A stretch of DNA of 64,000 nt from Solirubrobacterales bacterium (lineage in GTDB: Bacteria > Actinomycetota > Thermoleophilia > Solirubrobacterales > 70-9), in NCBI GenBank assembly GCA_033856515.1, contig JAWVEY010000008.1:52818-116817 (forward strand). Reading direction: 5' to 3'. The translations under genes and the position numbers were made by a program. The notes beneath the pieces were generated by a model. It searched no databases, was not told where the DNA came from, and saw nothing but the letters and a program-made list of their open reading frames with translations. Positions 1-64,000 of the stretch are shown here, piece by piece (positions within the stretch are counted from its first letter, which is position 1; each line of letters starts with the position of its first letter).

Positions 1-188
1 AGGGCGATCGATTCGGTCTCGCGGAGTGCGAGCTCTTCCATGCGGGCGATTTCAGCGCGGCGAGCCTGAAGCTCGTCCACGGGGTTGCCATCGGTTGCGG
101 GTGTCGTAGGTACTGCAGCGGCGCTAGGCGCGAGCCCCCCGGCCTCGTCGTCGCGGCGCCAACCGAAGCGTTGCGCGCGTTGTCCCAT
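1..188 (-). CDS. hypothetical protein, N-terminal part only (runs off left edge)
   Basis: ATG at 188-186 with GGAGGTG about 8 nt upstream on the minus strand. Open frame MGQRAQRFGWRRDDEAGG...DELQARRAEIARMEELALRETES reaches position 1. No family recognised. Confidence 0.4.
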   Translation of the reverse strand, partial: MGQRAQRFGWRRDDEAGGLAPSAAAVPTTPATDGNPVDELQARRAEIARMEELALRETESIA

Positions 189-421
189 TTCGGTTTCACC
201 TCCACCCGCTCCGGCGAGAGCCGGCAGCGAGCGTGTCTGTAATCAGAATTCATGATGCGATTCAGTGGTTCGACTTCAAGATGCAGGCCTACATGGCCGC
301 TTCTCGCTATCCACCGATGGTAAACCCGAGCGCAAGGGCGAGGGCGCCCACGTGTGCCCGGTGACCGCGATCTATCTCCCAAGCGGTAGCCAGGCGCCCT
401 GTCGCATGTAACAATTCAGAC

Positions 422-679
422 ATGGCGTATCCCCCGTTGTGGCAGCCCGACGCGCGGCAACCTCACAGCGCATCGCGCGACTGGAGAGGGCTACTGGGCT
501 CTGGCGTCGCTGGCTTACTCACGCTGGCGATGGTCATGCTCGTCATCGCAATGATCTGGTTCTTGGTGATGGTTTTCACCGCAGACGATGACGGCCAATC
601 GGGTCCTCCACGCGGGCTCACCGGGGCGCCTGCGGGCGAGCAAGGGATCGGCCAAGCGATCCGGTCCGAGAGCCGTTAG
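422..679 (+). CDS. small hypothetical membrane protein (85 aa)
   Basis: ORF with a hydrophobic segment (LLGSGVAGLLTLAMVMLVIAMIWFLVMVF). No SD; an AACAAT-like hexamer lies 6 nt before the ATG. TAG stop 8 nt before hairpin repeat 1. Confidence 0.3.
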   Translation: MAYPPLWQPDARQPHSASRDWRGLLGSGVAGLLTLAMVMLVIAMIWFLVMVFTADDDGQSGPPRGLTGAPAGEQGIGQAIRSESR

Positions 680-685
680 GACCTG

Positions 686-711
686 TGGCGCTTTTCGTCC
701 AAAGCACTACG
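686..711 (-). repeat. stop-flanked hairpin repeat, copy 1
   Basis: Plus strand tGGCGCTTTTCGTCCAAAGCACTACg. Minus strand CGTAG-TGCTTT-GGACGA-AAAGCGCC. Lies ~55 nt 3' of the DsrE-like stop. Confidence 0.8.
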
Positions 712-767
712 TTGGCTTTCGCCCCCTCATCAGGAACGAAGCCGCCCACCCGCCTGAAACGGAGCGC

Positions 768-1058
768 TCAGTAAGTCAGCGTGGTGTCGGCCGCGGTCGC
801 GAGCTCGACCAGCTTCTGGGGCTGTGCCGGTTCCGCGCCAGCGGCGCCCACATCTACTCCCCGCGCCTTGCTCGACATGCCTGAGGCGTAGATCGGAACA
901 TGTGCCTTACGCAACGCGCTCAAGTGCTCTTCGAAGGCACCGGTCCCAACTCCGTGTGTTGCGGCTGCGGTTTCAGGTCGCAATAGCTGCACTGCGTCGC
1001 CCGCCAGGAAAACGCTTACATCGTGACCCTCGGATGCGGCCGTCTTTGCGATGAGCAT
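768..1058 (-). CDS. DsrE/DsrF-like sulfur-relay family protein
   Basis: 96-aa ORF with GHDVSVFLAGDAVQLL and YASGMSSKARG, typical of DsrE/YchN-like proteins. Family-like sequence (IATLLVHLATGPENPTRAALA) continues in frame upstream to ~1121 without ATG/GTG/TTG, so the start is uncertain. Confidence 0.6.
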   Translation of the reverse strand: MLIAKTAASEGHDVSVFLAGDAVQLLRPETAAATHGVGTGAFEEHLSALRKAHVPIYASGMSSKARGVDVGAAGAEPAQPQKLVELATAADTTLTY

Positions 1059-1148
1059 TGCCAGTGCCGCTCTCGTGGGGTTTTCTGGACCGGTTGCCAG
1101 GTGAACGAGGAGAGTTGCGATGGCGCAACCCTACCTGCGAAACGACAT

Positions 1149-1173
1149 AAGTGCTATTCGTCCAAAGCGTCTA
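1149..1173 (-). repeat. stop-flanked hairpin repeat, copy 2
   Basis: Plus strand AAGTGCTATTCGTCCAAAGCGTCTA. Directly abuts the cupin TAG stop (1174-1176), giving TAGTAG-ACGCTTTGGACGAATAGCAC on the minus strand. Confidence 0.8.
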
Positions 1174-1581
1174 CTAAAGCCAGGTGATCCCAGCTTGCTC
1201 CGACGCCTCGGCATATGCGTCGGGCCCGAGCCTGCCATCTTGATCGGCTTGGGCTAGATCTCGGAAGAACTGCTCGAAACCGCCTGGCGTAAGGACGACT
1301 AGCTCCCGTCCCTCGCCCGGGACGACACGGCGCTGAGCGTGAGGAACCCCGCGAGGCAGAAAAATCGCATCCCCGGGCCCAAGCCGAAACTCTTCTTCGC
1401 CCCGGGTGACGATGTGCTCACCCTCCAAGATGTAGAAGAGCTCATCTTCATGAGTGTGCACGTGTAGCGGGGTATCAAGCATCGGCTGACCCTCTTCGAG
1501 GATCGTGATTGCGCCGCCCGAATCCTCCGAGCTTGTCTTAACCAGGATCGTTGTCTCGCCGAAGGTGAGCTTCTCCGCCAC
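1174..1581 (-). CDS. cupin domain protein
   Basis: Cupin motifs HVHTHEDELFYILEGE and GDAIFLPRGVPH. The track ORF (to 1776) reads through hairpin copy 3, so it was trimmed to the in-frame GTG at 1581, which has TAGATT 7 nt upstream. Confidence 0.7.
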   Translation of the reverse strand: MAEKLTFGETTILVKTSSEDSGGAITILEEGQPMLDTPLHVHTHEDELFYILEGEHIVTRGEEEFRLGPGDAIFLPRGVPHAQRRVVPGEGRELVVLTPGGFEQFFRDLAQADQDGRLGPDAYAEASEQAGITWL

Positions 1582-1624
1582 GCCGGAAAATCTATGGGAG
1601 AGCGCCCCACCGTGCCAGCGCCTT

Positions 1625-1650
1625 GGGTGCTTCTCGTCCAAAGCGACTAC
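1625..1650 (-). repeat. stop-flanked hairpin repeat, copy 3
   Basis: Plus strand GGGTGCTTCTCGTCCAAAGCGACTAC. Minus strand GTAG-TCGCTTTGGACGAGAAGCACCC. Lies between the GNAT stop and the cupin start. Confidence 0.8.
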
Positions 1651-1739
1651 TCCGGCAGCCCGGCGGCTTGTACGGAACCAAGGAGGCGTTACCGGGGCGA
1701 GATTGCACGCTACGTCTACGCGGGTTGGCGCGAGGCTGC

Positions 1740-2300
1740 TTACGCCCGCACGTCGTCGGAAAGAATCGCGAAACACACCTGATCCAGGCGGCCTGTTGGG
1801 GTTTTCTCGAGGCCCCGCAGGACCCCCTCCCGTTTCAGGCCGGCTCTCTCCATCGATCGCTGGGCACCGACGTTGTCGACGCCGGTGAGTCCATAGATGC
1901 GTTCGAGCCCAAGATCCTGGAATGCAAATGAAAGCGTCAGCTCCAAGGCGCGTCGGCTCAGGCCACAGCCGCGCGACCTGGGTGCAATCCAGAAGCCTAG
2001 CTCCGCGGTGCGCTCATCCCAGTCGATGTCGAAGAGCATCGTCTGACCCGAGAGCTGGACAGCCTCAGGCTCCCAGACGCCGAGTAGTACGCCGTCACCA
2101 GCCTCCATGCGTTCGCTGTTTCGCTGAACATAGGGGCGGAGGGCCTCGTCGGTCGCGGCCAATTGTCCGTGATAGGCGCCCTGTGCGATGGCCGGGTCCT
2201 TGAATGCTTTGACGAACGCGGGGGTGTCGTCTTCGGTAATTGAACGAAGCTCAATCGATCCATCCCCCACACCCGCCCGTGGCAGGGCGATGCTTGGCAT
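1740..2300 (-). CDS. GNAT family N-acetyltransferase (RimJ/RimL-like)
   Basis: IELRSITEDD...GFWIAPRSRGCGLSRRAL...ENVGAQRSMERAGLKREGVLR is typical of GNAT. Start set at MPSIALPR; an upstream ATG at 2411 is an alternative. Confidence 0.75.
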   Translation of the reverse strand: MPSIALPRAGVGDGSIELRSITEDDTPAFVKAFKDPAIAQGAYHGQLAATDEALRPYVQRNSERMEAGDGVLLGVWEPEAVQLSGQTMLFDIDWDERTAELGFWIAPRSRGCGLSRRALELTLSFAFQDLGLERIYGLTGVDNVGAQRSMERAGLKREGVLRGLEKTPTGRLDQVCFAILSDDVRA

Positions 2301-2481
2301 TGACGGCGAGCATATCCCGGCCCCGCCGCCCAGGTTGCGCTCAAACGCTGCCGGTCCAAACGCGCATGAGCCTTGAGCTGGCCTCAGATAAACCAGTGGG
2401 GGGCCCCGCATAGGTCTTCGGCAGCGCAGCTATAGAGAAGTCGACCGCTGCCCAGCCCATACGGCGGAGACAAAACCATAT

Positions 2482-2529
2482 GACGTCTCATCTAAAGCGA
2501 CTTAGACGCTTTTCGTCCAAAGCACCTAA
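2482..2529 (-). repeat. stop-flanked hairpin repeats, tandem pair 4a/4b
   Basis: Plus strand GACGTCTCATCTAAAGCGACTTA + GACGCTTTTCGTCCAAAGCACCTAA. Unit 4b has outer arms CTTAG/CTAAG. Ends ~12 nt 3' of the stop at 2542. Confidence 0.8.
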
Positions 2530-2541
2530 GTCGAGGCTTGC

Positions 2542-3144
2542 TTATGAAATAGAGCAGTTCTCGCGGCCGAAGCCGAAAGCCGTTTCATGGGTGGTCGGCA
2601 CCTTGGAGTGCACCTGGACCGTGACCGCAACACATGTGTTCGCTTCGAAGCGGAAGCCGCCGAGAAACGGCGTCCGCCGTCCGACGCGACGGTCGCTCAC
2701 CTTGTGGTCGGGGTTGCATGGCTCAAACCGGATTGCCTCTCCGTGAGCCTCGAAGCCCCCTTGTGGTCCGCGTTGGTCGAGGCCGACGCTGAGTTCGAGA
2801 TTTCTACCCTCCGGCGAGGCAACCGTGATTGTGACCGGATTCGGAGCATCCACAAAGATGGGTGTCTTCAGTCGGTGCGGGCCCTTACGGGCGGGGAAGC
2901 GGTTGTCTGCCCATTGTTTCGCTCCGAGAAACATCACAGGTCCTGCGAACGCGCTGACCTCACGCACCTCAGGGGAAATCCGACCGGGGTGGTTCTTCGG
3001 CGGGTAAACCTGGAGCCGCGACTGGCAGTCCACGGTCGGCGGCGAATCCGGTCCCTTAGCTGCTGCTCCCCCTCGTGCGAAGAGCAGAACCGCCGCCACG
3101 ACAACAACGAAAGTTGGAAAGGCGAGTCGCCCCCGCGAACTCAT
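2542..3144 (-). CDS. hypothetical secreted/membrane-anchored protein
   Basis: ORF with N-terminal hydrophobic segment (LAFPTFVVVVAAVLLFARGGAAA). Start placed at MSSRGRL to avoid overlap with the upstream gene. No family recognised. Confidence 0.5.
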   Translation of the reverse strand: MSSRGRLAFPTFVVVVAAVLLFARGGAAAKGPDSPPTVDCQSRLQVYPPKNHPGRISPEVREVSAFAGPVMFLGAKQWADNRFPARKGPHRLKTPIFVDAPNPVTITVASPEGRNLELSVGLDQRGPQGGFEAHGEAIRFEPCNPDHKVSDRRVGRRTPFLGGFRFEANTCVAVTVQVHSKVPTTHETAFGFGRENCSIS

Positions 3145-3175
3145 CTGATCAGAGTAATCCCGCACGGACTGCTGG

Positions 3176-3673
3176 TCAACCCCAGCCGGCATTGAGGCCG
3201 ATTTCAAGCTCGGTCGTCCTCATCTCTCCGTCGGCGTGGTCGACCCAAAGCGTCACCACCGTTGAAACGTGTTCACGACCGATCCACCGCCCATTGCTCG
3301 CGTCGGGGCTGAGCTCAAGAGACCCATCCAAGAGGCCCGCCGGTTGCAAGTAGCCCGTGAAATCGCGGCCTTGGCTGAGATCGTTCTCTTTCAGTTCGAA
3401 ATCACGCCCGTCGATCTGAGCCTCAACCCGCTGGGCAGGTTCTCGCAGATAGATGGCGAGGCCGATGCGATCGCATGCGAAGTGATTTGGGGTGCGGCAC
3501 GCGACTCCCATATAGGGCTTCCGCCTTATTAGGTCATCCGCGTCGACCGCTGTTGCGTTGGGCTGCTCCCCTGGGGTCGTCGGCTCGTCAACTTGGTCGG
3601 CGTTCCCGCCCCCGCAACCCGCCGTCGCGATAAAAGGCAAGACAGCCAAGAGAACGAAACGTCTGGTGGTCAC
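3176..3673 (-). CDS. hypothetical lipoprotein
   Basis: GTG start. Lipobox-like signal MTTRRFVLLAVLPFIATAGC followed by GGG. No family recognised. Confidence 0.6.
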   Translation of the reverse strand: MTTRRFVLLAVLPFIATAGCGGGNADQVDEPTTPGEQPNATAVDADDLIRRKPYMGVACRTPNHFACDRIGLAIYLREPAQRVEAQIDGRDFELKENDLSQGRDFTGYLQPAGLLDGSLELSPDASNGRWIGREHVSTVVTLWVDHADGEMRTTELEIGLNAGWG

Positions 3674-3763
3674 AGCGTCTTAAATACGGCGCAGGGAGGC
3701 TTAGAAGTCCACCGGATGCAGACCTTAAATAGGCACTAGTGCCCGAAACCGCTTAACGGCTTA

Positions 3764-3787
3764 GGTGCTTTTCGTCCAAAGCGCTAC
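3764..3787 (-). repeat. stop-flanked hairpin repeat, copy 5
   Basis: Plus strand GGTGCTTTTCGTCCAAAGCGCTAC, preceded by CTTA. Minus strand GTAG-CGCTTTGGACGAAAAGCACC. Lies 8 nt 3' of the SnoaL-1 TAG stop. Confidence 0.8.
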
Positions 3788-3794
3788 TTCTGAG

Positions 3795-4211
3795 CTACTC
3801 CGCCTGACCGCCGGCTTCAAGAGCCTTCTTCCGGTCGATGTACGTTTCGACCCGCACGACCTCTCCTCCGCGCAGCGTGCAGATCTGTGCGAGTTCAAGC
3901 TCCGCCGCCGCCCCACTACTCACGCCTCGGCCCCGTTGGCGCGACAAGGCGATCACCTGATCCCCGTGGTCGATCAGCTCGTCGACTGCAACCTCCCACT
4001 CCTCGAAGGGAAACGACCCGAACCAATCCTCTTCGAAGAATGCCCTGATCTGGTCGTGCCCGCGATAGACGCCGAGCCCTGCAATGTCGCTCAGGGAGAA
4101 GTCGAAAACGATCTCAGGCGCCCAGATGCCTGCGCTGATGACCGCCTGGGGTCCACCGGCGTTGAACAACTCGTAGCCTCGACGGATTAGCTCGACGTTC
4201 TCCTGAGACAT
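3795..4211 (-). CDS. NTF2/SnoaL-like (ketosteroid isomerase-like) protein, paralogue 1
   Basis: MSQENVELIRRGYELFNAGG... is a typical SnoaL-like N-terminus and the size (138 aa) fits. Paralogous to 10748-11152 and 11216-11638. Confidence 0.75.
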   Translation of the reverse strand: MSQENVELIRRGYELFNAGGPQAVISAGIWAPEIVFDFSLSDIAGLGVYRGHDQIRAFFEEDWFGSFPFEEWEVAVDELIDHGDQVIALSRQRGRGVSSGAAAELELAQICTLRGGEVVRVETYIDRKKALEAGGQAE

Positions 4212-4242
4212 CGCCCGCGCAGTATCGCGCGATCAAGAGGTA

Positions 4243-4264
4243 GATGCTTTCCATGCAAAGCGTC
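4243..4264 (-). repeat. hairpin repeat, loop variant (CCATGC), copy 6
   Basis: Plus strand GATGCTTTCCATGCAAAGCGTC. Lies ~32-53 nt upstream of the SnoaL-1 ATG. The same variant occurs upstream of SnoaL-3. Confidence 0.7.
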
Positions 4265-4338
4265 TTTCTAGCTCGTGTGTACAAAACGTTTCGCTGAGCG
4301 GGAGCGGATGAACACAGGCGACATGATCTGCCGCCTAG

Positions 4339-4356
4339 GCGATTTGCAAAGCACCT
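4339..4356 (-). repeat. possible decayed hairpin repeat just 3' of recX
   Basis: Plus strand GGCGATTTGCAAAGCACC keeps the GCG.TTT...AAAGCAC arms but the loop is collapsed. Lies 13 nt 3' of the recX TGA. Confidence 0.35.
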
Positions 4357-4368
4357 TTCTTGAGGCGC

Positions 4369-4830
4369 TCAGGCTGCGCGACGCTCGGCGAGCCGCACCG
4401 CCGCGTAGGCGACCTCGAGCTCGTACCCGCGGCGCGCAAGGAAAGCGAGCGCTCGGCCCCGCCCAGAGTCGTCGTCGAGGTCGTCGTTTCGCCGATCGAG
4501 CAGGTCTGCTGCCCGCTCAGCGAGCTCATCCTGGCTCTCCCCGCCCGCCGCCGCCTCGGCGATGGAGCGGGCCACGCCCTTCTCGACGAGCGCCTCGCGG
4601 ATCCTGCCCGGGCCCCAGCCGTTGAGCTCGCGCTTGTCCTGCGCGAAGAGCGAGGCGTAGCGCTCGTCGTCCAGCTGGCCGATCTCGACGAGGCGCTCAA
4701 TGGCCTCCTCGGCCTCGGCCGGGTCCGCCTCGCGCTTGGCCAGCCAGGCGCGCAACTCCGCGACCGTGTGCTCCCGGCGCGAGAGCGCTCGGAGCGATAA
4801 CTCGAAAGCGCTCTTCTTTCGCCCAGCCAT
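4369..4830 (-). CDS. recX: recombination regulator RecX
   Basis: Immediately downstream of recA. Repeated helical modules (VAELRAWLAKREADPAEAEEAIERLVEIGQLDDERYA) are typical of RecX. Confidence 0.85.
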   Translation of the reverse strand: MAGRKKSAFELSLRALSRREHTVAELRAWLAKREADPAEAEEAIERLVEIGQLDDERYASLFAQDKRELNGWGPGRIREALVEKGVARSIAEAAAGGESQDELAERAADLLDRRNDDLDDDSGRGRALAFLARRGYELEVAYAAVRLAERRAA

Positions 4831-4848
4831 GGACGCAGCCCGCGTGGG

Positions 4849-5985
4849 CTACGCCGCTTGGCGCTCGGGCTCGGCGTCCTCGTCGGCGACCGCGGCCGGA
4901 GCTTCCTCGCCGGCATCGGGCGCGTCGGGTACCGCCGCGATCGGGCGCGGGGCGCGATCGATCTCGAGGAGCGAGAAGATCTTCGTCTCGATCTCCTGCG
5001 CCAGCTCGGGGTTCTCGGCCAGATAGCCCTTGGTGTTGTTCCGCCCCTGGCCGAGCCTGAGCTCGCCGTAGGAGAAGAAGGAACCGGACTTCTGGATCAG
5101 GTCGTGCTCGAGCGCGAGGTCGAGGAGACAGCCCTCGTGAGAGATGCCCACGCCGTACTCGATGTCGAACTCGGCCTGGCGGAACGGCGGCGCGACCTTG
5201 TTCTTCACGACCTTGATGCGGACCCTGTTGCCGACCGCCTCGGTGCCCTCCTTGAGGGTCTCGATGCGGCGGATGTCGAGGCGCTGCGACGAGTAGAACT
5301 TGAGCGCCCGGCCACCCGGCTGCGTCTCGGGCGAGCCGAAGGTGACGCCGATCTTCTCGCGGATCTGGTTCGTGAACAGGCAGACGGTGTTGGCGCGGTT
5401 GAGGTTGCCCGCGAGCTTTCGCATCGCCTGGGACATCATTCGCGCCTGGAGGCCGACCGACTGGTCGCCCATCTGGCCCTCCAGCTCGACGCGCGGGGTC
5501 AGCGCCGCAACGGAGTCGATGGCGATGACGTCGACCGCGCCCGAGCGCACCAGGACGTCGACGATCTCGAGCGCCTGCTCCCCATAGTCCGGCTGGGAGA
5601 TCAGAAGCTCGTCCGTGTTGAGCCCGATGCGGCGGGCATAGACCGGGTCGAGGGCGTGCTCAGCGTCGATGAACGCGCAGACGCCACCCCGGGCCTGGGC
5701 CTCGGCCATGATGTGGTAGACGAGCGTCGTCTTGCCCGACGACTCCGGGCCGAAGATCTCGATCACGCGGCCGCGCGGGACGCCGCCGACGCCTAGCGCC
5801 AAGTCGAGCGATAGGGCCCCAGTGGGGATCGCCTCGACCGAGAGGGCGTTGTCGTCGCTCAAAGTCATCAGCGAGCCGGCGCCGAACTCCTTCTCGATGT
5901 GGATCTTGGCGGCGTCGAGCGCGGCCGTGCGGGCCTTCGCTTCCTTCTCCGCCGCCTTCTGGTCTGCCTTCGTTTGTTCAGCCAT
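4849..5985 (-). CDS. recA: recombinase RecA
   Basis: Walker [28 protein letters not shown]; full-length RecA with an acidic C-terminal tail. Confidence 0.98.
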
Positions 5986-5994
5986 CTCTACGAG

Positions 5995-6579
5995 TCACCT
6001 CAAGTCAATGTTGTGGATCGGCACGTACTGCGAGCCATCGCGCCGCATCATCGAACGGTAAAGAGAGAGTCGGACAGCAAGGAACTCGCCCCCCAACTCC
6101 TCGGGGAGCGGGCCAGGAGCCCGTCTGACGCGCTCTGGGCGCCTCCGGCGTTGTCCGCCCTTCCCCCTCCCCGCACGCACGCGAGCGACCGTCAGGTGCG
6201 GCCAGAACGGGCGCTTTTCGTCCTTCGCGAGGCCGAGCTCACGGAACGCGGCGCTGACCTCCAGCGCGAGCTCTACCGCCCCAGGCGTCACCGCCTCGAC
6301 GGCGAAGAGCGAAGGTCGCCGGGGTGGCTTTGCGACTACGTCTCTCTCCAGCCGGATCGGCACGGGTCGCGGTGTGACCGCCGCGACGACCTCGGTCGCT
6401 TCGGAGAGCCGGTCCGGCGGGGTCCAGCCCAGAAAGCAAAGGGTCATGTGGAGGTTTGCGGTCGGGACCGGCCGTAACGCTGGATCGGTCAGTTCCCGCG
6501 AGCCCCACGCTTCAAGGCCACCTCTGATCACGTCCGGCAGGTCGATTGCGGCGAAGAGGCGAACGGCCTTATCGCTCAC
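5995..6579 (-). CDS. thpR: RNA 2',3'-cyclic phosphodiesterase (2'-5' RNA ligase family, ThpR/LigT)
   Basis: Two HxT/S motifs of the 2H phosphoesterase fold (HMTLCFLG and HLTVARV). Size 194 aa. Confidence 0.8.
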   Translation of the reverse strand: MSDKAVRLFAAIDLPDVIRGGLEAWGSRELTDPALRPVPTANLHMTLCFLGWTPPDRLSEATEVVAAVTPRPVPIRLERDVVAKPPRRPSLFAVEAVTPGAVELALEVSAAFRELGLAKDEKRPFWPHLTVARVRAGRGKGGQRRRRPERVRRAPGPLPEELGGEFLAVRLSLYRSMMRRDGSQYVPIHNIDLR

Positions 6580-6582
6580 CGC

Positions 6583-7683
6583 CTACCCCACCTCGCGCAA
6601 GAAGCCCACGAGGTCCCGGGCGAGGAGCTCAGGCTCCTCCCAAGCCGCGAAGTGGCCGCCGCGCTCGTGCTCGGTCCACTGGCGGAGATCGCCGAGCGTG
6701 CGCTCGGCCCACTCGCGCGGCGGGTGGAGGATCTCCTGCGGGAAGTCCGCGACGGCGGCCGGAACGCTGATCTTCTCCCCCGCGCCGAGCTTCCAGCGGT
6801 CGCGAGCCTCGGCCGCATACAGGCGGATCGAGGTCGAGATCGTGCCCGTCGCCCAGTAGATCGTCAGGAAGTCGCAGAGCTGGTCGAGCGTGAAGCGCGT
6901 CTCGACGTCGCCTCCGCAGTCGGACCAGTCGCGGTATTTCGAGACGAGCCACGCCGCGAGGCCGGCTGGCGAGTCGTTGAGCGCGGGCGCGAGCGTGTCG
7001 GGGACGCCGCCCTGCGTGAGCATGTAGTGGGCACCGCGCGTGCGCCACTTGATGGCCTTTGCCAGCCACGCTTGCTCGGCATCCGTCAAGTCCGATCGGT
7101 CCGCGGGGAACGGCAGCACGGATGGGGAGTTGATGTGGAGCGCCGAGACACGCTCGGGCGAGTCGTAGGCCATCCGCGCCGCGATGAGCGTTCCCCAGTC
7201 GCCGCCCTGGACGACGTAGCGCTCGATGCCGAGGCCGTCCTCGACGAGCGCGCGAAGGCGTGCGGCCATGCCCGAGCCGTTTAGCGGCTCATCCGGCGCA
7301 TCCGAGAAGCCATAGCCGGGAAGTGACGGCGCGATGACCTCGTGTCCCGCCTCGACGAGAAGCGGGATCAGGCGCTCGAACTCCAGCACCGCTCCCGGCC
7401 ATCCGTGCACGAGCACGATCGGCGGGCCGGTCTCCTCCCCCGCCCGGATGAAGTGAACGCCCTCCCATATCCCTTGCTCGAACTCGTTCAGCCGGCTCTC
7501 AGACGCCCGCCAGTCATAGTCGGAGGCCCAGTGCTCACACAGGCGCCGCAGGAATCCCTGGTCCATCCCGTACTCCCAGCCGATGTCAGCAGCTTCAGGC
7601 CAGCGGGTTCGCTCCAAGCGCCCGCGGAGGTCGTCGAGGATCGCCTCATCGACCGAGATCTCGTAGGCGGACGGCTTCGCCAA
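6583..7683 (-). CDS. epoxide hydrolase (alpha/beta hydrolase with N-terminal EHN domain)
   Basis: N-terminal ISVDEAILDDLRGRLERTRWP, HGWPG oxyanion motif, GGDWG nucleophile elbow. Confidence 0.8.
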   Translation of the reverse strand: MAKPSAYEISVDEAILDDLRGRLERTRWPEAADIGWEYGMDQGFLRRLCEHWASDYDWRASESRLNEFEQGIWEGVHFIRAGEETGPPIVLVHGWPGAVLEFERLIPLLVEAGHEVIAPSLPGYGFSDAPDEPLNGSGMAARLRALVEDGLGIERYVVQGGDWGTLIAARMAYDSPERVSALHINSPSVLPFPADRSDLTDAEQAWLAKAIKWRTRGAHYMLTQGGVPDTLAPALNDSPAGLAAWLVSKYRDWSDCGGDVETRFTLDQLCDFLTIYWATGTISTSIRLYAAEARDRWKLGAGEKISVPAAVADFPQEILHPPREWAERTLGDLRQWTEHERGGHFAAWEEPELLARDLVGFLREVG

Positions 7684-7687
7684 GGCG

Positions 7688-8995
7688 CTAAAGCGGGAAG
7701 TCCTCGCCCAGGAGGAGGCGCCGAGTCAGGTGCATCGCGAGGAGCGCCGAGCGCTCACGCACGTCCGCTCGCGTCCCTGGCATGACGGGATCGCGGGCGA
7801 TCATCTGCCCGTCAGCGGTCTTTACGCACACGCAGACGTAGCCGACGGGCTTCTCCTCGGTGCCACCCGAGGGCCCGGCGATGCCCGTGATGCCGACGGC
7901 GATGTCCGCGTCGTACTGCTCGAGCGCGCCGTCAGCCATCGCCTCCGCGACCTCGGGCGAGACGGCTCCGTGCTCGGCGATCCGCTCGGCCGGAACGCCC
8001 AGCACCTTGGTCTTCGACTCGTTCGTGTAGGTCACCGCGCCACCCATGACGTACGCAGAGGCTCCATCGAGCTCCGTCAGGCGAGCCGCGAGAAGCCCGC
8101 CGGTGCAAGACTCGGCCGTCGCGATCCGATGCCCCGCGAGGAGGTTCGCCAGCTGCGAATCGATCGTCTCGCCGTCGCGGCTGAAGAGGAACCGGCCGTG
8201 ACGCTTGTCGATGCCCGCAATCAGCTGCGCGAGCGCCTCCTCGGCACCCGGGCGGTGGCGCACTTCGATCTCGAGCTCCCCCTTGCGGAGGCAGGTGGTG
8301 ATCTCGAGCTGGTCGATTGCAACGCCCTCGTCCTCGATCTCGCGAAGGCTCTTGGCGATCTCGGACTCGGGAATGCCGAAGAGGCGCAGCATCACGCCCA
8401 AGTACGGCTCGGCCCGTTCCAAGACGGTGCGGACGAGGTCCGTCGCGACCGCCTTTGGCCACATTGCGTGAAGCTCGCGTGGCGGCCCCGGCATCACGAC
8501 CACGACGGGCCCATCGTCGACAGGGACGACCAGCCCGGGCGCGGTGCCCGCCGGGTCGATGAGCGTGGAGCCCTTGGGCACCACGGCCTGCTTCCGGTTC
8601 GCCTCGCGTAGCGCCTCCGGATCGAAATTGAGCCGGCGAGCGAAGCTCGCGAGGATCTTCGCGATCTTCTCCTCCATGCCCTCGTCGAGCACCATCTCGC
8701 GCCCGGCGAACTTGCCTACGACCTGCGCGGTGAGGTCGTCAGCCGTAGGCCCCAGGCCTCCGCTGGTGACGATCAGGTCCATGCCGTCATCGCCAAGGAA
8801 CCGGAGGGCCTGTTCGAGGTCTGACGGCCGGTCGCCGACGACGACGATGTGGGAGACCTCCACCCCGCGCCCGGCGAGCTCCTGCGAGATCCACGGCCCG
8901 TTCTTGTCCTGGATCGTGCCTGTGATGACCTCCGTGCCGGTCACGACGATCCCCGCGCGCACGGGTTTGACGTCAGCTTCACTCACGGCGCCCAC
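7688..8995 (-). CDS. cinA: competence/damage-inducible protein CinA (MoCF-binding + nicotinamide-nucleotide amidase domains)
   Basis: N-terminal GIVVTGTEVITGTIQDKNG...TSGGLGPTADD and C-terminal PncC-like ESCTGGLLAARLT. Confidence 0.9.
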   Translation of the reverse strand: MGAVSEADVKPVRAGIVVTGTEVITGTIQDKNGPWISQELAGRGVEVSHIVVVGDRPSDLEQALRFLGDDGMDLIVTSGGLGPTADDLTAQVVGKFAGREMVLDEGMEEKIAKILASFARRLNFDPEALREANRKQAVVPKGSTLIDPAGTAPGLVVPVDDGPVVVVMPGPPRELHAMWPKAVATDLVRTVLERAEPYLGVMLRLFGIPESEIAKSLREIEDEGVAIDQLEITTCLRKGELEIEVRHRPGAEEALAQLIAGIDKRHGRFLFSRDGETIDSQLANLLAGHRIATAESCTGGLLAARLTELDGASAYVMGGAVTYTNESKTKVLGVPAERIAEHGAVSPEVAEAMADGALEQYDADIAVGITGIAGPSGGTEEKPVGYVCVCVKTADGQMIARDPVMPGTRADVRERSALLAMHLTRRLLLGEDFPL

Positions 8996-9025
8996 TCTAC
9001 GGAGGGCTCACCGCGGCGCGAGGGC

Positions 9026-10039
9026 TCAGGGCGCGATACCGAGACCTAGCGGGTTGTCGAAGCCGGATCCGTTCACGAGGGTCAGGTCCCCGTTCTTCAA
9101 GTTGACCTCGTAGAGCTCCGCGGGAAACACCCTGGTGACGTATGCCGTCTGCTTGTTCGCCACCGCCAGGCCAGCGGGCACGACACCGCTGCTCTTGAAG
9201 ATCGTCTTTGCTTTCCCGGTGTCGAGGTCGACTCGGAACATCGCGCCGGTGTAGTTGAACGCTCCGCTGTCGATCACCACGGCGCTGTGCTTGCTCTCGG
9301 AATCGACGTCCCCGAGGTCCTCGAGGTCGGGGAAGTCGCCCTTGCCTGCAATCACCTTCTGCTTCCCCGAGCTCAGGTCTACCTGGATCAGGCCGCCTCT
9401 GAGTCTGAGGTTGCTCTTGCTGCTGCCGGCGTCGGCGACGAGCGCATTTGACAAGCCGGTGTCGATGCCAAGCGGGTCGCCGATGTTCTTCCCGCCGCTG
9501 AGGAGCGACTGCTTGCCGGTCGTGAGGTTCACTTTGACCACGCGCGAGGGCTTGCCGCCAAAGTCGGTCACGTAGGCGTTGTTGCCCTTGCAGTCGATCG
9601 CGATCGGGTCAGCGAAGCGCTCCTCTCCACCGGCGGCGTCCGATATCGCGTTGTTGGAAACGACGGACTGGGCGCCGGTGATCTTGTCGATGCGGATCAC
9701 GCCCCCGTCGTCGCCGAACGCATCGCGGTCAACGACGAGGATGTTGCCGTCACCGTCGAATGCGATGCCCGCGGGGAACACGAAATTACCGCCGGTTGAT
9801 ACAGGGACCTTGACCCCGGTTTCGGGGTTGACAGCTTCGACCTGCTGGTCCAGAGAATCGGCGACGATGATGTCGCCTGAGTTCCAGAATGCGGGCGCGC
9901 CCTGGCTCGTGCTGGGCCCCCAGATCACCGCAACTCCGAGCGCGAAAACCAGCCCCGCGATCAGCTTCCCCTTGCCCTTGCGCGCCGTCCCTGTCATCAA
10001 GCCCTCCGTTGCTTTCGATCCACGCTGAACTCGGAGCAT
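9026..10039 (-). CDS. secreted beta-propeller (NHL-like repeat) protein
   Basis: Signal-like N-terminus (KLIAGLVFALGVAVIWG) and recurring blade-like segments (PAGIAFDGDGNILVVD, PIAIDCKGNNAYVTD, PLGIDTGLSNALVAD). Confidence 0.6.
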   Translation of the reverse strand: MLRVQRGSKATEGLMTGTARKGKGKLIAGLVFALGVAVIWGPSTSQGAPAFWNSGDIIVADSLDQQVEAVNPETGVKVPVSTGGNFVFPAGIAFDGDGNILVVDRDAFGDDGGVIRIDKITGAQSVVSNNAISDAAGGEERFADPIAIDCKGNNAYVTDFGGKPSRVVKVNLTTGKQSLLSGGKNIGDPLGIDTGLSNALVADAGSSKSNLRLRGGLIQVDLSSGKQKVIAGKGDFPDLEDLGDVDSESKHSAVVIDSGAFNYTGAMFRVDLDTGKAKTIFKSSGVVPAGLAVANKQTAYVTRVFPAELYEVNLKNGDLTLVNGSGFDNPLGLGIAP

Positions 10040-10046
10040 AAACCCC

Positions 10047-10556
10047 CTAGCTCAGGCGGCTCCGAGAGACGCTGAGCTCAGGCGATGCTGAGAGCGTCTG
10101 CAGAACGACGCAGTAGCGCTCGGTCAGTTTGATGAGCGTGTCGAGTTGCTCCTCGTCGGCATCCGTTTCGAGCTCGAACGCAAGCGAGATGGCCGAGAAG
10201 CCCACGGCCGCCTCGCGGTCGACTGCAAGAGTGCCCCTGAAGTCAAGGACGCCGTCCGCCTTGACCGTCCCACCCTCCACCGGGATCTCGAGCGATGTAG
10301 CAACGGAGCGAAGCGTCACACCCGCGCAGGCAGCCAGGGCCTCGAGCAGCATGTCGCCGGAGCACAACTGGGTCCCGTCGCCGCCCGTCGCGGGGTGAAG
10401 CCCGGCCTCCGCGATCGCGCGCCCGGTCTCGACGGAGCAGGAGATCCCCTCGCCCAGCGAGGCCTTTGCCGAAAGCGTGATCAAAGCGGCGTCCGGGTCT
10501 TCCTTGTAGCGCTCCTTGAGCGGCGCCTGTTTTTCCTGAAGCTCTGCTCGGTTCAA
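10047..10556 (-). CDS. OsmC family peroxiredoxin-like protein
   Basis: CSGDMLLEALAACAG and the C-terminal TERYCVV motif are typical of OsmC/Ohr. The track ORF was trimmed to the in-frame TTG at 10556, which has GAGAGGG upstream. Confidence 0.75.
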   Translation of the reverse strand: MNRAELQEKQAPLKERYKEDPDAALITLSAKASLGEGISCSVETGRAIAEAGLHPATGGDGTQLCSGDMLLEALAACAGVTLRSVATSLEIPVEGGTVKADGVLDFRGTLAVDREAAVGFSAISLAFELETDADEEQLDTLIKLTERYCVVLQTLSASPELSVSRSRLS

Positions 10557-10615
10557 AGTTCTCAGCCCTCTCGAGTCGTGAGCACCCCACGGTAGCCGCG
10601 CGATAATCCTCAGGG

Positions 10616-10702
10616 ATGCCCGAGAGGAACGTCGAGACAATTCGCGAGATCTACGCGCGCTGGGGCGAAGAGGCGCTCGCAGCAATCGGCCTCGCGAACT
10701 AG
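10616..10702 (+). pseudogene. 5' fragment of a SnoaL-like gene, inverted relative to its paralogues, truncated at the hairpin repeat
   Basis: ATG..TAG encodes MPERNVETIREIYARWGEEALAAIGLAN. The first ~16 aa match the N-termini of the three SnoaL paralogues. GATAAT lies 8 nt before the ATG, as in the paralogues. The TAG is the CTAG edge of repeat 7a. Confidence 0.5.
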
Positions 10703-10750
10703 GCGCTTCTCATCCGAAGCGGACTAGCGCTTTTTCGTCCAAAGCACCTA
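10700..10750 (-). repeat. stop-flanked hairpin repeats, tandem pair 7a/7b
   Basis: Plus strand TAGGCGCTTCTCATCCGAAGCGGACTA + GCGCTTTTTCGTCCAAAGCACCTA. Unit 7a has stem GCTTC/GAAGC (a paired change). CTA 10748-10750 is the SnoaL-2 stop codon. Confidence 0.8.
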
Positions 10751-11152
10751 GTTCGATAGTCCCGCCGCTTCAATGGCCTTCGCTACGTCCGTAGTAATGA
10801 GGAGGTGCTCGATTTGGTCACCCCGAAATCGGGCGACTGCCGCGGCCTCGACGTCAAACGGAACGCCGCTTCCCCGTCCGCGGCCCCGGAAGCGGCCGAC
10901 GGCAAGGACGCAGTCGCCAACGTCGCGAAACTGCTCGGCCGACGCGGTCATGGAGTCCCAACTGTCATCCAATGCCGCAAGCCACTCTGCAGCTGCGTCG
11001 CGGCCCGCGTAGGCGGTATTACCTTCCAGTGCCGCTCGTATCGGAACGATCTCGACGTTGGGCGCAAGAAGCATCTCGAGCGCCTCTAGGTCGCGGCGGT
11101 TGACTGCCTCGATGACAGCACGCAGCCTTTCAACGTTCCCATCTGGCATCAC
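10748..11152 (-). CDS. NTF2/SnoaL-like protein, paralogue 2
   Basis: (V)MPDGNVERLRAVIEAVNRRDLEAL... is SnoaL-like. The start is GTG 11152 or ATG 11149. Confidence 0.7.
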   Translation of the reverse strand: MMPDGNVERLRAVIEAVNRRDLEALEMLLAPNVEIVPIRAALEGNTAYAGRDAAAEWLAALDDSWDSMTASAEQFRDVGDCVLAVGRFRGRGRGSGVPFDVEAAAVARFRGDQIEHLLITTDVAKAIEAAGLSN

Positions 11153-11194
11153 CCGGCAGTATCACTCAAGAACAGTCGCTTTCGATAGGGAATA

Positions 11195-11218
11195 AACGCT
11201 TCTCGTCCAAAGCGCCTA
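11195..11218 (-). repeat. stop-flanked hairpin repeat, copy 8
   Basis: Plus strand AACGCTTCTCGTCCAAAGCGCCTA. CTA 11216-11218 is the SnoaL-3 stop codon. Minus strand GTAG-GCGCTTTGGACGAGAAGCGTT. Confidence 0.8.
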
Positions 11219-11638
11219 CTCCAAGAGCCCGGAGGCGTCGAGGGCGGCTGTCTGCCTCGGATAGAACTTCCAACGAGACATCAGACCCGCTTTGAAGGTG
11301 GCGACCTGCGCGTATTTCCCCCCGACCACCTCGATACCCGAGGAAAGCCCACGCATGGTCTGATCGAGCAGCATGACCACTCGATCACCGGCGTCGAGGA
11401 GCTCGTAGGCGAACTCGCTGGTTTCCCAAGCGCCGAGCCAGTTCCGCCAAAACGCGCTCACCTCTTCCTTGCCCCGATAGATGCCAGCCAGGCCCGGCAC
11501 GCCGAGTTCAGAGGCATCCCATTCGATTTCCGGGTCCCAGAGCGCGGTCGCCCTGGTGAGCCAGCCCTCCCAATCGGACCCGCTCGCGAGGAAGTCCTCG
11601 ATGGAGGCCCGCCACAGTTCCACGTTCTCTTCCGACAT
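11216..11638 (-). CDS. NTF2/SnoaL-like protein, paralogue 3
   Basis: MSEENVELWRASIEDFLASG... Its N-terminus and 5' leader are near-identical to paralogue 1. Confidence 0.75.
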   Translation of the reverse strand: MSEENVELWRASIEDFLASGSDWEGWLTRATALWDPEIEWDASELGVPGLAGIYRGKEEVSAFWRNWLGAWETSEFAYELLDAGDRVVMLLDQTMRGLSSGIEVVGGKYAQVATFKAGLMSRWKFYPRQTAALDASGLLE

Positions 11639-11671
11639 CGCCCGCGCAGTATCTCGCGACTCAGAGACTTA

Positions 11672-11696
11672 TGTGCTTTCCATGCAAAGCGCCTAT
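11672..11696 (-). repeat. hairpin repeat, loop variant (CCATGC), copy 9
   Basis: Plus strand TGTGCTTTCCATGCAAAGCGCCTAT. Lies ~34-58 nt upstream of the SnoaL-3 ATG. Confidence 0.7.
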
Positions 11697-11746
11697 AGCC
11701 GAGCTTTCCTCGCGGTCCGTACGTCGCGAGCGTAAGGTTCGCGCTG

Positions 11747-12430
11747 ATGCCCGATCCCACCGCCGGCCCGAAGGCGCAGAGCGCACCCGAGCTGAAAGCC
11801 CAGATCGAGGCCGAGCGCGAAGGGCGTCCGTTTCTCGTCTACCGCGATGGCGCCGGCCAGCAGGTGATCCTCCCGATCCAAGAGGGGGCCACCGAGCTGT
11901 GGGTGGGCCGGCGCGAGGTGGCCGACATCCGCCTCGACTTCGACGAGGAGGTCTCGGGCCTCCACGCCCAGATCGAGTTCGTCGGCGGTGACGGCACGCT
12001 CGTGGACGACGGCCTTTCGCGCAACGGCTCCTATGTCAACGGCGAGCGGGTCCGCGGCCGCAAGGTGCTCCGCGACGGCGACGTGATGCGCTTCGGGCGC
12101 TCCCTCGTGCTCTTTCGCGCGCCAGGTGGAGAAAGCGCCGAGGCCACCGTGATCTCGGCCGACCTCCTGGACGCCGGCGGCATCTCCCCCGCTCAGCGCC
12201 GCGTCCTAATCGCCCTCTGCCGCCCCTACAAGGACGGCGCGTCCTTTGCTACCCCGGCTTCCAACAGCCAGATCGGCGACGAGCTCCATCTGTCGGTCGA
12301 CGCCGTCAAGACCCATCTGCGAGCGCTGTTCGAGAAGTTCGACGTCACCGACCTGCCCCAGAACCGCAAGCGGGTGGCTCTCGTCGAACGCGCGCTGCAG
12401 ACCGGAATGGTCAGCGAGCGCGATCTGTAG
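11747..12430 (+). CDS. FHA domain / LuxR(GerE)-type HTH fusion regulator
   Basis: FHA core (WVGRREVADIRLDFDEEVSGLHAQIEF...GSYVNGERV...GDVMRFG) plus C-terminal HTH (SNSQIGDELHLSVDAVKTHLRALFEKF). Confidence 0.8.
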   Translation: MPDPTAGPKAQSAPELKAQIEAEREGRPFLVYRDGAGQQVILPIQEGATELWVGRREVADIRLDFDEEVSGLHAQIEFVGGDGTLVDDGLSRNGSYVNGERVRGRKVLRDGDVMRFGRSLVLFRAPGGESAEATVISADLLDAGGISPAQRRVLIALCRPYKDGASFATPASNSQIGDELHLSVDAVKTHLRALFEKFDVTDLPQNRKRVALVERALQTGMVSERDL

Positions 12431-12561
12431 GACCCCCACCAAGGGGTGAAAACGTTGCCACCCGGGGGTGCGCCGGTCCCGCCCGAGGGGGTCTACTAGT
12501 GGGCTTGTTTTGACCCGAAACTCGTTGTGTCGCATTCAACCCACAACGAAAGGACCACAAC

Positions 12562-13149
12562 ATGTTCCGCAAGATCACCACCGCCGCCGCCCTCGCCGCC
12601 GTCGCACTGGCCATTCCCGCCAGCGCCAGCGCCGAAAGCTTCGGCTCCAAGCTCAACCCCAACATTCAGCCGTCGAACGCCGGCGTCAAAGGTCACCCCT
12701 GCGTGCAGGGCGATCCCGGTGCCTGCACCCGGGTGATGATGGAGGGCTACACCAACGGCTCCGGCGTCGGCTCGCCCAAGGCCCCGCACGATGGCACGAT
12801 CGACGAGATCAAGATCATCGCCCAGGGTCCCGGCAAGTTCCGCCCGGCGCTCGCGAAGGCGAAGCCGAATGCCGAGCAGGCCCGCCTCACCTACCGCGGC
12901 TCGCAGATCGAGTACGACGGTCAGCAGGGTGGCGGCATGGATTACGACATCGAGACGTTCGACGTCAACATCCCGGTCGAGAAGGGCGAGTACCTCGCGA
13001 TCGAGTCCCGCAAGACCTCGTTCCTCCGTTGCTCCTCCGGCGGCGCGAACCAGCTCCTCTTCCAGCCCGCGCTGGACCTGGGTGGCCTGTTCGAGCCCGC
13101 CACGGACACCGATGGCTGCTGGCTGCTGATGGAAGCGGTCTACGAGTAG
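12562..13149 (+). CDS. hypothetical secreted protein
   Basis: Signal peptide MFRKITTAAALAAVALAIPASASA, GAAAGGA-like RBS, followed by a strong terminator. No family recognised. Confidence 0.6.
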   Translation: MFRKITTAAALAAVALAIPASASAESFGSKLNPNIQPSNAGVKGHPCVQGDPGACTRVMMEGYTNGSGVGSPKAPHDGTIDEIKIIAQGPGKFRPALAKAKPNAEQARLTYRGSQIEYDGQQGGGMDYDIETFDVNIPVEKGEYLAIESRKTSFLRCSSGGANQLLFQPALDLGGLFEPATDTDGCWLLMEAVYE

Positions 13150-13184
13150 CCGAGACGTCAGGCCCTGACGGGTTCAGACGGAAG

Positions 13185-13222
13185 ACGCAAAGGGGCCCCG
13201 CCTGGCGGGGCCCCTTTTGCGT
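13185..13222. terminator. bidirectional intrinsic terminator between convergent genes
   Basis: ACGCAAAGGGGCCCCGC-CTG-GCGGGGCCCCTTTTGCGT: a ~17-bp GC-rich stem with A/T runs on both sides. Confidence 0.7.
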
Positions 13223-13227
13223 TGCGT

Positions 13228-15339
13228 CTACTTCACCTCGTCCGGGTCGAGGAAGGTAAGCGTTCCCTCGTCCGACCCGGATTCGCCTCCGCTGGTAACC
13301 CAGACGCCGTTCTCATCGGTCGCGATGGCCTCGGGATTCGGTCCGACCCCGCCCACGCTGGCTTGCAGAATGTTTGTTTTTTCTTCCAGGCGCACGACGG
13401 TGTCGGTGTCGGCGCAGGTGGCCCAAATGGACCCGAAGCCAACGGCAAGCGCACGCGGCGCGGCGCACTTCTCTACATCGAGATTCACAGTGCTGACCAG
13501 GCTGCCTGCTTCTTGCCCGTCAACAGGCTCTGGCTCGGGCCGGATAATCGCGATCGCGTTGTCGTCCTCCGCGGCAACCCAGACCCGCTCGTCGCTCCCG
13601 ATCACGATCCCCATCGGCTTTGCCCCAACGCCGTCCAGGGTCGAGACGATCGCGCCCTCGGCGGTGATCCGCGAAACGGTGTCGTTGCCCGAGTTTGTGA
13701 TCCAGACACCCTTCGCGCGCTGCTCGCCTGGCTGGTCGGCGTTGCCCGCAACGGCCCGCGCCGGCTCGTCAAAGCCAGGAAGGGTCAGATCCGCCTCGTT
13801 GGTCAGAGGGTTCAGGTTCAGTAACGAGGTGGTATTCGAGTCGCTGTTCAGGGCCCATACAAGGTCGGCACCGCCGGCCACGATGCCGTTTGGTCCCGAT
13901 CCCACCGAGATCTCCGCGACTCGGCTTCCGTCCGGATCAAACCGCACGACAGCACCTTTTCCACCGCCCTTGTCAACCGTAACCCAGGCATTGCCGTCGT
14001 CCGTGAACGTGATCTGACCGCCCGCGCCACCGAGCTTGATCGGCTGGCCGATCTCCTCGCCGGTCCCAGCCTTGAGCCGAGTCAGAGCTTGCCCCCTCGC
14101 CGACGACACCCACACCACTCCGTCGTCGATCGCGACCCCTACCGGTTCAGCTGGCACCTCGAACGAGGCAAGCTCGCCGGAACCGCCACCTCCACCTCCT
14201 CGGTCCGGATCCTCTGCTTCGTCTGGCGATTCCCCGTCCATCAGAACGAAGGCGCCCGCCGCGAGCGCAGCGACCACCAAGGCTCCGCCCAGGATTCGCC
14301 CCCAGGGACGCTGGCGCGCCGTGGCAGCCGCGGACGGTGCAGTCGCAAGAGTCGGCTCGTCGGGCACCTCGCTCTCGCGGGTCGACGGCGGCTCGGCCTC
14401 GACTGTCTCCACAGGCTCGTCCGGAGTAACCGTTTCGAGAGTCTGCGTCAGCGCCGCCGCCCCCACTCCGACGCTGCGCTCCTCCTGGGAAGGCTTGCGG
14501 CCCTCCACCGCCGCGGCCGCCGCGCGCGCGAAGTCGCCGGCCGATGGGTGGCGATCGTCCGGGTCCTTCGACAACGCACGATCGATGACGTCTGAGAGCT
14601 CTTGGGGCACCTCCGAAGTGAAGTCCGCCAGCGGCACCGGCGTGTCCTGGAGGTGGGCGTAGAGCTTCGCAACCTGCTCTTCGTGGACGGAAAACGGAGA
14701 CTCACCCGAGAGCAGCTCGTAGGTGACGCAGGCCAGCGCGTAGACGTCGGTTCGCGCGTCGAGGCGCTGGCCGCGGATCTGTTCCGGCGCGGAGTAGTCC
14801 AGCGTGCCCACGAAGGCGCCCGAGGCCGTGAGGCCGCTGGTCGCGTCCATCTGCTTCGAGAGCCCGAAGTCGGTGAGGAAGACGTGGCGGGTGCCTTCGC
14901 GCTCGCCGATCAGGACGTTCCCGGGCTTGATGTCGCGGTGGACTAGGCCCTTCGCGTGTGCCGCGTCGAGTGCGGAGGCGACCTGCCTGACGACGTCCAC
15001 CGTCTCCTCAGGCTGTAGCCGCCCTTCACGGTTCAGAAGGCCTCGCAGGTCGGATCCCTCGATGAAGTCCATCGTCACGAAGAGCAGCCCGTCCTCCTCG
15101 CCGGCGTTGTGGACGGCGACCACGTTCGGGTGGCGAATCGACACCGCGATCCGCGACTCGGACTTGAATCGCTCGCGGAAGGCCTCCTCTCCGGCGCGGG
15201 CGCTCGAGATCAGCTTCAGCGCGACTACGTGGTCAAGCGCAATGTGCCGAGCACGGTAGACCACGCCGAATCCGCCGCGCCCCGCGATCCCCTCGATCCG
15301 GTGGCCGGCGAACTCGCTCCCAGGACTAAGTTCGGCCAT
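13228..15339 (-). CDS. Ser/Thr protein kinase with TM segment and extracytoplasmic beta-propeller domain
   Basis: Hanks kinase motifs (VALK, HRDIKPGNVLI, DFGLSK, SAPE), a TM segment (ILGGALVVAALAAGAFVL), and ~7 blade-like repeats (GVWVTSGG, RVWVAAEDDNAIAII, GVWITNSGNDTVSRI...). Confidence 0.9.
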   Translation of the reverse strand: MAELSPGSEFAGHRIEGIAGRGGFGVVYRARHIALDHVVALKLISSARAGEEAFRERFKSESRIAVSIRHPNVVAVHNAGEEDGLLFVTMDFIEGSDLRGLLNREGRLQPEETVDVVRQVASALDAAHAKGLVHRDIKPGNVLIGEREGTRHVFLTDFGLSKQMDATSGLTASGAFVGTLDYSAPEQIRGQRLDARTDVYALACVTYELLSGESPFSVHEEQVAKLYAHLQDTPVPLADFTSEVPQELSDVIDRALSKDPDDRHPSAGDFARAAAAAVEGRKPSQEERSVGVGAAALTQTLETVTPDEPVETVEAEPPSTRESEVPDEPTLATAPSAAATARQRPWGRILGGALVVAALAAGAFVLMDGESPDEAEDPDRGGGGGGSGELASFEVPAEPVGVAIDDGVVWVSSARGQALTRLKAGTGEEIGQPIKLGGAGGQITFTDDGNAWVTVDKGGGKGAVVRFDPDGSRVAEISVGSGPNGIVAGGADLVWALNSDSNTTSLLNLNPLTNEADLTLPGFDEPARAVAGNADQPGEQRAKGVWITNSGNDTVSRITAEGAIVSTLDGVGAKPMGIVIGSDERVWVAAEDDNAIAIIRPEPEPVDGQEAGSLVSTVNLDVEKCAAPRALAVGFGSIWATCADTDTVVRLEEKTNILQASVGGVGPNPEAIATDENGVWVTSGGESGSDEGTLTFLDPDEVK

Positions 15340-15394
15340 CTCCCGGGATTATTCCGTGACCGGCCGCTGACAAGCGACCACGTTCGGCCGAGTG

Positions 15395-17929
15395 CTAGGA
15401 CTCGACCGGCTCGAGCTCGGTTTGGGTGTCCGAGCGGTCCTCGCCGTCGAGGATCTCCGGGCCGGGGGCGCTCGCGTTGCGCCCGGCGAGGATCGCCGAG
15501 AGCTCCGACATGGAGACCAGGACCTGGCGGGGCTTCGAGCCCTCGTAGCCGGAGATGATCCCCCGGCGCTCGAGCATGTCGATCAGGCGACCGGCACGCG
15601 TGTAGCCGACGCGGAGGCGCCGCTGGATCATCGAAACGGACGCGGTCTCTGATTCGATCACGATGCGCGCCGCGTCCTCGAGGAGGTCGTCCTCGTCGGG
15701 CGAGAAGTCGCCGCCGGCCTCGACGCCCTGGTCCTCGACCTTCTCGACGAGGAGAGAGGGGTCGAAGGTCGGCTCGCCCTGCTTGGCCCAGTGGTTGGTG
15801 AGGCGGGCGATCTCGTCCTCGGTGAGGAACGCGCCCTGGATGCGCTGAAGCTTCGAGGTGCCGATCGGGCGGAAGAGCATGTCGCCCTGACCGAGGAGCG
15901 TCTCGGCGCCGCCCTGGTCGAGGATCACGCGCGAATCGACCTGCGAGGCCACGGCGAAGGCAATGCGAGCCGGGATGTTGACCTTGATCGTTCCGGTGAT
16001 CACGTCCGTGGACGGGCGCTGCGTCGCAAGTACGAGGTGGATGCCGACTGCGCGCGACTTCTGCGCGAGGCGGATGATCGAGTCCTCGACCTCGGCTGGA
16101 GCGACCATCATGAGGTCCGCGAGCTCGTCGATTACGCACAGGATGTGCGGGAGCGCCGGGTCTCCTTCCTTCTTGCGCGTCTTGTTCAGCTCCGCGAGGT
16201 TGCGCGCGCGGGCCTCTCCCATCACCTGATAGCGGCTCTCCATCTCACCGAGCAGGTTGGTGAGCACGTTGGCGGCCAGGCGGGGGTTGGTCACGACCGG
16301 CGTCAGGAGGTGCGGCAGGTTCTCGTAGTGGTTGAGCTCGACACGCTTGGGATCGACGAGGACCAGGCGACATTCGTTCGGCGAGGCGTGGAGCAGGATC
16401 GACGAGAGGATCGCGTTGATGCAGCCCGACTTACCGGAGCCCGTCGTACCCGCGACGAGGAGGTGCGGCATGAGCGCGATGTCGGTCCAGCAGGCGTGCC
16501 CGGAGACGTCCTTACCGAGCCAGGCGACAAGCGGTGAGGAGCTCTTCGGCCTGCCTTCGTAGATGTCCCCCAGCCGCACCAGGCGGCGCTTCTTGTTCGG
16601 CACCTCGACTCCTACGGCCTTCTTGCCGGGAATCGGCGCGAGGATCCGGATGTCGGTCGATGCGAGGGCATACGCCAGGTCGTCCTTTAGCGCGGCGACC
16701 TTCGAAACCTTGGTTCCAGGCGCAAGCTGGAACTCGTAGCGGCTCACATGCGGGCCCGAGACCATGCCGATCATCCGGGCATCAACGCCAAAGTGCTTGA
16801 GCGACTCCAAAAGCGACTTCGCCGTCGCCTCACGTTCCTTGGGATCCGGGCCGGGGTCGCCCTTGCCCTTCGCGAGCACCGCGGGGTCGGGCGGCGTGAA
16901 GTCCGCTTCGTCGGAGACGGTGATCCCGTGCTCGGTCCGCTTGTTCCCCATTGGCGTCAGCTCGACCGGCGCTTCGACCGCGGCCGCATCCGCGTCGCCC
17001 TCGCCGAGGATCGCGACGGGCTCCGGGACAGACTCGGCGTCGTGGGCGTGAGCCTCGTCGTAGGAAAAGGCGCCTTCGCCGCTGGCGGGCTTGGCCTCGG
17101 CGACGGGTTCCTCGTCGACCTCCGGCTCTTCCCACTCGGGCTCGTTCGCGAGCACCTCCGTCTCGTTCGCGCGGGTGATCTGGATGTCCACGTCGTCCGG
17201 CTCGTCCCAGCCTGGAAGCGTCGACGGGAGGCCGTTGTCCCGAGCGGCTCGAGCGACGTCGGCGGTTGCATCCGATGCACGGCGCGTCGCCACCCCCGCG
17301 CTCTGGACGAGGTTCGCGATCGTCATGCCCGTCAAGAGCAGGAGGCCGGACATAAGCATCAGCACGGCGAGGATCTGTGCGCCCAGGCGCTGGAAGAGCG
17401 ACGTCGAGGCCCAATACAGCGATTCGCCGATCGCGCCGCCGTGAGTGCGGAAGAAGTCCGGCTCGAAGTAGTCGTGGCGCACGGGCTTGTCCGGCCCCAG
17501 GCCAAGCGTCCCGGCGGCGAAGGCCAAGAGCAGCGCGAGCATCACCAGGAGCGCGCCGGCGTTGAGAGCGCGCGGCGCCTGGATCATCGGCCTGGCGATC
17601 AATGCCAGGCCCAATCCGAAGACCGCCAGCGGTACGACGTAGGCGACCTGCCCGACCGTGTACTCGAGCGCCGAGGAGAGCCAGCCCCCCACCGCGCCGC
17701 CGTCCCAGCCGAGGTAGAGCACGAATGCCGAATAGACCCCGATCGCGATCATGATCAGGCCGATCAGGTCGAAATGACGCTGCTCGAGCCCGTCGAATGC
17801 GTCCCGCGCCCGCTGGCGCACGTCAGGCGTGCGCTTCACAGGCGCCCTCTTCACAGGCGGACGCTTCGCCCCCCGTTTGGGCGCACGGGTCTTAGCGGTG
17901 GCTCTGGCCATCGCACATGGGTTCGACAC
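15395..17929 (-). CDS. ftsK: DNA translocase FtsK/SpoIIIE
   Basis: N-terminal TM segments, Walker A GTTGSGKS, C-terminal gamma winged-helix domain (SMIQRRLRVGYTRAGRLIDMLE). Confidence 0.95.
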   Translation of the reverse strand: MSNPCAMARATAKTRAPKRGAKRPPVKRAPVKRTPDVRQRARDAFDGLEQRHFDLIGLIMIAIGVYSAFVLYLGWDGGAVGGWLSSALEYTVGQVAYVVPLAVFGLGLALIARPMIQAPRALNAGALLVMLALLLAFAAGTLGLGPDKPVRHDYFEPDFFRTHGGAIGESLYWASTSLFQRLGAQILAVLMLMSGLLLLTGMTIANLVQSAGVATRRASDATADVARAARDNGLPSTLPGWDEPDDVDIQITRANETEVLANEPEWEEPEVDEEPVAEAKPASGEGAFSYDEAHAHDAESVPEPVAILGEGDADAAAVEAPVELTPMGNKRTEHGITVSDEADFTPPDPAVLAKGKGDPGPDPKEREATAKSLLESLKHFGVDARMIGMVSGPHVSRYEFQLAPGTKVSKVAALKDDLAYALASTDIRILAPIPGKKAVGVEVPNKKRRLVRLGDIYEGRPKSSSPLVAWLGKDVSGHACWTDIALMPHLLVAGTTGSGKSGCINAILSSILLHASPNECRLVLVDPKRVELNHYENLPHLLTPVVTNPRLAANVLTNLLGEMESRYQVMGEARARNLAELNKTRKKEGDPALPHILCVIDELADLMMVAPAEVEDSIIRLAQKSRAVGIHLVLATQRPSTDVITGTIKVNIPARIAFAVASQVDSRVILDQGGAETLLGQGDMLFRPIGTSKLQRIQGAFLTEDEIARLTNHWAKQGEPTFDPSLLVEKVEDQGVEAGGDFSPDEDDLLEDAARIVIESETASVSMIQRRLRVGYTRAGRLIDMLERRGIISGYEGSKPRQVLVSMSELSAILAGRNASAPGPEILDGEDRSDTQTELEPVES

Positions 17930-18314
17930 GCACGCCTGGACCCCTTCGTGACTGACGCGCGAGCCGTGAGGGGGCCGACTATTCCCGCCTAAGCACCATA
18001 TGAGTGCCCTAGCGCGTAAAGCCGGCTGGGCTGACCTTCTTCTGCCTCGAGGCAGACTGCTTCAACTCCAAGCCCGCGACCGGGAGACATGCGATCTTGC
18101 GCCTGTCTGAGCGGACTGCTGCACGAACCTCGTCAAGCGGGTCATCGTGGCTCGATGCCCTCGATGAGCGTGTTCTTCCTGACTTTCCCTGCGTCATTCG
18201 CTGGGTTCTCCTTCCGTGGTGTCCTGAAGTCCGGCATCCTGCCGGCTCGCAAGGGTCATACCCAGGACGAGCATGGCTTAAGCCGAACTGAAGTTTCGGC
18301 CCTACTCTTGGAGG

Positions 18315-19010
18315 GTGCTCGAGAGCGAGACTCAGACCGGTCGCGTGCTCATCGTCGAGGACGATGCCGAGATCGCGGATGTTCTGCGGCGCACGCTTCG
18401 CGCCGAGGGGCACGAGGTGCGTACCGCCGGCGATGGCGAAAAGGCACTCGAAGAGGCCGCGGAGTTCCTTCCCGATCTTGTGATCCTGGATCTCGGCCTG
18501 CCGAAGATTGACGGCGTCGAGGTACTCCGCCGCCTCCGGGAAACAGACGACGTCCCGATCCTTGTGGTCACCGCTCGCACCGAGCTCGAGGACCGCGTCG
18601 AGGGCCTCGATCTCGGCGCGGACGACTACCTCGTCAAGCCCTTCGAGCGGACCGAGCTTCTCGCCCGTATGCGCGCCGTCATGCGTCGCCGCCCGCCCCG
18701 CGGCTCCGCGATGCTCGTCCTGGCCGACCTCAAGCTCAACCCCGCGACCCGCGAGGTCCACAGGGGCGACCGCGAGGTCGACCTGACCGCCCGCGAGTTC
18801 GAGCTCCTCGAGTTCCTGATGCGAAACGAGCGCCTCGTCGTCTCGCGCGAGCGCCTCCTCGAAGAGGTTTGGGGGTACGACCCACTCGCGATGACGAACA
18901 CGATCGACGTCTTCATCTCGAACGTTCGCCGCAAGCTCGAGGAGGGCGGCGAGGACCGCATCCTCCACACCAAGCGCGGAGCGGGCTACGTCGTTCGCCC
19001 GCCCGGGTAG
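18315..19010 (+). CDS. OmpR-family response regulator
   Basis: Receiver domain (LIVEDD, DLVILDLGLPKIDG) plus winged-helix output (LTAREFELLEFLMRN...GAGYV). GTG start at 18315; GTG at 18345 is an alternative. Confidence 0.9.
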   Translation: MLESETQTGRVLIVEDDAEIADVLRRTLRAEGHEVRTAGDGEKALEEAAEFLPDLVILDLGLPKIDGVEVLRRLRETDDVPILVVTARTELEDRVEGLDLGADDYLVKPFERTELLARMRAVMRRRPPRGSAMLVLADLKLNPATREVHRGDREVDLTAREFELLEFLMRNERLVVSRERLLEEVWGYDPLAMTNTIDVFISNVRRKLEEGGEDRILHTKRGAGYVVRPPG

Positions 19011-20456
19011 ATGGCCGTGCCCGGCCCAGCGGCGTCGCGACCCCGCTTCCTCACACCGTCGCGTTGGCCCGTTCGATGGCGCCTCGCGGGGGTCTCGGCC
19101 AGCCTCACCTTCGTGATCCTCCTCGCCTTCGCGGCGGTCGTGGGAAAGCTCTCGCAGGAGCGCCTCGAGAACGACTTCCAAAACGAGCTCCAGGCCGCCG
19201 CCAACCGCATCGCCTTCACGATCCAGGTCGACGTCGAAACCGGCAACGTGGACGTGCCGTTCGACGAGCTCATCGGCGATGAAGTGGTTCGGGTGACGCC
19301 GGCGATCGGTGATCCCGTCGGGGACGTCGACGTTCGCCTGCCTTCGCCGAGTGCCGAGATTGTCAGCTTCGGCGATCTGGACGTGGCAACGGCGCAGGTC
19401 AGGACCCCCCTCGTCGGCGCGGGCGTCACCTTCGTCCAGGTTGCCCGCGACCACGACGAGCTCGACGCGACCATCAGCCGCCTCTGGTTCTTCCTGGCGG
19501 TCGGCGTGGCGGGCGGATCGATCCTTGCCACCCTTGCGGGCCTCGCCGTCGCCGGGCGCGCGATGGGACCGATCGCGGCTCTCACGACCACCGCACGGGA
19601 GATCGCCACCACCCGCGACCCGGCGCGCACGATGCCGAAGCCCGAGGCCGAAGACGAGGTGGCCGAGCTGGCGACGACACTCGACGAGATGCTCCGGGAG
19701 CTCGATGCGGCCCGAAACGAGGCGCAGGGCATGGTCCACGCGCAGCGCGAGTTCGTCGCTGACGCCTCGCACGAGCTCCGCACGCCGCTGACGTCGATCC
19801 TCGCCAACCTCGAGCTCCTCCAGGCCGCGCTCGAGCGCAACCCCACCGAGGGAGAAGAGGCCGAGATGGTCGAGTCCGCCCTGCGCTCGTCGCGGCGGAT
19901 GCGCCGCCTGGTCGGCGACCTGCTGATTCTCGCCCGCGCCGATGCCGGGAGACAGGGCGCCCGCCGGCCATGCGACCTCGCCGCGATCACCGAAGCCGCG
20001 GCCGCCGAGGTCCGCCCCGTCGCCTCCGAGCACACCATCGACCTCGCCCTCGAGCCCACGAGCGTCGAAGGGAACCCCGATGAGCTCCATCGGGTGGTTC
20101 TGAACTTGATCGACAACGGGGTGCGGCACACCCCGCCCGGCTCGACCATCACCGTGCGGGTCTTCCAACGCGATTCGCAGGCGGTCCTCGAGGTCGCCGA
20201 CGACGGGCCCGGCATCCCGGAGAGCATCGAGGGCCAGGTGTTCGGGCGCTTCGTACGCGGTTCCGGCCCGGCTGACGTGACGGCGGATTCGGGCGCCGGC
20301 CTGGGCCTCTCGATCGTCCGCGCGGTCGCCACAGCACACGGCGGATCGGTCACCGTCGGCCCCTCAAATCACGGTGGCGCGCTCTTCACCGTGACACTTC
20401 CAATCCTCTCCGAAGCGCCGGTAGACGTTCCTAAGAAACTTTCAAGGATTCTTTAG
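19011..20456 (+). CDS. sensor histidine kinase (HAMP-HisKA-HATPase)
   Basis: H-box ASHELRTPLTSI, N-box LIDNGVRHTP, G-boxes DDGPGIP and GAGLGLSIV. The ATG directly follows the regulator stop. Confidence 0.9.
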   Translation: MAVPGPAASRPRFLTPSRWPVRWRLAGVSASLTFVILLAFAAVVGKLSQERLENDFQNELQAAANRIAFTIQVDVETGNVDVPFDELIGDEVVRVTPAIGDPVGDVDVRLPSPSAEIVSFGDLDVATAQVRTPLVGAGVTFVQVARDHDELDATISRLWFFLAVGVAGGSILATLAGLAVAGRAMGPIAALTTTAREIATTRDPARTMPKPEAEDEVAELATTLDEMLRELDAARNEAQGMVHAQREFVADASHELRTPLTSILANLELLQAALERNPTEGEEAEMVESALRSSRRMRRLVGDLLILARADAGRQGARRPCDLAAITEAAAAEVRPVASEHTIDLALEPTSVEGNPDELHRVVLNLIDNGVRHTPPGSTITVRVFQRDSQAVLEVADDGPGIPESIEGQVFGRFVRGSGPADVTADSGAGLGLSIVRAVATAHGGSVTVGPSNHGGALFTVTLPILSEAPVDVPKKLSRIL

Positions 20457-20565
20457 GGATCGTTTACATCGCGGGCGTAATTTGCTTCGTGGACGAGACA
20501 CCCACTCGCCGGAGCGGGCTACCCCGCCGGCGAGCATCTCGGCCCCAGCGGCCGAGAACCCCCTA

Positions 20566-20610
20566 GGCCCGTCGGCTCTTCCCCTCCCTGGAGCCGGCGG
20601 GCCACTTTTT
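20566..20610 (+). terminator. intrinsic terminator after the histidine kinase gene
   Basis: GGCCCGTCGGCTC-12 nt-GAGCCGGCGGGCC followed by ACTTTTT. Confidence 0.6.
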
Positions 20611-20618
20611 GCCCGGCG

Positions 20619-22283
20619 TTAGACCTCGACGACGACCGGAAGGATCATCGGGCGGCGCTTCAAGCGCTTGTAGATGAGTTCGGCTACGTCGTCGTGGATG
20701 TCCTCCTGGATGACGCCGGCGTCCGTGATGTTGTCGTGGACGGCGTCGGCCAAGGCGTTTCCCACGACCTCGCGGACCTCGTCGATGAGCTTCACAGCGT
20801 CGTCGCCCTCAATGAAGGGAACGCCGCGGAAGATGATCTCGGGCTCGCTGGCCGTCGCGCCGTCCTCGCCTGAGAGCGTCGCGACGACGATCAGGACGCC
20901 ATCGCCGGAGAGCGTGCGGCGGTCGCGGAGCGCGACATCGTCCGGGTCGCCGATGTCAACGCCGTCGACGAAGATCATGCCGGCCTTCACGTCGTCGGTG
21001 AACCGAGCGCCCTTCTCGTCGATCTCGAGCGTGAGCCCGTTGCGGCCCTTGAAGATCCGCTCGGGCGGGATCCCGACCGACTCCGCGAGGTCTGCGTGGA
21101 GGCGAATCCGCTTGTGGTCGCCGTGGAACGGCATCACGTACTTGGGGCGCGTCAGGTTCAGCATCAGCTTCAGCTCCTCGCGCGAGCCGTGCCCCGAGAC
21201 GTGGATGGGTGCGTCCGCGGCGGTGACAACCGATGCGCCGATCTCGTAGATGCGGTCGATCGTCTCGTTCACCGCGCGCTCGTTGCCGGGCACCGCGGTC
21301 GCGGAGAAGATGATCGTGTCGCCCGAGTGGAGCTCGACGTCGCGGTGATCGTTGAACGCCATGCGCCTGAGCGCTGACAGCGGCTCGCCTTGGCTCCCCG
21401 TCGAGATCGCGATCACCCGGTCGTCGGGGAAGTCCTCGATCTCCTTGGGGTTGATGAAGACCCCGTCGGGCGCCGAGGCCATCCCGAGGTTCGAGGCGAT
21501 GTTGAAGTTCTTTCTCATCGAACGCCCGACCAGCGCGACCTTGCGGTCGAGCTCGACCGCAGCGTCGATCACCTGCTGGACGCGGTGGACGTTGGACGCG
21601 AAGCAGGTGACGATGATGCGCCCCTCGCAGCGCGAGAACACCTCGTAAAGCGCGGGGCCAACGGTCCGCTCTGATGCACCGACGCCCGGCCGGTCGGCAT
21701 TGGTCGAGTCGCCGCAGAGGCACAGAACGCCCTCCGAGCCCAGCTCGGCGAGGCGCGCTATGTCGGCAGGACGCCCGTCGACCGGCGTCTGGTCGAAGCG
21801 GTAGTCGCCGGTGATGAGGATCGCGCCGAGCTTGGTGTGGAGGGCAACGGCCCGCGCGTCGGGGATCGAATGGGACATGTGGATCATCTCGATCTCAAAG
21901 GGACCGGCCTGAGCTCGCTCGCCCGGGTCGAGCACTACCAGCGGCGCGTCGCGGATCTTTCGTTCCTCGAGCTTTGAGCGAACGAGCCCGAGAGTGAGCG
22001 GGCCGCCGTAGATCGCCTCGGGCATACCAAGTTCGCGAAGGACGTATGGCACCGCCCCCACGTGGTCCTCGTGCCCGTGCGTGAGGATCAGCGCGTCGAT
22101 GTCGTCCTTGCGCTCCCGGAGCGAGGTGAAGTCGGGCAGGACCAGGTCGATGCCGAGCATCTCAGCCGTGGGGAACATCACTCCCGCGTCGACGATCACG
22201 ATCCGGCCATCGCACTCGAAGGCGGCCATGTTCTTGCCGATCTCCCCCAGCCCCCCGAGCGGCAGGATCTTGATCTTGCTCAC
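20619..22283 (-). CDS. rnj: ribonuclease J
   Basis: Metallo-beta-lactamase/beta-CASP fold: LGGLGEIGKNM, HGHEDHVGA. Size 554 aa. Confidence 0.95.
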   Translation of the reverse strand: MSKIKILPLGGLGEIGKNMAAFECDGRIVIVDAGVMFPTAEMLGIDLVLPDFTSLRERKDDIDALILTHGHEDHVGAVPYVLRELGMPEAIYGGPLTLGLVRSKLEERKIRDAPLVVLDPGERAQAGPFEIEMIHMSHSIPDARAVALHTKLGAILITGDYRFDQTPVDGRPADIARLAELGSEGVLCLCGDSTNADRPGVGASERTVGPALYEVFSRCEGRIIVTCFASNVHRVQQVIDAAVELDRKVALVGRSMRKNFNIASNLGMASAPDGVFINPKEIEDFPDDRVIAISTGSQGEPLSALRRMAFNDHRDVELHSGDTIIFSATAVPGNERAVNETIDRIYEIGASVVTAADAPIHVSGHGSREELKLMLNLTRPKYVMPFHGDHKRIRLHADLAESVGIPPERIFKGRNGLTLEIDEKGARFTDDVKAGMIFVDGVDIGDPDDVALRDRRTLSGDGVLIVVATLSGEDGATASEPEIIFRGVPFIEGDDAVKLIDEVREVVGNALADAVHDNITDAGVIQEDIHDDVAELIYKRLKRRPMILPVVVEV

Positions 22284-23140
22284 GGGCCGTCCTCGGCAAT
22301 CTCTTGAAGCGTTTCCCGGGCCGGCCCTTCGACCGGGACCATCGGCAGGCGTTGCGTCTCGCCGATCAGGCCGCGCATCGAAAGCACCGCCTTGACCGAG
22401 CTCGCGGGCGGCGCCACGGCGAGCGCGGCGTAGATCCCCGCCAGCTCGCGGTCGATCTCGAGCGCCCGATCGTGGTCGTCCTCGGCTGCGGCGTCAAAGA
22501 TCTCGCGCATCTTGGGCCCCGCAACGTGAGTGGCGACCAGGATGCCGCCGGCGCCGCCCTCACGAAGACAGCGAGCGAACACGTCGTCGTTCCCGGCCAG
22601 CATCTCGATCCCACCGATCGGCCCAATCTCGGCGTTGTTCGCCTGCTTGAGGCCGGTGATGTTCCCGAACTCCGCGGCGAGCGAGCCGATGAACTCGGGC
22701 GACATGTTGATCACCGAGCGCGCCGGGATGTTGTAGAGCGCGACCGGCGTCTCCCCGGCCGCCTCGGATATCTCGGCGAAATGGGCTCGAAGTCCCGCCT
22801 CGATCGGCTTGTTGTAGTACGGCGCGACCACGAGGACGCCATGCGCACCGGCCTGTGAAGCACGATGCGTCAGGTTCGCCGCGTGACGCGTGTCGTTCGA
22901 GCCAGTGCCACAGATAACGGTGGCGTCGGCGCCGATCTCGTCGAGGACCGCTTCGAGGAGCTCGATCTTCTCGTCGTCGGAAAGCGTTGCGGACTCGCCG
23001 GTCGTGCCCGCCACGACCACGCCGTGCGATCCGTTCTCGATCAGGTACGAAGCGAGCTTGCGCGCACCGTCGACATCGAGCGATCGATCGTCGGCAAACG
23101 GCGTGACCATCGCCGTCAGGACTCCGCGGAAAGGCGTCAT
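22280..23140 (-). CDS. dapA: 4-hydroxy-tetrahydrodipicolinate synthase
   Basis: GVLTAMVTPF, GTTGESATLS, PYYNKP. Start trimmed to MTPFRG, 10 nt after the upstream stop. Confidence 0.93.
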   Translation of the reverse strand: MTPFRGVLTAMVTPFADDRSLDVDGARKLASYLIENGSHGVVVAGTTGESATLSDDEKIELLEAVLDEIGADATVICGTGSNDTRHAANLTHRASQAGAHGVLVVAPYYNKPIEAGLRAHFAEISEAAGETPVALYNIPARSVINMSPEFIGSLAAEFGNITGLKQANNAEIGPIGGIEMLAGNDDVFARCLREGGAGGILVATHVAGPKMREIFDAAAEDDHDRALEIDRELAGIYAALAVAPPASSVKAVLSMRGLIGETQRLPMVPVEGPARETLQEIAEDGP

Positions 23141-23150
23141 CGAGGCAAAG

Positions 23151-24584
23151 CTACCCGGCGAACGTCGGCGCGACACGATCCGCCCAAGGGTCCGCGCGCT
23201 CGAGTTGCGCAGCCACCTGGATCAGGAGGTCCTCGCGGCCCTGCGCGGCGACGAGCTGAACCCCAACTGGGAGGCCGTTCGCCTCGCCGAGCGGCAGCGA
23301 GATGGCGGGCTGGCCGGTCATGTTGAAGACTGCGGTAAAGGCACCCTCGGGCACGCCAGCATGGAATGCATCGAGCGGATCGTCACCAGAGTCGTCCCAG
23401 GAGCCGAGCGGCTGCGGCGGGCGCCCCGTGGTGGGCGTCAGGAGGAGGTCGAAGCCGGAGAGGTACCACCCGGCGACCATGCGGGTGAGGCCGTGATGGA
23501 TTCCGATGTCCTGGAGGTACTTGCCTGCGCTTCGCTCACGTCCAACCTCAGCGAGCGCCCAGGTAAGCGGCTCGACGTCGTCCTTGCCGATCTCGCGCCC
23601 GAGCGCCATCGAGAGCGTGTCGAGCGTTGCAGCCTGGCCCGCAGCCCAGCGCGTCATGAACGTGTCCTCGAGGTCAACCGACCCGCGCAGCGCTGCCGCT
23701 GCGTCCATCGGCGATCCCTCGCTCACTTCGTGCCCGAGCGATTCGAGAAGCTTCGCGGCCTTCTCAACCGCCGTCACGCACGCGGGATCGACGGTGAAAT
23801 CCACGGCGGGAGTCGTCGAGTAGCCGATGCGGAGGCCCTTGGGGTCGGCATCGAGCTCCTCGGTGTAAGGGCGCGTCTTCGGTGGCGCAGCGTAGGGATC
23901 GCCGAGGACTCCGCCTTCCACCGCCTCGAGGATCGTTGCGGTGTCGCGCACCGACTTCGAGACGACGAGCTCTGCGGTTAGCCCGGACTGCACGTCGCCG
24001 ATCAAGGGGCCTTCGGTGATCCTCTGGCGCGTCGGCTTCAAGCCGACCAGGCCGTTCTGCGCGGCGGGGATGCGGATCGAGCCGCCGCCGTCGTTCGCGT
24101 GGGCCATTGGCACCATGCCAGACGCGACCGCCGCGGCAGCGCCACCGCTCGAGCCGCCCGCGCTGTGAGCGGTGTTCCACGGGTTCTTGGTCGCGCCGTA
24201 GGCGTCAGGCTCAGTAGTCGGCAGGATGCCGAGCTCGGGCACGTTCGTCTTTCCGATCGTCACCAGGCCGGCGTCGCGGAAGCGCTGTCCGAGGAATGAG
24301 TCCATCGGCGCGCGGAAATCCGCGTTCTTCAGAACCTGCATGCCGAGGTGGAAGGGCTGTCCGGCAAGGCACGCACCGATGTCCTTGAAGAGGAATGGCA
24401 CACCTTTGAACGGGCCGTCCGGAAGGGCCCCGCGCGCGGCCTCGCGTCCTTCGTCGAAGAACTCATGGATGACGGCGTTGATCTCGGGATTCAGCCGCTC
24501 GATCCGCTCGATCGCCGCGTCGACCAGCTCCGAAGGGCTCGCTTCGCCCGAGCGGACGAGATCGGCCTGGGCGGTTGCGTCCAT
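23151..24584 (-). CDS. amidase (amidase-signature family)
   Basis: [12 protein letters not shown] signature and GGSIRIPAA. Start trimmed to MDATAQADL, 11 nt after the dapB stop. Confidence 0.85.
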
Positions 24585-24594
24585 ACGAGCGAGG

Positions 24595-25263
24595 TCAGTC
24601 AAGAACGGCCTCCAAGCCAATGGTGTAGCGGTCGGGTAGCGAGCCCACGCCGCGCACCGCAAGGAGCACGCCCGGCATGAACGACGTGCGGTCGATCGAG
24701 TCGTGGCGGATCGAAAGCGTCTGCCCCTGGCCGCCGAGCACGACTTCCTGATGGGCAACGAGGCCCGGCAGGCGAATCGAATGAATCGGCTCGTGGACGT
24801 TGCCGCCGGCCTCCGAGATCATGTCGCGGGTCCGTGCGGCGGTTCCCGACGGAGCGTCGAGCTTCTTGTCGTGATGAAGCTCGATGATCTCGACTTCGGG
24901 CATGTGCTTCGAGGCCTCGGCGGCAAAGCGCATCGCGAGGACGGCGCCGATCGCAAAGTTGGGCACGACGAGGACGTTCGCCTCTCCCCCGCTCGCGGCC
25001 TCCCGCATCTCGTCGTGAGGGATCGAGGAGGTGCCGACAACGATGTGCGTGCCCGCGGCGATCGCGGCGCGGATGTTTTGGGGCGCGGCGTCGGGCGTCG
25101 TGAAGTCCACGACGACATCGACGTCACCAAGAGCGTCGACGAGCTCGACTCCCAGCTCGGGGTCGATCCGGGCGGCCAACTCGAGGTCATCAGCGGCCTC
25201 GATGGCCTCGCACGTAGTCGCACCCATCCTGCCGGCGGCGCCGGCGACTCCGACCCGGATCAC
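24595..25263 (-). CDS. dapB: 4-hydroxy-tetrahydrodipicolinate reductase
   Basis: VGVAGAAGRMG Rossmann motif, ELHHDKKLDAPSGTA. GTG start in a GTGA overlap with the upstream stop. Confidence 0.9.
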   Translation of the reverse strand: MIRVGVAGAAGRMGATTCEAIEAADDLELAARIDPELGVELVDALGDVDVVVDFTTPDAAPQNIRAAIAAGTHIVVGTSSIPHDEMREAASGGEANVLVVPNFAIGAVLAMRFAAEASKHMPEVEIIELHHDKKLDAPSGTAARTRDMISEAGGNVHEPIHSIRLPGLVAHQEVVLGGQGQTLSIRHDSIDRTSFMPGVLLAVRGVGSLPDRYTIGLEAVLD

Positions 25264-26543
25264 GCTGCTAGCGCCTCCGAAACGGATCCGACCGCCTTGG
25301 TGAAGCATTCCTCGTCCTTGCCGATGCATGCGGCGCTGAACCCGTTCGGGTCGTAGAGCTCGGTGGCCAGCTCGGCTACGTCGGCTTCTGACACGGCATC
25401 CACGCGCGAGATCATCTCATCGAGCGAAAGCATCTCGAGGTCGAAGAGAGTCGCGCGGGAGACACGGGACATGCGCGCTGCCGTGGACTCCATGCCCAAG
25501 ACCATGCGGCCCTTGACGTGCTCCTTCGCGCGATCGAGCTCCTCGCCCTTGACGCCCTCGTCGCGAAGGGTCGCCAGCTCGCGCCCGATGATCTCGCACG
25601 CTTCGGCGACGTTGTCCTCGCGGGTACCGACGTAAGTGGCAACCGAGCCGCGGTCGAGATACTGCTCGGCGTACGAGCCGACTGCGTAGGCGAGGCCGCG
25701 CTTCTCGCGCACCTCGCGGAAGAGCCTTGACGACACAGAGCCACCGAAGGCTGAGTCGATCACGGCAAGGGCGTAGCGGCGCTCGTCGTTTCGCGCAATC
25801 CCGGGCGCGCCGAAGCAGATGTGGTACTGCTCGGTGTCCTTGGCGTTGAAGCGAACGCGCGGCTCGCGCTCGGGCGCGCCGCCGTTGACGGCAGGCACCC
25901 CGCCCTGGGGCGCATCCACGAAGCGCTCGGTCAAGGCGACGATCTCATCGTGGTCCAAGTGGCCGGCCGCGCCGACGACCAGGCTGTCCGCGACGTAGCG
26001 GCTGCGGTGATAGTCGGCGATCTTCGGCACGGGTGTGCCAGCGATGACCTCGGCCTCTCCGAGCACGCGGCGGCCGAGCGGATGGTCGCCGTAGACGGCC
26101 TGCGCGAGGAAGTCGTGGACGCGGTCCGATGGCTCGTCCTCGTACATCGCGATCTCCTCGAGCACGACCTCGCGCTCGGAGTCGATGTCTGGAAAGGTCG
26201 GGCCGAGCATCATCTCGGCCATCAGGTCGAACGCGTCCTCGGTGTGCTCGTCGAGGAAGCGGGCGTGGATGTGCGTGGACTCCTTGGAGGTCGCGGCATT
26301 CGCCGCCGCCCCCATGCCGTCCATCTTCTCGGAGATCTCGATTGCCGAGAAGCGCTCGGTCCCCTTGAAAAGCAGGTGCTCGAGGAAGTGCGAAAGCCCT
26401 TCCTGTCCCTCACCCTCGTCGCGGGAGCCGGTCCGAACCCAAAGCCCGAGGGCGACGGATCGGACCGAGGGGACGACCTCGGTCACGACCCGTACACCGC
26501 TCGGAAGCGTTGTGAGCTCGACGTTCTCCGGAAGGGCAGTCAA
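25260..26543 (-). CDS. M16 family zinc peptidase (PepR-like)
   Basis: Inverted zinc motif HFLEHLLFKG. Sits in the conserved position between pnp and dapB. Confidence 0.85.
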   Translation of the reverse strand: MTALPENVELTTLPSGVRVVTEVVPSVRSVALGLWVRTGSRDEGEGQEGLSHFLEHLLFKGTERFSAIEISEKMDGMGAAANAATSKESTHIHARFLDEHTEDAFDLMAEMMLGPTFPDIDSEREVVLEEIAMYEDEPSDRVHDFLAQAVYGDHPLGRRVLGEAEVIAGTPVPKIADYHRSRYVADSLVVGAAGHLDHDEIVALTERFVDAPQGGVPAVNGGAPEREPRVRFNAKDTEQYHICFGAPGIARNDERRYALAVIDSAFGGSVSSRLFREVREKRGLAYAVGSYAEQYLDRGSVATYVGTREDNVAEACEIIGRELATLRDEGVKGEELDRAKEHVKGRMVLGMESTAARMSRVSRATLFDLEMLSLDEMISRVDAVSEADVAELATELYDPNGFSAACIGKDEECFTKAVGSVSEALAA

Positions 26544-26569
26544 CGGTGCTACGAGGGACGCGAGGACGC

Positions 26570-28846
26570 CTAGAGGCGCTCGCGGCCTCCTTCGCGTCCG
26601 CCGCGATCACGGCCGCCATCACGGCCACCTCGGCCGCCGCGGTCACGACCACCGTCGCGACCACCTCGGCCGCCGCGGTCACGGTTGCCACCGCCGCCGC
26701 CTCCGCCTGAGCTGGCGCCGGCGGCTGCAATCTCCTCCGGCGTCTTGCCCGCAACGGAGGGGTCCTCGGAGAGCCTCAGGCCGATCCGTCCGCGCTCGCG
26801 GTCCACCTCGAACACGGTCACGTCGATCTCATCTCCCTGGTTCAGGACGTCCTCGACGGTGTCAACCCGCTCGCCCGGCTTCACGTTCGAGATGTGAAGC
26901 AGGCCGTCGGTGCCCTTGACGAGCTCGACGAACGCGCCGAAGGTGGTCGTCTTCACGACCTTGCCCTTGAACTCGTCGCCGATCTTGGCGTCGCGCGTCA
27001 TCGCCTCGATGCGCGCGATGCATGCGTCGACCTGGGCACCGGTGGGTGCGTAGACGCGGATCGAGCCATCGTCGTCGATGTCGATCTCGGCCTCGAACTC
27101 CTCCTGCATGCCACGGATGGTCTCGCCGCCCTTGCCGATGACGGCACCGATCTTCTCGGTGTCGATCTGGATCGTCTCGATGCGCGGCGCGTACTCGGAC
27201 ATCTGCTCGCGCGGGCCGTCGATCGCCTCGGCCATCTTGTCGAGGATGAACAGGCGGCCTTGGCGAGCCTGCTCGAGCGCGTCGCGCAGGATGTCGAAGG
27301 TGACGCCCGTGATCTTGATGTCCATCTGAAGGGCGGTGATCCCGTCCTTCGAGCCGGCGACCTTGAAGTCCATGTCGCCGAGGTGATCCTCGACGCCGGC
27401 GATGTCGGTCAGGACGATGTAGTCGTCGCCTTCCTTGATCAGGCCCATCGCGACTCCCGCGACGGGGGCCTCGACCGGGACGCCGGCGGCCTGGAGGGCC
27501 ATCGACGAGGCGCAGACCGAGCCCATGGACGACGAGCCGTTCGACTCGAGCGTCTCAGAGACGACGCGCACCACGTACGGGAACTCCTCCTCACCTGGGA
27601 TGGTGGGCGAGAGCGCTCGCTCGGCGAGCGCACCGTGACCGATGTCGCGGCGCTTCGGGCCGCGCATGAAGCCGGCCTCGCCCACCGAGAACGGCGGGAA
27701 GTTGTAGTGGTGGAAGAAGGTCTTCTTCTCCTGGAGGCCCAGGTTGTCGACCTTCATGTCCATCCGGGTCGTGCCCAGGGCCACGTTGGAGAGGATCTGG
27801 GTCTCGCCGCGGGTAAAGAGCGCCGATCCGTGCACGCGTGGTGCGATGTCGACCTCGGTCTCGATCGGACGGATCTCGTCCTGAGCGCGACCATCGGGGC
27901 GCTTCTTCTCGACCGCGATGCGATGGCGGATCATGTCCTTCTCCACCTTCGCGAAGGCCCTGCCGACCTCGGCGCGGTTGTCATCGTCGCCCTCGCCCTC
28001 GCCGTAGGTCTCGAGCACGTCCTCCTCGACAGCCTTGATGGCGTCCTGGCGGGCGAGCTTCTCCTTGACCTGCGTGGCCTCTTCGAGCTTCGAGCCGTGC
28101 GAGCCCTTGATCTTCTCGATCAAGCCCTCGTCGACGCTCGGAACCTCGATCTCGCGCTTCGGCTTGCCGGCCTTCTGGGCCAGTTCGTCGAACGCGGCGC
28201 AGAGCTTCTTGATCTCGGCGTGCGCGATGTCGAGCGCGTCGAGAACCTCTGCCTCGGTCACGTAGTCGGCGCCGCACTCGACCATCAGGATGGCCTCGTC
28301 GGTACCGGAAACGACGAGATCCATCTCGAGGTCCTCCCAGGTCTCCTCACCCGGGTTGATCACGAAGTCGCCGTCGAGCTTGCCGACGCGGACAGCGCCG
28401 ACGTGCTTGGGAAGCGGGATGTCAGACACGGCGATGGCGGCGGACGAGCCGTTCATCGCGAGGATGTCGTAGGGGTGAGCGTGCTCGGCAGACATCGTCT
28501 GGCAGACGAGCTGAGTCTCGAAGTGCCAGCCCTTGGGAAAGAGTGGGCGGACCGGACGGTCGATCATGCGCGCGGTCAGGGTTGCCTTCTCGCCGGCACG
28601 AGCCTCGCGACGGAAGAAGGAGCCGGGGATCTTGCCCACGGCGTAATGGCGCTCCTCGACATCCACCGTAAGCGGGAGGAAGTCGACGTCGCGAAGATTT
28701 CCAACGGTCGCGGTGGCTAGGACCATCGTGTCCCCCGAGCTCACAACGACTGCACCCGACGCCTGTCGCGCCAGTTTTCCGGTCTCGAAGGAGATCTCGC
28801 TTTCGCCGATCTGAACCGAGACGCGGTTCACGTCAAACATGGTCAT
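26570..28846 (-). CDS. pnp: polyribonucleotide nucleotidyltransferase (PNPase) with C-terminal RGG-repeat tail
   Basis: Two RNase PH domains, KH (VIGKGGETIRGM) and S1 (GKVVKTTTFGAFVEL) domains, then the tail GGGGGGNRDRGGRGGRDGGRDRGGRGGRDGGRDRGGREGGRERL. Confidence 0.97.
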   Translation of the reverse strand: MTMFDVNRVSVQIGESEISFETGKLARQASGAVVVSSGDTMVLATATVGNLRDVDFLPLTVDVEERHYAVGKIPGSFFRREARAGEKATLTARMIDRPVRPLFPKGWHFETQLVCQTMSAEHAHPYDILAMNGSSAAIAVSDIPLPKHVGAVRVGKLDGDFVINPGEETWEDLEMDLVVSGTDEAILMVECGADYVTEAEVLDALDIAHAEIKKLCAAFDELAQKAGKPKREIEVPSVDEGLIEKIKGSHGSKLEEATQVKEKLARQDAIKAVEEDVLETYGEGEGDDDNRAEVGRAFAKVEKDMIRHRIAVEKKRPDGRAQDEIRPIETEVDIAPRVHGSALFTRGETQILSNVALGTTRMDMKVDNLGLQEKKTFFHHYNFPPFSVGEAGFMRGPKRRDIGHGALAERALSPTIPGEEEFPYVVRVVSETLESNGSSSMGSVCASSMALQAAGVPVEAPVAGVAMGLIKEGDDYIVLTDIAGVEDHLGDMDFKVAGSKDGITALQMDIKITGVTFDILRDALEQARQGRLFILDKMAEAIDGPREQMSEYAPRIETIQIDTEKIGAVIGKGGETIRGMQEEFEAEIDIDDDGSIRVYAPTGAQVDACIARIEAMTRDAKIGDEFKGKVVKTTTFGAFVELVKGTDGLLHISNVKPGERVDTVEDVLNQGDEIDVTVFEVDRERGRIGLRLSEDPSVAGKTPEEIAAAGASSGGGGGGGNRDRGGRGGRDGGRDRGGRGGRDGGRDRGGREGGRERL

Positions 28847-28957
28847 GTATTCGTGTTTTCCTTTCGGCCGCCCGATTGGCAGCTCGTTAGCTTCGATCTT
28901 TTGATCGCGGCTTAGGGTACAGACCCGCCTCGATCGGGCGAGCCGGAAGTCGTCCGC

Positions 28958-29227
28958 TTAGCGGCGCAGGCCGAGGTCGGCCACTACCTGGCGGTAGCGG
29001 TCGAGGTCTGAGCTCTGGAGATAGCGAAGGAGGCGACGGCGCTGGCCGACCAGCATCAGCAGGCCGCGGCGTGAATGATGGTCCTTTGTGTGCTCGCGCA
29101 GGTGCTCGGTGAGCGCGTTGATGCGCTCGGTGAGGATGGCGACCTGCACCTCGGCCGAGCCCGTGTCGTTCTCGGTGCGCCCGAAGCGCTCGATCAGTTC
29201 CTTCTTCTTTTCCTGCGTGACGCTCAT
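28958..29227 (-). CDS. rpsO: 30S ribosomal protein S15
   Basis: 89 aa with [28 protein letters not shown]. Confidence 0.97.
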
Positions 29228-29262
29228 CTGCGGCGGCGAAGGTTAGCGGGGGCTCGTGAGCC

Positions 29263-30171
29263 CTACTTCAAGTTGCTTCCGGGCCGCGGGGGCTTGAATC
29301 CGGCGCACAGCTCGCGCGCCTCTTCGACATCGCGCTTCATCTGTGCGATCAGGTCCTCGACGGACGGGAAGCGCTTCTCACCACGGAGACGGGCAATGAA
29401 GGCGACACGAAGGGTCTTTCCGTAGAGGTCGCCCTCGAAGTCGATGAGGTGCGGCTCGACCAACACGCCGCGCCCTGTCTCGAACATCGGACGCACCCCG
29501 ACGTGGATCGCGGCGGGATGGCCGTCGGCAAAACCGGCATACACCCCGTGCCCCGGACAGACCAGATCGTCATGCGGGACGATGTTCGCCGTCGGGAATC
29601 CGAGCTCGCGACCGCGCTTGTCGCCCTCGACCACCTCGCCTTCGAGCAGGAACGGTGCGCCGAGCGCATGCATCGCGCCTTCGACGTCGCCGGCCAGGAC
29701 GAGCGCCCGGATGCGAGTGGACGAGATCGTCTCTCCGTCAGCCTCGATGAGCGGGACGATCCGGGTCTCGAACTCCTCGCGCTCGTCGAGCATCTCGGGT
29801 GTGCCCTTCGCCTTGGCCCCGAATCGGAAGTTCTCGCCGATGGATACTCGCGTTGCGCCCAGCTTCGAGATCAGGATCTCGTCGATGAAGTCCTCGGCGC
29901 TCTTCTGGGAAAACTCCTTGTCGAACTGGATCACGACCAGCTCGTCGACGCCCAGGCCTGCGATCACGTCTCGCTTTGCATCGAAGCCCATGATCAGCTT
30001 CGGGGCAGCCTCGGGGTGGACGATGTTCACCGGGTGGGGCTCGAAGGTAAGAACGGTGTCCGAGCCTTCGATCACCTTGCGGTGGCCGACGTGCACGCCG
30101 TCGAAGGTGCCAATCGCGACCTGCCGTGGGCGCGGCTTTGCGTCGGGAAGCTGGGTGACGTCCATCGTCAT
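29263..30171 (-). CDS. ribF: bifunctional riboflavin kinase / FMN adenylyltransferase
   Basis: GTFDGVHVGH and GFPTANI motifs. Confidence 0.93.
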   Translation of the reverse strand: MTMDVTQLPDAKPRPRQVAIGTFDGVHVGHRKVIEGSDTVLTFEPHPVNIVHPEAAPKLIMGFDAKRDVIAGLGVDELVVIQFDKEFSQKSAEDFIDEILISKLGATRVSIGENFRFGAKAKGTPEMLDEREEFETRIVPLIEADGETISSTRIRALVLAGDVEGAMHALGAPFLLEGEVVEGDKRGRELGFPTANIVPHDDLVCPGHGVYAGFADGHPAAIHVGVRPMFETGRGVLVEPHLIDFEGDLYGKTLRVAFIARLRGEKRFPSVEDLIAQMKRDVEEARELCAGFKPPRPGSNLK

Positions 30172-30848
30172 GCGCCCTTTACTTTCGCAGCCTCGAAGGC
30201 ATCGGCGCGGGCGAGCGCCTCGGAGAGAGGCATCGGACCCTGCTCAGCGGCTTCCTCGACCGCGAACGGCCCGATGCGCGTGCGCCGAAGCTCCTCGCAG
30301 TAGCCGTCACCCAGATCGGCGATCAGGCTCCGGACGTAGGTGCCCGAGGAGCACTCGATCTCATACTCGGCCTCGCCGCCCTCGCGGCTCAGCTCCTCGA
30401 AGCGGTGAACGGTGACGATCCGCGGCGGCATCTCGACCTCCTCGCCGCGGCGAGCTTTCTTGTAGGCGCGCTCGCCGCCGACCTTGACCGCGGAGAAGGC
30501 GGGCGGGCGCTGGCGGATCTCGCCTGTCCGCAGCTCCACATCAGGCGGCGGGATCTTGTCCGTCCGGGTGATCTCGCCGTCACGGTCGCCCGTCGTCGAA
30601 ACGGCTCCGAAGCGAGCTGTGACGCGGTACGTCTTTCGCAAGGACATGAAGCGTGCCTGCTCGCGCGTCGCCTCACGTCCGATGAGGACGATCAGGAGGC
30701 CCGTCGCAAAGGGATCGAGCGTTCCGGCGTGGCCGACGCGCTTCACTCCGTGCTCGCGGCGCACACGGGCGACGATGTCGTGAGAGGTCGGACCGGACGG
30801 CTTGTCGGCTAGCACCACGAGCCCTGTGCCCGCGAGTTCGTCAGTCAA
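30168..30848 (-). CDS. truB: tRNA pseudouridine(55) synthase
   Basis: KPSGPTSHD and GHAGTLDPFATG motifs. Overlaps ribF by 4 nt. Confidence 0.9.
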   Translation of the reverse strand: MTDELAGTGLVVLADKPSGPTSHDIVARVRREHGVKRVGHAGTLDPFATGLLIVLIGREATREQARFMSLRKTYRVTARFGAVSTTGDRDGEITRTDKIPPPDVELRTGEIRQRPPAFSAVKVGGERAYKKARRGEEVEMPPRIVTVHRFEELSREGGEAEYEIECSSGTYVRSLIADLGDGYCEELRRTRIGPFAVEEAAEQGPMPLSEALARADAFEAAKVKGA

Positions 30849-31839
30849 GCTGCTTTGCGACCTCTGCCCGGACGAACTCGATGATCTCCGGGTAGGGCAT
30901 GTCGGTGCCGAAGCCCGCAGCGCGCTTGTGCCCTCCCCCGCCCTGCTCGCGGGCGATGATCGAAACGTCGACGGCGCCGTCGGAAGAGCGCAGGCTCACC
31001 TTGCGGGCGACGCGGCCGCCGTCGGGCTTGTCGCGGATGACGCCGGCGACGATCGTGCCCTCGAGGGCGCGCACGTTGTCAATGATCCCCTCGGTGAGGT
31101 GCTCGGAAGCGCCGGTCGCCTCGTAGTCGGCCTTAGATACGTAGGTGAGGGCCAAGCGGTCGGAGTCGAAGCGGTCGATGTTGTCGATCGCGCGGGCGAC
31201 GAGCTTCGCCTTCTCAATTGGCACGCGCTCGTACAGGCGCCGATAGATGTCGTCGACGTTCACGCCGGCCTCGATCAACTCGGCTGCCATACGGTGCGAA
31301 TCGGGGTCGGTGTTCTCGTACATGAACTTGCCCGTGTCGGTGATGAGGCCAACGTAGAGGGCCGTCGCAATCTCCTCAGTCAGCTCGGCACCCACGACCT
31401 TCGCAAGTCGCCAGACGATCTCGGCGGTTGAGGAGGCCTCCATGTCGACGTGGTTGATGCCGCCGAACATCGTGTTGTCGTGGTGGTGGTCGAGGTTGAT
31501 GATGTCGGCGCCTTCGCGCTGGAGGAAGTCGACCGGCATGCGGTCGGCGTTCCCGCAGTCGAGGAACACGAGCGTTCGGTCCTCGACGTCCGCCGGGGCC
31601 TCATGGAAGACGTCCGTGAGCGGCAGGAAGCGGTACTCGAGCGGAAGCGGGAACTCTTTGGCGTCGAGGAACATCACGGAGTCCTTGCCGAGCTGCCCGA
31701 GAATTCGATGAGTAGCGAGGAGCGACCCCAGCGCATCGCCATCAGGGCCCTCGTGCGTGGTGAGGAGGAAACGGTCCCGCTCGGCGATCGCCTCGGCGAC
31801 GGCCTCGAGGTTGGTGGTCTTTTCGGCCTGAGTGCTCAT
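30841..31839 (-). CDS. nrnA: DHH-family phosphoesterase (NrnA-like oligoribonuclease / pAp phosphatase)
   Basis: HEGPDGDALGS, LDHHHDN (DHH motif), GGGH in the DHHA1 domain. Confidence 0.85.
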   Translation of the reverse strand: MSTQAEKTTNLEAVAEAIAERDRFLLTTHEGPDGDALGSLLATHRILGQLGKDSVMFLDAKEFPLPLEYRFLPLTDVFHEAPADVEDRTLVFLDCGNADRMPVDFLQREGADIINLDHHHDNTMFGGINHVDMEASSTAEIVWRLAKVVGAELTEEIATALYVGLITDTGKFMYENTDPDSHRMAAELIEAGVNVDDIYRRLYERVPIEKAKLVARAIDNIDRFDSDRLALTYVSKADYEATGASEHLTEGIIDNVRALEGTIVAGVIRDKPDGGRVARKVSLRSSDGAVDVSIIAREQGGGGHKRAAGFGTDMPYPEIIEFVRAEVAKQLD

Positions 31840-32168
31840 TCGTCGAGCAGCCTCTGGAGTCGCTCGGTCCGCTCCGGCGTGTCGTCGTAATGGAAGGTCA
31901 AGGTCGGCGTGCGCTTCATGTGCGTCTGCGACGCGATCGCGGACTGCAGCACGCCATGCGCGGACGCGAGCGCCTTGAGCGTCGATTCCTTCTCGTCATC
32001 CGATCCGAGCACGGAAACGAACACTCTCGCGGAGCGCAAGTCAGGGCTGGTCTCGACGGCGGTAATGGTCACGAATCCGATCCTCGGATCCTCGAGCTCA
32101 GTTGAGATCGACTCCCCAAGCACCTCGCGAATCACGCCGTTGACACGTCTCATCCGGTCCGTGGCCAT
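31836..32168 (-). CDS. rbfA: ribosome-binding factor A
   Basis: RMRRVNGVIREVLGE...VTITAVETSPDLRSARVFVS. Start trimmed to MATDRM. Confidence 0.9.
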   Translation of the reverse strand: MATDRMRRVNGVIREVLGESISTELEDPRIGFVTITAVETSPDLRSARVFVSVLGSDDEKESTLKALASAHGVLQSAIASQTHMKRTPTLTFHYDDTPERTERLQRLLDE

Positions 32169-32203
32169 GGCCGATTGAGCATATAGAGAGGGCGGGTGGC
32201 GGC

Positions 32204-32503
32204 TTAGCCGCGGATGTCCTCGAGGCTTCTCAGATCCCGGTCGAATTGGCAGCCGTCCGGGCATCGGGATTCGATGAAGCGGCAGACCTCGTCGGCGCGG
32301 TCGCCCACGGAGGCCTCGCCGACCAGGGCGACCACGAGCGTTGAGCGCTGCCAGGTGTCGTGGCCATCGGTCTCGGCAACCGCAACTCCAAAGCGGCCAC
32401 GGAGCTGCTCCTTGAGGGACTTCAGGTGCTTGCGCTTGCCCTTGAGGTCGTGCGACTCACCGAAGTGGAGCCGAGCCTCGACGATGCAGACGAACGGGCG
32501 CAC
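32204..32503 (-). CDS. DUF503 (YlxP-like) protein
   Basis: 99 aa with HFGESHDLKGKR..LKSLKEQLRGRF, in the conserved slot between infB and rbfA. Confidence 0.75.
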   Translation of the reverse strand: MRPFVCIVEARLHFGESHDLKGKRKHLKSLKEQLRGRFGVAVAETDGHDTWQRSTLVVALVGEASVGDRADEVCRFIESRCPDGCQFDRDLRSLEDIRG

Positions 32504-32515
32504 CGCTCGCCGGGC

Positions 32516-34783
32516 CTACGAGTCGAGCGTCTGCTCGACCTGGCGGGTGGAGAAGACCTCGAGGATGTCGCCGACCTTGACGTCGGCGAACCCTGCGAGA
32601 ACGATGCCGCACTCCTGGCCCTCGGGCACCTCATCGACGTCGTCCTGGAAGCGGCGGAGCGATCCGATCCGGCCGGTCCAGGCGACGGTGCCGTCGCGGA
32701 TAAGGCGGACGTCTGCGCCGCGGCGGACGATGCCATCAGTCACCTCACAGCCGGCGATCATGCCGACCTTCGACGCGCGGAACGTCTGCTTGACCTCGGC
32801 CTGGCCGAGGATGTCCTCGACCTCGACGGAATCGAGCATGCCCTCCATCGCTGCGCGGAGCTCCTCGGTCACCTTGTAGATGACGGAGTACGAGCGGATC
32901 TCGACGCCCTCGGACTCCGCTGCGCGGCGGGCGTCGGCAAGGGGACGGACGTTGAAGCCAATGATGATCGCGTCGGAGGCCGAGGCGAGCATCACGTCGG
33001 ACTCGTTGATGCCGCCGGCGGCGGCGCGGATGACGTTGATGCGCACCTGCTCCTGGGGGACCTTCGCGAGCTCATCCATCAGCGCCTCGAGCGAGCCGGA
33101 CACGTCGGCCTTGAGGACGATGTTGAGCTCCTTGATGACGCCTTCCTGCGCCTTGGCGAAGACCTCGTCGAGCGTGAGCTTGCGGGTGCCGCGGCGGGCG
33201 ATCGCCTCGGTCTTCAGGCGGTGAGCGCGCTCGCCGGCGAGCTGGCGGGCGCGACGGTCGTTCTCGACAACCTCGACCCTCTCCCCCGCCTCGCAGACGC
33301 CATCGAATCCGAGAACCTCGACTGGGTCGCCGGGACCCGCCGTTTGGACCCGCTCGCCCGTATGGCTGTTCATCGCGCGAACCTTGCCCCACTGGGCGCC
33401 TGCCACAACCGAGTCGCCGATGTTGAGAGTGCCGCGTTGGATAAGGACCGTCACTACGGGCCCACGACCCGGGTCGAGATGTGACTCGATAACCGAACCC
33501 GACGCATCGGCGTCCGGGTTGGCGCGAAGCTCCTCGACCTCGGCGACCAGAAGGATGCTCTCGAGCAGCTCGTCGAGCCCCGTCTTCGTCTTGGCGGAGA
33601 CGTTGTTGAAGATGGTGTCGCCACCCCAGTCCTCGGGTTGAAGGTCCAGGTTCGCAAGCTCACCCTTGACCTTGTCGATGTTGGCCGCGTCGAGGTCGAT
33701 CTTGTTGACCGCAACGATGATCGGCACGTCGGCGGCGCGAGCGTGGTCAATTGCTTCGACCGTCTGCGGCATCACGCCGTCATCGGCCGCGACGACCACG
33801 ACCACGATGTCGGTCACGTCGGCGCCGCGTGCGCGCATCGCGGTGAAGGCCGCGTGGCCAGGCGTGTCGATGAAGCTGATTGTCTTTTCGCCCTGGTGCA
33901 CCTGATACGCGCCGATGTGCTGGGTGATGCCTCCGGCCTCGCCGGCGACAACCTCGGTCTCGCGGATCGCGTCCAGAAGTGAAGTCTTTCCGTGGTCGAC
34001 GTGGCCCATGATCGTCACGACCGGCGGACGCTCCTTGAGGTCTGTGTCCTCGTCCTCGAAGAGGATCTCCTCGGCCTCCTCCTCGGCCGCACTGACCATG
34101 TCGACCTTGCGGTCGAGGGCCTCGGCGACGACGATCACCGTCTCGTCGGGCAGCGTCTGCGTAAGCGTCGCCATCTCGCCCATCGTCATCAGCGTCTTGA
34201 TGACCTCAGCGCTCGAGAGTCCGAGCGTCTCGGCGACCTCCTTGACGGTCGCGCCCGAAGGGATCTTGATGACGGGAATCTCGGTCTCAACCGGTGCCGT
34301 AACGGGCGGCTCTTCGAGCAGCGGGCGACGGCGGCGACCACCTCGGCGGCGCGGTGGGCGCTGCGGGGGCGGTGGGCCCATCGAATCGCGGCGCGAAGCC
34401 TGCGAATCAATGACTACACGGCGGCGCTTGCCGCCTGCCGCGCCGGATGCGGTGGACGCGGCGCCGTCGCCGACCGGGCGGACGGGGCGCACGGGCTTGG
34501 CATTCTCGGCCGCGGCGGCGGGCTTCTTTTCGGCGACTGTGGGGACAGGCACCTCGTCGGCGGTGGGCTCATCTGCCTCGGTGGCGCCGGAGCCAGTCCC
34601 CGCGCCCGGTGCTTCAGTCTCGGCGGCGGGCGATGCGCCGTCGAGCGCCTTGGCTGCGACGTCTTCCTCGACGCTGGAGGCAGCGACCTTCACCTCGATC
34701 CCGGCGGCCTGAAGCTTCGCGAGGACCTCCTTCGAGGTGAGCCCGCGCTCCTTGGCGATCTCGTGGACCCGCTTCTTGGCCAT
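32516..34783 (-). CDS. infB: translation initiation factor IF-2
   Basis: GTPase motifs [21 protein letters not shown]. Low-complexity N-terminal region. Confidence 0.97.
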
Positions 34784-36663
34784 CAGCTAGGCGGGTTCTC
34801 CTCGGACTCTTCGTCAGCGGCAGGCTCTTGCTCAGCAGCTTCCTCCACTGCTTCCTCGGTGCCGGGGGCCTCAGCGATCTGGGCTTCGTCGGCCTCGGGA
34901 TCGTCCTCGACCTCTTCGGCGGGGGACACAGCGTCGACTGTGGGGACAGGCACCTCGTCTCCGGCAGGCTCATCTGCCTCGGCAGCGTCGGAGCCAGTCC
35001 CCGCACTCGGCTCTTCCTCGGCAGCCTCGTCGACCGCTTCCTCGGAACCGGGCGCTTCTGCGATCTCCGCTTCCTCCGCTGCAGGCTCGGCCTCCTCGAC
35101 GACTTCCTCGCCCTCGGGCTCGTCGTCAGCAGCTTCCTCCTCGGCGGCAGGCTCAGGCTCTTCAGCGGGCTCTACCTCCTCGGCGGGGGGCTCGACCTCG
35201 CCGGCCAGCGGTGTCTCTTCAGCCGGGGCGGCCTCGTCTTCACGCGCCTCGGCGCCGTCGGCCTGGCCCTCGTCGACTTCGGTGTCGTCGCTGAAGGCCG
35301 CCTCTGCCTTGGCCACGATCTCGGCGATCTGGGCTTCGTCGCCCTCCGGGTCGGCCAGGATCCCGATTTCGTCGTCGGAGAGGGCCTCGAGCACGGCGAC
35401 CTTGTTGGTGCCGAAGCGGGTGAGGGACTGATGTTGCGGCAGGCCGCAGTACCGCGAGCCCGCGAGCGACGCGTTGGGGCAGCGACGACCGGTCGAGGTG
35501 ATCGCGCCGCAGCGGCCGTCGTCGGCCTCTCCTTCGCCCTCGATGTCGCCGGCGTCCTCCTGCGAGAAGTCGGTCTCGGACTTGATGTCGACCTTCCAGC
35601 CGGTCAGCTTTGCGGCGAGGCGAGCGTTCTGACCCTCGCGGCCGATCGCGAGCGAGAGCTGATCGTCGGGGACGATGACGGTCGCCTCCTTCGTCTCGTC
35701 ATCGACGATGACCTCGCGGACGCGGGCGGGTGAAAGCGCCTTGGCGACGAACCGGGCGGGCTCGTCGTTGTGGGGAATGATGTCGATCTTCTCGCCGCGG
35801 AGCTCGGAAACGACCATGCGGACTCGCGAGCCTCGCGGCCCGACGCAGGCACCGACCGGGTCGACGCCGTCGGCATGGGAGATGACCGCGATCTTTGAGC
35901 GGAAGCCCGGCTCGCGGGCGACGCCGACGATCTCGACGAGGTCGTCGGCGATCTCGGGCACCTCGAGCTCAAAGAGCTCCTTGATCAGCTCGGGACTGCG
36001 GCGCGAGACGACGATCGATGGCCCCTTGCCCTCGGCCGAGACGTCCGTGATGACCGCCTTGACGCGCATGCCGTGGTCGTAGCGCTCGTTCCAGACCTGC
36101 TCCGAGCGGGGGAGCAGCGCCTCGACGCGCTCGCGAAGCTGCACGAGCGTGTACCGGTTGTCGGACTGCTGGATGATCCCGGTGACCAGCTCGCCGACCC
36201 GGTCCTGGTACTCGTCGAACATGATCTGGCGCTCGGCTTCGCGGACGCGTTGAAGCATCACCTGCTTGAAGGTCTGCGCGGCGATACGCCCGAGGTCGTC
36301 GGCGAAGTCGGCCGGCGTCACGTCGCGGGTCTGAATCTGGTCCTCATAAGGCGCCAGCAGTTCAGGATCGAGCTCGGGCTCTTCGGGCTCGCGCATCTCG
36401 CCCGTCTCGGGATCGATGGTCGGCTCCTGCTGCTCCGCGACCTGGGCGAGGAGCTTCTCCTCCAGCTCTGGCGGCAGGATCAGCTCGAAGACCTTGAAGT
36501 CAGCCGTCTCGTGGTCGATCTCGGCACGCGCATAGCGGGCGGAATCAGGCTTCTTGCGGTAAGCGGAGAGGAGGGCATCCTCGAGTGCCGACATGAGGAT
36601 GTCGGACTCGATGCCCTTCTCGTCGGCCAGTTCCTTGATCGCGTCGATCACTTCCCGGCTCAC
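34783..36663 (-). CDS. nusA: transcription termination/antitermination factor NusA with ~260-aa C-terminal extension
   Basis: NTD, S1, KH1 and KH2 up to ~residue 362 (GPRGSRV, GREGQNARLA). Then a Cys-rich segment and an E/A/P-rich acidic tail. The TGA overlaps the infB ATG (TGATG). Confidence 0.93.
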   Translation of the reverse strand: MSREVIDAIKELADEKGIESDILMSALEDALLSAYRKKPDSARYARAEIDHETADFKVFELILPPELEEKLLAQVAEQQEPTIDPETGEMREPEEPELDPELLAPYEDQIQTRDVTPADFADDLGRIAAQTFKQVMLQRVREAERQIMFDEYQDRVGELVTGIIQQSDNRYTLVQLRERVEALLPRSEQVWNERYDHGMRVKAVITDVSAEGKGPSIVVSRRSPELIKELFELEVPEIADDLVEIVGVAREPGFRSKIAVISHADGVDPVGACVGPRGSRVRMVVSELRGEKIDIIPHNDEPARFVAKALSPARVREVIVDDETKEATVIVPDDQLSLAIGREGQNARLAAKLTGWKVDIKSETDFSQEDAGDIEGEGEADDGRCGAITSTGRRCPNASLAGSRYCGLPQHQSLTRFGTNKVAVLEALSDDEIGILADPEGDEAQIAEIVAKAEAAFSDDTEVDEGQADGAEAREDEAAPAEETPLAGEVEPPAEEVEPAEEPEPAAEEEAADDEPEGEEVVEEAEPAAEEAEIAEAPGSEEAVDEAAEEEPSAGTGSDAAEADEPAGDEVPVPTVDAVSPAEEVEDDPEADEAQIAEAPGTEEAVEEAAEQEPAADEESEENPPS

Positions 36664-37109
36664 GACTCACCTCCAAATCCAAATTCGCCTATTAAGTTGG
36701 ACCGCTCGACGCCGTCGAGCGGGATGCGTACGAGCGTCCCCCCAGTCGCCGCGACGGTGACGGTCTCGTCATCCGCGTCGGCCAGCGTGCCCTTGAAGTT
36801 GCGCTGCCCTTCGATCGCGTCGTGCGTCTTCACGCGAACCTTGCGACCCAGGAAGCGCCTGAAGTGCTCCGGCTTGGTCAGCGGCCGGTCCTCGCCTGGC
36901 GATGAGACCTCGAGCGAGTAGTTCTCGTTGAGGTCGCGAAGCTGATTGGTTACCGCCTCACAAAGGGCCAGATCGACGCCTCCGGGCCGGTCGATGAAGA
37001 CGCGAATGGTGCCGGCGGACGGCCGCTCGAGCGCAATGAGCTCGACATCCGGGTCGAACTCCCGGATGCGCTCCTCAATCGTCTTGCTCAGCTTGTCTTG
37101 CGTACCCAT
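36660..37109 (-). CDS. rimP: ribosome maturation factor RimP
   Basis: 149 aa with LEVSSPGEDRPL. Immediately upstream of nusA, with a 4-nt overlap. Confidence 0.9.
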   Translation of the reverse strand: MGTQDKLSKTIEERIREFDPDVELIALERPSAGTIRVFIDRPGGVDLALCEAVTNQLRDLNENYSLEVSSPGEDRPLTKPEHFRRFLGRKVRVKTHDAIEGQRNFKGTLADADDETVTVAATGGTLVRIPLDGVERSNLIGEFGFGGES

Positions 37110-37156
37110 CTATCTCTCTCGTCGGTTTTCGGCCTCTCCGCTACCCGGTTCAGGCC

Positions 37157-37184
37157 AAAAAATAAGGTGGGCCCGGGCCCACCT
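37157..37184 (-). terminator. intrinsic terminator after dtd
   Basis: Minus strand GGTGGGCCCGGGCCCACC followed by TTATTTTTT. Confidence 0.7.
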
Positions 37185-37263
37185 CGACAGGGTTCGGGTA
37201 CGTAAGAGGTGAAACGAGTATAGCCGCGCTCAGCCAGGCAACAGGCCTGATTTCCAGCCGGGA

Positions 37264-37680
37264 TTACGCCTCCAGAAGGAGCGTCACGGGGCCGTCGTTT
37301 GTGAGTTCCACAGCCATCATCGCGCCGAAGACGCCGCCCTTGGCGCCGAGGCGCTCGCGGAAGCGCTCGTAGAGGGGCTCGGCCTCTTCGGGCCGCGCGG
37401 CGCCCATGTAACTGGGGCGGTTGCCCTTCCGGGTGTCGGCCATCAGCGTGAACTGGCTGACGCAAAGGACCTCTCGCTCACCCAGCGGCTCGTTCATCCG
37501 CCCGTCGGCGTCCTCGAAGATCCGCAGCGCGCGGACTTTGTCCGCCAAACGATCTGTCTGGTCCGGCCCATCGCCGACGCCGACTCCCAGAAGAACCAGG
37601 AGACCCGAGCCGATTGCCGAGACCTCATCGTCCTCGACAAGGACGCGCGCGCTTGATACGCGCTGGACGAGCGCCTTCAC
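37264..37680 (-). CDS. dtd: D-aminoacyl-tRNA deacylase
   Basis: MKALVQRV...SQFTL...GAKGGVFGAMM; size 138 aa. Confidence 0.92.
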   Translation of the reverse strand: MKALVQRVSSARVLVEDDEVSAIGSGLLVLLGVGVGDGPDQTDRLADKVRALRIFEDADGRMNEPLGEREVLCVSQFTLMADTRKGNRPSYMGAARPEEAEPLYERFRERLGAKGGVFGAMMAVELTNDGPVTLLLEA

Positions 37681-37692
37681 GCGACCGGGGAA

Positions 37693-38058
37693 CTACGCCG
37701 CGCGCCGCGCGCGGTCGCGGTAAAGGCGGTAGTCGGTGCGGTGCGGCTGCAGATTCGAGGCGAGCGCGAGGTGATGGCGCGCGCGCTTCGTCTCACCGGT
37801 CATCGTGAGGGCGCGGCCGAGGCAGAAGTGGGCGTAGTCGTTGACCGGCGCAGCTTCGACCACCGCCTCGAACTCGGTCGCGGCCTCGGAAAACTGGCGG
37901 TTGCGGAAGTACGCGCGGCCAAGCGCTTCGCGCACCGAGGTCTTTTCTGGCGCCCGGCGGGCGGCCTCGGCCAGCGGCTCTGCTGCCTCGGCGAACGAGC
38001 CGTCCTCGAGCAGCTCCATCCCCTTGCGATACAGCGTGTACGTGGAGTCAGTCGTCAC
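37693..38058 (-). CDS. TPR-repeat protein
   Basis: TPR-like helices (ALGRAYFRNRQFSEAATEFEAVVEAAP, YAHFCLGRALTMTGE). The track ORF was trimmed to GTG 38058, which overlaps the coaBC stop by 11 nt. The start is uncertain. Confidence 0.55.
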   Translation of the reverse strand: MTTDSTYTLYRKGMELLEDGSFAEAAEPLAEAARRAPEKTSVREALGRAYFRNRQFSEAATEFEAVVEAAPVNDYAHFCLGRALTMTGETKRARHHLALASNLQPHRTDYRLYRDRARRAA

Positions 38059-39298
38059 TCTTCGATTGTACGACTGACCGGAGGCTCGCGACCTCGTCGA
38101 GAACCGCTTCTGCGACCTCTTCCTTGGTGCTCTCCGGAACCGCCTTCTCACCGCCGGCGGTGACGATCGTGACCTCATTCCGCGACGAGTCGAAGCCGAT
38201 CTCGGGGCGCGAGATGTCATTGAAAACGATCGCGTCGAGCCCCTTGCGCGCGAGCTTCTCCCGAGCCCTCGAGATGGCCTCCGCGCCGTGCTCGGCGGCG
38301 AAGCCCACGAGGGTCTGCTCGGGCCGGCGCTTGGCGGCCAGCGATGCGACGACGTCTTCGGTCTCGGTGAGCCGAAGCTCCAAGCCACCGCTGCCCTCGC
38401 GGACGAGCTTGCCCTCGGCCGTCTCGGGCCGGAAGTCTGCAACGGCCGCGGCCATCAAGAGCACGTCCGAATGCGCAAAGGCCTTGCGGCTCGCGTCGGC
38501 CAGCTCGGCCCCGCTCTCGACCGCCACGACGTGCACCTGCGGCGCGATGGGCAGCGCGACGTTGGCGGCGACGAGGGTGACGTCCGCGCCCCGACGGGCC
38601 GCGGCCTCTGCCAAGGCGACTCCCATCCGGCCGCTGGAGCGGTTGCCGATGAAGCGCACGGAGTCGATTGCCTCTCGGGTACCCCCCGCGGTGACGAGCA
38701 CGCGCAGGCCATCCCACGGGCCGGCAGGGCCGGGCAGGGCGGCCTCGACCCGGGCCAGAAGCACTTCGGGCTGAGGCAGCCGGCCCGTTCCGTGCTCGCC
38801 GCGGGATGCGAGCGGGCCTTCGTCCGGCTCGATCACCTCCACTCCACGCTCGCGCAGGAGTTCGAGGTTCCGCTGCGTCGCTGCGTCGCGGTACATGCGG
38901 TCGTTCATCGCGGGAGCGACGAGCCGCGGCGCATCGCAGGCCAGGAAGGACGTGGTCAGCATCGAGTCGGCGACGCCGGCCGCGAGCTTCGAGATCGTGT
39001 TGGCTGAGGCAGGGGCGACCAGGAACGCGTCGCAGCCCTCGGCAAGCGCCAGGTGGCCGATCGGGTCGTGCTTGGGCAGATCCTCCGCGGGCCAGCCGCC
39101 GCGCATCGGGTCCCGGTCCCATTCGGAAATGAGGACGGGGGCACCGACGATCCCCTCGAACGACGCCGCACCAACAAACCGCGTCGCGGACTCGGTCATC
39201 ACTACCCGAACCGCGTGGCCCCGCTTTGTCGCAAGGCGTGCGAGTTCCAGGGCGCGGTACGCCGCAATTCCGCCGGTTACGCCGAGCAGGATCCGCAT
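38048..39298 (-). CDS. coaBC: bifunctional phosphopantothenoylcysteine decarboxylase / synthetase
   Basis: N-terminal flavoprotein domain (LLGVTGGIAAYRA, PAMN) and C-terminal CoaB domain (VRFIGNRSSGRMG). Confidence 0.95.
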   Translation of the reverse strand: MRILLGVTGGIAAYRALELARLATKRGHAVRVVMTESATRFVGAASFEGIVGAPVLISEWDRDPMRGGWPAEDLPKHDPIGHLALAEGCDAFLVAPASANTISKLAAGVADSMLTTSFLACDAPRLVAPAMNDRMYRDAATQRNLELLRERGVEVIEPDEGPLASRGEHGTGRLPQPEVLLARVEAALPGPAGPWDGLRVLVTAGGTREAIDSVRFIGNRSSGRMGVALAEAAARRGADVTLVAANVALPIAPQVHVVAVESGAELADASRKAFAHSDVLLMAAAVADFRPETAEGKLVREGSGGLELRLTETEDVVASLAAKRRPEQTLVGFAAEHGAEAISRAREKLARKGLDAIVFNDISRPEIGFDSSRNEVTIVTAGGEKAVPESTKEEVAEAVLDEVASLRSVVQSKSDD

Positions 39299-39334
39299 GC
39301 AGAGATGGTGCCAGCCCGAGCCGGCTGAGGCGGT

Positions 39335-39565
39335 CTAGCCCTTGTACTCGTAATTAATCTTGCCTTGAGCGAGCTCTTCGAGGGCGATCGTCAGGTAGTT
39401 GCCTGACTTCGTCTCCACCATCGGTGGCGTGTACTCCTCGTAGCTTCCCTCACCCAGTGCGCGGTAGTAGCTATTCAGCTGACGAGCACGCTTAGCGGCC
39501 ACAAGAACGGCGGCGTAATGCGAATCGGTTCGCTCGAGAAGGTTTTCGACTCTTGGCTTGACCAT
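39335..39565 (-). CDS. rpoZ: DNA-directed RNA polymerase subunit omega
   Basis: 76 aa with SHYAAVLVAAKRARQL. Confidence 0.9.
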   Translation of the reverse strand: MVKPRVENLLERTDSHYAAVLVAAKRARQLNSYYRALGEGSYEEYTPPMVETKSGNYLTIALEELAQGKINYEYKG

Positions 39566-39595
39566 TGGCCCTCAGGATACCCGGGCCGAGTGGGG

Positions 39596-40162
39596 TCATC
39601 GGCCGGTCAGTTCGTCCCGCACGATCGCTTCCAGTTCGTCCGCTGCGCGTTCGAGCTCGTCGTTGACGACGACGTGCTTGAACTCCTGCTGGGATTCGAG
39701 CTCGGCCTTTGCGGTCTCGAGCCGGCGCTCGATTGCCTCGGCAGAGTCGGTGCCTCGGCCCGAAAGGCGCTCGGCAAGGACAGCTGGATCCGGGGGCGCG
39801 ATGAAGATCAGGACGGCCTCGTCGCCCATCGCGGCCCGCACCTGCCGCGCGCCCTGGACCTCGATCTCCAGGACGACCGAGGAACCCGCGTCGAGCGTTC
39901 GCTCAATCTCCGAGCGGAGCGTTCCGTAGCGGTTGCCCGAGAAGGTGGCGTGCTCCAGGAAGTCGCCGGCCTCGGCGCGCTCCGCGAACTCGTCGGCAGA
40001 GAGGAAGTGGTAGTCGACGCCGTCTGACTCGCCCTCGCGAGGCTCGCGAGTTGTCGCCGAGATGGAGAGCTCGAGGCCCGGCACTCGCTCTCGCAGGTTG
40101 CGGATGAGGGTGCCCTTGCCGACGCCCGACGGACCGGTGATGACGAAGACGCGCGCAGCCAT
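39596..40162 (-). CDS. gmk: guanylate kinase
   Basis: P-loop GPSGVGKGT and TTREPREGE. Confidence 0.95.
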   Translation of the reverse strand: MAARVFVITGPSGVGKGTLIRNLRERVPGLELSISATTREPREGESDGVDYHFLSADEFAERAEAGDFLEHATFSGNRYGTLRSEIERTLDAGSSVVLEIEVQGARQVRAAMGDEAVLIFIAPPDPAVLAERLSGRGTDSAEAIERRLETAKAELESQQEFKHVVVNDELERAADELEAIVRDELTGR

Positions 40163-40213
40163 TTGCCAATCAAACCCCGCGGGCCGGACGCATGCCCCCT
40201 CAGGGCGCGTGGA

Positions 40214-40549
40214 TTACCTGCGAAGCATCTGGACGAGCTCTGCGCGCTGGCGCTGCGAGAGCCCGCCGATGGTCTTCGACGGAGAGATCCGGCATTGGCC
40301 GAGGATCTTGTTTGCCTTGACCCGGCCGTACTTCGGGACGGCAAGGATCATGTCGAAGACTTTGGCCGTCATGACCCACTCAGGAGGATCGAGAAGAAGC
40401 CCGTCCACCGAGGTCTTACCTGCCTTCAGGTCGCGCTTCAATTGGGCGCGGCGGGTCCGAATGTCGTTCGCCCGCCGGAGTGCCTTCATTCTCTGGTCGT
40501 GTGTCCTCTCGGGGACCGGAGTGGCGGTGTCGGCGGAATTTACGACCAT
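40214..40549 (-). CDS. mihF: integration host factor MihF (actinobacterial type)
   Basis: ANDIRTRRAQLKRDLKAG...KVFDMILAVPKYGRVKANKIL. Conserved position upstream of gmk. Confidence 0.85.
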   Translation of the reverse strand: MVVNSADTATPVPERTHDQRMKALRRANDIRTRRAQLKRDLKAGKTSVDGLLLDPPEWVMTAKVFDMILAVPKYGRVKANKILGQCRISPSKTIGGLSQRQRAELVQMLRR

Positions 40550-40615
40550 GCGAGGGCGCGACTATAGCGCGGCTACGGCCGAGCGGCAAAGAGATTTGGC
40601 CTTAACCAGTCGAAT

Positions 40616-41515
40616 TCAATTCGACCTCAGGTTGAGGTGCAGGGTCGAAGTATCGTCAAGAAGATTCTTCAGGCCGTTTCGGACCCGGATTCCTGCTCCC
40701 GGATCGCGGAAGTTGGCGGTCCCGACGGCGACCAGACCGGCCCCCGACGCCATGAACTCGGCCGCATCCGCCGCCGTCTCGATGCCGCCCATGCCAATCA
40801 CCGCGATCGAAACCGCAGCCGCAACGCGCCGGACCTGCTCGAGTGCGATCGCCCGCACCGCTGGACCGGAGAGACCGCCGCTTCCGGCGCCGAGCCAAGG
40901 CTCCGCTGACCCCGGAGCAAGGCCCGTTGCCCGCAGGGTGTTGATCAGCGAGACACCGTCGGCTCCCGCCTCCTCGGCCGCAACGGCAACCGCCGCGGGG
41001 TCGGCGGTATTCGGCGTCAGCTTCACGATCAGGGGCTTCTCGGTTCGCTCTCGTAGCGCCGTAACCAGAGCGTGCGTTTCGGAGGGCTGCTCGCCGACGA
41101 TGAGGCCGGACTTCACGTTGGGACACGAGACGTTCAGCTCCAGCGCGGCGACCTCGTCGCGCCCGCCGACCCCGTCGACGAGGCGCTCGAAGCCGGCGCG
41201 GTCCGTTGCCATGACCGAGACGATCAGCGGCACCGGCAACTCGGCGAGCTGCGGCAGGTCGTTCGAGAGGAATCCGTCGAGGCCCTTGTTCGGCAGGCCG
41301 ATCGAGTTGATCATCCCGCTCGGCGTCTCATAAAGGCGAGGCGGTGGGTTGCCGGCGCGAGGCTCCGGCGTGATCGTCTTCGAGACGAAGGCGCTGAAGG
41401 GGAAGTCCTCCAGCAGCGCATCCCCAAACGCTCGGCGAGCGGCGATCGCGTCAAAGGTCCCGGAGCCGTTCAGCACCGGATGATCGAGCGAAAGCGAGCC
41501 GATTTCGTAGCTCAT
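40616..41515 (-). CDS. pyrD: dihydroorotate dehydrogenase, class 1B catalytic subunit
   Basis: HPVLNGSGTF, SVMATD, LNVSCPN. Start trimmed to MSYEIG (ATGA overlap with the pyrK stop). Confidence 0.92.
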   Translation of the reverse strand: MSYEIGSLSLDHPVLNGSGTFDAIAARRAFGDALLEDFPFSAFVSKTITPEPRAGNPPPRLYETPSGMINSIGLPNKGLDGFLSNDLPQLAELPVPLIVSVMATDRAGFERLVDGVGGRDEVAALELNVSCPNVKSGLIVGEQPSETHALVTALRERTEKPLIVKLTPNTADPAAVAVAAEEAGADGVSLINTLRATGLAPGSAEPWLGAGSGGLSGPAVRAIALEQVRRVAAAVSIAVIGMGGIETAADAAEFMASGAGLVAVGTANFRDPGAGIRVRNGLKNLLDDTSTLHLNLRSN

Positions 41516-42363
41516 CGATGCCCCGATCCCGCAACGAGCGCCGTTTCGATCTCGTCGGCCCTGACCACCGGCCCGTCGACGCACAGGCGCATGTACCCGC
41601 CGTCGGCCAGAGGGACCGCGCAGCCGAAACAGGCGCCGTAGCCGCACGCCATCGGGGCTTCCATCGCGAGTTCGGCCTGCGCGCCCCGTTCGGCGCAGAT
41701 CGCGCGAACCGCCTCGAGCATCGCGGGGGGTCCACATGCGTAGACCGCCGCGGAGGCCGCGTCGTCGCCCTTGAGCGCGACCTGCAGCAGGTCCGTGACG
41801 TAGCCCTGGTGGCCGCGGTGCCCGTCCTCGAAGGCGAGGCCCACCTCCTGGCAGGCTCCGAAGAGCTCCAGGCCGCCAGAGTGCGCCTCGTCGCGGAAGC
41901 CCAGGAGCGTGCGCCCGGGGATTCCCTGCTCCGTGAGGTGCCGGCGCAGGATCGCGATCGGCGCTACGCCGATGCCGCCGCCGACCATGATCGCGCCGGG
42001 GGCAGCGGGGTTGACTTCGCTCGGCTCGGAGAAGGGACGGCCCAGCGGCCCCGTGATTGTCAGCTCAGCCCGGGCCTCGAGGGATGCCAGAAGCGAGGTG
42101 CCGGGGCCCACGGCCTCGACCAGGAACTCCAGGCGGACGCCGTCAGCGGTGCGCTCGGCCGCGGCGACCGAGAAGGCGCGCGGCAGGAACGGGCGCCCGC
42201 CATGCGAGCCCCAGCCGTCGGAGCGCAACATGTAGAACTGCCCCGGAGCCGGATCCGGGCCGTCGGCATCGAGCGCGGTGAAGACGACGTAGCCGCCCGT
42301 CTCGCGCCGGGCCACGACGTTTGCCGTGCGGGCACCGAAGGGGGCGAGAACCCGCGAGGTCAT
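41512..42363 (-). CDS. pyrK: dihydroorotate dehydrogenase electron-transfer subunit
   Basis: FAD/NAD-binding fold plus C-terminal 2Fe-2S cysteines (CGYGACFGC...C). Confidence 0.9.
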   Translation of the reverse strand: MTSRVLAPFGARTANVVARRETGGYVVFTALDADGPDPAPGQFYMLRSDGWGSHGGRPFLPRAFSVAAAERTADGVRLEFLVEAVGPGTSLLASLEARAELTITGPLGRPFSEPSEVNPAAPGAIMVGGGIGVAPIAILRRHLTEQGIPGRTLLGFRDEAHSGGLELFGACQEVGLAFEDGHRGHQGYVTDLLQVALKGDDAASAAVYACGPPAMLEAVRAICAERGAQAELAMEAPMACGYGACFGCAVPLADGGYMRLCVDGPVVRADEIETALVAGSGHR

Positions 42364-42373
42364 TGACCCTGGC

Positions 42374-45481
<3,108 letters not shown>

Positions 45482-46594
45482 CTAGGCCGCCATCTCCAGG
45501 AACTCGTCGAAGAGGTGGCGCGCATCGTGGGGCCCCGGTCCCGCCTCGGGGTGGTACTGCACGGTGCGCGCCGGTACGTCTTTCAAGACCAGCCCCTCGA
45601 CCGTGCGGTCGTAGAGGTTGAGGTGCGAGAGCTCGGCCGCGCCGAAATCGGTCTCCCACCGCACGGGCTCGTCGGTGTCGATCGTCTGGCCGCCGTCGGG
45701 AAGGCCGACCGCGAAGCCGTGGTTCTGCGAGGTGATCTCGATCCGGCCGGTGGCGAGCTCCTTGACCGGGTGATTCGCCCCGCGGTGACCGAACGGGAGC
45801 TTGAAGGTGTCGAGGCCGACGGCGCGGCAGAGGAGTTGGTGGCCGAGGCAGATGCCGACGACCGGCTTCTTTCCGACGACCTCTCGTACGGTGCCGACGA
45901 CACGGTCGAGGGCGGCGGGGTCGCCGGGGCCGTTGGCGAGGAAGACGAGGTCGGGATCGCGCGCCATGACCTCTTCGGCGCCAGTGGTGCAGGGAAGTAG
46001 CGTCACCTTGGCGCCGCGTTCGCGGAACTGGCGGACGATCGAGAGCTTGATGCCGGTGTCGAGCGCCACCACGTGCGGCCCGTCGCCGTCGATCTCGACT
46101 GGCGCTTCGGGCGAGACCGTGGAGGCGAAGTCGGCGCCGGCCATCGAGGGCTCGGCGGCGATGAGCTCGCGCGCATCGTCCTGTGTCGTGTCGGCACCGA
46201 AGACTCCCCCTCGCATCGCGCCCGCGTCGCGGATGTGGCGGACGAGAGAGCGCGTGTCGACACCGGTGATGGCAGGGATGCCGCAGTCACGGAGCCAGTC
46301 GAGCCAGCCGCGCTCGGCGGTGGCGGAGTCTTCGGAGTTCCGGGCGTCGCGCATGATCGCCGCCCGAGCGTGGATGCGGTCCGATTCCATGGCCTGCTCG
46401 GCGACGCCGTAGTTGCCGATCATCGGATAGGTGAAGGTGATGAGCTGCCCCGCGTACGAGGGGTCGGTCACGGACTCCTGGTAGCCGGTCATCGAGGTGT
46501 TGAAGACAACCTCGCCGACGGCGATCCGGCCCTCGGCGCCGCACATCTCGCCCTCGAAAAGGGTGCCGTCCTCCAGGAGGATGTAGCCGCTCAT
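45482..46594 (-). CDS. carA: carbamoyl-phosphate synthase small (glutaminase) subunit
   Basis: GICLGHQL catalytic Cys motif. Start trimmed to MSGYILLEDG (ATGA overlap with the pyrC stop). Confidence 0.95.
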   Translation of the reverse strand: MSGYILLEDGTLFEGEMCGAEGRIAVGEVVFNTSMTGYQESVTDPSYAGQLITFTYPMIGNYGVAEQAMESDRIHARAAIMRDARNSEDSATAERGWLDWLRDCGIPAITGVDTRSLVRHIRDAGAMRGGVFGADTTQDDARELIAAEPSMAGADFASTVSPEAPVEIDGDGPHVVALDTGIKLSIVRQFRERGAKVTLLPCTTGAEEVMARDPDLVFLANGPGDPAALDRVVGTVREVVGKKPVVGICLGHQLLCRAVGLDTFKLPFGHRGANHPVKELATGRIEITSQNHGFAVGLPDGGQTIDTDEPVRWETDFGAAELSHLNLYDRTVEGLVLKDVPARTVQYHPEAGPGPHDARHLFDEFLEMAA

Positions 46595-47943
46595 GCCACT
46601 CCCATGGCAAAGGAGCGCTGGCGGAAAGCGACCTGGCCGGCGACGATCGTCATCTGCGAGCGACCCCGGAGCTTGCGGCCGGCGAAGCACGAGTTCTCCG
46701 AGCGGCTCTCCCAACCGTCGGCGCCCGCCTCCCACTCGGCGTCGAGGTCGATCAGGGCAACGTTGGCCTCTGAGTCGGGGGTCAGGCTCGGTGCGTCGAA
46801 GCCGAAGGCGGTGGCGCCGGCCGAGAGTCGCTCGACGACCGTGGCGAGGTCGAGGATTCCGGGCACGACGAGTTCTGTGTGAAGGACGGCGAAGGCCGTC
46901 TCGAGGCCGGTCACACCCATCGAGGCTTCCTCGAACGGGACCTCCTTGTCCTCGAGCGTGTGGGGCGCGTGATCGGTTGCGATCGTGTCGATCAGGCCGG
47001 AGCGGACCGCCTCGATCAGCGCCTGGCGGTCGTCCTCCGAGCGAAGCGGCGGATTCATCTTGAAGCGGGAGTCGAGGGAGCGGACGGCGTCGTCCGTGAG
47101 CGTCAGGTGATGCGGCGTGGCCTCGCAGGTGATCTGCACGCCCTGTGCCCTGGCGGCCTCGACCACTTCGACCGACTCGCGCGCCGAGAGGTGCTGGACG
47201 TGGATGCGGGCGTTCTCGTAAGCGGCGAGGGCGCAGTCGCGGGCGATCATCGTCGACTCGGAGACGGACGGGACGCCGGCCATGCCAAGGAGCGCCGCGA
47301 CCTCGCCCTCGTGCATGACGCCCTTGCCGGAGAGCTCGGGGTCCTCCTCGTGAAGCGCGATCTGGAGGCCGGCTAGCGCCTGGTACTGGAGGGCGCGCCG
47401 CATGACCCGGGCGCTTCGAATCGGCAGGCCGTCGTCGGAGAAGCCGACTGCGCCGGCGTCGCGAAGCTCCGCCATGTCGGTGAGCTCCTCGCCGCGCATG
47501 CCGCGCGTGACGGTGGCGACGAATCCGACGGGAACGGTGGCATCGGTTTGCGCGCGCTCGCGAAGCGACTCGATCGCTGCGGGGGTATCGACCGGGGGCT
47601 CGGTGTTGGCCATGCCGATGATCCCGCAGTAGCCGCCGGCTGCCGCGGCGCGGCTTCCCGTCTCGATGTCCTCCTTGTCCTCGCGCCCGGGCGTCCGCAG
47701 GTGGACGTGCGGGTCGAAGAAGGCGGGAACGGCGAGGAGACCGTCAGCGTCCACCACCTCGGCTCCTTCGACGTCCGCTTTGCCGGCCGCTGCGAGCTCG
47801 GCGATCTTGCCGTCGCGGATGACCAGGTCGTGGGCGGTGTCGATCTCGGCGCGCGGGTCGAGGGCGCGGACGTTCCGCAGGATGACCGTCTCCGCGGGAC
47901 CGTTTGCCCCGCGCCAGTCCAGGCTCGAAACGGCGCGGCTCAT
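46591..47943 (-). CDS. pyrC: dihydroorotase
   Basis: DPHVHLRTPG metal motif and DHAPH motif. Confidence 0.93.
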   Translation of the reverse strand: MSRAVSSLDWRGANGPAETVILRNVRALDPRAEIDTAHDLVIRDGKIAELAAAGKADVEGAEVVDADGLLAVPAFFDPHVHLRTPGREDKEDIETGSRAAAAGGYCGIIGMANTEPPVDTPAAIESLRERAQTDATVPVGFVATVTRGMRGEELTDMAELRDAGAVGFSDDGLPIRSARVMRRALQYQALAGLQIALHEEDPELSGKGVMHEGEVAALLGMAGVPSVSESTMIARDCALAAYENARIHVQHLSARESVEVVEAARAQGVQITCEATPHHLTLTDDAVRSLDSRFKMNPPLRSEDDRQALIEAVRSGLIDTIATDHAPHTLEDKEVPFEEASMGVTGLETAFAVLHTELVVPGILDLATVVERLSAGATAFGFDAPSLTPDSEANVALIDLDAEWEAGADGWESRSENSCFAGRKLRGRSQMTIVAGQVAFRQRSFAMGVA

Positions 47944-48911
47944 GCCGGCTCACCGATCGGAGTGGGCGCTGGGAGCTCGGCGTCCGGGTCGAGACGCCCG
48001 GCCTTCGTGCGGTCGCCGCCCGCGAGAAGCTCGAAGAGGATCGCCATCCGAACGAACAGGCCGTTCTTGACCTGCTCGTTCACCAGGGAGTTGGGGCCGT
48101 CCAGCGCCTCTCCGGAGAGCTCGACGCCGCGATTGACAGGGCCGGGGTGCATCAGAAGCTGGCGCGGCCCCAGGCGGCGGCCGTTGACCTGGTACTGGAT
48201 GGCGTACTCGCGCAGCGAGGGGACGAAGCTCTCCGACATGCGCTCCTTCTGCATGCGCAGGGCGTAGACCACGTCTGCCTCGGCGAGGCCCTCGATGTCG
48301 TAGGTGACCTCGCAGCCGAGCGCCGCGGCGGCGTCGCGCGGAATCAACGTTGGCGGCCCGCAGAGCGTGACCTCCGCGCCCATGAGGCGAAAGGCCATTG
48401 CGGAGGAGCGGGCGACGCGGCTATGGAGGACGTCGCCGACGATCCAGATCTTCTTGCCGTCGAGTGAGTCGAGGCGGCTGCGCAACGTGTAGACGTCCAG
48501 AAGCGCCTGGCTCGGGTGCTCGTGCTTGCCGTCGCCCGCGTTGATGACGGCGGCGTCGGTCCAGTTGGTGACGAGCTTTGCCGCGCCGGCGTGAGGCGAG
48601 CGGATGACGATCGCTTCGGGCTCGAAGGAGGAGAGCGTCGCGATCGTGTCCTTGAGCGACTCGCCCTTGTCGACGGAGGAGCCGGCGGCCTTGATCGAGA
48701 CGAGGTCGGCGGAGAGGCGCTTTGCGGCAAGCTCGAAGGAGGCGCTTGTGCGCGTGGAGGACTCGTAGAAGAGCGAGACGACGGTGCGCCCCCGGAGAGT
48801 TGGAACCTTCTTGATGTCGCGCGTGGCAACCTCGGCGAAGGAATCGGCGCGCTCCATCAGGCGCTCCACGTCAGAGCGGTTGAGATCGTCGATCGAGAGC
48901 AGGTGCCTCAT
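47940..48911 (-). CDS. pyrB: aspartate carbamoyltransferase catalytic subunit
   Basis: STRTSASFE, HPSQ and HPGP motifs. Confidence 0.96.
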   Translation of the reverse strand: MRHLLSIDDLNRSDVERLMERADSFAEVATRDIKKVPTLRGRTVVSLFYESSTRTSASFELAAKRLSADLVSIKAAGSSVDKGESLKDTIATLSSFEPEAIVIRSPHAGAAKLVTNWTDAAVINAGDGKHEHPSQALLDVYTLRSRLDSLDGKKIWIVGDVLHSRVARSSAMAFRLMGAEVTLCGPPTLIPRDAAAALGCEVTYDIEGLAEADVVYALRMQKERMSESFVPSLREYAIQYQVNGRRLGPRQLLMHPGPVNRGVELSGEALDGPNSLVNEQVKNGLFVRMAILFELLAGGDRTKAGRLDPDAELPAPTPIGEPA

Positions 48912-49480
48912 GCGTCCTCGCTTTCCGTTGCAGCGCCGACCGGCTCTCCAGAGCCGATCGCCACCTCATCCACCTCGTCGTGCTCTTCGAGCCTCACGAA
49001 GACGCGCTCGTCGCGTGAGGTCGGCAGGTTCTTGCCGACGTAGTCGGCGCGGAAGGGAAGCTCGCGGTGCCCGCGGTCGGCCAGGACTGCGAGCTGGATG
49101 CGCTCGGGCCGGCCGTAGTCGAAGAGGGCGTCGATGGCGGCGCGGACCGTGCGCCCGGTGAAGAGGACGTCGTCGACCAGGACGACGGTGCGCCCGTTCA
49201 TTTCGAAGTCGAGGTGCGAGGCGTGGACGACGGGCGAGCCGGAGGGGCCACGGTCTTCGATGTCGTCGCGGTAGAAGGAAATGTCGATGTCTCCCAAGGG
49301 GACGGTCTCGCCCGTGAGCTCGCCGACGAGGGTGTGGAGGCGGCGGGCGACGATCGCTCCGCGGGTGTGAATGCCAACGATCGCGAGCGCCTCGGAAGCG
49401 TTCTTTTCGACGATCTCGTGCGCAATCCGGATCAGGGTTCGGCGCAGGTCATCACGGTCGAGTACGACTTTTTCGTTCAC
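48908..49480 (-). CDS. pyrR: bifunctional pyr operon regulator / uracil phosphoribosyltransferase PyrR
   Basis: PRPP motif VVLVDDVLFTGRT. The track ORF (331 aa) was trimmed to GTG 49480 (190 aa), which is preceded by AAGAAGGGG. Confidence 0.92.
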   Translation of the reverse strand: MNEKVVLDRDDLRRTLIRIAHEIVEKNASEALAIVGIHTRGAIVARRLHTLVGELTGETVPLGDIDISFYRDDIEDRGPSGSPVVHASHLDFEMNGRTVVLVDDVLFTGRTVRAAIDALFDYGRPERIQLAVLADRGHRELPFRADYVGKNLPTSRDERVFVRLEEHDEVDEVAIGSGEPVGAATESEDA

Positions 49481-49530
49481 GCGCCCCTTCTTGGCCTCAC
49501 AGGGCCTGGTTAAAGGAACCGACCTGTCGA
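49481..49530 (-). promoter_or_regulatory. putative PyrR-binding RNA loop in the pyrR leader, overlapping the SD
   Basis: Minus strand GGUUCCUUUAACCAGGCCCUGUGAGGCCAAGAAGGGGCGC-GUG. Resembles, from memory, the Bacillus pyr binding loop CUUUAA..CAGUCCAGAGAGGCUG.AGAAGG. Confidence 0.55.
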
Positions 49531-49614
49531 GACTAGCAACGGTCCCGGCGCGTGGCAATGGCGAATCCGCAAGTTGCGGGTGCCATGATCCGACTCGTGC
49601 CTCCCGTGCGAAAG

Positions 49615-50535
49615 ATGCACATGCCTCGCCGGAACGTCCGGCCTCCCAGCCGGCTGCGTGAGATCGATCAGGACGTGAATGATGCGATCGCGCGTCATTC
49701 GGCTGCGGGGATGCGGTTCGAGGCAGGTGGCGTGCGGGCGTTTGCACGCCAGCAGGGCGAGGGCGCTGACGTGGTGTTGCTCCACGGCGTGCCGACTTCT
49801 TCGTTCCTCTATCGAAGGGTGCTTCCGGTGCTGGCGGACCAGGGGCTACGCGGTACGGCGTTCGACTTCCCTGGCCTTGGGCTCTCGGACCGGCCGGCGC
49901 CATTCAACTACTCGTGGTCGGGGCTGGCGTCCTGGACGGGCGAAGCGATTGATGCGCTTGGACTCGACCGCGTTCACCTGGTCGTCCACGACATCGGCGG
50001 CCCGATCGGCCTGGAGTGGGCGATCCACAATCCGGATCGGGTTCTGTCAGTGACTGTCTTGAACACGGTGCTCGACGTCGCGAACTTCAGGCGCCCGTGG
50101 CCGATGGCTCCGTTCGCGGTTCCCGGAATCGGCGAGATGTGGCTACGCCTCAGCCCCCGCTTCCTCTTCTCCGAGATCTTCTATTCGCAGGGGATCGTCG
50201 ATCGCACGCACGTCCCTCGCTCCCAGGTCTACGCGCACATCGCGCTCCTGCGCCTCCATGACCGCGGTCGTGCCTTCCTCGAGATCATGCGCGGCTTCGA
50301 GCTCGGCGAGGAGAAGGAGCGGTTCTTCCGCGAGGGGCTCGCCGATCGCCCGTACCCCATCCGCGCGGTGTGGGGCGAGAAGGACCCGGCGCTTGGCCTC
50401 GATCGCCTCGAGGCGGCTAAGGAGATCCTTGGCCTGGACGACGCGATCCTCCTCCCCGCCAAGCACTTCCTTCAGGAGGACCACGCCGGGGAAGTCGCGC
50501 AGGCGATCGCAGACCTGGCCGCTCCGCTCGGCTGA
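49615..50535 (+). CDS. alpha/beta hydrolase (haloalkane dehalogenase-like)
   Basis: VVLLHGVPTSSFLYRRV and VVHDIGGP (Asp nucleophile elbow). The track start at 49552 would overlap the pyrR leader, so an internal ATG was chosen. The start is uncertain. Confidence 0.75.
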   Translation: MHMPRRNVRPPSRLREIDQDVNDAIARHSAAGMRFEAGGVRAFARQQGEGADVVLLHGVPTSSFLYRRVLPVLADQGLRGTAFDFPGLGLSDRPAPFNYSWSGLASWTGEAIDALGLDRVHLVVHDIGGPIGLEWAIHNPDRVLSVTVLNTVLDVANFRRPWPMAPFAVPGIGEMWLRLSPRFLFSEIFYSQGIVDRTHVPRSQVYAHIALLRLHDRGRAFLEIMRGFELGEEKERFFREGLADRPYPIRAVWGEKDPALGLDRLEAAKEILGLDDAILLPAKHFLQEDHAGEVAQAIADLAAPLG

Positions 50536-50570
50536 TATCGGTGTTTGGTTGGCGCCGCCGGCGGCTTCGG

Positions 50571-51356
50571 CTACGGGTTGAGACAGAGGGCGTATGCCCT
50601 TAACGTGCCGCTGTTGTCCGACGACGAGTTGTTCCCCACCACATCCCAAGTGACGGGATTAAGCGCCTCACCGCTCGGACTGCTCTCCTCGATATGGATG
50701 TTGCTGCCCGAAGCATCGAATCCACCGGAGAGGAGCGCCGCACCGTCTGGGCATGTCGCCGTGCGATGGATCCGCTCCAGCGGCGAGAGCGTCGCCTCGG
50801 CGCCCGAGATCAAGGTGATCGAGCCGAGCTCGCCGGAGAGGACCGCGTCGTTTTGGATCTCCGCCGAGCCGACGGTGTTGAAGGCGATCTCCGACGAGCC
50901 GACCCCGTTGGTAATGATCTCCGAGCTGCCGACCGCGTCGGCACCTACCTCAGATGAACCCACTGCGCTGGAAGCGATCTCCGACGCGCCAACGGCGTCA
51001 GCGGCGATCTCGCTCGTGCCAACCGCGCCTGAGGCGATCTCCGACGAGCCCACCGCGTTGATCCCGATCTCGGCGGATCCCACCGCGCCGGTCGCAATCG
51101 CGTTCGAACCGACCGCGCCGGTGGCGATCTCATTGGTGTGAACCGCGCCGACGCCGATCTCCTCCTCGCCCACCGCGGCTTCTGCGATGTCCTGCGCCTT
51201 GACCTCGCTGTCCTTTATGTGCTTCGACCGGACCGCATCGTCGGCGAGATCGCCGGCGCCGATCTGTCCCGCCGCATACGCGCTGGTGCCACCAAGGGCA
51301 ACTACGAGAGCAAGGGTCGAGGCAACGTTCGGGTAGTTGAGCACGGGCCGCTTCAT
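50571..51356 (-). CDS. secreted protein with 15 decapeptide repeats and a Cys-containing C-terminal domain
   Basis: Signal peptide MKRPVLNYPNVASTLALVVALGGTSAYAAG. Residues 31-180 have strict period 10 (xxAVGSSEIA). C-terminal ~80 aa are non-repetitive. Confidence 0.7.
   Translation of the reverse strand: MKRPVLNYPNVASTLALVVALGGTSAYAAGQIGAGDLADDAVRSKHIKDSEVKAQDIAEAAVGEEEIGVGAVHTNEIATGAVGSNAIATGAVGSAEIGINAVGSSEIASGAVGTSEIAADAVGASEIASSAVGSSEVGADAVGSSEIITNGVGSSEIAFNTVGSAEIQNDAVLSGELGSITLISGAEATLSPLERIHRTATCPDGAALLSGGFDASGSNIHIEESSPSGEALNPVTWDVVGNNSSSDNSGTLRAYALCLNP
50817..51266 (-). repeat. 15 x 30-nt in-frame tandem repeat inside CDS 50571-51356
   Basis: The peptide register AV.S.EI recurs every 10 residues, e.g. 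ATGAVGSNAI ATGAVGSAEI GINAVGSSEI ASGAVGTSEI AADAVGASEI. Confidence 0.8.
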
Positions 51357-51644
51357 CTTTTCCTCCGCTGGAAGCGAGGGCGGCGCGAGCGCGAGCAGGC
51401 GGCTGGCGTAACGCCGTTCCCCCTAATCTGCGCGCAGGCTACCACCAGGATCCGTGGCGCGCGCCGGGTGCTGAGGTAGCCCGGCGGCGGGGTCCGGACA
51501 GCCCCTGCCGGGGTCCAGCATCCATGCTTCACCGAACCGGCCGGGCATCCATGCCCGTTCGGAGCCCCCGTCAGGAGCTATTCCGAACCCCGCCGCTTGT
51601 GGTCTTGCTTCGCTCCCCGCTCGACAAGGCGTGGCTTCTGGGCC

Positions 51645-52613
51645 CTACAGGGGACTGCCCGACTCCCCGCCGCCGCTTGAGCCAGCTTTCGCGCCGCGCT
51701 CGATCAGGCGGGGCTCGCCACGCTCGGGGAATGGGATCTCGATCACGTCGAAGTCGCGGGGCGCGATGGCGCCCGGGAATTCCTCGCGCGCCTCGTCAAG
51801 CACCGCGCCGACGTGGTAGCGCGACGAGATGTGGACGAGCGCGAGCATGCGCACGTGTGCCTCTGCGGCGAGCTTCGCGGCCTGGCGGGCCGTTGAGTGC
51901 TTCGTCTCGTGCGCGCGCTGGGCTTCGTCGTCGGCAAAGCTCGCCTCGTGGACGAGGAGCTCGGCCGCGTGGGCGGCGACGAGCGCGAGCTCGCACGGCT
52001 CGGTGTCGCCGGTGACGACGACCTTGCGGCCGGTGCGAGTCTCCCCCATCACCTGCGCCGGCTCGACGCCATTCACGCTTTCGCCGGCCTGAAGGCGGGC
52101 GAAGTCAGGGCCGGGGCTGACGCCCAGGCGCTCGGCTTCCGCGGGATCGAAGCGGCCGGGTCGCTCGTCCTCGACCAGGGCATAGCCGAAGGCACGAACG
52201 CGATGCTCGACCTCGAACGGCCGCATCTCGTACGTGTCGTAGCGGACGGGCGCGGACCCGCTCAGCTCGATCAGCTCGAGCGGATACGAAACGTTTCCCA
52301 TGATCCGCCGCAGCGCGACGAAGAGCTCGTCGAGGCCGGGCGGGCCGAAGATGCGAAGCGGAGTCTCCCGCCCGTTCAGCTCATAGGTCTTGAGCAGGCC
52401 AGGGACGCCTAGGTAGTGGTCGGCGTGGTAGTGCGTGATGTAGAGGTCGTCGACCTGGACGAGCCCCGTCGAACGCTGCATCTGGCGCTGAGCCCCCTCA
52501 CCGCAGTCGATGAGGATGCGATCACCGCCCGCACGGACGAGCAGGCACGCCGTAGCCCTCCGAGCCGTCGGCACGGAGCCACCGGTGCCAAGAAAGACAA
52601 CGTCGAGGTCCAT
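51645..52613 (-). CDS. rnz: ribonuclease Z
   Basis: FLGTGGSVP, THYHADH; metallo-beta-lactamase fold. Confidence 0.92.
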   Translation of the reverse strand: MDLDVVFLGTGGSVPTARRATACLLVRAGGDRILIDCGEGAQRQMQRSTGLVQVDDLYITHYHADHYLGVPGLLKTYELNGRETPLRIFGPPGLDELFVALRRIMGNVSYPLELIELSGSAPVRYDTYEMRPFEVEHRVRAFGYALVEDERPGRFDPAEAERLGVSPGPDFARLQAGESVNGVEPAQVMGETRTGRKVVVTGDTEPCELALVAAHAAELLVHEASFADDEAQRAHETKHSTARQAAKLAAEAHVRMLALVHISSRYHVGAVLDEAREEFPGAIAPRDFDVIEIPFPERGEPRLIERGAKAGSSGGGESGSPL

Positions 52614-52707
52614 GGAGGCGAGAGTAACGGCGACACCCGCATGTGTACTCCGGCTTTCGCCCAGCGGTAGCGGGAGTACACACGCGGGCGTAAGCTGAGA
52701 CCAATCG

Positions 52708-52780
52708 GCGCCCGTAGCTCAGTGGATAGAGCGCCACCCTCCGGAGGTGGAAGTCGCAGGTTCGAATCCTGCCGGGCGCG
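52708..52780 (+). tRNA. tRNA-Arg (anticodon CCG), no encoded CCA
   Basis: Cloverleaf folded by hand: acceptor GCGCCCG/CGGGCGC, D arm GCUC-AGUGGAUA-GAGC, anticodon arm CCACC-CUCCGGA-GGUGG, T arm GCAGG-UUCGAAU-CCUGC, discriminator G. Confidence 0.9.
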
Positions 52781-53692
52781 TTACGGGTTGTGCTGCACGT
52801 GCCACCACTCGGACGGGATCGTCCCCACCCATCCGTAGGCGTAGCCGATCTGGTCAATCACGTCGCGCATGACCGGCTCTGCGACGTCCACCGCGGTGCC
52901 GGTCTCGTGAGAGCTCGTGCCGGGCGGGTTCGCCGGCGCGCCCTGACCCGATAGGTACAGGTCGTAGAGCTCCTGCTGCTGCGCTGTGGTTCGGTAAGCC
53001 GATGCGGGACCGCCCGGATACAGGTCGACTCCGTAGTTCGAGAGCGAGTCGCTTCGCATCGCGTTCCAGGACTCGGCCGCCGCCGGCTCCAGGGCCAGAT
53101 CGCCCGAAGGAGACGGAATCGTGCCCATCCCCGCAGGCACCGCCGAAGGCGCTGGGATCGCAAGGCTTATCCCCTCGACCAGGATGCCAGCGGGATCGAG
53201 GCCGTTCACGGCCGCAAGGTCAGCAACGGTGACGCTGTTCGCAGCTGCGATCGAGGACAGGGTCTCGCCGTACACGACCGTGTGCGAGCCCGCCGAAGCG
53301 GCAGGGGCCGCCGGAGCCACCGCAGTGGTATCCGTGGCGACGGTCTCCGTGGTAGCGGGCGATCCGGGCACGATGCCGGCGTTCACAAGCGCCACGGCTC
53401 CCTCATCGACGGTCGGCACCTGGATCGTCTGTCCCACGACCACCGGCGTGTCCTCTGACATCCCGTTGAAGACGGCCACGGTCCGGGTCGTCAGGTTGTT
53501 CGCCGCCGAGATCGACCACAACGTCTCCCCAGGCGCGACGATGTGGGGCGCGCTGGCGCGTGCGGAAGTCGAGTGCGCGAGACCCGCCACGATCGCAGCG
53601 CAAGCGATCACAACCTGGCGCTTGCGCCCGTCCCATCTCTGAATTGGCGACACCGACCGACTCCTTCCATCAGTTACCCCCGAAGGGGTCAC
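52781..53692 (-). CDS. LysM-domain peptidoglycan hydrolase (M15B / VanY-type D-Ala-D-Ala carboxypeptidase)
   Basis: Two LysM repeats (HIVAPGETLWSISAANNL...; HTVVYGETLSSIAAANSV...). C-terminal SSHETGTAVD...WWH zinc motifs. Confidence 0.8.
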   Translation of the reverse strand: MTPSGVTDGRSRSVSPIQRWDGRKRQVVIACAAIVAGLAHSTSARASAPHIVAPGETLWSISAANNLTTRTVAVFNGMSEDTPVVVGQTIQVPTVDEGAVALVNAGIVPGSPATTETVATDTTAVAPAAPAASAGSHTVVYGETLSSIAAANSVTVADLAAVNGLDPAGILVEGISLAIPAPSAVPAGMGTIPSPSGDLALEPAAAESWNAMRSDSLSNYGVDLYPGGPASAYRTTAQQQELYDLYLSGQGAPANPPGTSSHETGTAVDVAEPVMRDVIDQIGYAYGWVGTIPSEWWHVQHNP

Positions 53693-53775
53693 TTACGGTG
53701 CGCCCGCCCCCGCTCCTCGCCGGATTGACCGCGGTTACGCGCCCTGCAAGCGACTGCCCCGCCTAGGATGGGCCG

Positions 53776-55032
53776 ATGCCCGGCCGAGACATCGACGTGA
53801 CCCTCTTCGGCGCCACTAGCGTCACGGGCCGCCAGATCGCCAAGTACCTCGCGCAGCGAGCCCCGGAAGTGAGCGCCACATGGGCCGCCGCGGCGCGCAG
53901 CCCCGAGAAGCTCTCATCGACACTCGCCGACGTCGGCGTCGAAGGTGCGACGACGATCGCGGCGGACGTCACCGACCCCGACTCGCTCAAGGCGATGGCC
54001 GAGCGCACCAGGGTCGTCCTCAACCTCGTCGGCCCATACACCTCATACGGCCGCCCGGTGATCGACGCCTGCGTCGCCGACGGCGCCCACTACGTCGACC
54101 TTTCGGGCGAGATGCCGTTCGTCTCCAGAACCACGCGCGACGTCCACGCCGAAGCCGAGAGGGCCGGCGTCAAGGTCGTCCAGGTCTGCGGCTTCGAGTC
54201 CCTGCCGCCCGACATGGGCGTCGCCCTCGCCGCGGAGACAGCACGTGAGCGTCACTCGGAAGAGCTTGCATCCGTCGAGGTCGCCGTGCGGACCCTCCAG
54301 TTGCCCCCGGGAATACCCCGCCTCACCGACATGGTCTCCGGCGGCACGATGCAGAGCCTCGCCCAGGCGGTCGGCGAGCACGATGCGGAGCGCATTCTGG
54401 ATCCTGCCGCCATGGTCTTCGACGAGGCGCGCTGCGAGGAGATCCGGCGCATGAGCCCGATCAAGCTTGCGCCGCAGCGGAGTGTGGACGGCGCGGTGCT
54501 GGCGCCCATGGTGCCGGTCGCCTACATCAACCCAGCCGTAATACATCGCTCCGCGGCGCTCTCGGACCGGCCGGTCTTCGCATACCGCGAGGGCATGGCA
54601 ATGGATGGCAGTGCAGCCACGCTTCCCTTCCGCTACGCCGCAGCCGGCACCCTCTCGGGTATCCAGGCCGCAACCAAGGCCGCGGCCGGCGCCCGCACTT
54701 CGATCAGACAGCGCACCTCATCCGTCCTCACCCGCGTCCTCCCCGATTCCGGCTTCGGCCCCCGCCCCGACCGGCTCGAGCAGTGGCGCTGGCGAATGGA
54801 CGTAAACGCCGCGACGATAAGCGGCGAGACCGTCCACGTCCGCATCGACGCGGAGGGCCACCCCGGCTACCTCGCAACCTCGCGCATGATGGGCGAGGCC
54901 GGCCTCGTTCTCGCGGACGACTCGCTCGCAGCAGATCGCGCCGGCTGCCTGACGCCCTCGGTTGCCCTGGGAATCGCGTCGGCGGAGCGCTTCGACGCCG
55001 CCGGCCTGCGCTTCCGCGTCTCCGACGCCTAA
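53776..55032 (+). CDS. saccharopine dehydrogenase-like NAD(P)-binding oxidoreductase
   Basis: N-terminal Rossmann FGATSVTGRQIAKYL. The length and overall pattern fit the Sacchrp_dh / trans-acting enoyl reductase family. Confidence 0.75.
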   Translation: MPGRDIDVTLFGATSVTGRQIAKYLAQRAPEVSATWAAAARSPEKLSSTLADVGVEGATTIAADVTDPDSLKAMAERTRVVLNLVGPYTSYGRPVIDACVADGAHYVDLSGEMPFVSRTTRDVHAEAERAGVKVVQVCGFESLPPDMGVALAAETARERHSEELASVEVAVRTLQLPPGIPRLTDMVSGGTMQSLAQAVGEHDAERILDPAAMVFDEARCEEIRRMSPIKLAPQRSVDGAVLAPMVPVAYINPAVIHRSAALSDRPVFAYREGMAMDGSAATLPFRYAAAGTLSGIQAATKAAAGARTSIRQRTSSVLTRVLPDSGFGPRPDRLEQWRWRMDVNAATISGETVHVRIDAEGHPGYLATSRMMGEAGLVLADDSLAADRAGCLTPSVALGIASAERFDAAGLRFRVSDA

Positions 55033-55061
55033 CAGAGCGCGAGCCGGGTAACGCGGTCTGA

Positions 55062-55493
55062 GTGGAGGAGTTCGTCCTAGATCTGACCAACGGCAACGTC
55101 GCCGAAGTGAAGGTCATCCTCGCGTCGGTGATCGCGGCGCTCGCGATCTACCAGCTGGCGCTTGCCGCCGTCGGCTACGGAAAGCTCCGCCTCCCGTTCC
55201 TTGCGAATCCAGCTGCTCTGCGGGGGCACCGGGCGATCGGCGACACGAGCTTCGCCCTCGCCGTCATCACGGGCGTCATGTGCCTGTCCGTCTACGGCTT
55301 TGAGGACGACGGCGGCATACACGCCGTCGCCGGCGCGATCGTGCTGGGGACACTCGTTGTGAAGACCTGCATCGTCCGGTCCGACAGCCTCAAGATCGGC
55401 CGCCTGCTTCCGCCGCTGGGCATCGCGGTCTTTCTCCTCTTCATGATCACCTGGGCAACCTCAGCCGGCGACTTTTTGATCGAGGGGCCATGA
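55062..55493 (+). CDS. hypothetical integral membrane protein (4 TM)
   Basis: GTG start, four hydrophobic segments, ATGA overlap with the next ORF. Confidence 0.55.
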   Translation: MEEFVLDLTNGNVAEVKVILASVIAALAIYQLALAAVGYGKLRLPFLANPAALRGHRAIGDTSFALAVITGVMCLSVYGFEDDGGIHAVAGAIVLGTLVVKTCIVRSDSLKIGRLLPPLGIAVFLLFMITWATSAGDFLIEGP

Positions 55494-55741
55494 GCCACGA
55501 GCGGATGAACGACGAGCGCACGCACTGGCCCCAGATCATCGGGTCGATCGTCGTGGCGCTAGCAATCGTCGCCGTCGCGATCCTCATCACCACGGCGAAA
55601 TTCGGCAGCACCTCCAGCGCCAAGATCCAAGCCCGCGAAGACCGGATCGACCTCCAGGAAGAGCGAGCAAAGGATCGCCAGGACGCCTTGGAGGAACGGC
55701 TGAAAGCGTCAGAAGACCGCCGCGAAGAAGCGTCGGAATAG
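55490..55741 (+). CDS. small membrane-anchored protein with charged C-terminal helix
   Basis: One TM segment (IIGSIVVALAIVAVAILITT), then an R/E/D-rich helix. Translationally coupled to 55062-55493. Confidence 0.5.
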   Translation: MSHERMNDERTHWPQIIGSIVVALAIVAVAILITTAKFGSTSSAKIQAREDRIDLQEERAKDRQDALEERLKASEDRREEASE

Positions 55742-55751
55742 GCTCAGCGCC

Positions 55752-56684
55752 GTGAAATGGAAGCCCAGGAAGAAGTCCGGCGGCGACGTCGTCGACCTGC
55801 GCGGAGACTCGGATTCGCCGAGTAGCGGTGGTCGTGGCGGCCTCGGCGGGATCTCGCTCCCCGGTGGCGCGATCGGAGGCATCGGCGGAACGACAGGCGT
55901 GATCATCGCGCTCGTTATCGTGGGCATCCAGATCTTCGGCGGCGGCTCGGTGGCGGGCTTCGATGTGGGTCAGATCCTTGGCCCAGGCGCTGCTCCGCCC
56001 GGCGCGGACAACCCTCAACCGCTGCCGCCCGATCAGGATCCGCAGCGCGAGCTCACCGAGTTCTCCGAGTACGTGTTCGGCGACACGCAGAAGACCTGGG
56101 AGAAGTCCTTCGAGGAAGGCGGTGAGGATTACGAGCCGGCGACGCTCGTCCTCTACGACGTCGACGTCTCCACGGACGGTTGCGGCAGCGCCACTTCAGC
56201 GGTCGGTCCCTTCTACTGCCCCGCAGATTCGAAGGTTTATCTCGATCAGACTTTCTACGAGGACATGGAGCGCCAGCTCGGCGGAGGCGGCGACTTCGCC
56301 TGGGCCTATGTGATCGCCCACGAGATGGGACACCACGTCCAGAACCTCCTCGGCACGAACGACCGCGTCGCGAATCTCGAACAAGACGACCCCGATAGTG
56401 CGAACGAGCTCTCAGTTCGCACCGAGCTCCAAGCCGACTGCTACGCCGGCGTCTGGGCCGCGACCGTCTTCGCCGAGGGCGACCTGGAGTCAGGCGACCT
56501 CGACGAGGCGTTCACCACCGCCGAGGCGATCGGCGACGACCGCCTGCAAGAGCAGGCCGGCCAGTCAGTCAACCCCGACTCGTTCACCCACGGCTCCTCC
56601 GAGCAGCGACGCGAGTGGTTTGAGCGCGGCTACTCCTCCGGCGATCCGTCGGACTGCGACACGTTCTCGCCCGAGTCCATCTGA
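55752..56684 (+). CDS. YpfJ-family neutral zinc metallopeptidase
   Basis: HEMGHH zinc motif, N-terminal K/G-rich region plus TM, C-terminal ...GDPSDCDTF typical of the family. Confidence 0.85.
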   Translation: MKWKPRKKSGGDVVDLRGDSDSPSSGGRGGLGGISLPGGAIGGIGGTTGVIIALVIVGIQIFGGGSVAGFDVGQILGPGAAPPGADNPQPLPPDQDPQRELTEFSEYVFGDTQKTWEKSFEEGGEDYEPATLVLYDVDVSTDGCGSATSAVGPFYCPADSKVYLDQTFYEDMERQLGGGGDFAWAYVIAHEMGHHVQNLLGTNDRVANLEQDDPDSANELSVRTELQADCYAGVWAATVFAEGDLESGDLDEAFTTAEAIGDDRLQEQAGQSVNPDSFTHGSSEQRREWFERGYSSGDPSDCDTFSPESI

Positions 56685-57106
56685 GCCAATTCGTCGGCGA
56701 CGGCGGCCTCCGCTTCGAGTTCTCCTGCGGCGGCGTCCTCAGCTTCAGCATCGCCATTGGCGCCGCGGCGCCGCGTGAGGCGTCGCATCGGGTGAAGGGC
56801 AAGGCTGAGGTCTTCCAAGCGAGGCTCCAGAGCTTCGATCCGGGCGGCAACGACATCCATGTGCGGCACGAGCGGCTCGACCGCTGCGCGCATCCCCTGC
56901 ACCTCTTCGCCGAGGCCGTCAACCCCCACCCGCATCCGATGGACCTCGTCGCCCATTGTGCGAACGCCATCGCGGATCTCCTCGAGTGACTTCGCCACCT
57001 CGGGAAGAAGCGCCACCGAGTCGCGCACTGATCTCAACGACTCAGAGATGTTGCGAAGGCCGTCGGTGATCGGCCCGATGTCGATAGGCAGCCGCAAGTT
57101 CGCCAC
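56630..57106 (-). CDS. hypothetical coiled-coil protein
   Basis: In-frame GTG 2 nt after the MerR-family stop. Heptad/hendecad-like helices (LRNISESLRSVRDSVALLPEVAKSLEEIRDGVRTMGDEVHRM...). The 3' end overlaps the ypfJ-like CDS by 55 nt. Confidence 0.45.
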   Translation of the reverse strand: MANLRLPIDIGPITDGLRNISESLRSVRDSVALLPEVAKSLEEIRDGVRTMGDEVHRMRVGVDGLGEEVQGMRAAVEPLVPHMDVVAARIEALEPRLEDLSLALHPMRRLTRRRGANGDAEAEDAAAGELEAEAAVADELAQMDSGENVSQSDGSPEE

Positions 57107-57108
57107 GG

Positions 57109-57912
57109 CTACCGCTTCCTCCGCCGGCGCCCAGGTTCGGTTCCGATCCGCTGAAGCTCGCGGCCGAACTCGTCCTCGACTGCCTTGGTCATGGTCATCT
57201 GGAACATCGCCTCGAGCGCCTGTGACGCCACCGGGCGCATCCGTTCGATCGAGTCGACCACGTTCGGCCACTCCTCTTCCGGGCGCCCTTTCTCCTCGAA
57301 AGGCTGCCAGACCGAGGAGACGAACAACCGCACGAATGCGTCAGCGACGTATTCACTCGAGCGCTTCATGACGTCGACGACGTCCAGGAGCGCCTCCGCC
57401 GGCACACCGCGCTCGATCATCTCGGCGGCGATCTCGAGCAGCCGCGGGCTTGAGACCTCAAACGAGGCAGGGCCAACCGGCGAGACGAGGCCGAGCTTTA
57501 TCGCCCGGCGGAGCAGGAGCGGCGTTCCATCTGCGCCGAAGCGGTCCCGGAGCTCGGACATGGTGAAGATCTGAGGCCGCTCGGATTCGAACGGCTCCGT
57601 GACGGCGCGACGGAAGTCCATGATCGACTCCGACGCCTCGCCACTCGCCCCCTCGAGTAGGCGCTCGATCCCCTTCAGGTTGAAGCCGTCGGCCTGAAGC
57701 TGCGAGATCAGCTGCAACCGCGTCACGTGGCCCGAGCCGTAGTAGCCCACGCGGTGGCGCACCTCGGGAGGCGGCAGCAGGCCACGCGCCTGGTGCGCGC
57801 GGATGTTTCTCACGCTCATGCCACTCTCGGCGGCGAGCTGCTCGACCGTGAGGGCGTTTTCGTCCGTCCCTTCCGTGGGAATCGCCTCAACGACCCTTAG
57901 ATCCCGCTCCAT
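57109..57912 (-). CDS. MerR-family transcriptional regulator
   Basis: HTH LTVEQLAAESGMSVRNIRAHQARGLLPPP. The track start at 57951 is TTG; the ATG at 57912 (MERDLRV) is preferred. Confidence 0.75.
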   Translation of the reverse strand: MERDLRVVEAIPTEGTDENALTVEQLAAESGMSVRNIRAHQARGLLPPPEVRHRVGYYGSGHVTRLQLISQLQADGFNLKGIERLLEGASGEASESIMDFRRAVTEPFESERPQIFTMSELRDRFGADGTPLLLRRAIKLGLVSPVGPASFEVSSPRLLEIAAEMIERGVPAEALLDVVDVMKRSSEYVADAFVRLFVSSVWQPFEEKGRPEEEWPNVVDSIERMRPVASQALEAMFQMTMTKAVEDEFGRELQRIGTEPGRRRRKR

Positions 57913-58041
57913 GCTCAAGAAGCTATCACCCCTCTGTGATACATGTACCAACGTGACATGGTTTGATGTAACAATGTCAGGGCACAGGGTTTACATGCCC
58001 AGACGCTCATGCGTAGCCACCCCACTGGAAGGAACCCGTCG

Positions 58042-59940
58042 ATGACGCGAAAGCTCACCTCCGCCCTGCTGCTCGCCGGCGCGACCTCGTTGGCCGCCCC
58101 TGCGCTTGCCCTCGCTCAGGCGACCGAAGAGGCCCCGCCCGCCGGCGGCGCCGCAATCGGCCAGGTGATCATCGCGACCGCCGGAGCGATGGTGCTCACA
58201 GCGGCCCTCCTCTACTTCGGCCTTGGCCACCGCTCGGGCAAGGTCCCCTATCTCGGGCGCCTCGCGAACTACTCCGAGCGCGTGAGCGGCCTGCCTGGCT
58301 GGACGGCGCTCCCATCTGCGATCGCAACCGGCGCGCTCCTTGTCGCCTTCCTCGGCTTCCTCTGGGACGTCTCGATCCACATCGACACCGGACGCGACGA
58401 GGGTCCCCTCGCCAACCCCTCGCACTACCTCATCCTCGGAGGCCTCTTCGGGATCTTTGCCGCCGGCTTCGTCGCGTGCGTGCTGCCTCTTGAGAAGCCT
58501 TCGAAGAGCGCCGTGCGCATCGTCGGCGACTGGTACGCGCCGCTCGGCGGTGTCGTCATCGCGGTGTGCGGCATGTTCGCCCTGATCGGCTTCCCCCTCG
58601 ACGACGTCTGGCACCGGATCTTCGGCCAGGACGTGACGCTCTGGGGCCCGACGCACCTGATGCTGATCGGCGGCGCCGCGATGACCCTGATCGGGGTCGC
58701 GATCCTGATGGTCGAGGCCGGACGCGTCGACGTCGTTCGCAAGCGCGGCGAGCAACCGTGGGTCCTCTGGCTCCGCCGCGTCGCCTTGTCGGGCGGCCTC
58801 CTGCTCGGCCTCATGGTCTTCCCCGTCGAGTTCGACTTCGGCGTTCCGCAGTTCCGCATGATCTTTGGCCCGATGCTCATCATGATCGCCGCCGGTGTTG
58901 GGCTCACAGCAACGCGCCTGTGGCTCGGACGAGGCGCGGCAATCGGCGCCGTCGGATTCTTCCTCCTGCTCCGAGGAGTCGTATCGGTGATCGTCGGTCC
59001 CATCCTGGGCGAGACGACCCCGCACTTCGCGCTCTTCATCGTCGAAGGCCTCGTGGTTGAAGCCGTCTTCCTCGCCCTCCCCCGCGCTCGCCCGCTCACG
59101 CTTGGGTTGGTAACGGGCGTTGGGATCGGCACGATCGGCCTTGCGTCCGAATGGGCGTGGTCGAACATCTGGATGCCTATTCCCTGGACGTCAGACCTCC
59201 TCCCAGAGGGCGCCATCGTGGGCTTCCTCGCCGCCGTGGGCGGATCGCTTCTGGGCGCCTGGGTTGGTGCGCATCTGGCCTCGGACTCGATGCCACGACT
59301 CCGCTCGACACGGAACGGCGCCATTGTCGGCGCGGCCATAGTGGCCATCCTCGTGGGCTTCGCCGCCCTCAAGCCGGCTGCCGAGGGCGTCAGCGCCCGC
59401 GTCACCCTGGCCGAGGCTGGCCCGGGCGAGGTCGTCCCCACGGTGCGTATGACGCCTACCGACGCCGCAGACGGCGCCGAGTTCATCAACGTCACCTCAT
59501 GGCAAGGCGGCGGGCTCGTGATCGCTGAGCTCGAATCGACGGGCTCCCCGGGCACCTTTACGACCGACGAGCCGGTTCCGGTCACCGGCTCCTGGAAGAC
59601 CATGGTCCGCTACTCGAACGGCAACACCCTCAACTCGATGCCGATCTACATGCCCGAGGACACGGCAATCCCGGTCGAGGGCGTACCCGCGGAGCCCAGC
59701 TTTGAACGCTCGTTCCAGGCCGACCACGAGGTGCTTCAGCGCGAGCAGAAGGACGTCGTCGGCTGGCTCACGGTCGTCGCCTACCTCGTCGTCGCGTTCA
59801 TCGCAATCGCCCTCCTCGTGATGATCGCCTGGGCGCTCCATCGCCTTGCGGTGGTCGTCGAGGAACCGTCAGAGCAGGAGCAGGAGGCCCCGGCGACAAG
59901 CACGGAACGCACCAAGATCGGGCCCGAGGTGACCGCGTGA
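58042..59940 (+). CDS. large hypothetical polytopic membrane protein
   Basis: GGAAGGAA RBS, signal-like MTRKLTSALLLAGATSLAAPALALA, more than 10 hydrophobic segments, an extracytoplasmic C-terminal domain and a terminal TM. Confidence 0.7.
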   Translation: MTRKLTSALLLAGATSLAAPALALAQATEEAPPAGGAAIGQVIIATAGAMVLTAALLYFGLGHRSGKVPYLGRLANYSERVSGLPGWTALPSAIATGALLVAFLGFLWDVSIHIDTGRDEGPLANPSHYLILGGLFGIFAAGFVACVLPLEKPSKSAVRIVGDWYAPLGGVVIAVCGMFALIGFPLDDVWHRIFGQDVTLWGPTHLMLIGGAAMTLIGVAILMVEAGRVDVVRKRGEQPWVLWLRRVALSGGLLLGLMVFPVEFDFGVPQFRMIFGPMLIMIAAGVGLTATRLWLGRGAAIGAVGFFLLLRGVVSVIVGPILGETTPHFALFIVEGLVVEAVFLALPRARPLTLGLVTGVGIGTIGLASEWAWSNIWMPIPWTSDLLPEGAIVGFLAAVGGSLLGAWVGAHLASDSMPRLRSTRNGAIVGAAIVAILVGFAALKPAAEGVSARVTLAEAGPGEVVPTVRMTPTDAADGAEFINVTSWQGGGLVIAELESTGSPGTFTTDEPVPVTGSWKTMVRYSNGNTLNSMPIYMPEDTAIPVEGVPAEPSFERSFQADHEVLQREQKDVVGWLTVVAYLVVAFIAIALLVMIAWALHRLAVVVEEPSEQEQEAPATSTERTKIGPEVTA

Positions 59941-60065
59941 ACATCCTGCTCGCTCACCACGCATTGGTAACCGCGATCCCATTCGTGATGCCGGCGTTCC
60001 TGGTGGTCGGAGCCGTTTTCGCCATGAGGGTCGTCGAGCGCAGACGCAATACTCACCCGGAATGA
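59937..60065 (+). CDS. possible 42-aa membrane microprotein
   Basis: The GTG overlaps the upstream TGA (GTGA) and the TGA overlaps the downstream ATG (ATGA). Encodes VNILLAHHALVTAIPFVMPAFLVVGAVFAMRVVERRRNTHPE: one TM plus a basic tail. Not in the ORF track (under 60 aa). Confidence 0.4.
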   Translation: MNILLAHHALVTAIPFVMPAFLVVGAVFAMRVVERRRNTHPE

Positions 60066-61102
60066 GGAAACCGACTCGAAACGAGGCGCTGGTCGCCGCA
60101 GGCCTAGCCGGCGCGGCAGCGCTCAACGCACGCTGGAACGCGAAGCGCGCCGGCGCCGCGAGCAAGGTCCGTCGCGCCCAATCCGAGTCGGGGCGGCCCG
60201 TCAGCGTTCACGGTGCCGACGGCGGCTACCGCTACGTGCGAGTCCACGGCGCGGATAACTTGCCCACCCTCGTCCTGGTCCACGGCTGGGTCGAGACGTC
60301 TGAGCTATGGCACCGCCAAGTTGAAGGGCTCGCGGATGAGTTCCGCATCGTCACTTACGACCACAGGGGCCACGGCCTCTCCGAGGAGGCACGGGACGAC
60401 GACTACTCGTTCGAGGCTCTTGCTCAAGACCTCCAACTCGTCCTCGAAGCCACGGCGGTAGAAGGCGAGCTGCCGATCGTCGCCGGTCACTCCCTTGGCG
60501 CCATGACCCTCGCCGCCTGGGGCCAGGCCCACCGCGGCTCGGTGAAAGACCAAATTCGCGGAGCCGCCTTCATCTCCACCGGGCTCGAGGATCTCAACAC
60601 CGAGAGCACCGTGGTCCGCCCTCTTCCCGGCCCCTTCGGCACCGCACAGGGAAAGATCGCGGACGCGATCCTCGGCGCGCCCGGCTCAATCCGATCAGTT
60701 CCAATTCCCATCGGGCGCGCAGTCGCCGCGTACGTCGCACTCGCTCCCCACGCGCACGACGAGGACATAGAGCTCGTACTGCGCATGGCCCTCGATTGCC
60801 GACACCGCGCCCGCGCGGGTTGTGGAATCTCCATGTCCCGAATGAAGCTTCTCGCAGAGCTCGACGCGCTCGACGTCCCCGCAGTCGTGGTAGCCGGCGA
60901 GCTCGACCGCCTCACTCCGGTCGCCCACGCCGAGAAGATCGACCGGGGCCTCCCCCACTCCGTCGGACTTTACGTCTCGCCCACCTCCGGCCACACCACA
61001 CCGCTCGAGTGCCCCGAGCTCGTGCACGAGGCGCTCCGCGACCTGGCCGCGGTGAGTGGCAAGGGCAAGCTCGCCGAGCGCGAGCGCGAGCTCGCCGCTT
61101 AG
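60062..61102 (+). CDS. alpha/beta hydrolase
   Basis: LVLVHGW oxyanion region and GHSLGA nucleophile elbow. Confidence 0.8.
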   Translation: MRKPTRNEALVAAGLAGAAALNARWNAKRAGAASKVRRAQSESGRPVSVHGADGGYRYVRVHGADNLPTLVLVHGWVETSELWHRQVEGLADEFRIVTYDHRGHGLSEEARDDDYSFEALAQDLQLVLEATAVEGELPIVAGHSLGAMTLAAWGQAHRGSVKDQIRGAAFISTGLEDLNTESTVVRPLPGPFGTAQGKIADAILGAPGSIRSVPIPIGRAVAAYVALAPHAHDEDIELVLRMALDCRHRARAGCGISMSRMKLLAELDALDVPAVVVAGELDRLTPVAHAEKIDRGLPHSVGLYVSPTSGHTTPLECPELVHEALRDLAAVSGKGKLAERERELAA

Positions 61103-62079
61103 GCGTCCGGCGCCGGAGCCCAGCTCTCCGGGTGGTCCCGGTACCACTCGATCGTGCGCTCCAGGCCCTCGTCGAGCCCGACCTCGGGCTCCCAGCCGAG
61201 CGTCTCCCGCAGCTTCGTCGGGTCGACGTACTGCTTGTCGATCTCTCCGTCTGGATTGCCGGTGCCGCGGATGTCGGGTTCGACTCCCGTGCCGGCGAGA
61301 CGCGCGATCGTCTCAATCACCTCGAGTACCGGGTATGAGCGCCCGCCGCCCGCGTTGAACGCCTCGCCCCGAACGTCGTCGCGGTCGAGCCCGCCGGCGA
61401 TCGCCAGATACGCCGAGGCGGCGTCCTCGACGTAGAGGAAGTCGCGCTCCGGCGAGCCGTCCGAACGAAGGACGGGTGCGCGGCCGTCTAGTGCAGCGCT
61501 CACCGCCTCGGGGATCAAGCGCGAGAAGTTGAGGTCCCCGCCGCCGTAGATGTTCGCGAACCGCGTCACCGCGATCGGCAGGCCATACGAGTGCCAGTAC
61601 GAGCGGGCGATGAGATCCGCGGCGGCCTTCGAGGCCTCATAGGGAGCCGTTGGCTGAAGCGGGAAGTCCTCACGGTAGGGGAGCGTCTCGTGGGCGCCGT
61701 ATGCCTTGTCCGACGATGCGAAGACGACCCGCTCGACGCCTTTGTCCAGACATGCCTGGAGGAGCGTCCACGTCCCGCGCACGTTCGACTCGAAGCCCTG
61801 CACTGGTGACTCCTGGACCGTCGAGACGATCGTCTCCGCGGCGAGGTGAAAGACGGTGTCGACTCCGTTGTCGGCGAGGACGCGCTCGAGCTCGGCCGCG
61901 TCGCAGAGATCGCCCTCGACCTGGACCAGATCCTCCTCGATGCCGAGCATGCCGACGGCCGACGGCTTCTCCGTCACGCGCCGCTTGTCGAACGAGACGA
62001 CCGTGTCGCCGCGCTCCACGAGCGCCTTGGCGAGCCAGCCGCCGACGAATCCGCGAGCGCCGGTTACAAGGGATGTCAT
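61099..62079 (-). CDS. NAD-dependent epimerase/dehydratase (extended SDR; likely CDP-sugar 4,6-dehydratase-type)
   Basis: TGARGFVGG Rossmann motif and YEASK catalytic YxxxK. Lies next to rfbF. Confidence 0.8.
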   Translation of the reverse strand: MTSLVTGARGFVGGWLAKALVERGDTVVSFDKRRVTEKPSAVGMLGIEEDLVQVEGDLCDAAELERVLADNGVDTVFHLAAETIVSTVQESPVQGFESNVRGTWTLLQACLDKGVERVVFASSDKAYGAHETLPYREDFPLQPTAPYEASKAAADLIARSYWHSYGLPIAVTRFANIYGGGDLNFSRLIPEAVSAALDGRAPVLRSDGSPERDFLYVEDAASAYLAIAGGLDRDDVRGEAFNAGGGRSYPVLEVIETIARLAGTGVEPDIRGTGNPDGEIDKQYVDPTKLRETLGWEPEVGLDEGLERTIEWYRDHPESWAPAPDA

Positions 62080-62125
62080 GAGGGGCTTTGCCCCGAAAGC
62101 AGCGTGTGTCGGTGGTTATCTGGGG

Positions 62126-62881
62126 TCATGCTTCTGCCGGATCGCGGTCCCAGATCTGCCATGGGGCCTGGCCGCCGTTCCACAGGTCGTTGAGGACGAC
62201 GGCGTCCTTGTAGGTGTCCATGCAGTCCCAGAAGCCGTCGTGCCGGTAAGCGGCAAGCTGCCCCTCGCCCGCGGCAGTCTCCAGCGGCTCGCGCTCGAGC
62301 ACCGCGTCATCCGCCACCCAGTCGAGGAACGTCGGCTCGCAGCAGAAGAAGCCGCCGTTGATCCAGTAATCGAGCCGCGGCTTCTCCTCGAAGCCGCCGA
62401 TGCGGTCCTCGTCGTCGATCACCGCGATCCCCCACTGGCTGTACGGGCGAACGACCGTCATCGTCGCCGCGGCGCCCTTGGCCGCGTGGAATTCCAGGAG
62501 CGTTGCCAGATCTATGTCCGCAACGCCGTCCGCATACGTCAGGCAAAAGGTTCCCCCGCCGAGGACGTCGGCGGCGCGTGCGACGCGGCCACCGGTCGGA
62601 GTGTCCTGGCCCGTGTCGAGGCACGTGATCTCGATCGGCTCGCCCCAATCCTCGGCGGTCACGAACTCCTCGATCATCTCGCCGAGGTACCCCGTCAGGA
62701 GCACAAAGCGGCGAAACCCCTGGGCGGCGTAGATGTGGATCACGTGCCAGAGAATCGGCTTGCTGCCGATCTCGACCAGGGCCTTCGGGATCGCGTGGGT
62801 CTGCTCGCGTAAGCGTGTGCCTCTGCCTCCGCAGAGGATCGCGACGGGAATGTCCGCCGCTTGAGGTGGGTTAGCGCCCAC
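62126..62881 (-). CDS. rfbF: glucose-1-phosphate cytidylyltransferase
   Basis: AILCGGRGTRL...KALVEIGSKPILWHVIHIYA...INGGFF is typical of RfbF. The GTG start overlaps the thiS-like stop by 11 nt. Confidence 0.85.
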   Translation of the reverse strand: MGANPPQAADIPVAILCGGRGTRLREQTHAIPKALVEIGSKPILWHVIHIYAAQGFRRFVLLTGYLGEMIEEFVTAEDWGEPIEITCLDTGQDTPTGGRVARAADVLGGGTFCLTYADGVADIDLATLLEFHAAKGAAATMTVVRPYSQWGIAVIDDEDRIGGFEEKPRLDYWINGGFFCCEPTFLDWVADDAVLEREPLETAAGEGQLAAYRHDGFWDCMDTYKDAVVLNDLWNGGQAPWQIWDRDPAEA

Positions 62882-63146
62882 CGGCGACGGCCGGAAGGAT
62901 CGTCACTTCGTCGCCGTCGGTGAGCTCGGTCTCCAGCCCCTCCTGAAAGCGGATGTCCTCGCCGGAGACGTAGACGTTGACGAAGCGGCGAAGGGTGCCG
63001 TCCTCGGTGATGCGCTCGCGCAGGCCGTCATGCTGGTCGAACACGGCGTCGAGCGCTTCGCCGACGGTTCCGCCCTCAACCTCGACTTCGCCCTCACCGC
63101 CCGTGGCCGGGCGAAGCTGACTCGGGATCTTGACTGTGACGGCCAT
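62871..63146 (-). CDS. ThiS/MoaD/CysO-family sulfur-carrier protein, C-terminus ...AVAGG-R
   Basis: 91 aa with a beta-grasp pattern (VKIPSQLR...FVNVYVSGEDIR...DGDEVTILPAVAGGR). The di-Gly is followed by one extra residue. Confidence 0.8.
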   Translation of the reverse strand: MAVTVKIPSQLRPATGGEGEVEVEGGTVGEALDAVFDQHDGLRERITEDGTLRRFVNVYVSGEDIRFQEGLETELTDGDEVTILPAVAGGR

Positions 63147-63169
63147 CGAGCGGAAATCTACCGGAGGAG

Positions 63170-64000
63170 CTAGGCCGACGCCGCAGCCGCCAGCGCCTCA
63201 TCCAGCGACTCGATCCGCGGCTCGATCTCGTACATGTGGTGCCCTTCGCGCACGGCGTCGAGAGTCTTCAGGCCTTCGCCTGTGATGTAGGCCACGACGC
63301 GCTCGTCCCGCGAGATGTCGCCACGCTCGGCGAGTTTCGCCAGGGTTGCGACCGTGACGCCGCCGGCGGTCTCAGTGAAGATCCCCGTCGTCTCGGCGAG
63401 TAGGCGGATGCCTGCGCGGATCTCGTCGTCGGTCACCTGATCAATTCCACCGCCGGTCTGCTTCGCCAGCTCGAGCGCGTAGGGGCCATCGGCGGGATTG
63501 CCGATTGCCAGCGACTTGGCGATCGTGTCCGGCTTCTGCGGCTTGCATACGTCCCAGCCCTCGGCCCACGCGGTGGCGACCGGCGAGCAGCCGCTCGCCT
63601 GGGCGCCGTTGAACGTTGGCAGCTCGCCCGAAACTAGGCCAAGGTCGAGCCACTCGGTGAAGCCGCGGCCGATCTTCGTGAAGAGCGACCCCGACGCGAT
63701 CGGTGCGACGACGCGGTCCGGGAGCGTCCAACCAAGCTGCTCGACGGTCTCGTACGCGAGCGTCTTCGAGCCCTCCGCGTAGTACGGGCGCAGGTTCACG
63801 TTGACGAACGCCCAGGGACGCTCCTCGCACAGCTCGGTGCACAGCCGGTTGACGTCGTCGTAGTTGCCGTGGACGCCGACCAGGTTCGTCCCGTAGACGC
63901 CGGTGGCGAGAAGCTTTTGCTCCTCGAGATTTGCGGGCACGAAGACATAGGAGTCGAGGCCCGCCGCCGCGGCATGGGCAGCCACAGCGTTGGCGAGGTT
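63170..64000 (-). CDS. threonine synthase-like PLP enzyme, C-terminal part (runs off right edge)
   Basis: ...VFVPANLEEQKL...YYAEGSKTLAYE...NGAQASGCSPV...TETAGGVT is typical of the ThrC fold type II. The frame is open to position 64000. Confidence 0.85.
   Translation of the reverse strand, partial: NLANAVAAHAAAAGLDSYVFVPANLEEQKLLATGVYGTNLVGVHGNYDDVNRLCTELCEERPWAFVNVNLRPYYAEGSKTLAYETVEQLGWTLPDRVVAPIASGSLFTKIGRGFTEWLDLGLVSGELPTFNGAQASGCSPVATAWAEGWDVCKPQKPDTIAKSLAIGNPADGPYALELAKQTGGGIDQVTDDEIRAGIRLLAETTGIFTETAGGVTVATLAKLAERGDISRDERVVAYITGEGLKTLDAVREGHHMYEIEPRIESLDEALAAAASA

Follow-up and report, generated by a model that had tools for sequence, protein, structure and literature searches.

H1 and H2, two related palindromic repeat classes of about 30 bases specific to Thermoleophilia and present in a soil actinobacterium of this class as well as in its relatives, are best explained as border or recombination sites of small accessory-gene modules, a reading that we hold with about even confidence. 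They form a structured, covarying repeat family that is restricted to islands, lies at module borders and is targeted by IS110 elements. The repeats resemble both REP elements and the sites of integron cassettes, and match the definition of neither. That the hairpins mark the borders of accessory modules which are gained, lost and exchanged is the point missed by the initial annotation.

The window, i.e. the whole 64,000-nucleotide stretch analysed, was searched for GCTTYTCRTCCAAAGC with up to two mismatches. Ten matches were obtained between positions 686 and 11696, every one on the plus strand, against 0.10 expected, and none of 100 shuffles reached ten copies of the 16-nt core. All copies listed in the initial annotation were present, at the coordinates and in the single orientation that it had given. 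A covariance model run with the filters off returned seven strong hits to H1, each of them on the minus strand between 682 and 11221, recovered two H2 copies weakly and found nothing credible in the remaining 52 kb (12–64 kb), which agrees with the earlier remark that the rest of the window carries no copy. The H1 consensus is TAG-NN-GCTTT-GGACGA-RAAGC-NN-CTA and that of H2 is GCTTT-GCATGG-AAAGC. Across the family only these two loop types occur, and GCTTTGCATGGAAAGC, previously taken for a loop variant of H1, belongs to the separate class H2. At least 111 H1 and at least 72 H2 copies were counted in about 49 Thermoleophilia loci, both classes being frequent in Solirubrobacterales and Thermoleophilaceae MAGs. 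No matching family was found in Rfam.

The stem had been described as 5–7 bp long; it measures 8–11 bp once the covarying outer pairs are included. Pairing is seen in 81.6% of the stem cells versus 77.6% in shuffles, with 0 of 500 shuffles reaching the observed value. Covariation, anticipated in the initial annotation, scores 0.263 against a maximum of 0.134 in slid controls, and 4, 17 and 13 double changes were counted at the outer positions of the stem. Folding favours the gene strand over the opposite strand in both H1 (−12.9 vs −10.4 kcal/mol, p 3.5e-6) and H2 (−11.5 vs −10.3 kcal/mol, p 7.5e-4). Several core hairpins of the window fold only weakly as DNA, at −2 to −6 kcal/mol and z about 0, and the weak DNA folding of many core hairpins counts against reading the repeats as module-border hairpins.

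Such weak energies agree with recognition as duplex DNA, and the repeats could in principle be pdif-like sites of a tyrosine recombinase, with a 6-bp crossover region between two inverted arms of ~10 bp and the two loop classes representing two incompatible crossover regions. The 10 + 6 + 10 bp geometry, the invariant asymmetric centre that occurs in exactly two classes and the small accessory modules flanked by the sites fit this reading, as does the fact that pdif sites are also hit by dedicated insertion sequences (PMC10132070). It is nevertheless highly improbable. The outer arms of H1 and H2 covary, and this covariation would be lost under a central crossover, because left and right arms would be shuffled. 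In the comparison of L121 with L122, the right arm is retained in full on the conserved side. The sites in the arrays are direct repeats that do not alternate in orientation, and no recombinase was detected next to the arrays. H1 and H2 are also not known to resemble the dif consensus in sequence.

Under the preferred module-border reading, the layout of a module is (H2)-gene(s)-H1, and modules are stacked head to tail into arrays. The window contains two of them, array A between recX and rny and array B between an OsmC gene and an FHA/GerE regulator gene, both set apart by GC (0.61 vs 0.68) and GC3 (0.66–0.80 vs 0.84–0.93). The repeats are restricted to these accessory islands; the 52 kb of core genes contain none.

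Array A is encoded on the minus strand. Just past the recX stop lies a decayed H2-like copy (4339–4356; GGTGCTTTGCAAATCGCC in the window, GGTGCTTTGCATGGCGCC in L122), followed by an H2 at 4238–4269 (core 4246–4261, loop GCATGG). The first module consists of a SnoaL_2 gene (3795–4211), which has a promoter-like GATACT (4221–4226) 9 nt ahead of its ATG, and the H1 at 3759–3790 (core 3767–3782, 37.3 bits in the covariance model). Two genes of unknown function (2542–3673, comprising 2542–3192 and 3176–3511/3673) were counted as one module; the second has a homologue (61% at the amino acid level) in the relative L123, located elsewhere, between ftsK and cinA. The adjoining H1 at 2498–2533 has an extended stem of 15 bp (core 2508–2523, CTTAG/CTAAG arms, 37.7 bits; −12.1 kcal/mol, z −4.1). 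Nine nucleotides after it, a degenerate second hairpin, GCTTTAGATGAGACG (2482–2498), occupies the position held by H2 in other genomes; this partner and the decayed one past recX are visible in the sequence as the initial annotation described them. Module 4 carries a GNAT acetyltransferase gene (1740–2300). A relic of a SnoaL-family C-terminus (1647–1673, VQAAGLPE*, TAG at 1647–1649) is fused to the H1 at 1621–1652 (core 1629–1644, 35.6 bits). The upstream SnoaL gene is absent, and the 5′ flank of the relic, AAGCCGCCGGGCTG.CGGAGTAG, is common to about 25 copies in other genomes. The Cupin_2 gene of module 5 (1174–1641) ends with a TAG (1174–1176) inside the outer stem of the H1 at 1145–1176 (core 1153–1168, 30 bits). 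Module 6 contains a DsrE-family gene (768–1130), whose open frame extends from the TAG at 1131–1133 and whose first ATG is at 1058. The H1 at 682–713 (core 690–705, loop GGACGA, GTAG head; 35.3 bits, E 6e-7), with the convergent DsrE gene on one side and a small plus-strand ORF (422–679) on the other, is the final hairpin of the array ahead of the rny promoter region.

The 5′ border of array B, likewise on the minus strand, is the H2 at 11667–11698 (core 11675–11690). It is followed by a SnoaL_2 gene (11216–11638) with GATACT (11648–11653) 9 nt ahead of its ATG, the stop codon of which (TAG, 11216–11218) lies inside the outer stem of the H1 at 11190–11221 (core 11198–11213, 41.5 bits). The SnoaL_2/DUF4440 gene at 10748–11152 ends in the same manner, its TAG (10748–10750) being part of the outer stem of the H1 at 10721–10753, which has a 1-nt insertion (core 10729–10745, 26.5 bits). 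The second hairpin of this tandem pair comes 8 nt later (10697–10728, core 10705–10720) and reads GCTTC GGATGA GAAGC on the gene strand, where the paired change GCTTC/GAAGC noted earlier was found. A plus-strand mini-ORF (10616–10702, MPERNVETIREIYARWGE-EALAAIGLAN*), opposite in strand to the array, ends at the TAG adjoining the hairpin pair; from reading the sequence it appears to be a SnoaL relic.

Comparison of strains and genomes points to movement of modules with the hairpins as junctions. In five related contigs recX is directly followed by rny, and H1 was not found in them. L122, whose RecA is identical to that of the window strain, shows ~97% identity through recX, and this identity stops at the 3′ foot of the H2 at 4238–4269; the right arm of this H2, complementary to TAGAC, is retained in both strains. 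As the L122 contig is short and derived from a metagenome, the break could also stem from a mis-join at the repeat. Three modules are found again in other MAGs, where their flanks are unrelated and homology ends at the hairpins. L082 and L109 share one of them, at 92.6% over a stretch that starts at the H2 core and stops just beyond the next H1; its inner gene lies on the strand opposite to the border hairpins. The DsrE unit is common to the window and L033, with a different upstream gene in L033 and a different distance between H1 and the DsrE stop. The csp unit is common to L094 and L097, and an H1 ahead of its H2 is present in L097 and missing in L094. Of the homology ends, 11% lie no more than 10 nt from a hairpin, versus 2% at random. 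Ordinary recombination between repeats would yield the same breakpoints, because the repeats themselves are conserved, and the short spacers alone would place some breakpoints close to gene ends. An H2 follows 33 of 108 H1 copies, in 24 of these at a gap of exactly 8–9 nt.

SnoaL_2 proteins account for 22 of the 49 ORFs ending next to H1 and for about half of the modules; the TauE, MsrA, RTX, beta-lactamase, methyltransferase, RibD_C, DsrE, BNR and CMD families are among the others, and the cargo outside the SnoaL_2 modules consists of small enzymes of diverse kinds. The SnoaL paralogues share the H2, a conserved leaderless-type promoter and the 3′ H1. Since these modules have their own promoter-like motif, they are not promoterless cassettes. 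The shared arrangement would also fit hairpins that act in the transcript, as signals for 3′ ends, stabilisation, processing or insulation to which a specific RNA-binding protein may bind, and that have spread by duplication and transfer with a large co-regulated accessory gene family, the match to module borders being a by-product. Of 108 H1 copies, 42 have a coding-like ORF that terminates on the same strand no more than 60 nt 5′ of the hairpin, versus 16 for the opposite strand. The stem can include the stop codon, as confirmed for the genes ending at 1174, 10748 and 11216, G·U pairs favour the sense strand, and folding of the RNA has a median energy of about −13 kcal/mol. We regard this explanation as unlikely. 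No T-run follows any copy, in line with the initial annotation, and the terminator scan calls none; mycobacterial RNA polymerase requires a U-tract (PMC3993855), which may not hold for Thermoleophilia. A terminator does not need an invariant loop and stem sequence, the element is found at none of the core genes of the window, and Rfam offers no counterpart. The reversed gene in the L082/L109 module and the constancy of the 8–9 nt junction across unrelated module pairs also speak against it.

The initial annotation called the repeats REP-like. A real lineage-specific family of palindromes with strand bias, frequent location at gene 3′ ends and stem covariation has been borne out, and IS110 targeting is a further REP-like trait; the GTAG head and the pairing do not fit REP/RAYT. 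Five exact GTAG heads exist in the window (690, 1153, 1629, 3767 and 11198), but GTAG occurs in only 22 of 108 family copies (20%), and 39 of 108 have TAG at a fixed register. The GTAG head pairs with the 3′ CTA and lies within the stem. Of the stop codons in the carrier genomes, moreover, TAG is the most frequent (87 TAG, 83 TGA, 12 TAA). The usual pair is a direct H1–H2 tandem, not an inverted REPIN/BIME. Membership in the REP/RAYT class is not shown. In the classical case a single-copy Y1 (HUH) transposase copies the hairpin, as the mobile unit, into intergenic sites, and the genes are bystanders. Besides the short imperfect palindrome, its frequent TAG or GTAG head and its multi-copy, lineage-specific nature, this model is favoured by lone hairpins that seem gained or lost (the H1 of L097, the varying distance to the DsrE stop) and by the occurrence of RAYTs in many bacterial classes (PMC5581495). 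IS110-family elements are inserted in the H1 loop at three loci (GCTTTG-GAC^...^GAC-GAGAAGC), and REPs are specific targets of this family too (PMC1525189, PMC11208160). With zero copies in core intergenic regions across 52 kb, and no RayT-like ORF detected with a single query sequence in a sample of loci totalling about 1 Mb (about 400 kb around hairpins), the model is improbable.

For modules bordered by H1 and H2, the most likely mechanism would start from the repeat folding as a strand-specific hairpin in single-stranded DNA. We infer a dedicated enzyme, putatively encoded elsewhere in the genome, that would recognise the invariant 5-bp stem and 6-nt loop and cut and join site-specifically at the hairpin foot. 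Such cutting would explain why whole hairpins stay on one side of a junction and why the H1-to-H2 junction is fixed at 8–9 nt. On this reading arrays are inserted between core genes and their modules gained, lost and exchanged, and in transcripts the hairpins probably double as 3′-end or insulating structures. Among 295 ORFs near hairpins, only two integrase-family ORFs and some IS110 copies were seen, and no recombinase or transposase was consistently linked to the arrays. Circular or excised forms of the modules were not observed.

Several known systems share features with H1 and H2. The TRIT of Mycobacterium tuberculosis, a conserved-sequence terminator-like hairpin of Actinobacteria (PMC3152330), is similarly a lineage-specific stem-loop at gene 3′ ends lacking a canonical U-tract; H1 and H2 differ in being absent from core genes and in their two classes, fixed tandem spacing and position at the borders of mobile modules. 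The ends of IS200/IS605-type elements and of the non-autonomous PATEs are strand-specific left and right subterminal hairpins with the same stem, which bracket cargo and are kept whole inside the unit. For H1 and H2, however, no TnpA/TnpB gene was seen, a cleavage tetranucleotide and guide pairing are not defined, and the L121–L122 junction is 3′ of H2, not 5′. The dif modules of Acinetobacter plasmids (PMC6449649, PMC13141974) have XerC/XerD (pdif) sites of ~28 bp with inverted arms and a 6-bp centre, which flank discrete accessory modules shuffled between replicons and genomes and attract dedicated insertion sequences. The Thermoleophilia sites are instead chromosomal, form direct rather than alternating repeats and have covarying arms and two centre classes.

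REP/REPIN elements with RAYTs (Enterobacteria, Pseudomonas, Stenotrophomonas) are likewise short imperfect palindromes in lineage-specific multi-copy families, frequent just past stop codons, with a TAG/GTAG-like 5′ head in many copies and specific IS110-family insertions. They differ from H1 and H2, in which GTAG is variable and part of the stem, tandems are direct, copies are confined to accessory islands where they delimit modules, and the sequence sampled yielded no RAYT gene. Integron cassettes, including CALINs (arrays without integrase), likewise form arrays in which a folded palindromic site comes after every gene, the genes being small, diverse and atypical in composition. Like H1 and H2, the attC site has its junction at the 3′ foot of the hairpin, a covarying inner stem, conserved outer boxes and strand asymmetry, and is targeted by an IS110/IS1111 sub-group; like H1, both REPs and attC sites are hit by IS110-family elements (PMC1525189, PMC11187229). 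In contrast, attC is 57 nt or more whereas H1 and H2 have 26–32 nt, an invariant stem and loop, and neither R/L boxes nor a GTTRRRY core. The search around the H1/H2 arrays yielded no intI, attI or Pc, a module may contain several genes, a reversed gene or a promoter of its own, and a second site class, H2, stands at the 5′ border. Overall, H1 and H2 behave more like cassette borders than like classical dispersed REPs.

The plus-strand core GCTTYTCRTCCAAAGC was found ten times in the window when up to two mismatches were allowed, and all ten matches lie on the plus strand between positions 690 and 11690. Shuffled sequences gave 0.10 matches on average, and no shuffle attained ten. This agrees with the initial annotation, which had described a family of hairpin repeats in one orientation. 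In total, the window contains 12 short imperfect palindromic copies, whose size and number correspond to those of REP-type repeats (20-40 nt, many copies). On the minus strand, which is the gene strand of the hairpins, the unit reads (G)TAG-N1-2-GCTTT-GGACGA-RAAGC. The five exact GTAG heads, the paired change GCTTC/GAAGC in the copy at 10705-10720 and the three stop codons inside hairpins (1174-1176, 10748-10750 and 11216-11218) that had been noted from the sequence were all confirmed on inspection, as was the absence of a T-run after any copy in the window. A covariance model with 81 distinct copies as input was run across the whole window with the filters off. It detected seven strong copies, every one on the minus strand within 682-11221, and weakly detected two copies with the loop GCATGG. 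The model found no credible copy in the other 52 kb of the window, in agreement with the earlier impression by eye.

A scan of one genome per species yielded at least 120 loci matching the core; for a 16-mer with fourfold degeneracy, roughly 1100 matches per 596 Gb are expected by chance. Among the matches listed, 42 loci are labelled Solirubrobacterales, Thermoleophilaceae, Solirubrobacteraceae or Baekduia, and seven further loci have no label or a phylum-only one. Six of these seven are multi-copy loci of an "uncultured bacterium" with a GC content of 0.62-0.67, and one is a single-copy Actinomycetota locus (GC 0.69). The remaining listed loci belong to unrelated taxa and contain one match each. 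Hairpins with the stem GCTTT/AAAGC have only two common loops, GGACGA (class H1) and GCATGG (class H2), and about 49 listed Thermoleophilia loci plus the window hold at least 111 H1 and at least 72 H2 copies. The viral contigs contain 78 H1 and 16 H2 single matches, approximately the chance level, none with the outer stem or a suitable context, which indicates that the elements are not phage-borne. No description of the family was found in the literature or in Rfam: the search with the core string returned unrelated primers only, Rfam in gathering mode reported only a tRNA-Arg in the window, and the E-value mode reported nothing at the hairpins in the region 400-12000.

The elements are 26-32 nt long, and the stem of H1 reaches past the 5-bp core. 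The outer pairs include TAGCC/GGCTA, TAGCT/AGCTA, TAGGC/GCCTA, TAGGT/ACCTA and TAGTC/GACTA. In the H1 alignment, 81.6% of the cells are paired versus 77.6% after shuffling, a value attained by none of 500 shuffles. The covariation score is 0.263 versus at most 0.134 with slid partners, and 13, 17 and 4 double changes were counted in the three pairs adjoining the core, so that covariation of the stem across copies is present in the outer pairs of H1. Of 108 H1 copies, 39 carry the TAG head at a fixed distance of 2 nt, 22 have GTAG and 39 the 3′ CTA, with a background chance of 2% for a TAG within a 6-nt window. The head pairs with the 3′ CTA and is therefore part of the stem. At the fifth core pair, T.G is found in 60 copies and T-A in 41. 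The gene strand is predicted to fold better than its complement, both for H1 (-12.9 versus -10.4 kcal/mol, p 3.5e-6) and for H2 (-11.5 versus -10.3 kcal/mol, p 7.5e-4); by these computed energies, folding is confined to one strand, whatever molecule folds. Folded as DNA, the core hairpins have low stability in this window (-2 to -6 kcal/mol, z about 0), which implies that the sequence is conserved and not stability alone. The only exceptions are the extended hairpins at 2498-2533 and the pair at 10694-10756. An AT-rich stem is followed by the 3′ flank consensus RGCNRTYC. A 1.28-kb segment common to two of the loci fetched for comparison (93% identity) stops in both at AAGTAGCTA (about 2810-2818 in L028, about 5294-5302 in L119), which resembles two hairpin outer arms (TAG..CTA) without the core and may be an empty or collapsed site. 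The perfect 12-bp palindrome GGCACTAGTGCC occupies 3732-3743 in the spacer that separates the H1 at 3759-3790 from the gene after it, and its sequence is related to neither H1 nor H2.

In 42 of 108 cases, H1 has the end of a coding-like ORF within 60 nt on its own strand, and in 16 of 108 on the opposite strand. The orientation bias relative to genes, which had also been proposed, is thus present: H1 favours the sense orientation at gene 3′ ends without being restricted to it. Gene calls based on GC3 are unreliable in the low-GC3 islands because of shadow ORFs; the counts stem from stricter ORF criteria and are still approximate. GC skew over the 64 kb was too noisy to give the direction of replication. 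A purely RNA-level role of the hairpins would be in line with this sense bias and with the G.U pairs, but is unlikely, as the absence from core genes, the reversed cargo and the missing U-tract do not fit. Whereas an intrinsic terminator combines a GC-rich hairpin with a U-tract, the stem here is AT-rich, and the terminator scan of the window returned six sites versus 7.6 expected, with no hairpin among them. CsrA-like binding was considered for the GGA-containing loops on the basis of the CsrA motif. A secondary RNA role is plausible. If the function were at the RNA level only, the hairpins would represent a new family of sequence-specific 3′-end elements in a lineage with scarce canonical terminators. 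The long, clearly coding ORFs of the 49 Thermoleophilia loci and the window end with 87 TAG, 83 TGA and 12 TAA codons; TAG is about as frequent as TGA despite 67% GC, at which a dominance of TGA had been expected.

The window represents a core region in which ftsK, cinA, recA and recX were identified; the other genes were read as nusA-infB-pnp and neighbours by inspection, from ORF lengths and order and not from a family search. The hairpins bound accessory genes in two arrays. Array A (686-4360) lies between recX and rny. Read on the minus strand, it consists of a decayed H2, an H2, a SnoaL_2 gene with H1, two genes without known function followed by H1 and a degenerate hairpin, a GNAT gene followed by a relic SnoaL C-terminus with H1, a cupin gene with H1, and a DsrE gene with H1. 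Array B (10697-11698) lies between an OsmC gene and a divergent FHA/GerE regulator gene and contains H2, a SnoaL_2 gene, H1, a second SnoaL_2 gene, and H1 with a GGATGA hairpin. The GC content of the arrays is 0.61 versus 0.68 in the neighbouring core, and the GC3 of their genes is 0.66-0.80 versus 0.84-0.93.

Several details of the arrays were observed in addition. The SnoaL relic at 1647-1673 (minus strand) consists of a C-terminus only, VQAAGLPE*, which is fused to the H1 that follows the GNAT gene. A second relic at 10616-10702 (plus strand) is a 28-codon mini-ORF on the opposite strand, in which a SnoaL N-terminus is joined to a SnoaL C-terminus and which ends at the hairpin pair. From their structure, the two relics suggest repeated deletion or replacement within modules. 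The DsrE frame is open at 1059-1133 (minus strand) and is conserved at the protein level with the related locus L033 from right after the TAG at 1131-1133, with the string GC(A/V)IATLL(V/I)HLATGPENPTRAALAML. No ATG, GTG or TTG stands ahead of the ATG at 1058, and an in-frame ATC is conserved in both loci; the start codon may be non-canonical. Converging on the last H1 of array A is an ORF of 85 aa with a hydrophobic stretch (422-679, plus strand), which sits in the inserted segment upstream of the rny promoter and has no Pfam match; the JGI gene caller placed a 49-aa ORF on the other strand here instead.

Five of the seven related loci found in a metagenome search with RecX have RecX proteins of 47-79% identity and rny directly behind recX with a gap of 200-430 nt, and the rny promoter region is recognisably conserved between these relatives and the window. 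The other two have no rny homologue, and miaB follows recX. None of the seven contigs has a credible H1. In the relative L123, the whole block holding array B is absent as well, and a homologue of one array-A gene is found at a different place. Judged from these comparisons and those below, the arrays are insertions, with the hairpins as their junctions. Exact-protein look-ups for the FHA/GerE, OsmC and SnoaL proteins revealed the same array B in L226; apart from that, they returned the window contig alone or nothing.

A junction at the strain level is provided by L122, a 2.2-kb contig from another sample with identical RecA and 96.7% identical RecX. About 97% identity with the window (strain L121) continues through recX, the decayed copy and H2 and ends at the 3′ foot of H2, after AAAGC(G/A)TCTA, though the contig is short and a mis-join at the repeat is conceivable. 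Both strains retain a right arm that is complementary to the left arm TAGAC, which places the break at the hairpin foot and not in the loop. The sequence after H2 in L122 has no relative among the fetched loci. A duplex site for a tyrosine recombinase, like pdif, would have the 10-6-10 geometry of these hairpins; this reading is very improbable, since neither the arm covariation, which argues against a central crossover, nor the L121/L122 junction at the foot fits it.

At the species level, three modules were compared between different MAGs, mostly on long contigs. L082 4577-5179 and L109 7137-7733 share 92.6% identity over a segment that begins at the H2 core and ends a few bases after the next H1. 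Outside this segment they are unrelated, in the genes upstream, in the outer arms of the preceding H1, in the 9-nt linker and in the DNA that follows; the enclosed Polyketide_cyc2 gene lies on the opposite strand. The DsrE unit of the window (768-1175) is also found in L033 with 77% identity, preceded there by a SnoaL gene and in the window by a cupin gene. The homology begins 10-25 nt past the upstream H1, and each copy has its own terminal H1. The csp unit common to L094 and L097 (89%) starts with an H2-like hairpin, ends with H1 and contains two ORFs. Across all pairwise locus matches, 11% of the homology ends lie within 10 nt of a hairpin versus 2% for random positions. Taken together, these comparisons show that the recurring unit is (H2)-gene(s)-H1. 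Where units adjoin, an H2 on the same strand comes after H1 in 33 of 108 cases, with a gap of exactly 8 or 9 nt in 24 of the 33; the two tandem pairs of the window are likewise spaced by 8 and 9 nt. Homologous recombination between the repeats themselves is also conceivable and would lead to similar breakpoints, but it accounts less well for the fixed junction length and the invariant loops.

Of 49 coding-like ORFs ending just 5′ of H1, 22 match SnoaL_2. The others include TauE, MsrA, RTX repeats, beta-lactamase, methyltransferase, RibD_C, DsrE, BNR_2 and CMD; in the window, cupin and GNAT genes were found in addition. Downstream of about 30 of the 72 H2 copies, at a distance of 14-24 nt, stands the conserved CGCGAGATACTGCGTGGGCG-ATG-TCG-GAG-GAG-AAC, the start of a SnoaL gene. 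The string CGCGAGATACTGCG(T/C)GGGCG is conserved among genomes directly ahead of the ATG of SnoaL-family paralogues; it is found at 4212-4226, 11639-11653 and about 11153-11163 of the window and in many H2-flanked loci. The motif GATACT-N9-ATG is conserved in the SnoaL modules. The GATACT string is probably a -10-like element of a leaderless or nearly leaderless transcript, and its recurrence suggests one promoter type common to the whole SnoaL paralogue family. H2 was also considered as the -35 element and rejected, as its distance to GATACT varies between 14 and 24 nt.

Any explanation has to account for an invariant 16-nt core in two classes across a bacterial order or class, covarying arms and asymmetry of one strand. 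It also has to account for confinement to islands of atypical composition, hairpin-foot junctions at the strain and species level, a fixed 8-9 nt H1-H2 junction between unrelated units, and cargo with promoters, several genes and reversed genes. We propose, with about an even chance of being right, that H1 serves as the right and H2 as the left border site of modules of accessory genes. Both would fold as single strands, and an enzyme encoded elsewhere would recognise the folded sites and join them at the foot.

Insertion sequences of the IS110 family were found at the hairpins. An element with DEDD_Tnp_IS110 and Transposase_20 domains splits H1 at one identical point in the loop in three different MAGs (L054 3399-4703, L103 4808-6102 and L064 6710-8000), with the target halves GCTTTGGAC/GAGAAGC. 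The junctions read GCTTTG-GAC, TGCCATGAAGAAGG on the left and CCTTCTTCATAGA-GAC, GAGAAGC on the right, the latter also written CTTCTTCATAGA-GAC/GAGAAGC, with GAC at both. A second type (L068 about 3613-4992 and L086 about 1743-3117, 83% identical to each other) adjoins GCTTTGCATGGAA, the left part of H2, and its other end is followed by the promoter and start of a SnoaL gene. REPs (PMC1525189, PMC11208160) and attC sites (PMC11187229) are known targets of IS110-family members. The elements at the H1 loop offer a natural bridge-RNA recombinase target in a new phylum.

REP/RAYT systems include a single-copy RAYT gene (Y1 HUH transposase) with the repeats on both sides. The DNA fetched here comprised about 74 kb from the source genome and 8-kb fragments from other genomes; among its 8780 six-frame ORFs, phmmer with E. 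coli RayT (NC_000913.3) as query found no match at E<=10. The PHROGs census of 295 ORFs from hairpin-bearing loci likewise contained no RayT; it returned two integrase-family ORFs, four IS110 matches and one other transposase. No recurrent recombinase near the arrays was detected in the PHROGs and Pfam censuses of these loci. The integrases at L005 1-651 and L032 3748-4389 have no consistent position relative to arrays. The latter, a Phage_integrase at the Pfam level, is the only integrase seen within an array; the genes on either side of it are bounded by hairpins and point in opposite directions, and it belongs to an unlabelled MAG whose hairpins have the stem variant GCTTC/GAAGC. Pfam gave no match for the 128-aa ORF enclosed by inverted H1 copies in L078. 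A dedicated enzyme, if it exists, is encoded elsewhere than in the sampled loci, a sample far from genome-wide.

More tentatively, and with some doubt, H1 and H2 may be the right-end and left-end sites of an undescribed hairpin-dependent system of gene-module exchange in Thermoleophilia (Actinomycetota). Such a system would be a functional parallel of integron cassettes and dif modules, but with 26-32-nt sites of fixed sequence and an enzyme encoded elsewhere, for which a Y1/HUH enzyme, a tyrosine recombinase or a domesticated IS110-type recombinase are candidates. It would build small arrays at scattered positions between core genes, made up of accessory genes that each have a promoter of their own. 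To our knowledge, little is known about genome remodelling in the abundant, barely cultured soil Thermoleophilia. If the hairpins are real recombination borders, they offer a compact sequence tag by which accessory modules could be located in metagenomes of Thermoleophilia, a pointer to a new hairpin-recognising enzyme and an explanation for the large expansion of SnoaL-like paralogues.

Cassette-type gene capture and REP-type repeats have been described mainly in Proteobacteria. The initial annotation had assigned the hairpins to the REP architecture. Their character as short palindromic multi-copy repeats stands, whereas REP/RAYT elements have an invariant 5′ GTAG outside the hairpin and H1 carries GTAG in a minority of copies, paired within the stem. 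REPIN/BIME elements form inverted pairs, in contrast to the mainly direct H1-then-H2 tandems; inverted neighbours are rare here (L078, L094). The attC sites are 57-141 bp long with R″-L″...L′-R′ boxes and a GTTRRRY core, a motif not found in the much shorter H1 and H2. Integrons carry intI, attI and Pc beside the array, while the arrays of the window are flanked by recX/rny, OsmC and FHA-GerE genes instead; no consistent integrase was seen near the arrays of the other hairpin-bearing loci, and a distant one is conceivable. Integron cassettes are mostly promoterless, single-ORF and co-oriented, unlike the modules with GATACT-N9-ATG, the reversed gene of L082/L109 and the two-ORF csp module. The dif/Xer sites, bound by XerC/XerD, resemble the host dif site and have arms of about 11 bp and a 6-bp centre, which the hairpins fit by geometry; the sites flanking dif modules alternate in orientation, whereas those of the window arrays and most others are direct. 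With attC, the hairpins share a structure kept by covariation and a junction at the 3′ end of the folded site, seen at the foot in L121/L122 and, on the module side, in homology ending just past H1 (L082/L109, DsrE and csp units). By analogy, folded-strand border sites would work like attC sites or IS200/IS605-type ends, which overlaps with the REP idea. The family lacks defining features of each of these systems and is close in kind to known REPs, attC cassettes and dif modules.

Follow-up and report, generated by a model that had tools for sequence, protein, structure and literature searches.

A putative array of recombination-site-bounded gene cassettes between recX and rny in an uncultured soil actinobacterium

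The attC sites of integrons are 57-141 nt long and carry R''/L''-L'/R' boxes. In REP/RAYT systems, short intergenic palindromes occur in tens of copies and the enzyme gene is bracketed by inverted repeat copies. We know of no natural cassette-exchange system of heterospecific-site design, and none was found in the literature searched on related terms. Clusters of attC sites without an integrase (CALINs) were described by Cury et al. (2016, PMC4889954), and in that study complete integrons were reported to be absent from all Actinobacteria genomes of its set. Four other papers (PMC6449649, PMC7399989, PMC10132070 and PMC13141974) deal with the dif (pdif) modules of Acinetobacter plasmids, which are moved by XerC/XerD.

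Here we describe a ~4.2-kb insertion of small accessory genes in the recX-rny gap of an uncultured soil actinobacterium (genome G000, completeness 87%), located at positions 350-4368 of the window, i.e. the whole 64,000-nt stretch of DNA that was analysed. It carries seven small genes of low GC3, interspersed with imperfect palindromes of ~28 nt in two related types that we call A and B (Table 1). Every element named in a preliminary description was found, in the order given there and on the minus strand, and Pfam matches bore this out for the named genes. With a probability of about one half, we read positions 350-4368 as an array of discrete gene cassettes bounded by recombination sites, here without a recombinase. 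The arrangement would resemble an integron, in a phylum not known to have integrons.

Table 1. Positions in the window of the backbone genes, inserted units and A/B sites
Positions	Strand	Feature	Basis and remarks
189..349	-	rny (RNase Y) promoter and leader	far edge of insertion; rny start = 188
422..679	+	convergent 85-aa ORF with membrane helix	no Pfam match
686..712	-	terminal B site of array	core 690-705
768..1121	-	Unit 5, DsrE-like gene	ORF 768-1130; Pfam DsrE E=2e-14
1148..1173	-	B site	core 1153-1168, one arm mismatch
1174..1581	-	Unit 4, cupin gene	ORF 1174-1776; Pfam Cupin_2 E=5e-14
1624..1672	-	B site and SnoaL C-terminus remnant (..QAAGLPE*)	B core 1629-1644
1740..2411	-	Unit 3, GNAT acetyltransferase	Pfam Acetyltransf_3 E=3e-19
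2480..2530	-	B-A junction	B core 2508-2523, then (gene strand) decayed A 2480-2502
2542..3673	-	Unit 2, two overlapping genes without a site between	ORFs
3762..3787	-	type-B site	core 3767-3782, GCTTTGGACGAAAAGC on gene strand
3795..4211	-	Unit 1, SnoaL_2/NTF2-like gene, MSQENVE...AG..E family	Pfam SnoaL_2 E=1e-11
4241..4267	-	type-A site ('loop variant')	core 4246-4261, GCTTTGCATGGAAAGC on gene strand
4270..4321		~50-nt dispersed structured repeat, unrelated to A/B	nhmmer
4336..4360	-	decayed type-A site, directly after recX stop	gene strand AAAGGTGCTTTGCAAATCGCCTAGG
4369..4830	-	recX, core backbone	Pfam RecX_HTH1/2/3; array starts past recX stop
4849..5985	-	recA, core backbone	Pfam RecA E=7e-129
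10694..11696	-	second, smaller array: A, SnoaL, B, SnoaL, B, B'	cores: A 11675-11690, first B 11198-11213

Like sedentary chromosomal integrons and CALINs, these loci string together co-oriented accessory genes that are small, promiscuous and mostly single, with an imperfect palindrome after each gene that often overlaps the stop codon. The repeats are more alike within than between lineages, and a tyrosine recombinase is implicated, with many arrays lacking it. The resemblance to integrons that had been pointed out earlier does not, however, amount to membership: there is no IntI, the sites measure ~28 nt and apparently lack R''/L''-L'/R' boxes, two site types (5' and 3') serve each unit, the units appear to bring their own promoters, an attI/Pc platform is missing, and the candidate recombinase of ~220 aa lies at the 3' end of the array, adjoining an inverted site. 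With pdif modules the arrays share discrete small gene modules, 28-bp sites of arm, 6-bp centre and arm, inter-replicon shuffling, a majority of modules without a dedicated recombinase, and sites targeted by other mobile elements. In contrast to pdif sites, which alternate in inverted orientation, the present sites are direct, and the arrays are chromosomal and occur in Solirubrobacterales; moreover, the arms are dissimilar to the genus's candidate dif (CATAA-N6-TTATC), two centre types occur on the same arms, and there is a separate, small associated recombinase.

Short intergenic palindromes in tens of copies, inverted copies that bracket an enzyme gene, and low-copy genomes that keep the repeats beside that gene are likewise seen in REP/BIME-RAYT systems. 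Here, however, the associated enzyme is a tyrosine recombinase and not an HUH/Y1 protein, the RAYT-like gene of G000 has other REPs, and A and B bracket genes in a fixed 5'/3' syntax. The locus is not an integron, not an array of dif modules and not a set of the RAYT's own REPs. Genes placed between sites with identical arms and incompatible spacers recall engineered cassette exchange with heterospecific lox/FRT sites. The candidate enzyme is similar in size to the Rci shufflon and FimB/FimE invertases (~200 aa), but shufflons have inverted sites, at which segments of genes and not whole genes are recombined.

Both sites consist of two inverted arms of ~10-11 bp (…YGCTTT / AAAGCR…) with an asymmetric 6-bp centre between them. 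The inner arms GCTTT/AAAGC are common to both types, and the centre on the gene strand is GCATGG in type A (CCATGC on the + strand), positioned 5' of genes, and GGACGA in type B, positioned 3' of genes. The hairpin core TTCGTCCAAAGC, with at most one mismatch, was found 7 times in the 64-kb window versus 0.20 expected, and 0/100 shuffles reached this number, which verified the repeat noted before; five copies lie within 686-3787 and two further ones at 10734 and 11202. The copies formerly set apart as a loop variant or as decayed were also genuine and belong to type A. Among 186 GCTTT-N6-AAAGC-like matches genome-wide, the centre was GGACGA in 18 and GCATGG in 14, every other centre occurring at most three times, and a reversed-pattern control gave 0 matches in all genomes. 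In total, G000 holds 55 sites in at least nine clusters.

The sites follow a syntax in which an array opens with A just past the stop of a core gene, continues with A-gene-B units and closes with B; intact A sites hold the same place after recX in three relatives (G018, G010 and G014). B-to-A junctions have a spacing of 7-10 nt overall and of 7-9 nt in 6/6 cases in G000, where neighbours lay more than 250 nt apart in the A-to-B (11/14) and B-to-B (11/11) order, with one A-to-A pair. The same spacing pattern was observed in the g1 relatives (B-to-A 9/12, A-to-B 17/19, B-to-B 10/10) and in genus g17 (12/17, 23/23 and 8/8, respectively). Arms and centres are lineage-specific and uniform inside a genome, the outer arms being CTTAGGY in g1 and ACYGCYGC in g17; in a g16 genome (G110), the centre GCGCGA occurs five times in 5.7 kb next to its recombinase. 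The exact B core was present in 20/151 genomes sampled from the order.

The gaps from hairpin to start codon, previously given as ~20-90 nt, can be described more precisely: in most of them a -10-like TANNNT hexamer precedes the start codon by 6-9 nt, and a Shine-Dalgarno sequence is missing. In unit 1, the A site is followed by a conserved spacer with GATACT (4221-4226) 9 nt before the SnoaL ATG, while the cupin GTG start lies 7 nt past TAGATT, a promoter-like geometry, and the apparent ATC start of the DsrE-like gene 6 nt past TAGGGT. Genes upstream of B have a median GC3 of 0.76 versus a genome median of 0.847, in line with low-GC3 accessory cargo, and small enzymes of stress type abound in this cargo (SnoaL, cupin, GNAT, DsrE, glyoxalase, OsmC, MsrA and Usp). 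The SnoaL gene of unit 1 (GC3 0.76) belongs to a set of 37 paralogs in the genome and has a 75%-identical copy at another locus in G009. Unit 2 (GC3 0.70) encodes a lipoprotein-like product with the lipobox-like motif LPFIATAGC (3176-3673) and a signal-anchored protein (2542-3144/3207), and neither ORF (3176-3673; 2542-3207) belongs to any Pfam family. The GNAT gene of unit 3 (GC3 0.70) matches Pfam from ORF residue 53 onward, its true start being uncertain. As read from the sequence, a SnoaL remnant precedes the B core at 1629-1644 on the gene strand, and the 57-nt stretch 1613-1669 has matches of 88-95% to many copies of a SnoaL 3' end plus B in other genomes.

The backbone of the locus is stable, recA being 83-97% identical across 16 same-genus loci, recX being kept in 16/16, and the ~155 nt upstream of rny being conserved among relatives; in empty-site genomes this conserved stretch begins ~30 nt past the recX stop. 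The gap itself is hypervariable: it measures at most 352 bp in 10/16 same-genus relatives, 1.0-3.65 kb with different genes in 6/16, and 4180 bp here. None of the non-SnoaL genes of the array was found at the recX-rny locus of any relative (16 loci); both unit 2 genes are missing there in 16/16, and so is the 85-aa ORF, which ends 7 nt from the last B site and belongs to the inserted DNA. Similarly, an array on contig C20 occupies 5.8 kb of inserted DNA, and the genes on either side of it are separated by 11-612 bp in 5/5 relatives.

Alignment with relatives and a search for the units elsewhere, as the preliminary description had proposed, revealed relocated or permuted units with homology that ends in the repeats. 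The DsrE unit (687-1168) is 83% identical to G017:C2:483607-484089, and 4/4 homology ends fall in B sites. Two sister-genus genomes (G063 and G128) have two units in common at 96% identity with unrelated neighbours, and these units lie side by side in one genome and, permuted, 7.4 kb apart in the other; 7/8 of their homology ends fall within sites, and identity sets in within the left arm of either A or B. One contig of run X4 joins 1170 to 1647, apparently without the cupin unit, the joint having been obtained at 90% likeness. Against an interpretation as cassettes we counted that clean evidence was seen for neither an excised circle nor an empty junction nor a rearrangement within a population, that orthologues of the C55 cupin occur in four other contexts without sites, that G009 has SnoaL orthologues without sites, and that a tandem run of ~12 SnoaL genes on C50 keeps the promoter and has no sites. 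Sites are therefore facultative, and small genes also move otherwise.

As had been noted for integrases, the window contains no tyrosine recombinase, and the only two PF00589 matches of the genome lie on contigs C50 and C3. Arrays of relatives, however, contain a small (213-242 aa) Xer-like tyrosine recombinase without an N-terminal core-binding domain. In 8/8 copies from g1 and g17, the recombinase stop is followed after 1-3 nt by an inverted B core, in 7/8 a B site is also present upstream, and homology between recombinase units likewise ends in B sites; in G009 the recombinase is flanked by 3 of the genome's 7 sites. This family was not found in the 87%-complete G000, whose only matches were two Xer-like genes at 28-30% identity, nor in 11 other genomes of the genus, including near-complete ones with 20-34 sites; in G128, which has 26 exact B cores, the recombinase is likewise missing at E<=1e-25. 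Across 151 genomes of the order, the exact B core occurred in 20, the recombinase in 37 and both in 7, versus ~4.9 expected by chance, which is a weak phyletic link. The protein matched an NCBIfam invertase model at positions 10-171 of 198 with E=4.5e-17, below the cut-off, and it falls far under IntI cut-offs and lacks the IntI-specific insertion. Two other readings of the enzyme count against cassettes: it could simply be mobile itself, with B hairpins as its target, or could share a bidirectional terminator with a convergent gene. A recombinase without the usual core-binding domain would have to read 10-bp arms, which we also counted against cassettes.

The earlier suggestion of gene capture or shuffling is partly supported, namely by the hypervariable insertion site, the hairpin-delimited single-gene units, their relocation or permutation with homology ending in the repeats, and the recombinase tied to the sites in relatives; how cassettes might move is inferred. 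Each unit would comprise one gene (two in one case) behind a short promoter of leaderless type, with ~28-bp sites on its flanks; A and B would be recombination substrates, with arms that bind the recombinase and a 6-bp centre as the exchange region, and units would be cut out, inserted or swapped singly. Since the arms are common and the centres different, exchange of A with A and of B with B would be allowed and that of A with B would not, and this incompatibility would let a unit be exchanged without loss. The likely enzyme is the small Xer-like recombinase embedded in related genomes' arrays, always abutting B. As G000 has sites and no enzyme, its arrays would, like attC clusters without an integrase, either lie dormant or depend on an enzyme supplied in trans.

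Alternatively, A and B may punctuate expression while homologous recombination, with no dedicated recombinase, does the shuffling, which we consider rather unlikely. B would then contain a stop codon and act as a bidirectional terminator hairpin or as an insulator hairpin, A would be an operator or an upstream promoter element, and the two would originally have belonged to the SnoaL-like paralog family; conserved 40-75-nt B-A junctions would act as homology patches, and RecA-dependent exchange or transformation with core flanks would shuffle the neighbours. Indeed, B overlaps the SnoaL stop (the flank CGGAGTAG encodes ..SE*), its extended palindrome gives TAG in both directions, and convergent genes, among them the recombinase and the 85-aa ORF, end at B, as for a shared bidirectional terminator; yet no U-tract follows B, and several window copies fold weakly (-1.6 and -4.9 kcal/mol, within RNA fold energies of -1.6 to -16.3 kcal/mol without strand preference). 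Site sequence is better conserved than pairing: the stems drift with no compensatory change beyond the consensus, and the 6-nt centres stay conserved. A stands at a fixed distance from the -10-like GATACT and the ATG, but the ~12 tandem C50 SnoaL genes keep their promoter without any site, and sites are absent behind core and highly expressed genes and from all but 20/151 genomes of the order. The small recombinase is missing from most site-bearing genomes, and core flanks (recX/rny and those of the C20 array) would permit allelic replacement of whole islands. Termination, however, needs neither the 7-10-nt B-to-A spacing nor genus-specific concerted changes of arm and centre.

It is decidedly unlikely that A and B are selfish hairpins, whether REP/BIME- or MITE-like or single-strand transposon ends of the IS200/IS605-PATE type, that spread into permissive intergenic DNA or carry passengers via an enzyme acting on folded single strands, the cassette look being a by-product. 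These short imperfect palindromes do have 1-93 copies per genome, a lineage-specific consensus and decaying copies, they cluster in accessory regions, and low-copy genomes concentrate them at one enzyme gene, like REPs at RAYTs (3/7 in G009). The only HUH/Y1 transposase gene in G000 is, however, flanked by a different palindrome, GGGGACWGTCCCC. Unit ends are hairpins with matching outer arms, i.e. terminal inverted repeats, but A and B never alternate as inverted pairs, neighbouring sites rarely flip orientation (3 per set), and no G.T strand asymmetry points to one folded strand. Arrays that obey the A-5'/B-3' rule, opening with a lone A and closing with a lone B, misfit free-standing doublets. 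Of the REP accumulation in a permissive zone proposed earlier, the permissive zone stands, while the strict A-gene-B syntax, the unit-level homology and the RAYT's different cognate REP argue against the remainder.

Finally, a regulon of mRNA hairpins bound or processed by an RNA-binding protein or RNase that co-regulates small stress and detoxification genes would suit the strict co-orientation of sites with flanking genes, the conserved loops and the stress-type cargo, but is highly improbable, as genuine -10-like hexamers would place A upstream of the likely transcription start, there is neither G.U strand bias nor compensatory change, an Rfam search of the sequence gave no match, and hypervariable, unit-wise mobile loci are not predicted by it.

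Two further repeats were observed in the array. The ~50-nt repeat after recX had no match in an Rfam search and gave 18 nhmmer matches, with 17 distinct copies among the matches listed, in either orientation, in G000 and the loci of relatives. The palindrome GGCACTAGTGCC, reported earlier at 3732-3743, is present there and occurs twice in the genome.

The genes behind recX were found in the minus-strand order that the preliminary description had given them, with Pfam support, and the hairpins that punctuate them lay where they had been placed, their core occurring seven times in the window against 0.2 occurrences expected. This site-punctuated array is real and non-trivial. It fills the recX-rny gap (window ~350-4368) of the Solirubrobacterales genome under study, G000. 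The window spans C8:52818-116817 of its assembly, which comprises 3.15 Mb with 66.8% GC in 77 contigs and is 86.6% complete. Two types of hairpin, A and B, could be told apart. On the gene strand, type A reads GCTTTGCATGGAAAGC, and type B, which is positioned 3' of genes, reads GCTTTGGACGA(A/G)AAGC. Both are imperfect palindromes of ~26-30 nt with the layout arm-GCTTT, 6 nt, AAAGC-arm, and they have the inner arms GCTTT/AAAGC in common and differ in their 6-nt centres. What had been listed as a loop variant of the hairpin proved to be a type A site, and both copies described as decayed are worn A sites. The hairpin repeat is also present in public metagenome-assembled genomes of Solirubrobacterales, Thermoleophilia and Actinomycetota. 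The B-site pattern was furthermore seen in one contig of 14 kb that is filed as viral in IMG/VR (locus L173).

Features of the arrays and of a further dispersed repeat in the window, with their strand and basis
Feature	Position (window)	Strand	Basis or remark
recA	4849-5985	minus	Pfam
recX	4369-4830	minus	Pfam
SnoaL_2 gene	3795-4211	minus	Pfam
Lipoprotein-like ORF	3176-3673	minus	overlaps next ORF; without Pfam match
Signal-anchored ORF	2542-3207	minus	overlaps lipoprotein-like ORF; without Pfam match
GNAT gene	within 1740-2411	minus	Pfam
Cupin gene	within 1174-1776	minus	Pfam
DsrE-like gene	within 768-1130	minus	Pfam
Second small array	10694-11696		A, SnoaL, B, SnoaL, B, B'; then OsmC-like ORF 10047-10685
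Third repeat	4270-4321	plus	other G000 copies: C17:92577-92628, C4:84278-84319, C52:6237-6286, C3:158053-158100, C20:121066-121097

Sequences resembling GCTTT-N6-AAAGC were matched 186 times in G000, where the B centre occurred 18 times, the A centre 14 times and any other centre at most three times. Allowing up to two mismatches, G000 has 55 sites in total, and the number per genome ranges from 1 to 93 within the genus. The spacing of co-oriented neighbours in G000 followed clear rules: B was followed by A at 7-9 nt in 6/6 cases, while more than 250 nt separated A from a following B in 11 of 14 pairs and B from a following B in all 11; a single A-to-A pair was seen. Arrays of relatives within the genus and of a sister genus obey these rules too. 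Neighbouring sites share their orientation, with only three flips per data set. At the start of an array, a lone A directly follows the stop codon of recX, ndk or another core gene, and a lone B stands at its end. It follows from these starts, ends and spacings that the unit repeated is A-(promoter)-gene-B. The sites are confined to accessory genes of low GC3 and keep away from core genes. The genes upstream of B had a median GC3 of 0.76 versus a genome median of 0.847, as called with a crude GC3-based ORF picker for which start codons and some neighbour distances are approximate. With a 6-bp centre, conserved and asymmetric, between two arms of ~10 bp, the sites have what we take to be the plan of a core site for a tyrosine recombinase.

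The presumed promoters of the units were located between site and gene. A lies ~45 nt upstream of the SnoaL starts, in a conserved module composed of A, CTAYCTC, ~8 nt, GCGAGATACT, 9 nt and ATG. In the cupin and DsrE-like genes, a TANNNT hexamer is found 6-7 nt ahead of the start, as compared with 9 nt for SnoaL; Shine-Dalgarno sequences are absent, and the hexamer is conserved across five cupin orthologues. This geometry of hexamer and start is presumably that of leaderless actinobacterial promoters, and judged from these motifs it suggests that the units carry leaderless promoters of their own. The Pfam-matching frame of the DsrE-like gene contains no ATG, GTG or TTG until residue 24, and the gene appears to start at an ATC 6 nt past the hexamer TAGGGT (window 1119-1127). 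An identical ATC is present in the orthologue of the relative G017, and the stretch after it is taken as coding because the substitutions downstream are mostly synonymous.

The hairpins are not simply untranslated regions of the SnoaL family, as B was found at the 3' end of only 8 of 37 SnoaL-family ORFs and an upstream site at 12 of 37. Elsewhere in G000 (C50:111739-116882), about 12 SnoaL_2 paralogs form a head-to-tail run in which stops abut starts. A and B sites are absent from this run, and a GATACT promoter-like module is kept in several of its genes. B sites were also observed behind unrelated genes together with a remnant of a SnoaL C-terminus (..AGL.E*, CGGAGTAG), both at window 1647-1672 and in a cassette of the loci L178/L179. 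This remnant suggests that new units arise by replacement of the ORF inside a SnoaL cassette.

The position behind recX was compared among 16 same-genus genomes, with two unpublished genomes left out. The backbone recA-recX-[gap]-rny-...-miaB-...-dapF was kept in 16/16 relatives, in which the recX-to-rny gap measured at most 352 bp in ten genomes and 1.0-3.65 kb in six; in G000 it is 4180 bp. The six filled gaps differed in gene content, several of them contained A or B sites, and the non-SnoaL genes of the G000 array occurred at this locus in none of the 16 relatives. The site is empty (168 bp) in G003, with a RecA 96% identical to that of G000, and holds other genes in G018, with a RecA 97% identical. 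An A site stands behind the recX stop in G018, G010 and G014, as does the decayed one in G000. In G010 (locus L005), a 21-nt imperfect direct repeat (18/21) of the recX 3' end, stop codon included, brackets the 3.65-kb insertion, and this resembles what a first, site-specific insertion into the end of recX would have left behind. A partial duplication of the recX 3' end was found at the far edge in G005; a candidate duplication on that side in G000 was not convincing. On contig C20 of G000, a further array amounts to 5.8 kb inserted between two genes whose distance is 11-612 bp in 5/5 relatives.

Gene capture or shuffling at the hairpins had been raised in the preliminary description, with unit-wise variation and breakpoints at the hairpins as the check. 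Such variation was found. A counterpart of the DsrE unit (window 687-1168), with 83% identity, lies at another locus in G017. The match extends between B sites, in which 4/4 of its ends are located, and the flanks are unrelated. Furthermore, the sister-genus genomes G063 and G128 have two units of 817 and 508 bp in common at 96% identity, which adjoin in one genome and lie 7.4 kb apart in the other, at otherwise dissimilar loci. The order of these units is permuted and their homology ends in A or B sites at 7/8 ends. At the resolution of this comparison, identity sets in within the left arm of an A or B site and reaches to the outer boundary of the right B arm. The idea of capture or shuffling thus gained comparative evidence, both from the unit-wise moves and from the breakpoints in sites, while its mechanism and enzyme are plausible and unproven.

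Metagenome contigs were also compared with the array. In a second soil metagenome, run X4, one contig joins position 1170 to 1647, from one B site to another, and apparently leaves out the cupin unit; being a single contig at a 90% likeness threshold, it is a weak hint. Depth in this run was zero in the bin 1336-1602, and coverage gaps elsewhere in runs X3 and X4 were given no weight. Run X2 contained the same array without differences. Other contig joints (1669 to 4191/4195, 2528 to 4241, 4262 to 1626/688) proved to be artefacts of paralogous SnoaL ends and of B-A junctions elsewhere.

A candidate enzyme was detected by a Pfam scan of the array ORFs of relatives, which contain a small tyrosine recombinase of 213-242 aa (Phage_integrase, E=2e-30, profile positions 8-167 of 172). 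All its NCBIfam matches are below the cut-offs and cover only the C-terminal (catalytic) domain of Xer models; the integron-integrase model gave 63 bits over ~70 aligned residues, against a cut-off of 265 bits. Its best solved relatives are XerC-like 4a8e, XerA 5hxy and XerD 1a0p, and the alignment contains LRISE, GKGGRRR, HQLRHAHA and LGH..TSIYL, which we take to be the catalytic R..K..HxxR..H/W..Y residues. In all eight copies, from two genera, an inverted B core lies 1-3 nt past the recombinase stop, where it forms the 3' site of a convergent cassette, and in seven of the eight a B site is located upstream of the Shine-Dalgarno sequence. The homology of recombinase units to one another also stops in B sites. 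In G110, of another genus (g16), the recombinase adjoins five copies of GCTTT-GCGCGA-AAAGC, which have identical arms and a third centre. This was the exception among 15 loci (4.5-5.8 kb) around recombinase copies of more distant families (f3 and f4), as recurring palindromes were found beside none of the other 14; sites with this third centre (as TCGCGC), read by eye, follow copies of family f4.

We consider it possible, at a probability of roughly three in ten, that these elements constitute a natural cassette-exchange system of Thermoleophilia, an integron-analogous gene-capture platform built from heterospecific 28-bp sites and the small recombinase. Each accessory gene would be held between two heterospecific core sites of 28 bp, A on its 5' side and B on its 3' side, with identical recombinase-binding arms and two incompatible 6-bp crossover centres. 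An Xer-like tyrosine recombinase without a core-binding domain would act on these sites to excise, insert, invert and exchange genes one by one, and new cassettes would come from ORF replacement inside a SnoaL 'chassis' cassette. Two site types with common arms are the logic of engineered cassette exchange.

Several findings speak against, or limit, the reading as recombination at the sites. The enzyme was not found in the 86.6% complete assembly of G000 and is missing from most site-carrying genomes: a PF00589 search of G000 yielded only two Xer-like genes (on C50 and C3) with 28-30% identity to the small recombinase. In a census of 19 genus genomes, including the unpublished G006 and G015, the gene was intact in G011, G009 and G012, broken or fragmentary in G013, G015, G017 and G014, and absent from the other 12. 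G013 and G011, the two genomes richest in sites, also have the largest numbers of copies or fragments of the recombinase. In a sample of 151 genomes from the order, the exact B core was found in 20, the recombinase in 37 and both in seven, so that the link is weak. G128 has an A/B array and lacks the small recombinase; a 427-aa gene of the Phage_integrase family is located ~0.7 kb from the start of an array in this genome (locus L180, G128:C2, 2510-3793). Small genes also move without sites, as is evident from the C55 cupin and from the SnoaL orthologues of G009, which have none. The C55 cupin itself was rejected as a site-bounded unit because its orthologues in four relatives, which lie in four other contexts, lack sites. 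The C50 run shows that about 12 SnoaL genes can stand in tandem without sites, and neither an excised circle nor a clean empty junction was seen. The recombinase might simply be one that targets B hairpins, or its gene might have a terminator in common with a convergent gene. Even if the mechanism is homologous recombination via conserved junctions, the A-gene-B syntax is a usable marker of accessory arrays in these genomes.

Among known systems, A/B arrays work most like integron/CALIN arrays and dif modules. Integrons are the textbook device for one-at-a-time gene capture, in which IntI, a tyrosine recombinase with an IntI-specific extra domain, is encoded adjacent to the array. Their attC sites span ~57-141 nt, with paired R''/L'' and L'/R' boxes and a GTTRRRY core, and their cassettes lack promoters and depend on a shared Pc beside attI for expression. 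A/B arrays share with them the unit-wise permutation with breakpoints in sites. The integron label is not supported, since the G000 array has no IntI, the sites are unlike attC at ~26-30 nt, with no GTTRRRY core seen in A/B sites on reading, and the units probably have their own promoters. Solirubrobacterales are abundant soil bacteria and mostly uncultured. A cassette-exchange system in them would be independent of integrons, in a phylum lacking integrons, and would represent a second, independently evolved way to build arrays of exchangeable single genes. It would account for the turnover of accessory genes at hotspots with a fixed place in the chromosome, the recX-rny gap among them, and would offer a compact recombinase (~220 aa) with a short site pair of common arms and different centres, a property used in engineered cassette exchange. 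Among the titles and abstract openings surveyed on Solirubrobacterales/Thermoleophilia and on integron-like systems, none described A/B sites, and PMC4889954 reports integrons as absent from Actinobacteria.

The dif and pdif modules served by XerCD have the same arm-6 bp-arm architecture, whereas their sites alternate in inverted orientation and those of A/B arrays are direct. At G000 C8:29533-29548, ~23 kb before the window, CATAACCGTCATTATC is the sole ATAA-N6-TTAT of the genome. Of 19 genomes of the genus, with the unpublished G006 and G015 counted in, 13 have CATAA-N6-TTATC in a single copy; in the five that were compared, it shares a contig with recA and is close to that gene. We take it as a candidate dif site, in which case recA would be near the replication terminus. 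The A/B arm sequence is unlike this candidate, and an identity of A/B sites with XerCD/dif was ruled out on sequence.

REP elements resemble A/B sites in being numerous, short, extragenic imperfect palindromes, and a RAYT gene is flanked by its own repeats. The single Y1_Tnp (RAYT-like) gene of G000 (C47:55133-55462) is bracketed by doublets of GGGGACWGTCCCC (region C47:55000-55610), a palindrome with 19 copies across G000, whereas nhmmer located no A/B sites near this gene on C47. A link of A/B to RAYT was rejected because the Y1 gene has REPs of its own. Elements of the IS200/IS605 type (PATE) have subterminal hairpins at both ends and are moved by a Y1 TnpA that acts on single strands. A/B units likewise have hairpins at both ends; neither an associated Y1 gene nor a strand asymmetry in pairing was found for them. 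The outer arms follow a genus-specific palindromic consensus from which single copies drift without compensation; true and shuffled pairing scores were equal within error in 8/8 group-by-type comparisons, and among the site copies neither covariation beyond the consensus nor an excess of G.T on either strand was found. RNA fold energies of the window copies ranged from -1.6 to -16.3 kcal/mol without strand preference, and an Rfam E-value scan of window 1-12500 gave no matches. Intrinsic (Rho-independent) terminators, which stand behind genes generally and combine a stable GC-rich stem with a U-tract, are unlike B, in which the inner stem is AU-rich and behind which no T-run follows. The uncompensated drift of the arms, the lack of a G.T excess or of a strand preference in folding, the missing T-run, the avoidance of core genes and the plan of arms and centre favour sites that act in DNA over RNA hairpins.

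A third repeat of ~50 nt, with the consensus CGTGTGTACCGAACGTTTCGCTGAGCGGGAGCGGATTACCACACG, is dispersed in either orientation and has no Rfam match. It is often located right behind genes or at array entry points, as seen in G000, G018, G005, G014, G017 and G012, and its copies display compensatory changes in an inner hairpin around CGC-TGA-GCG.
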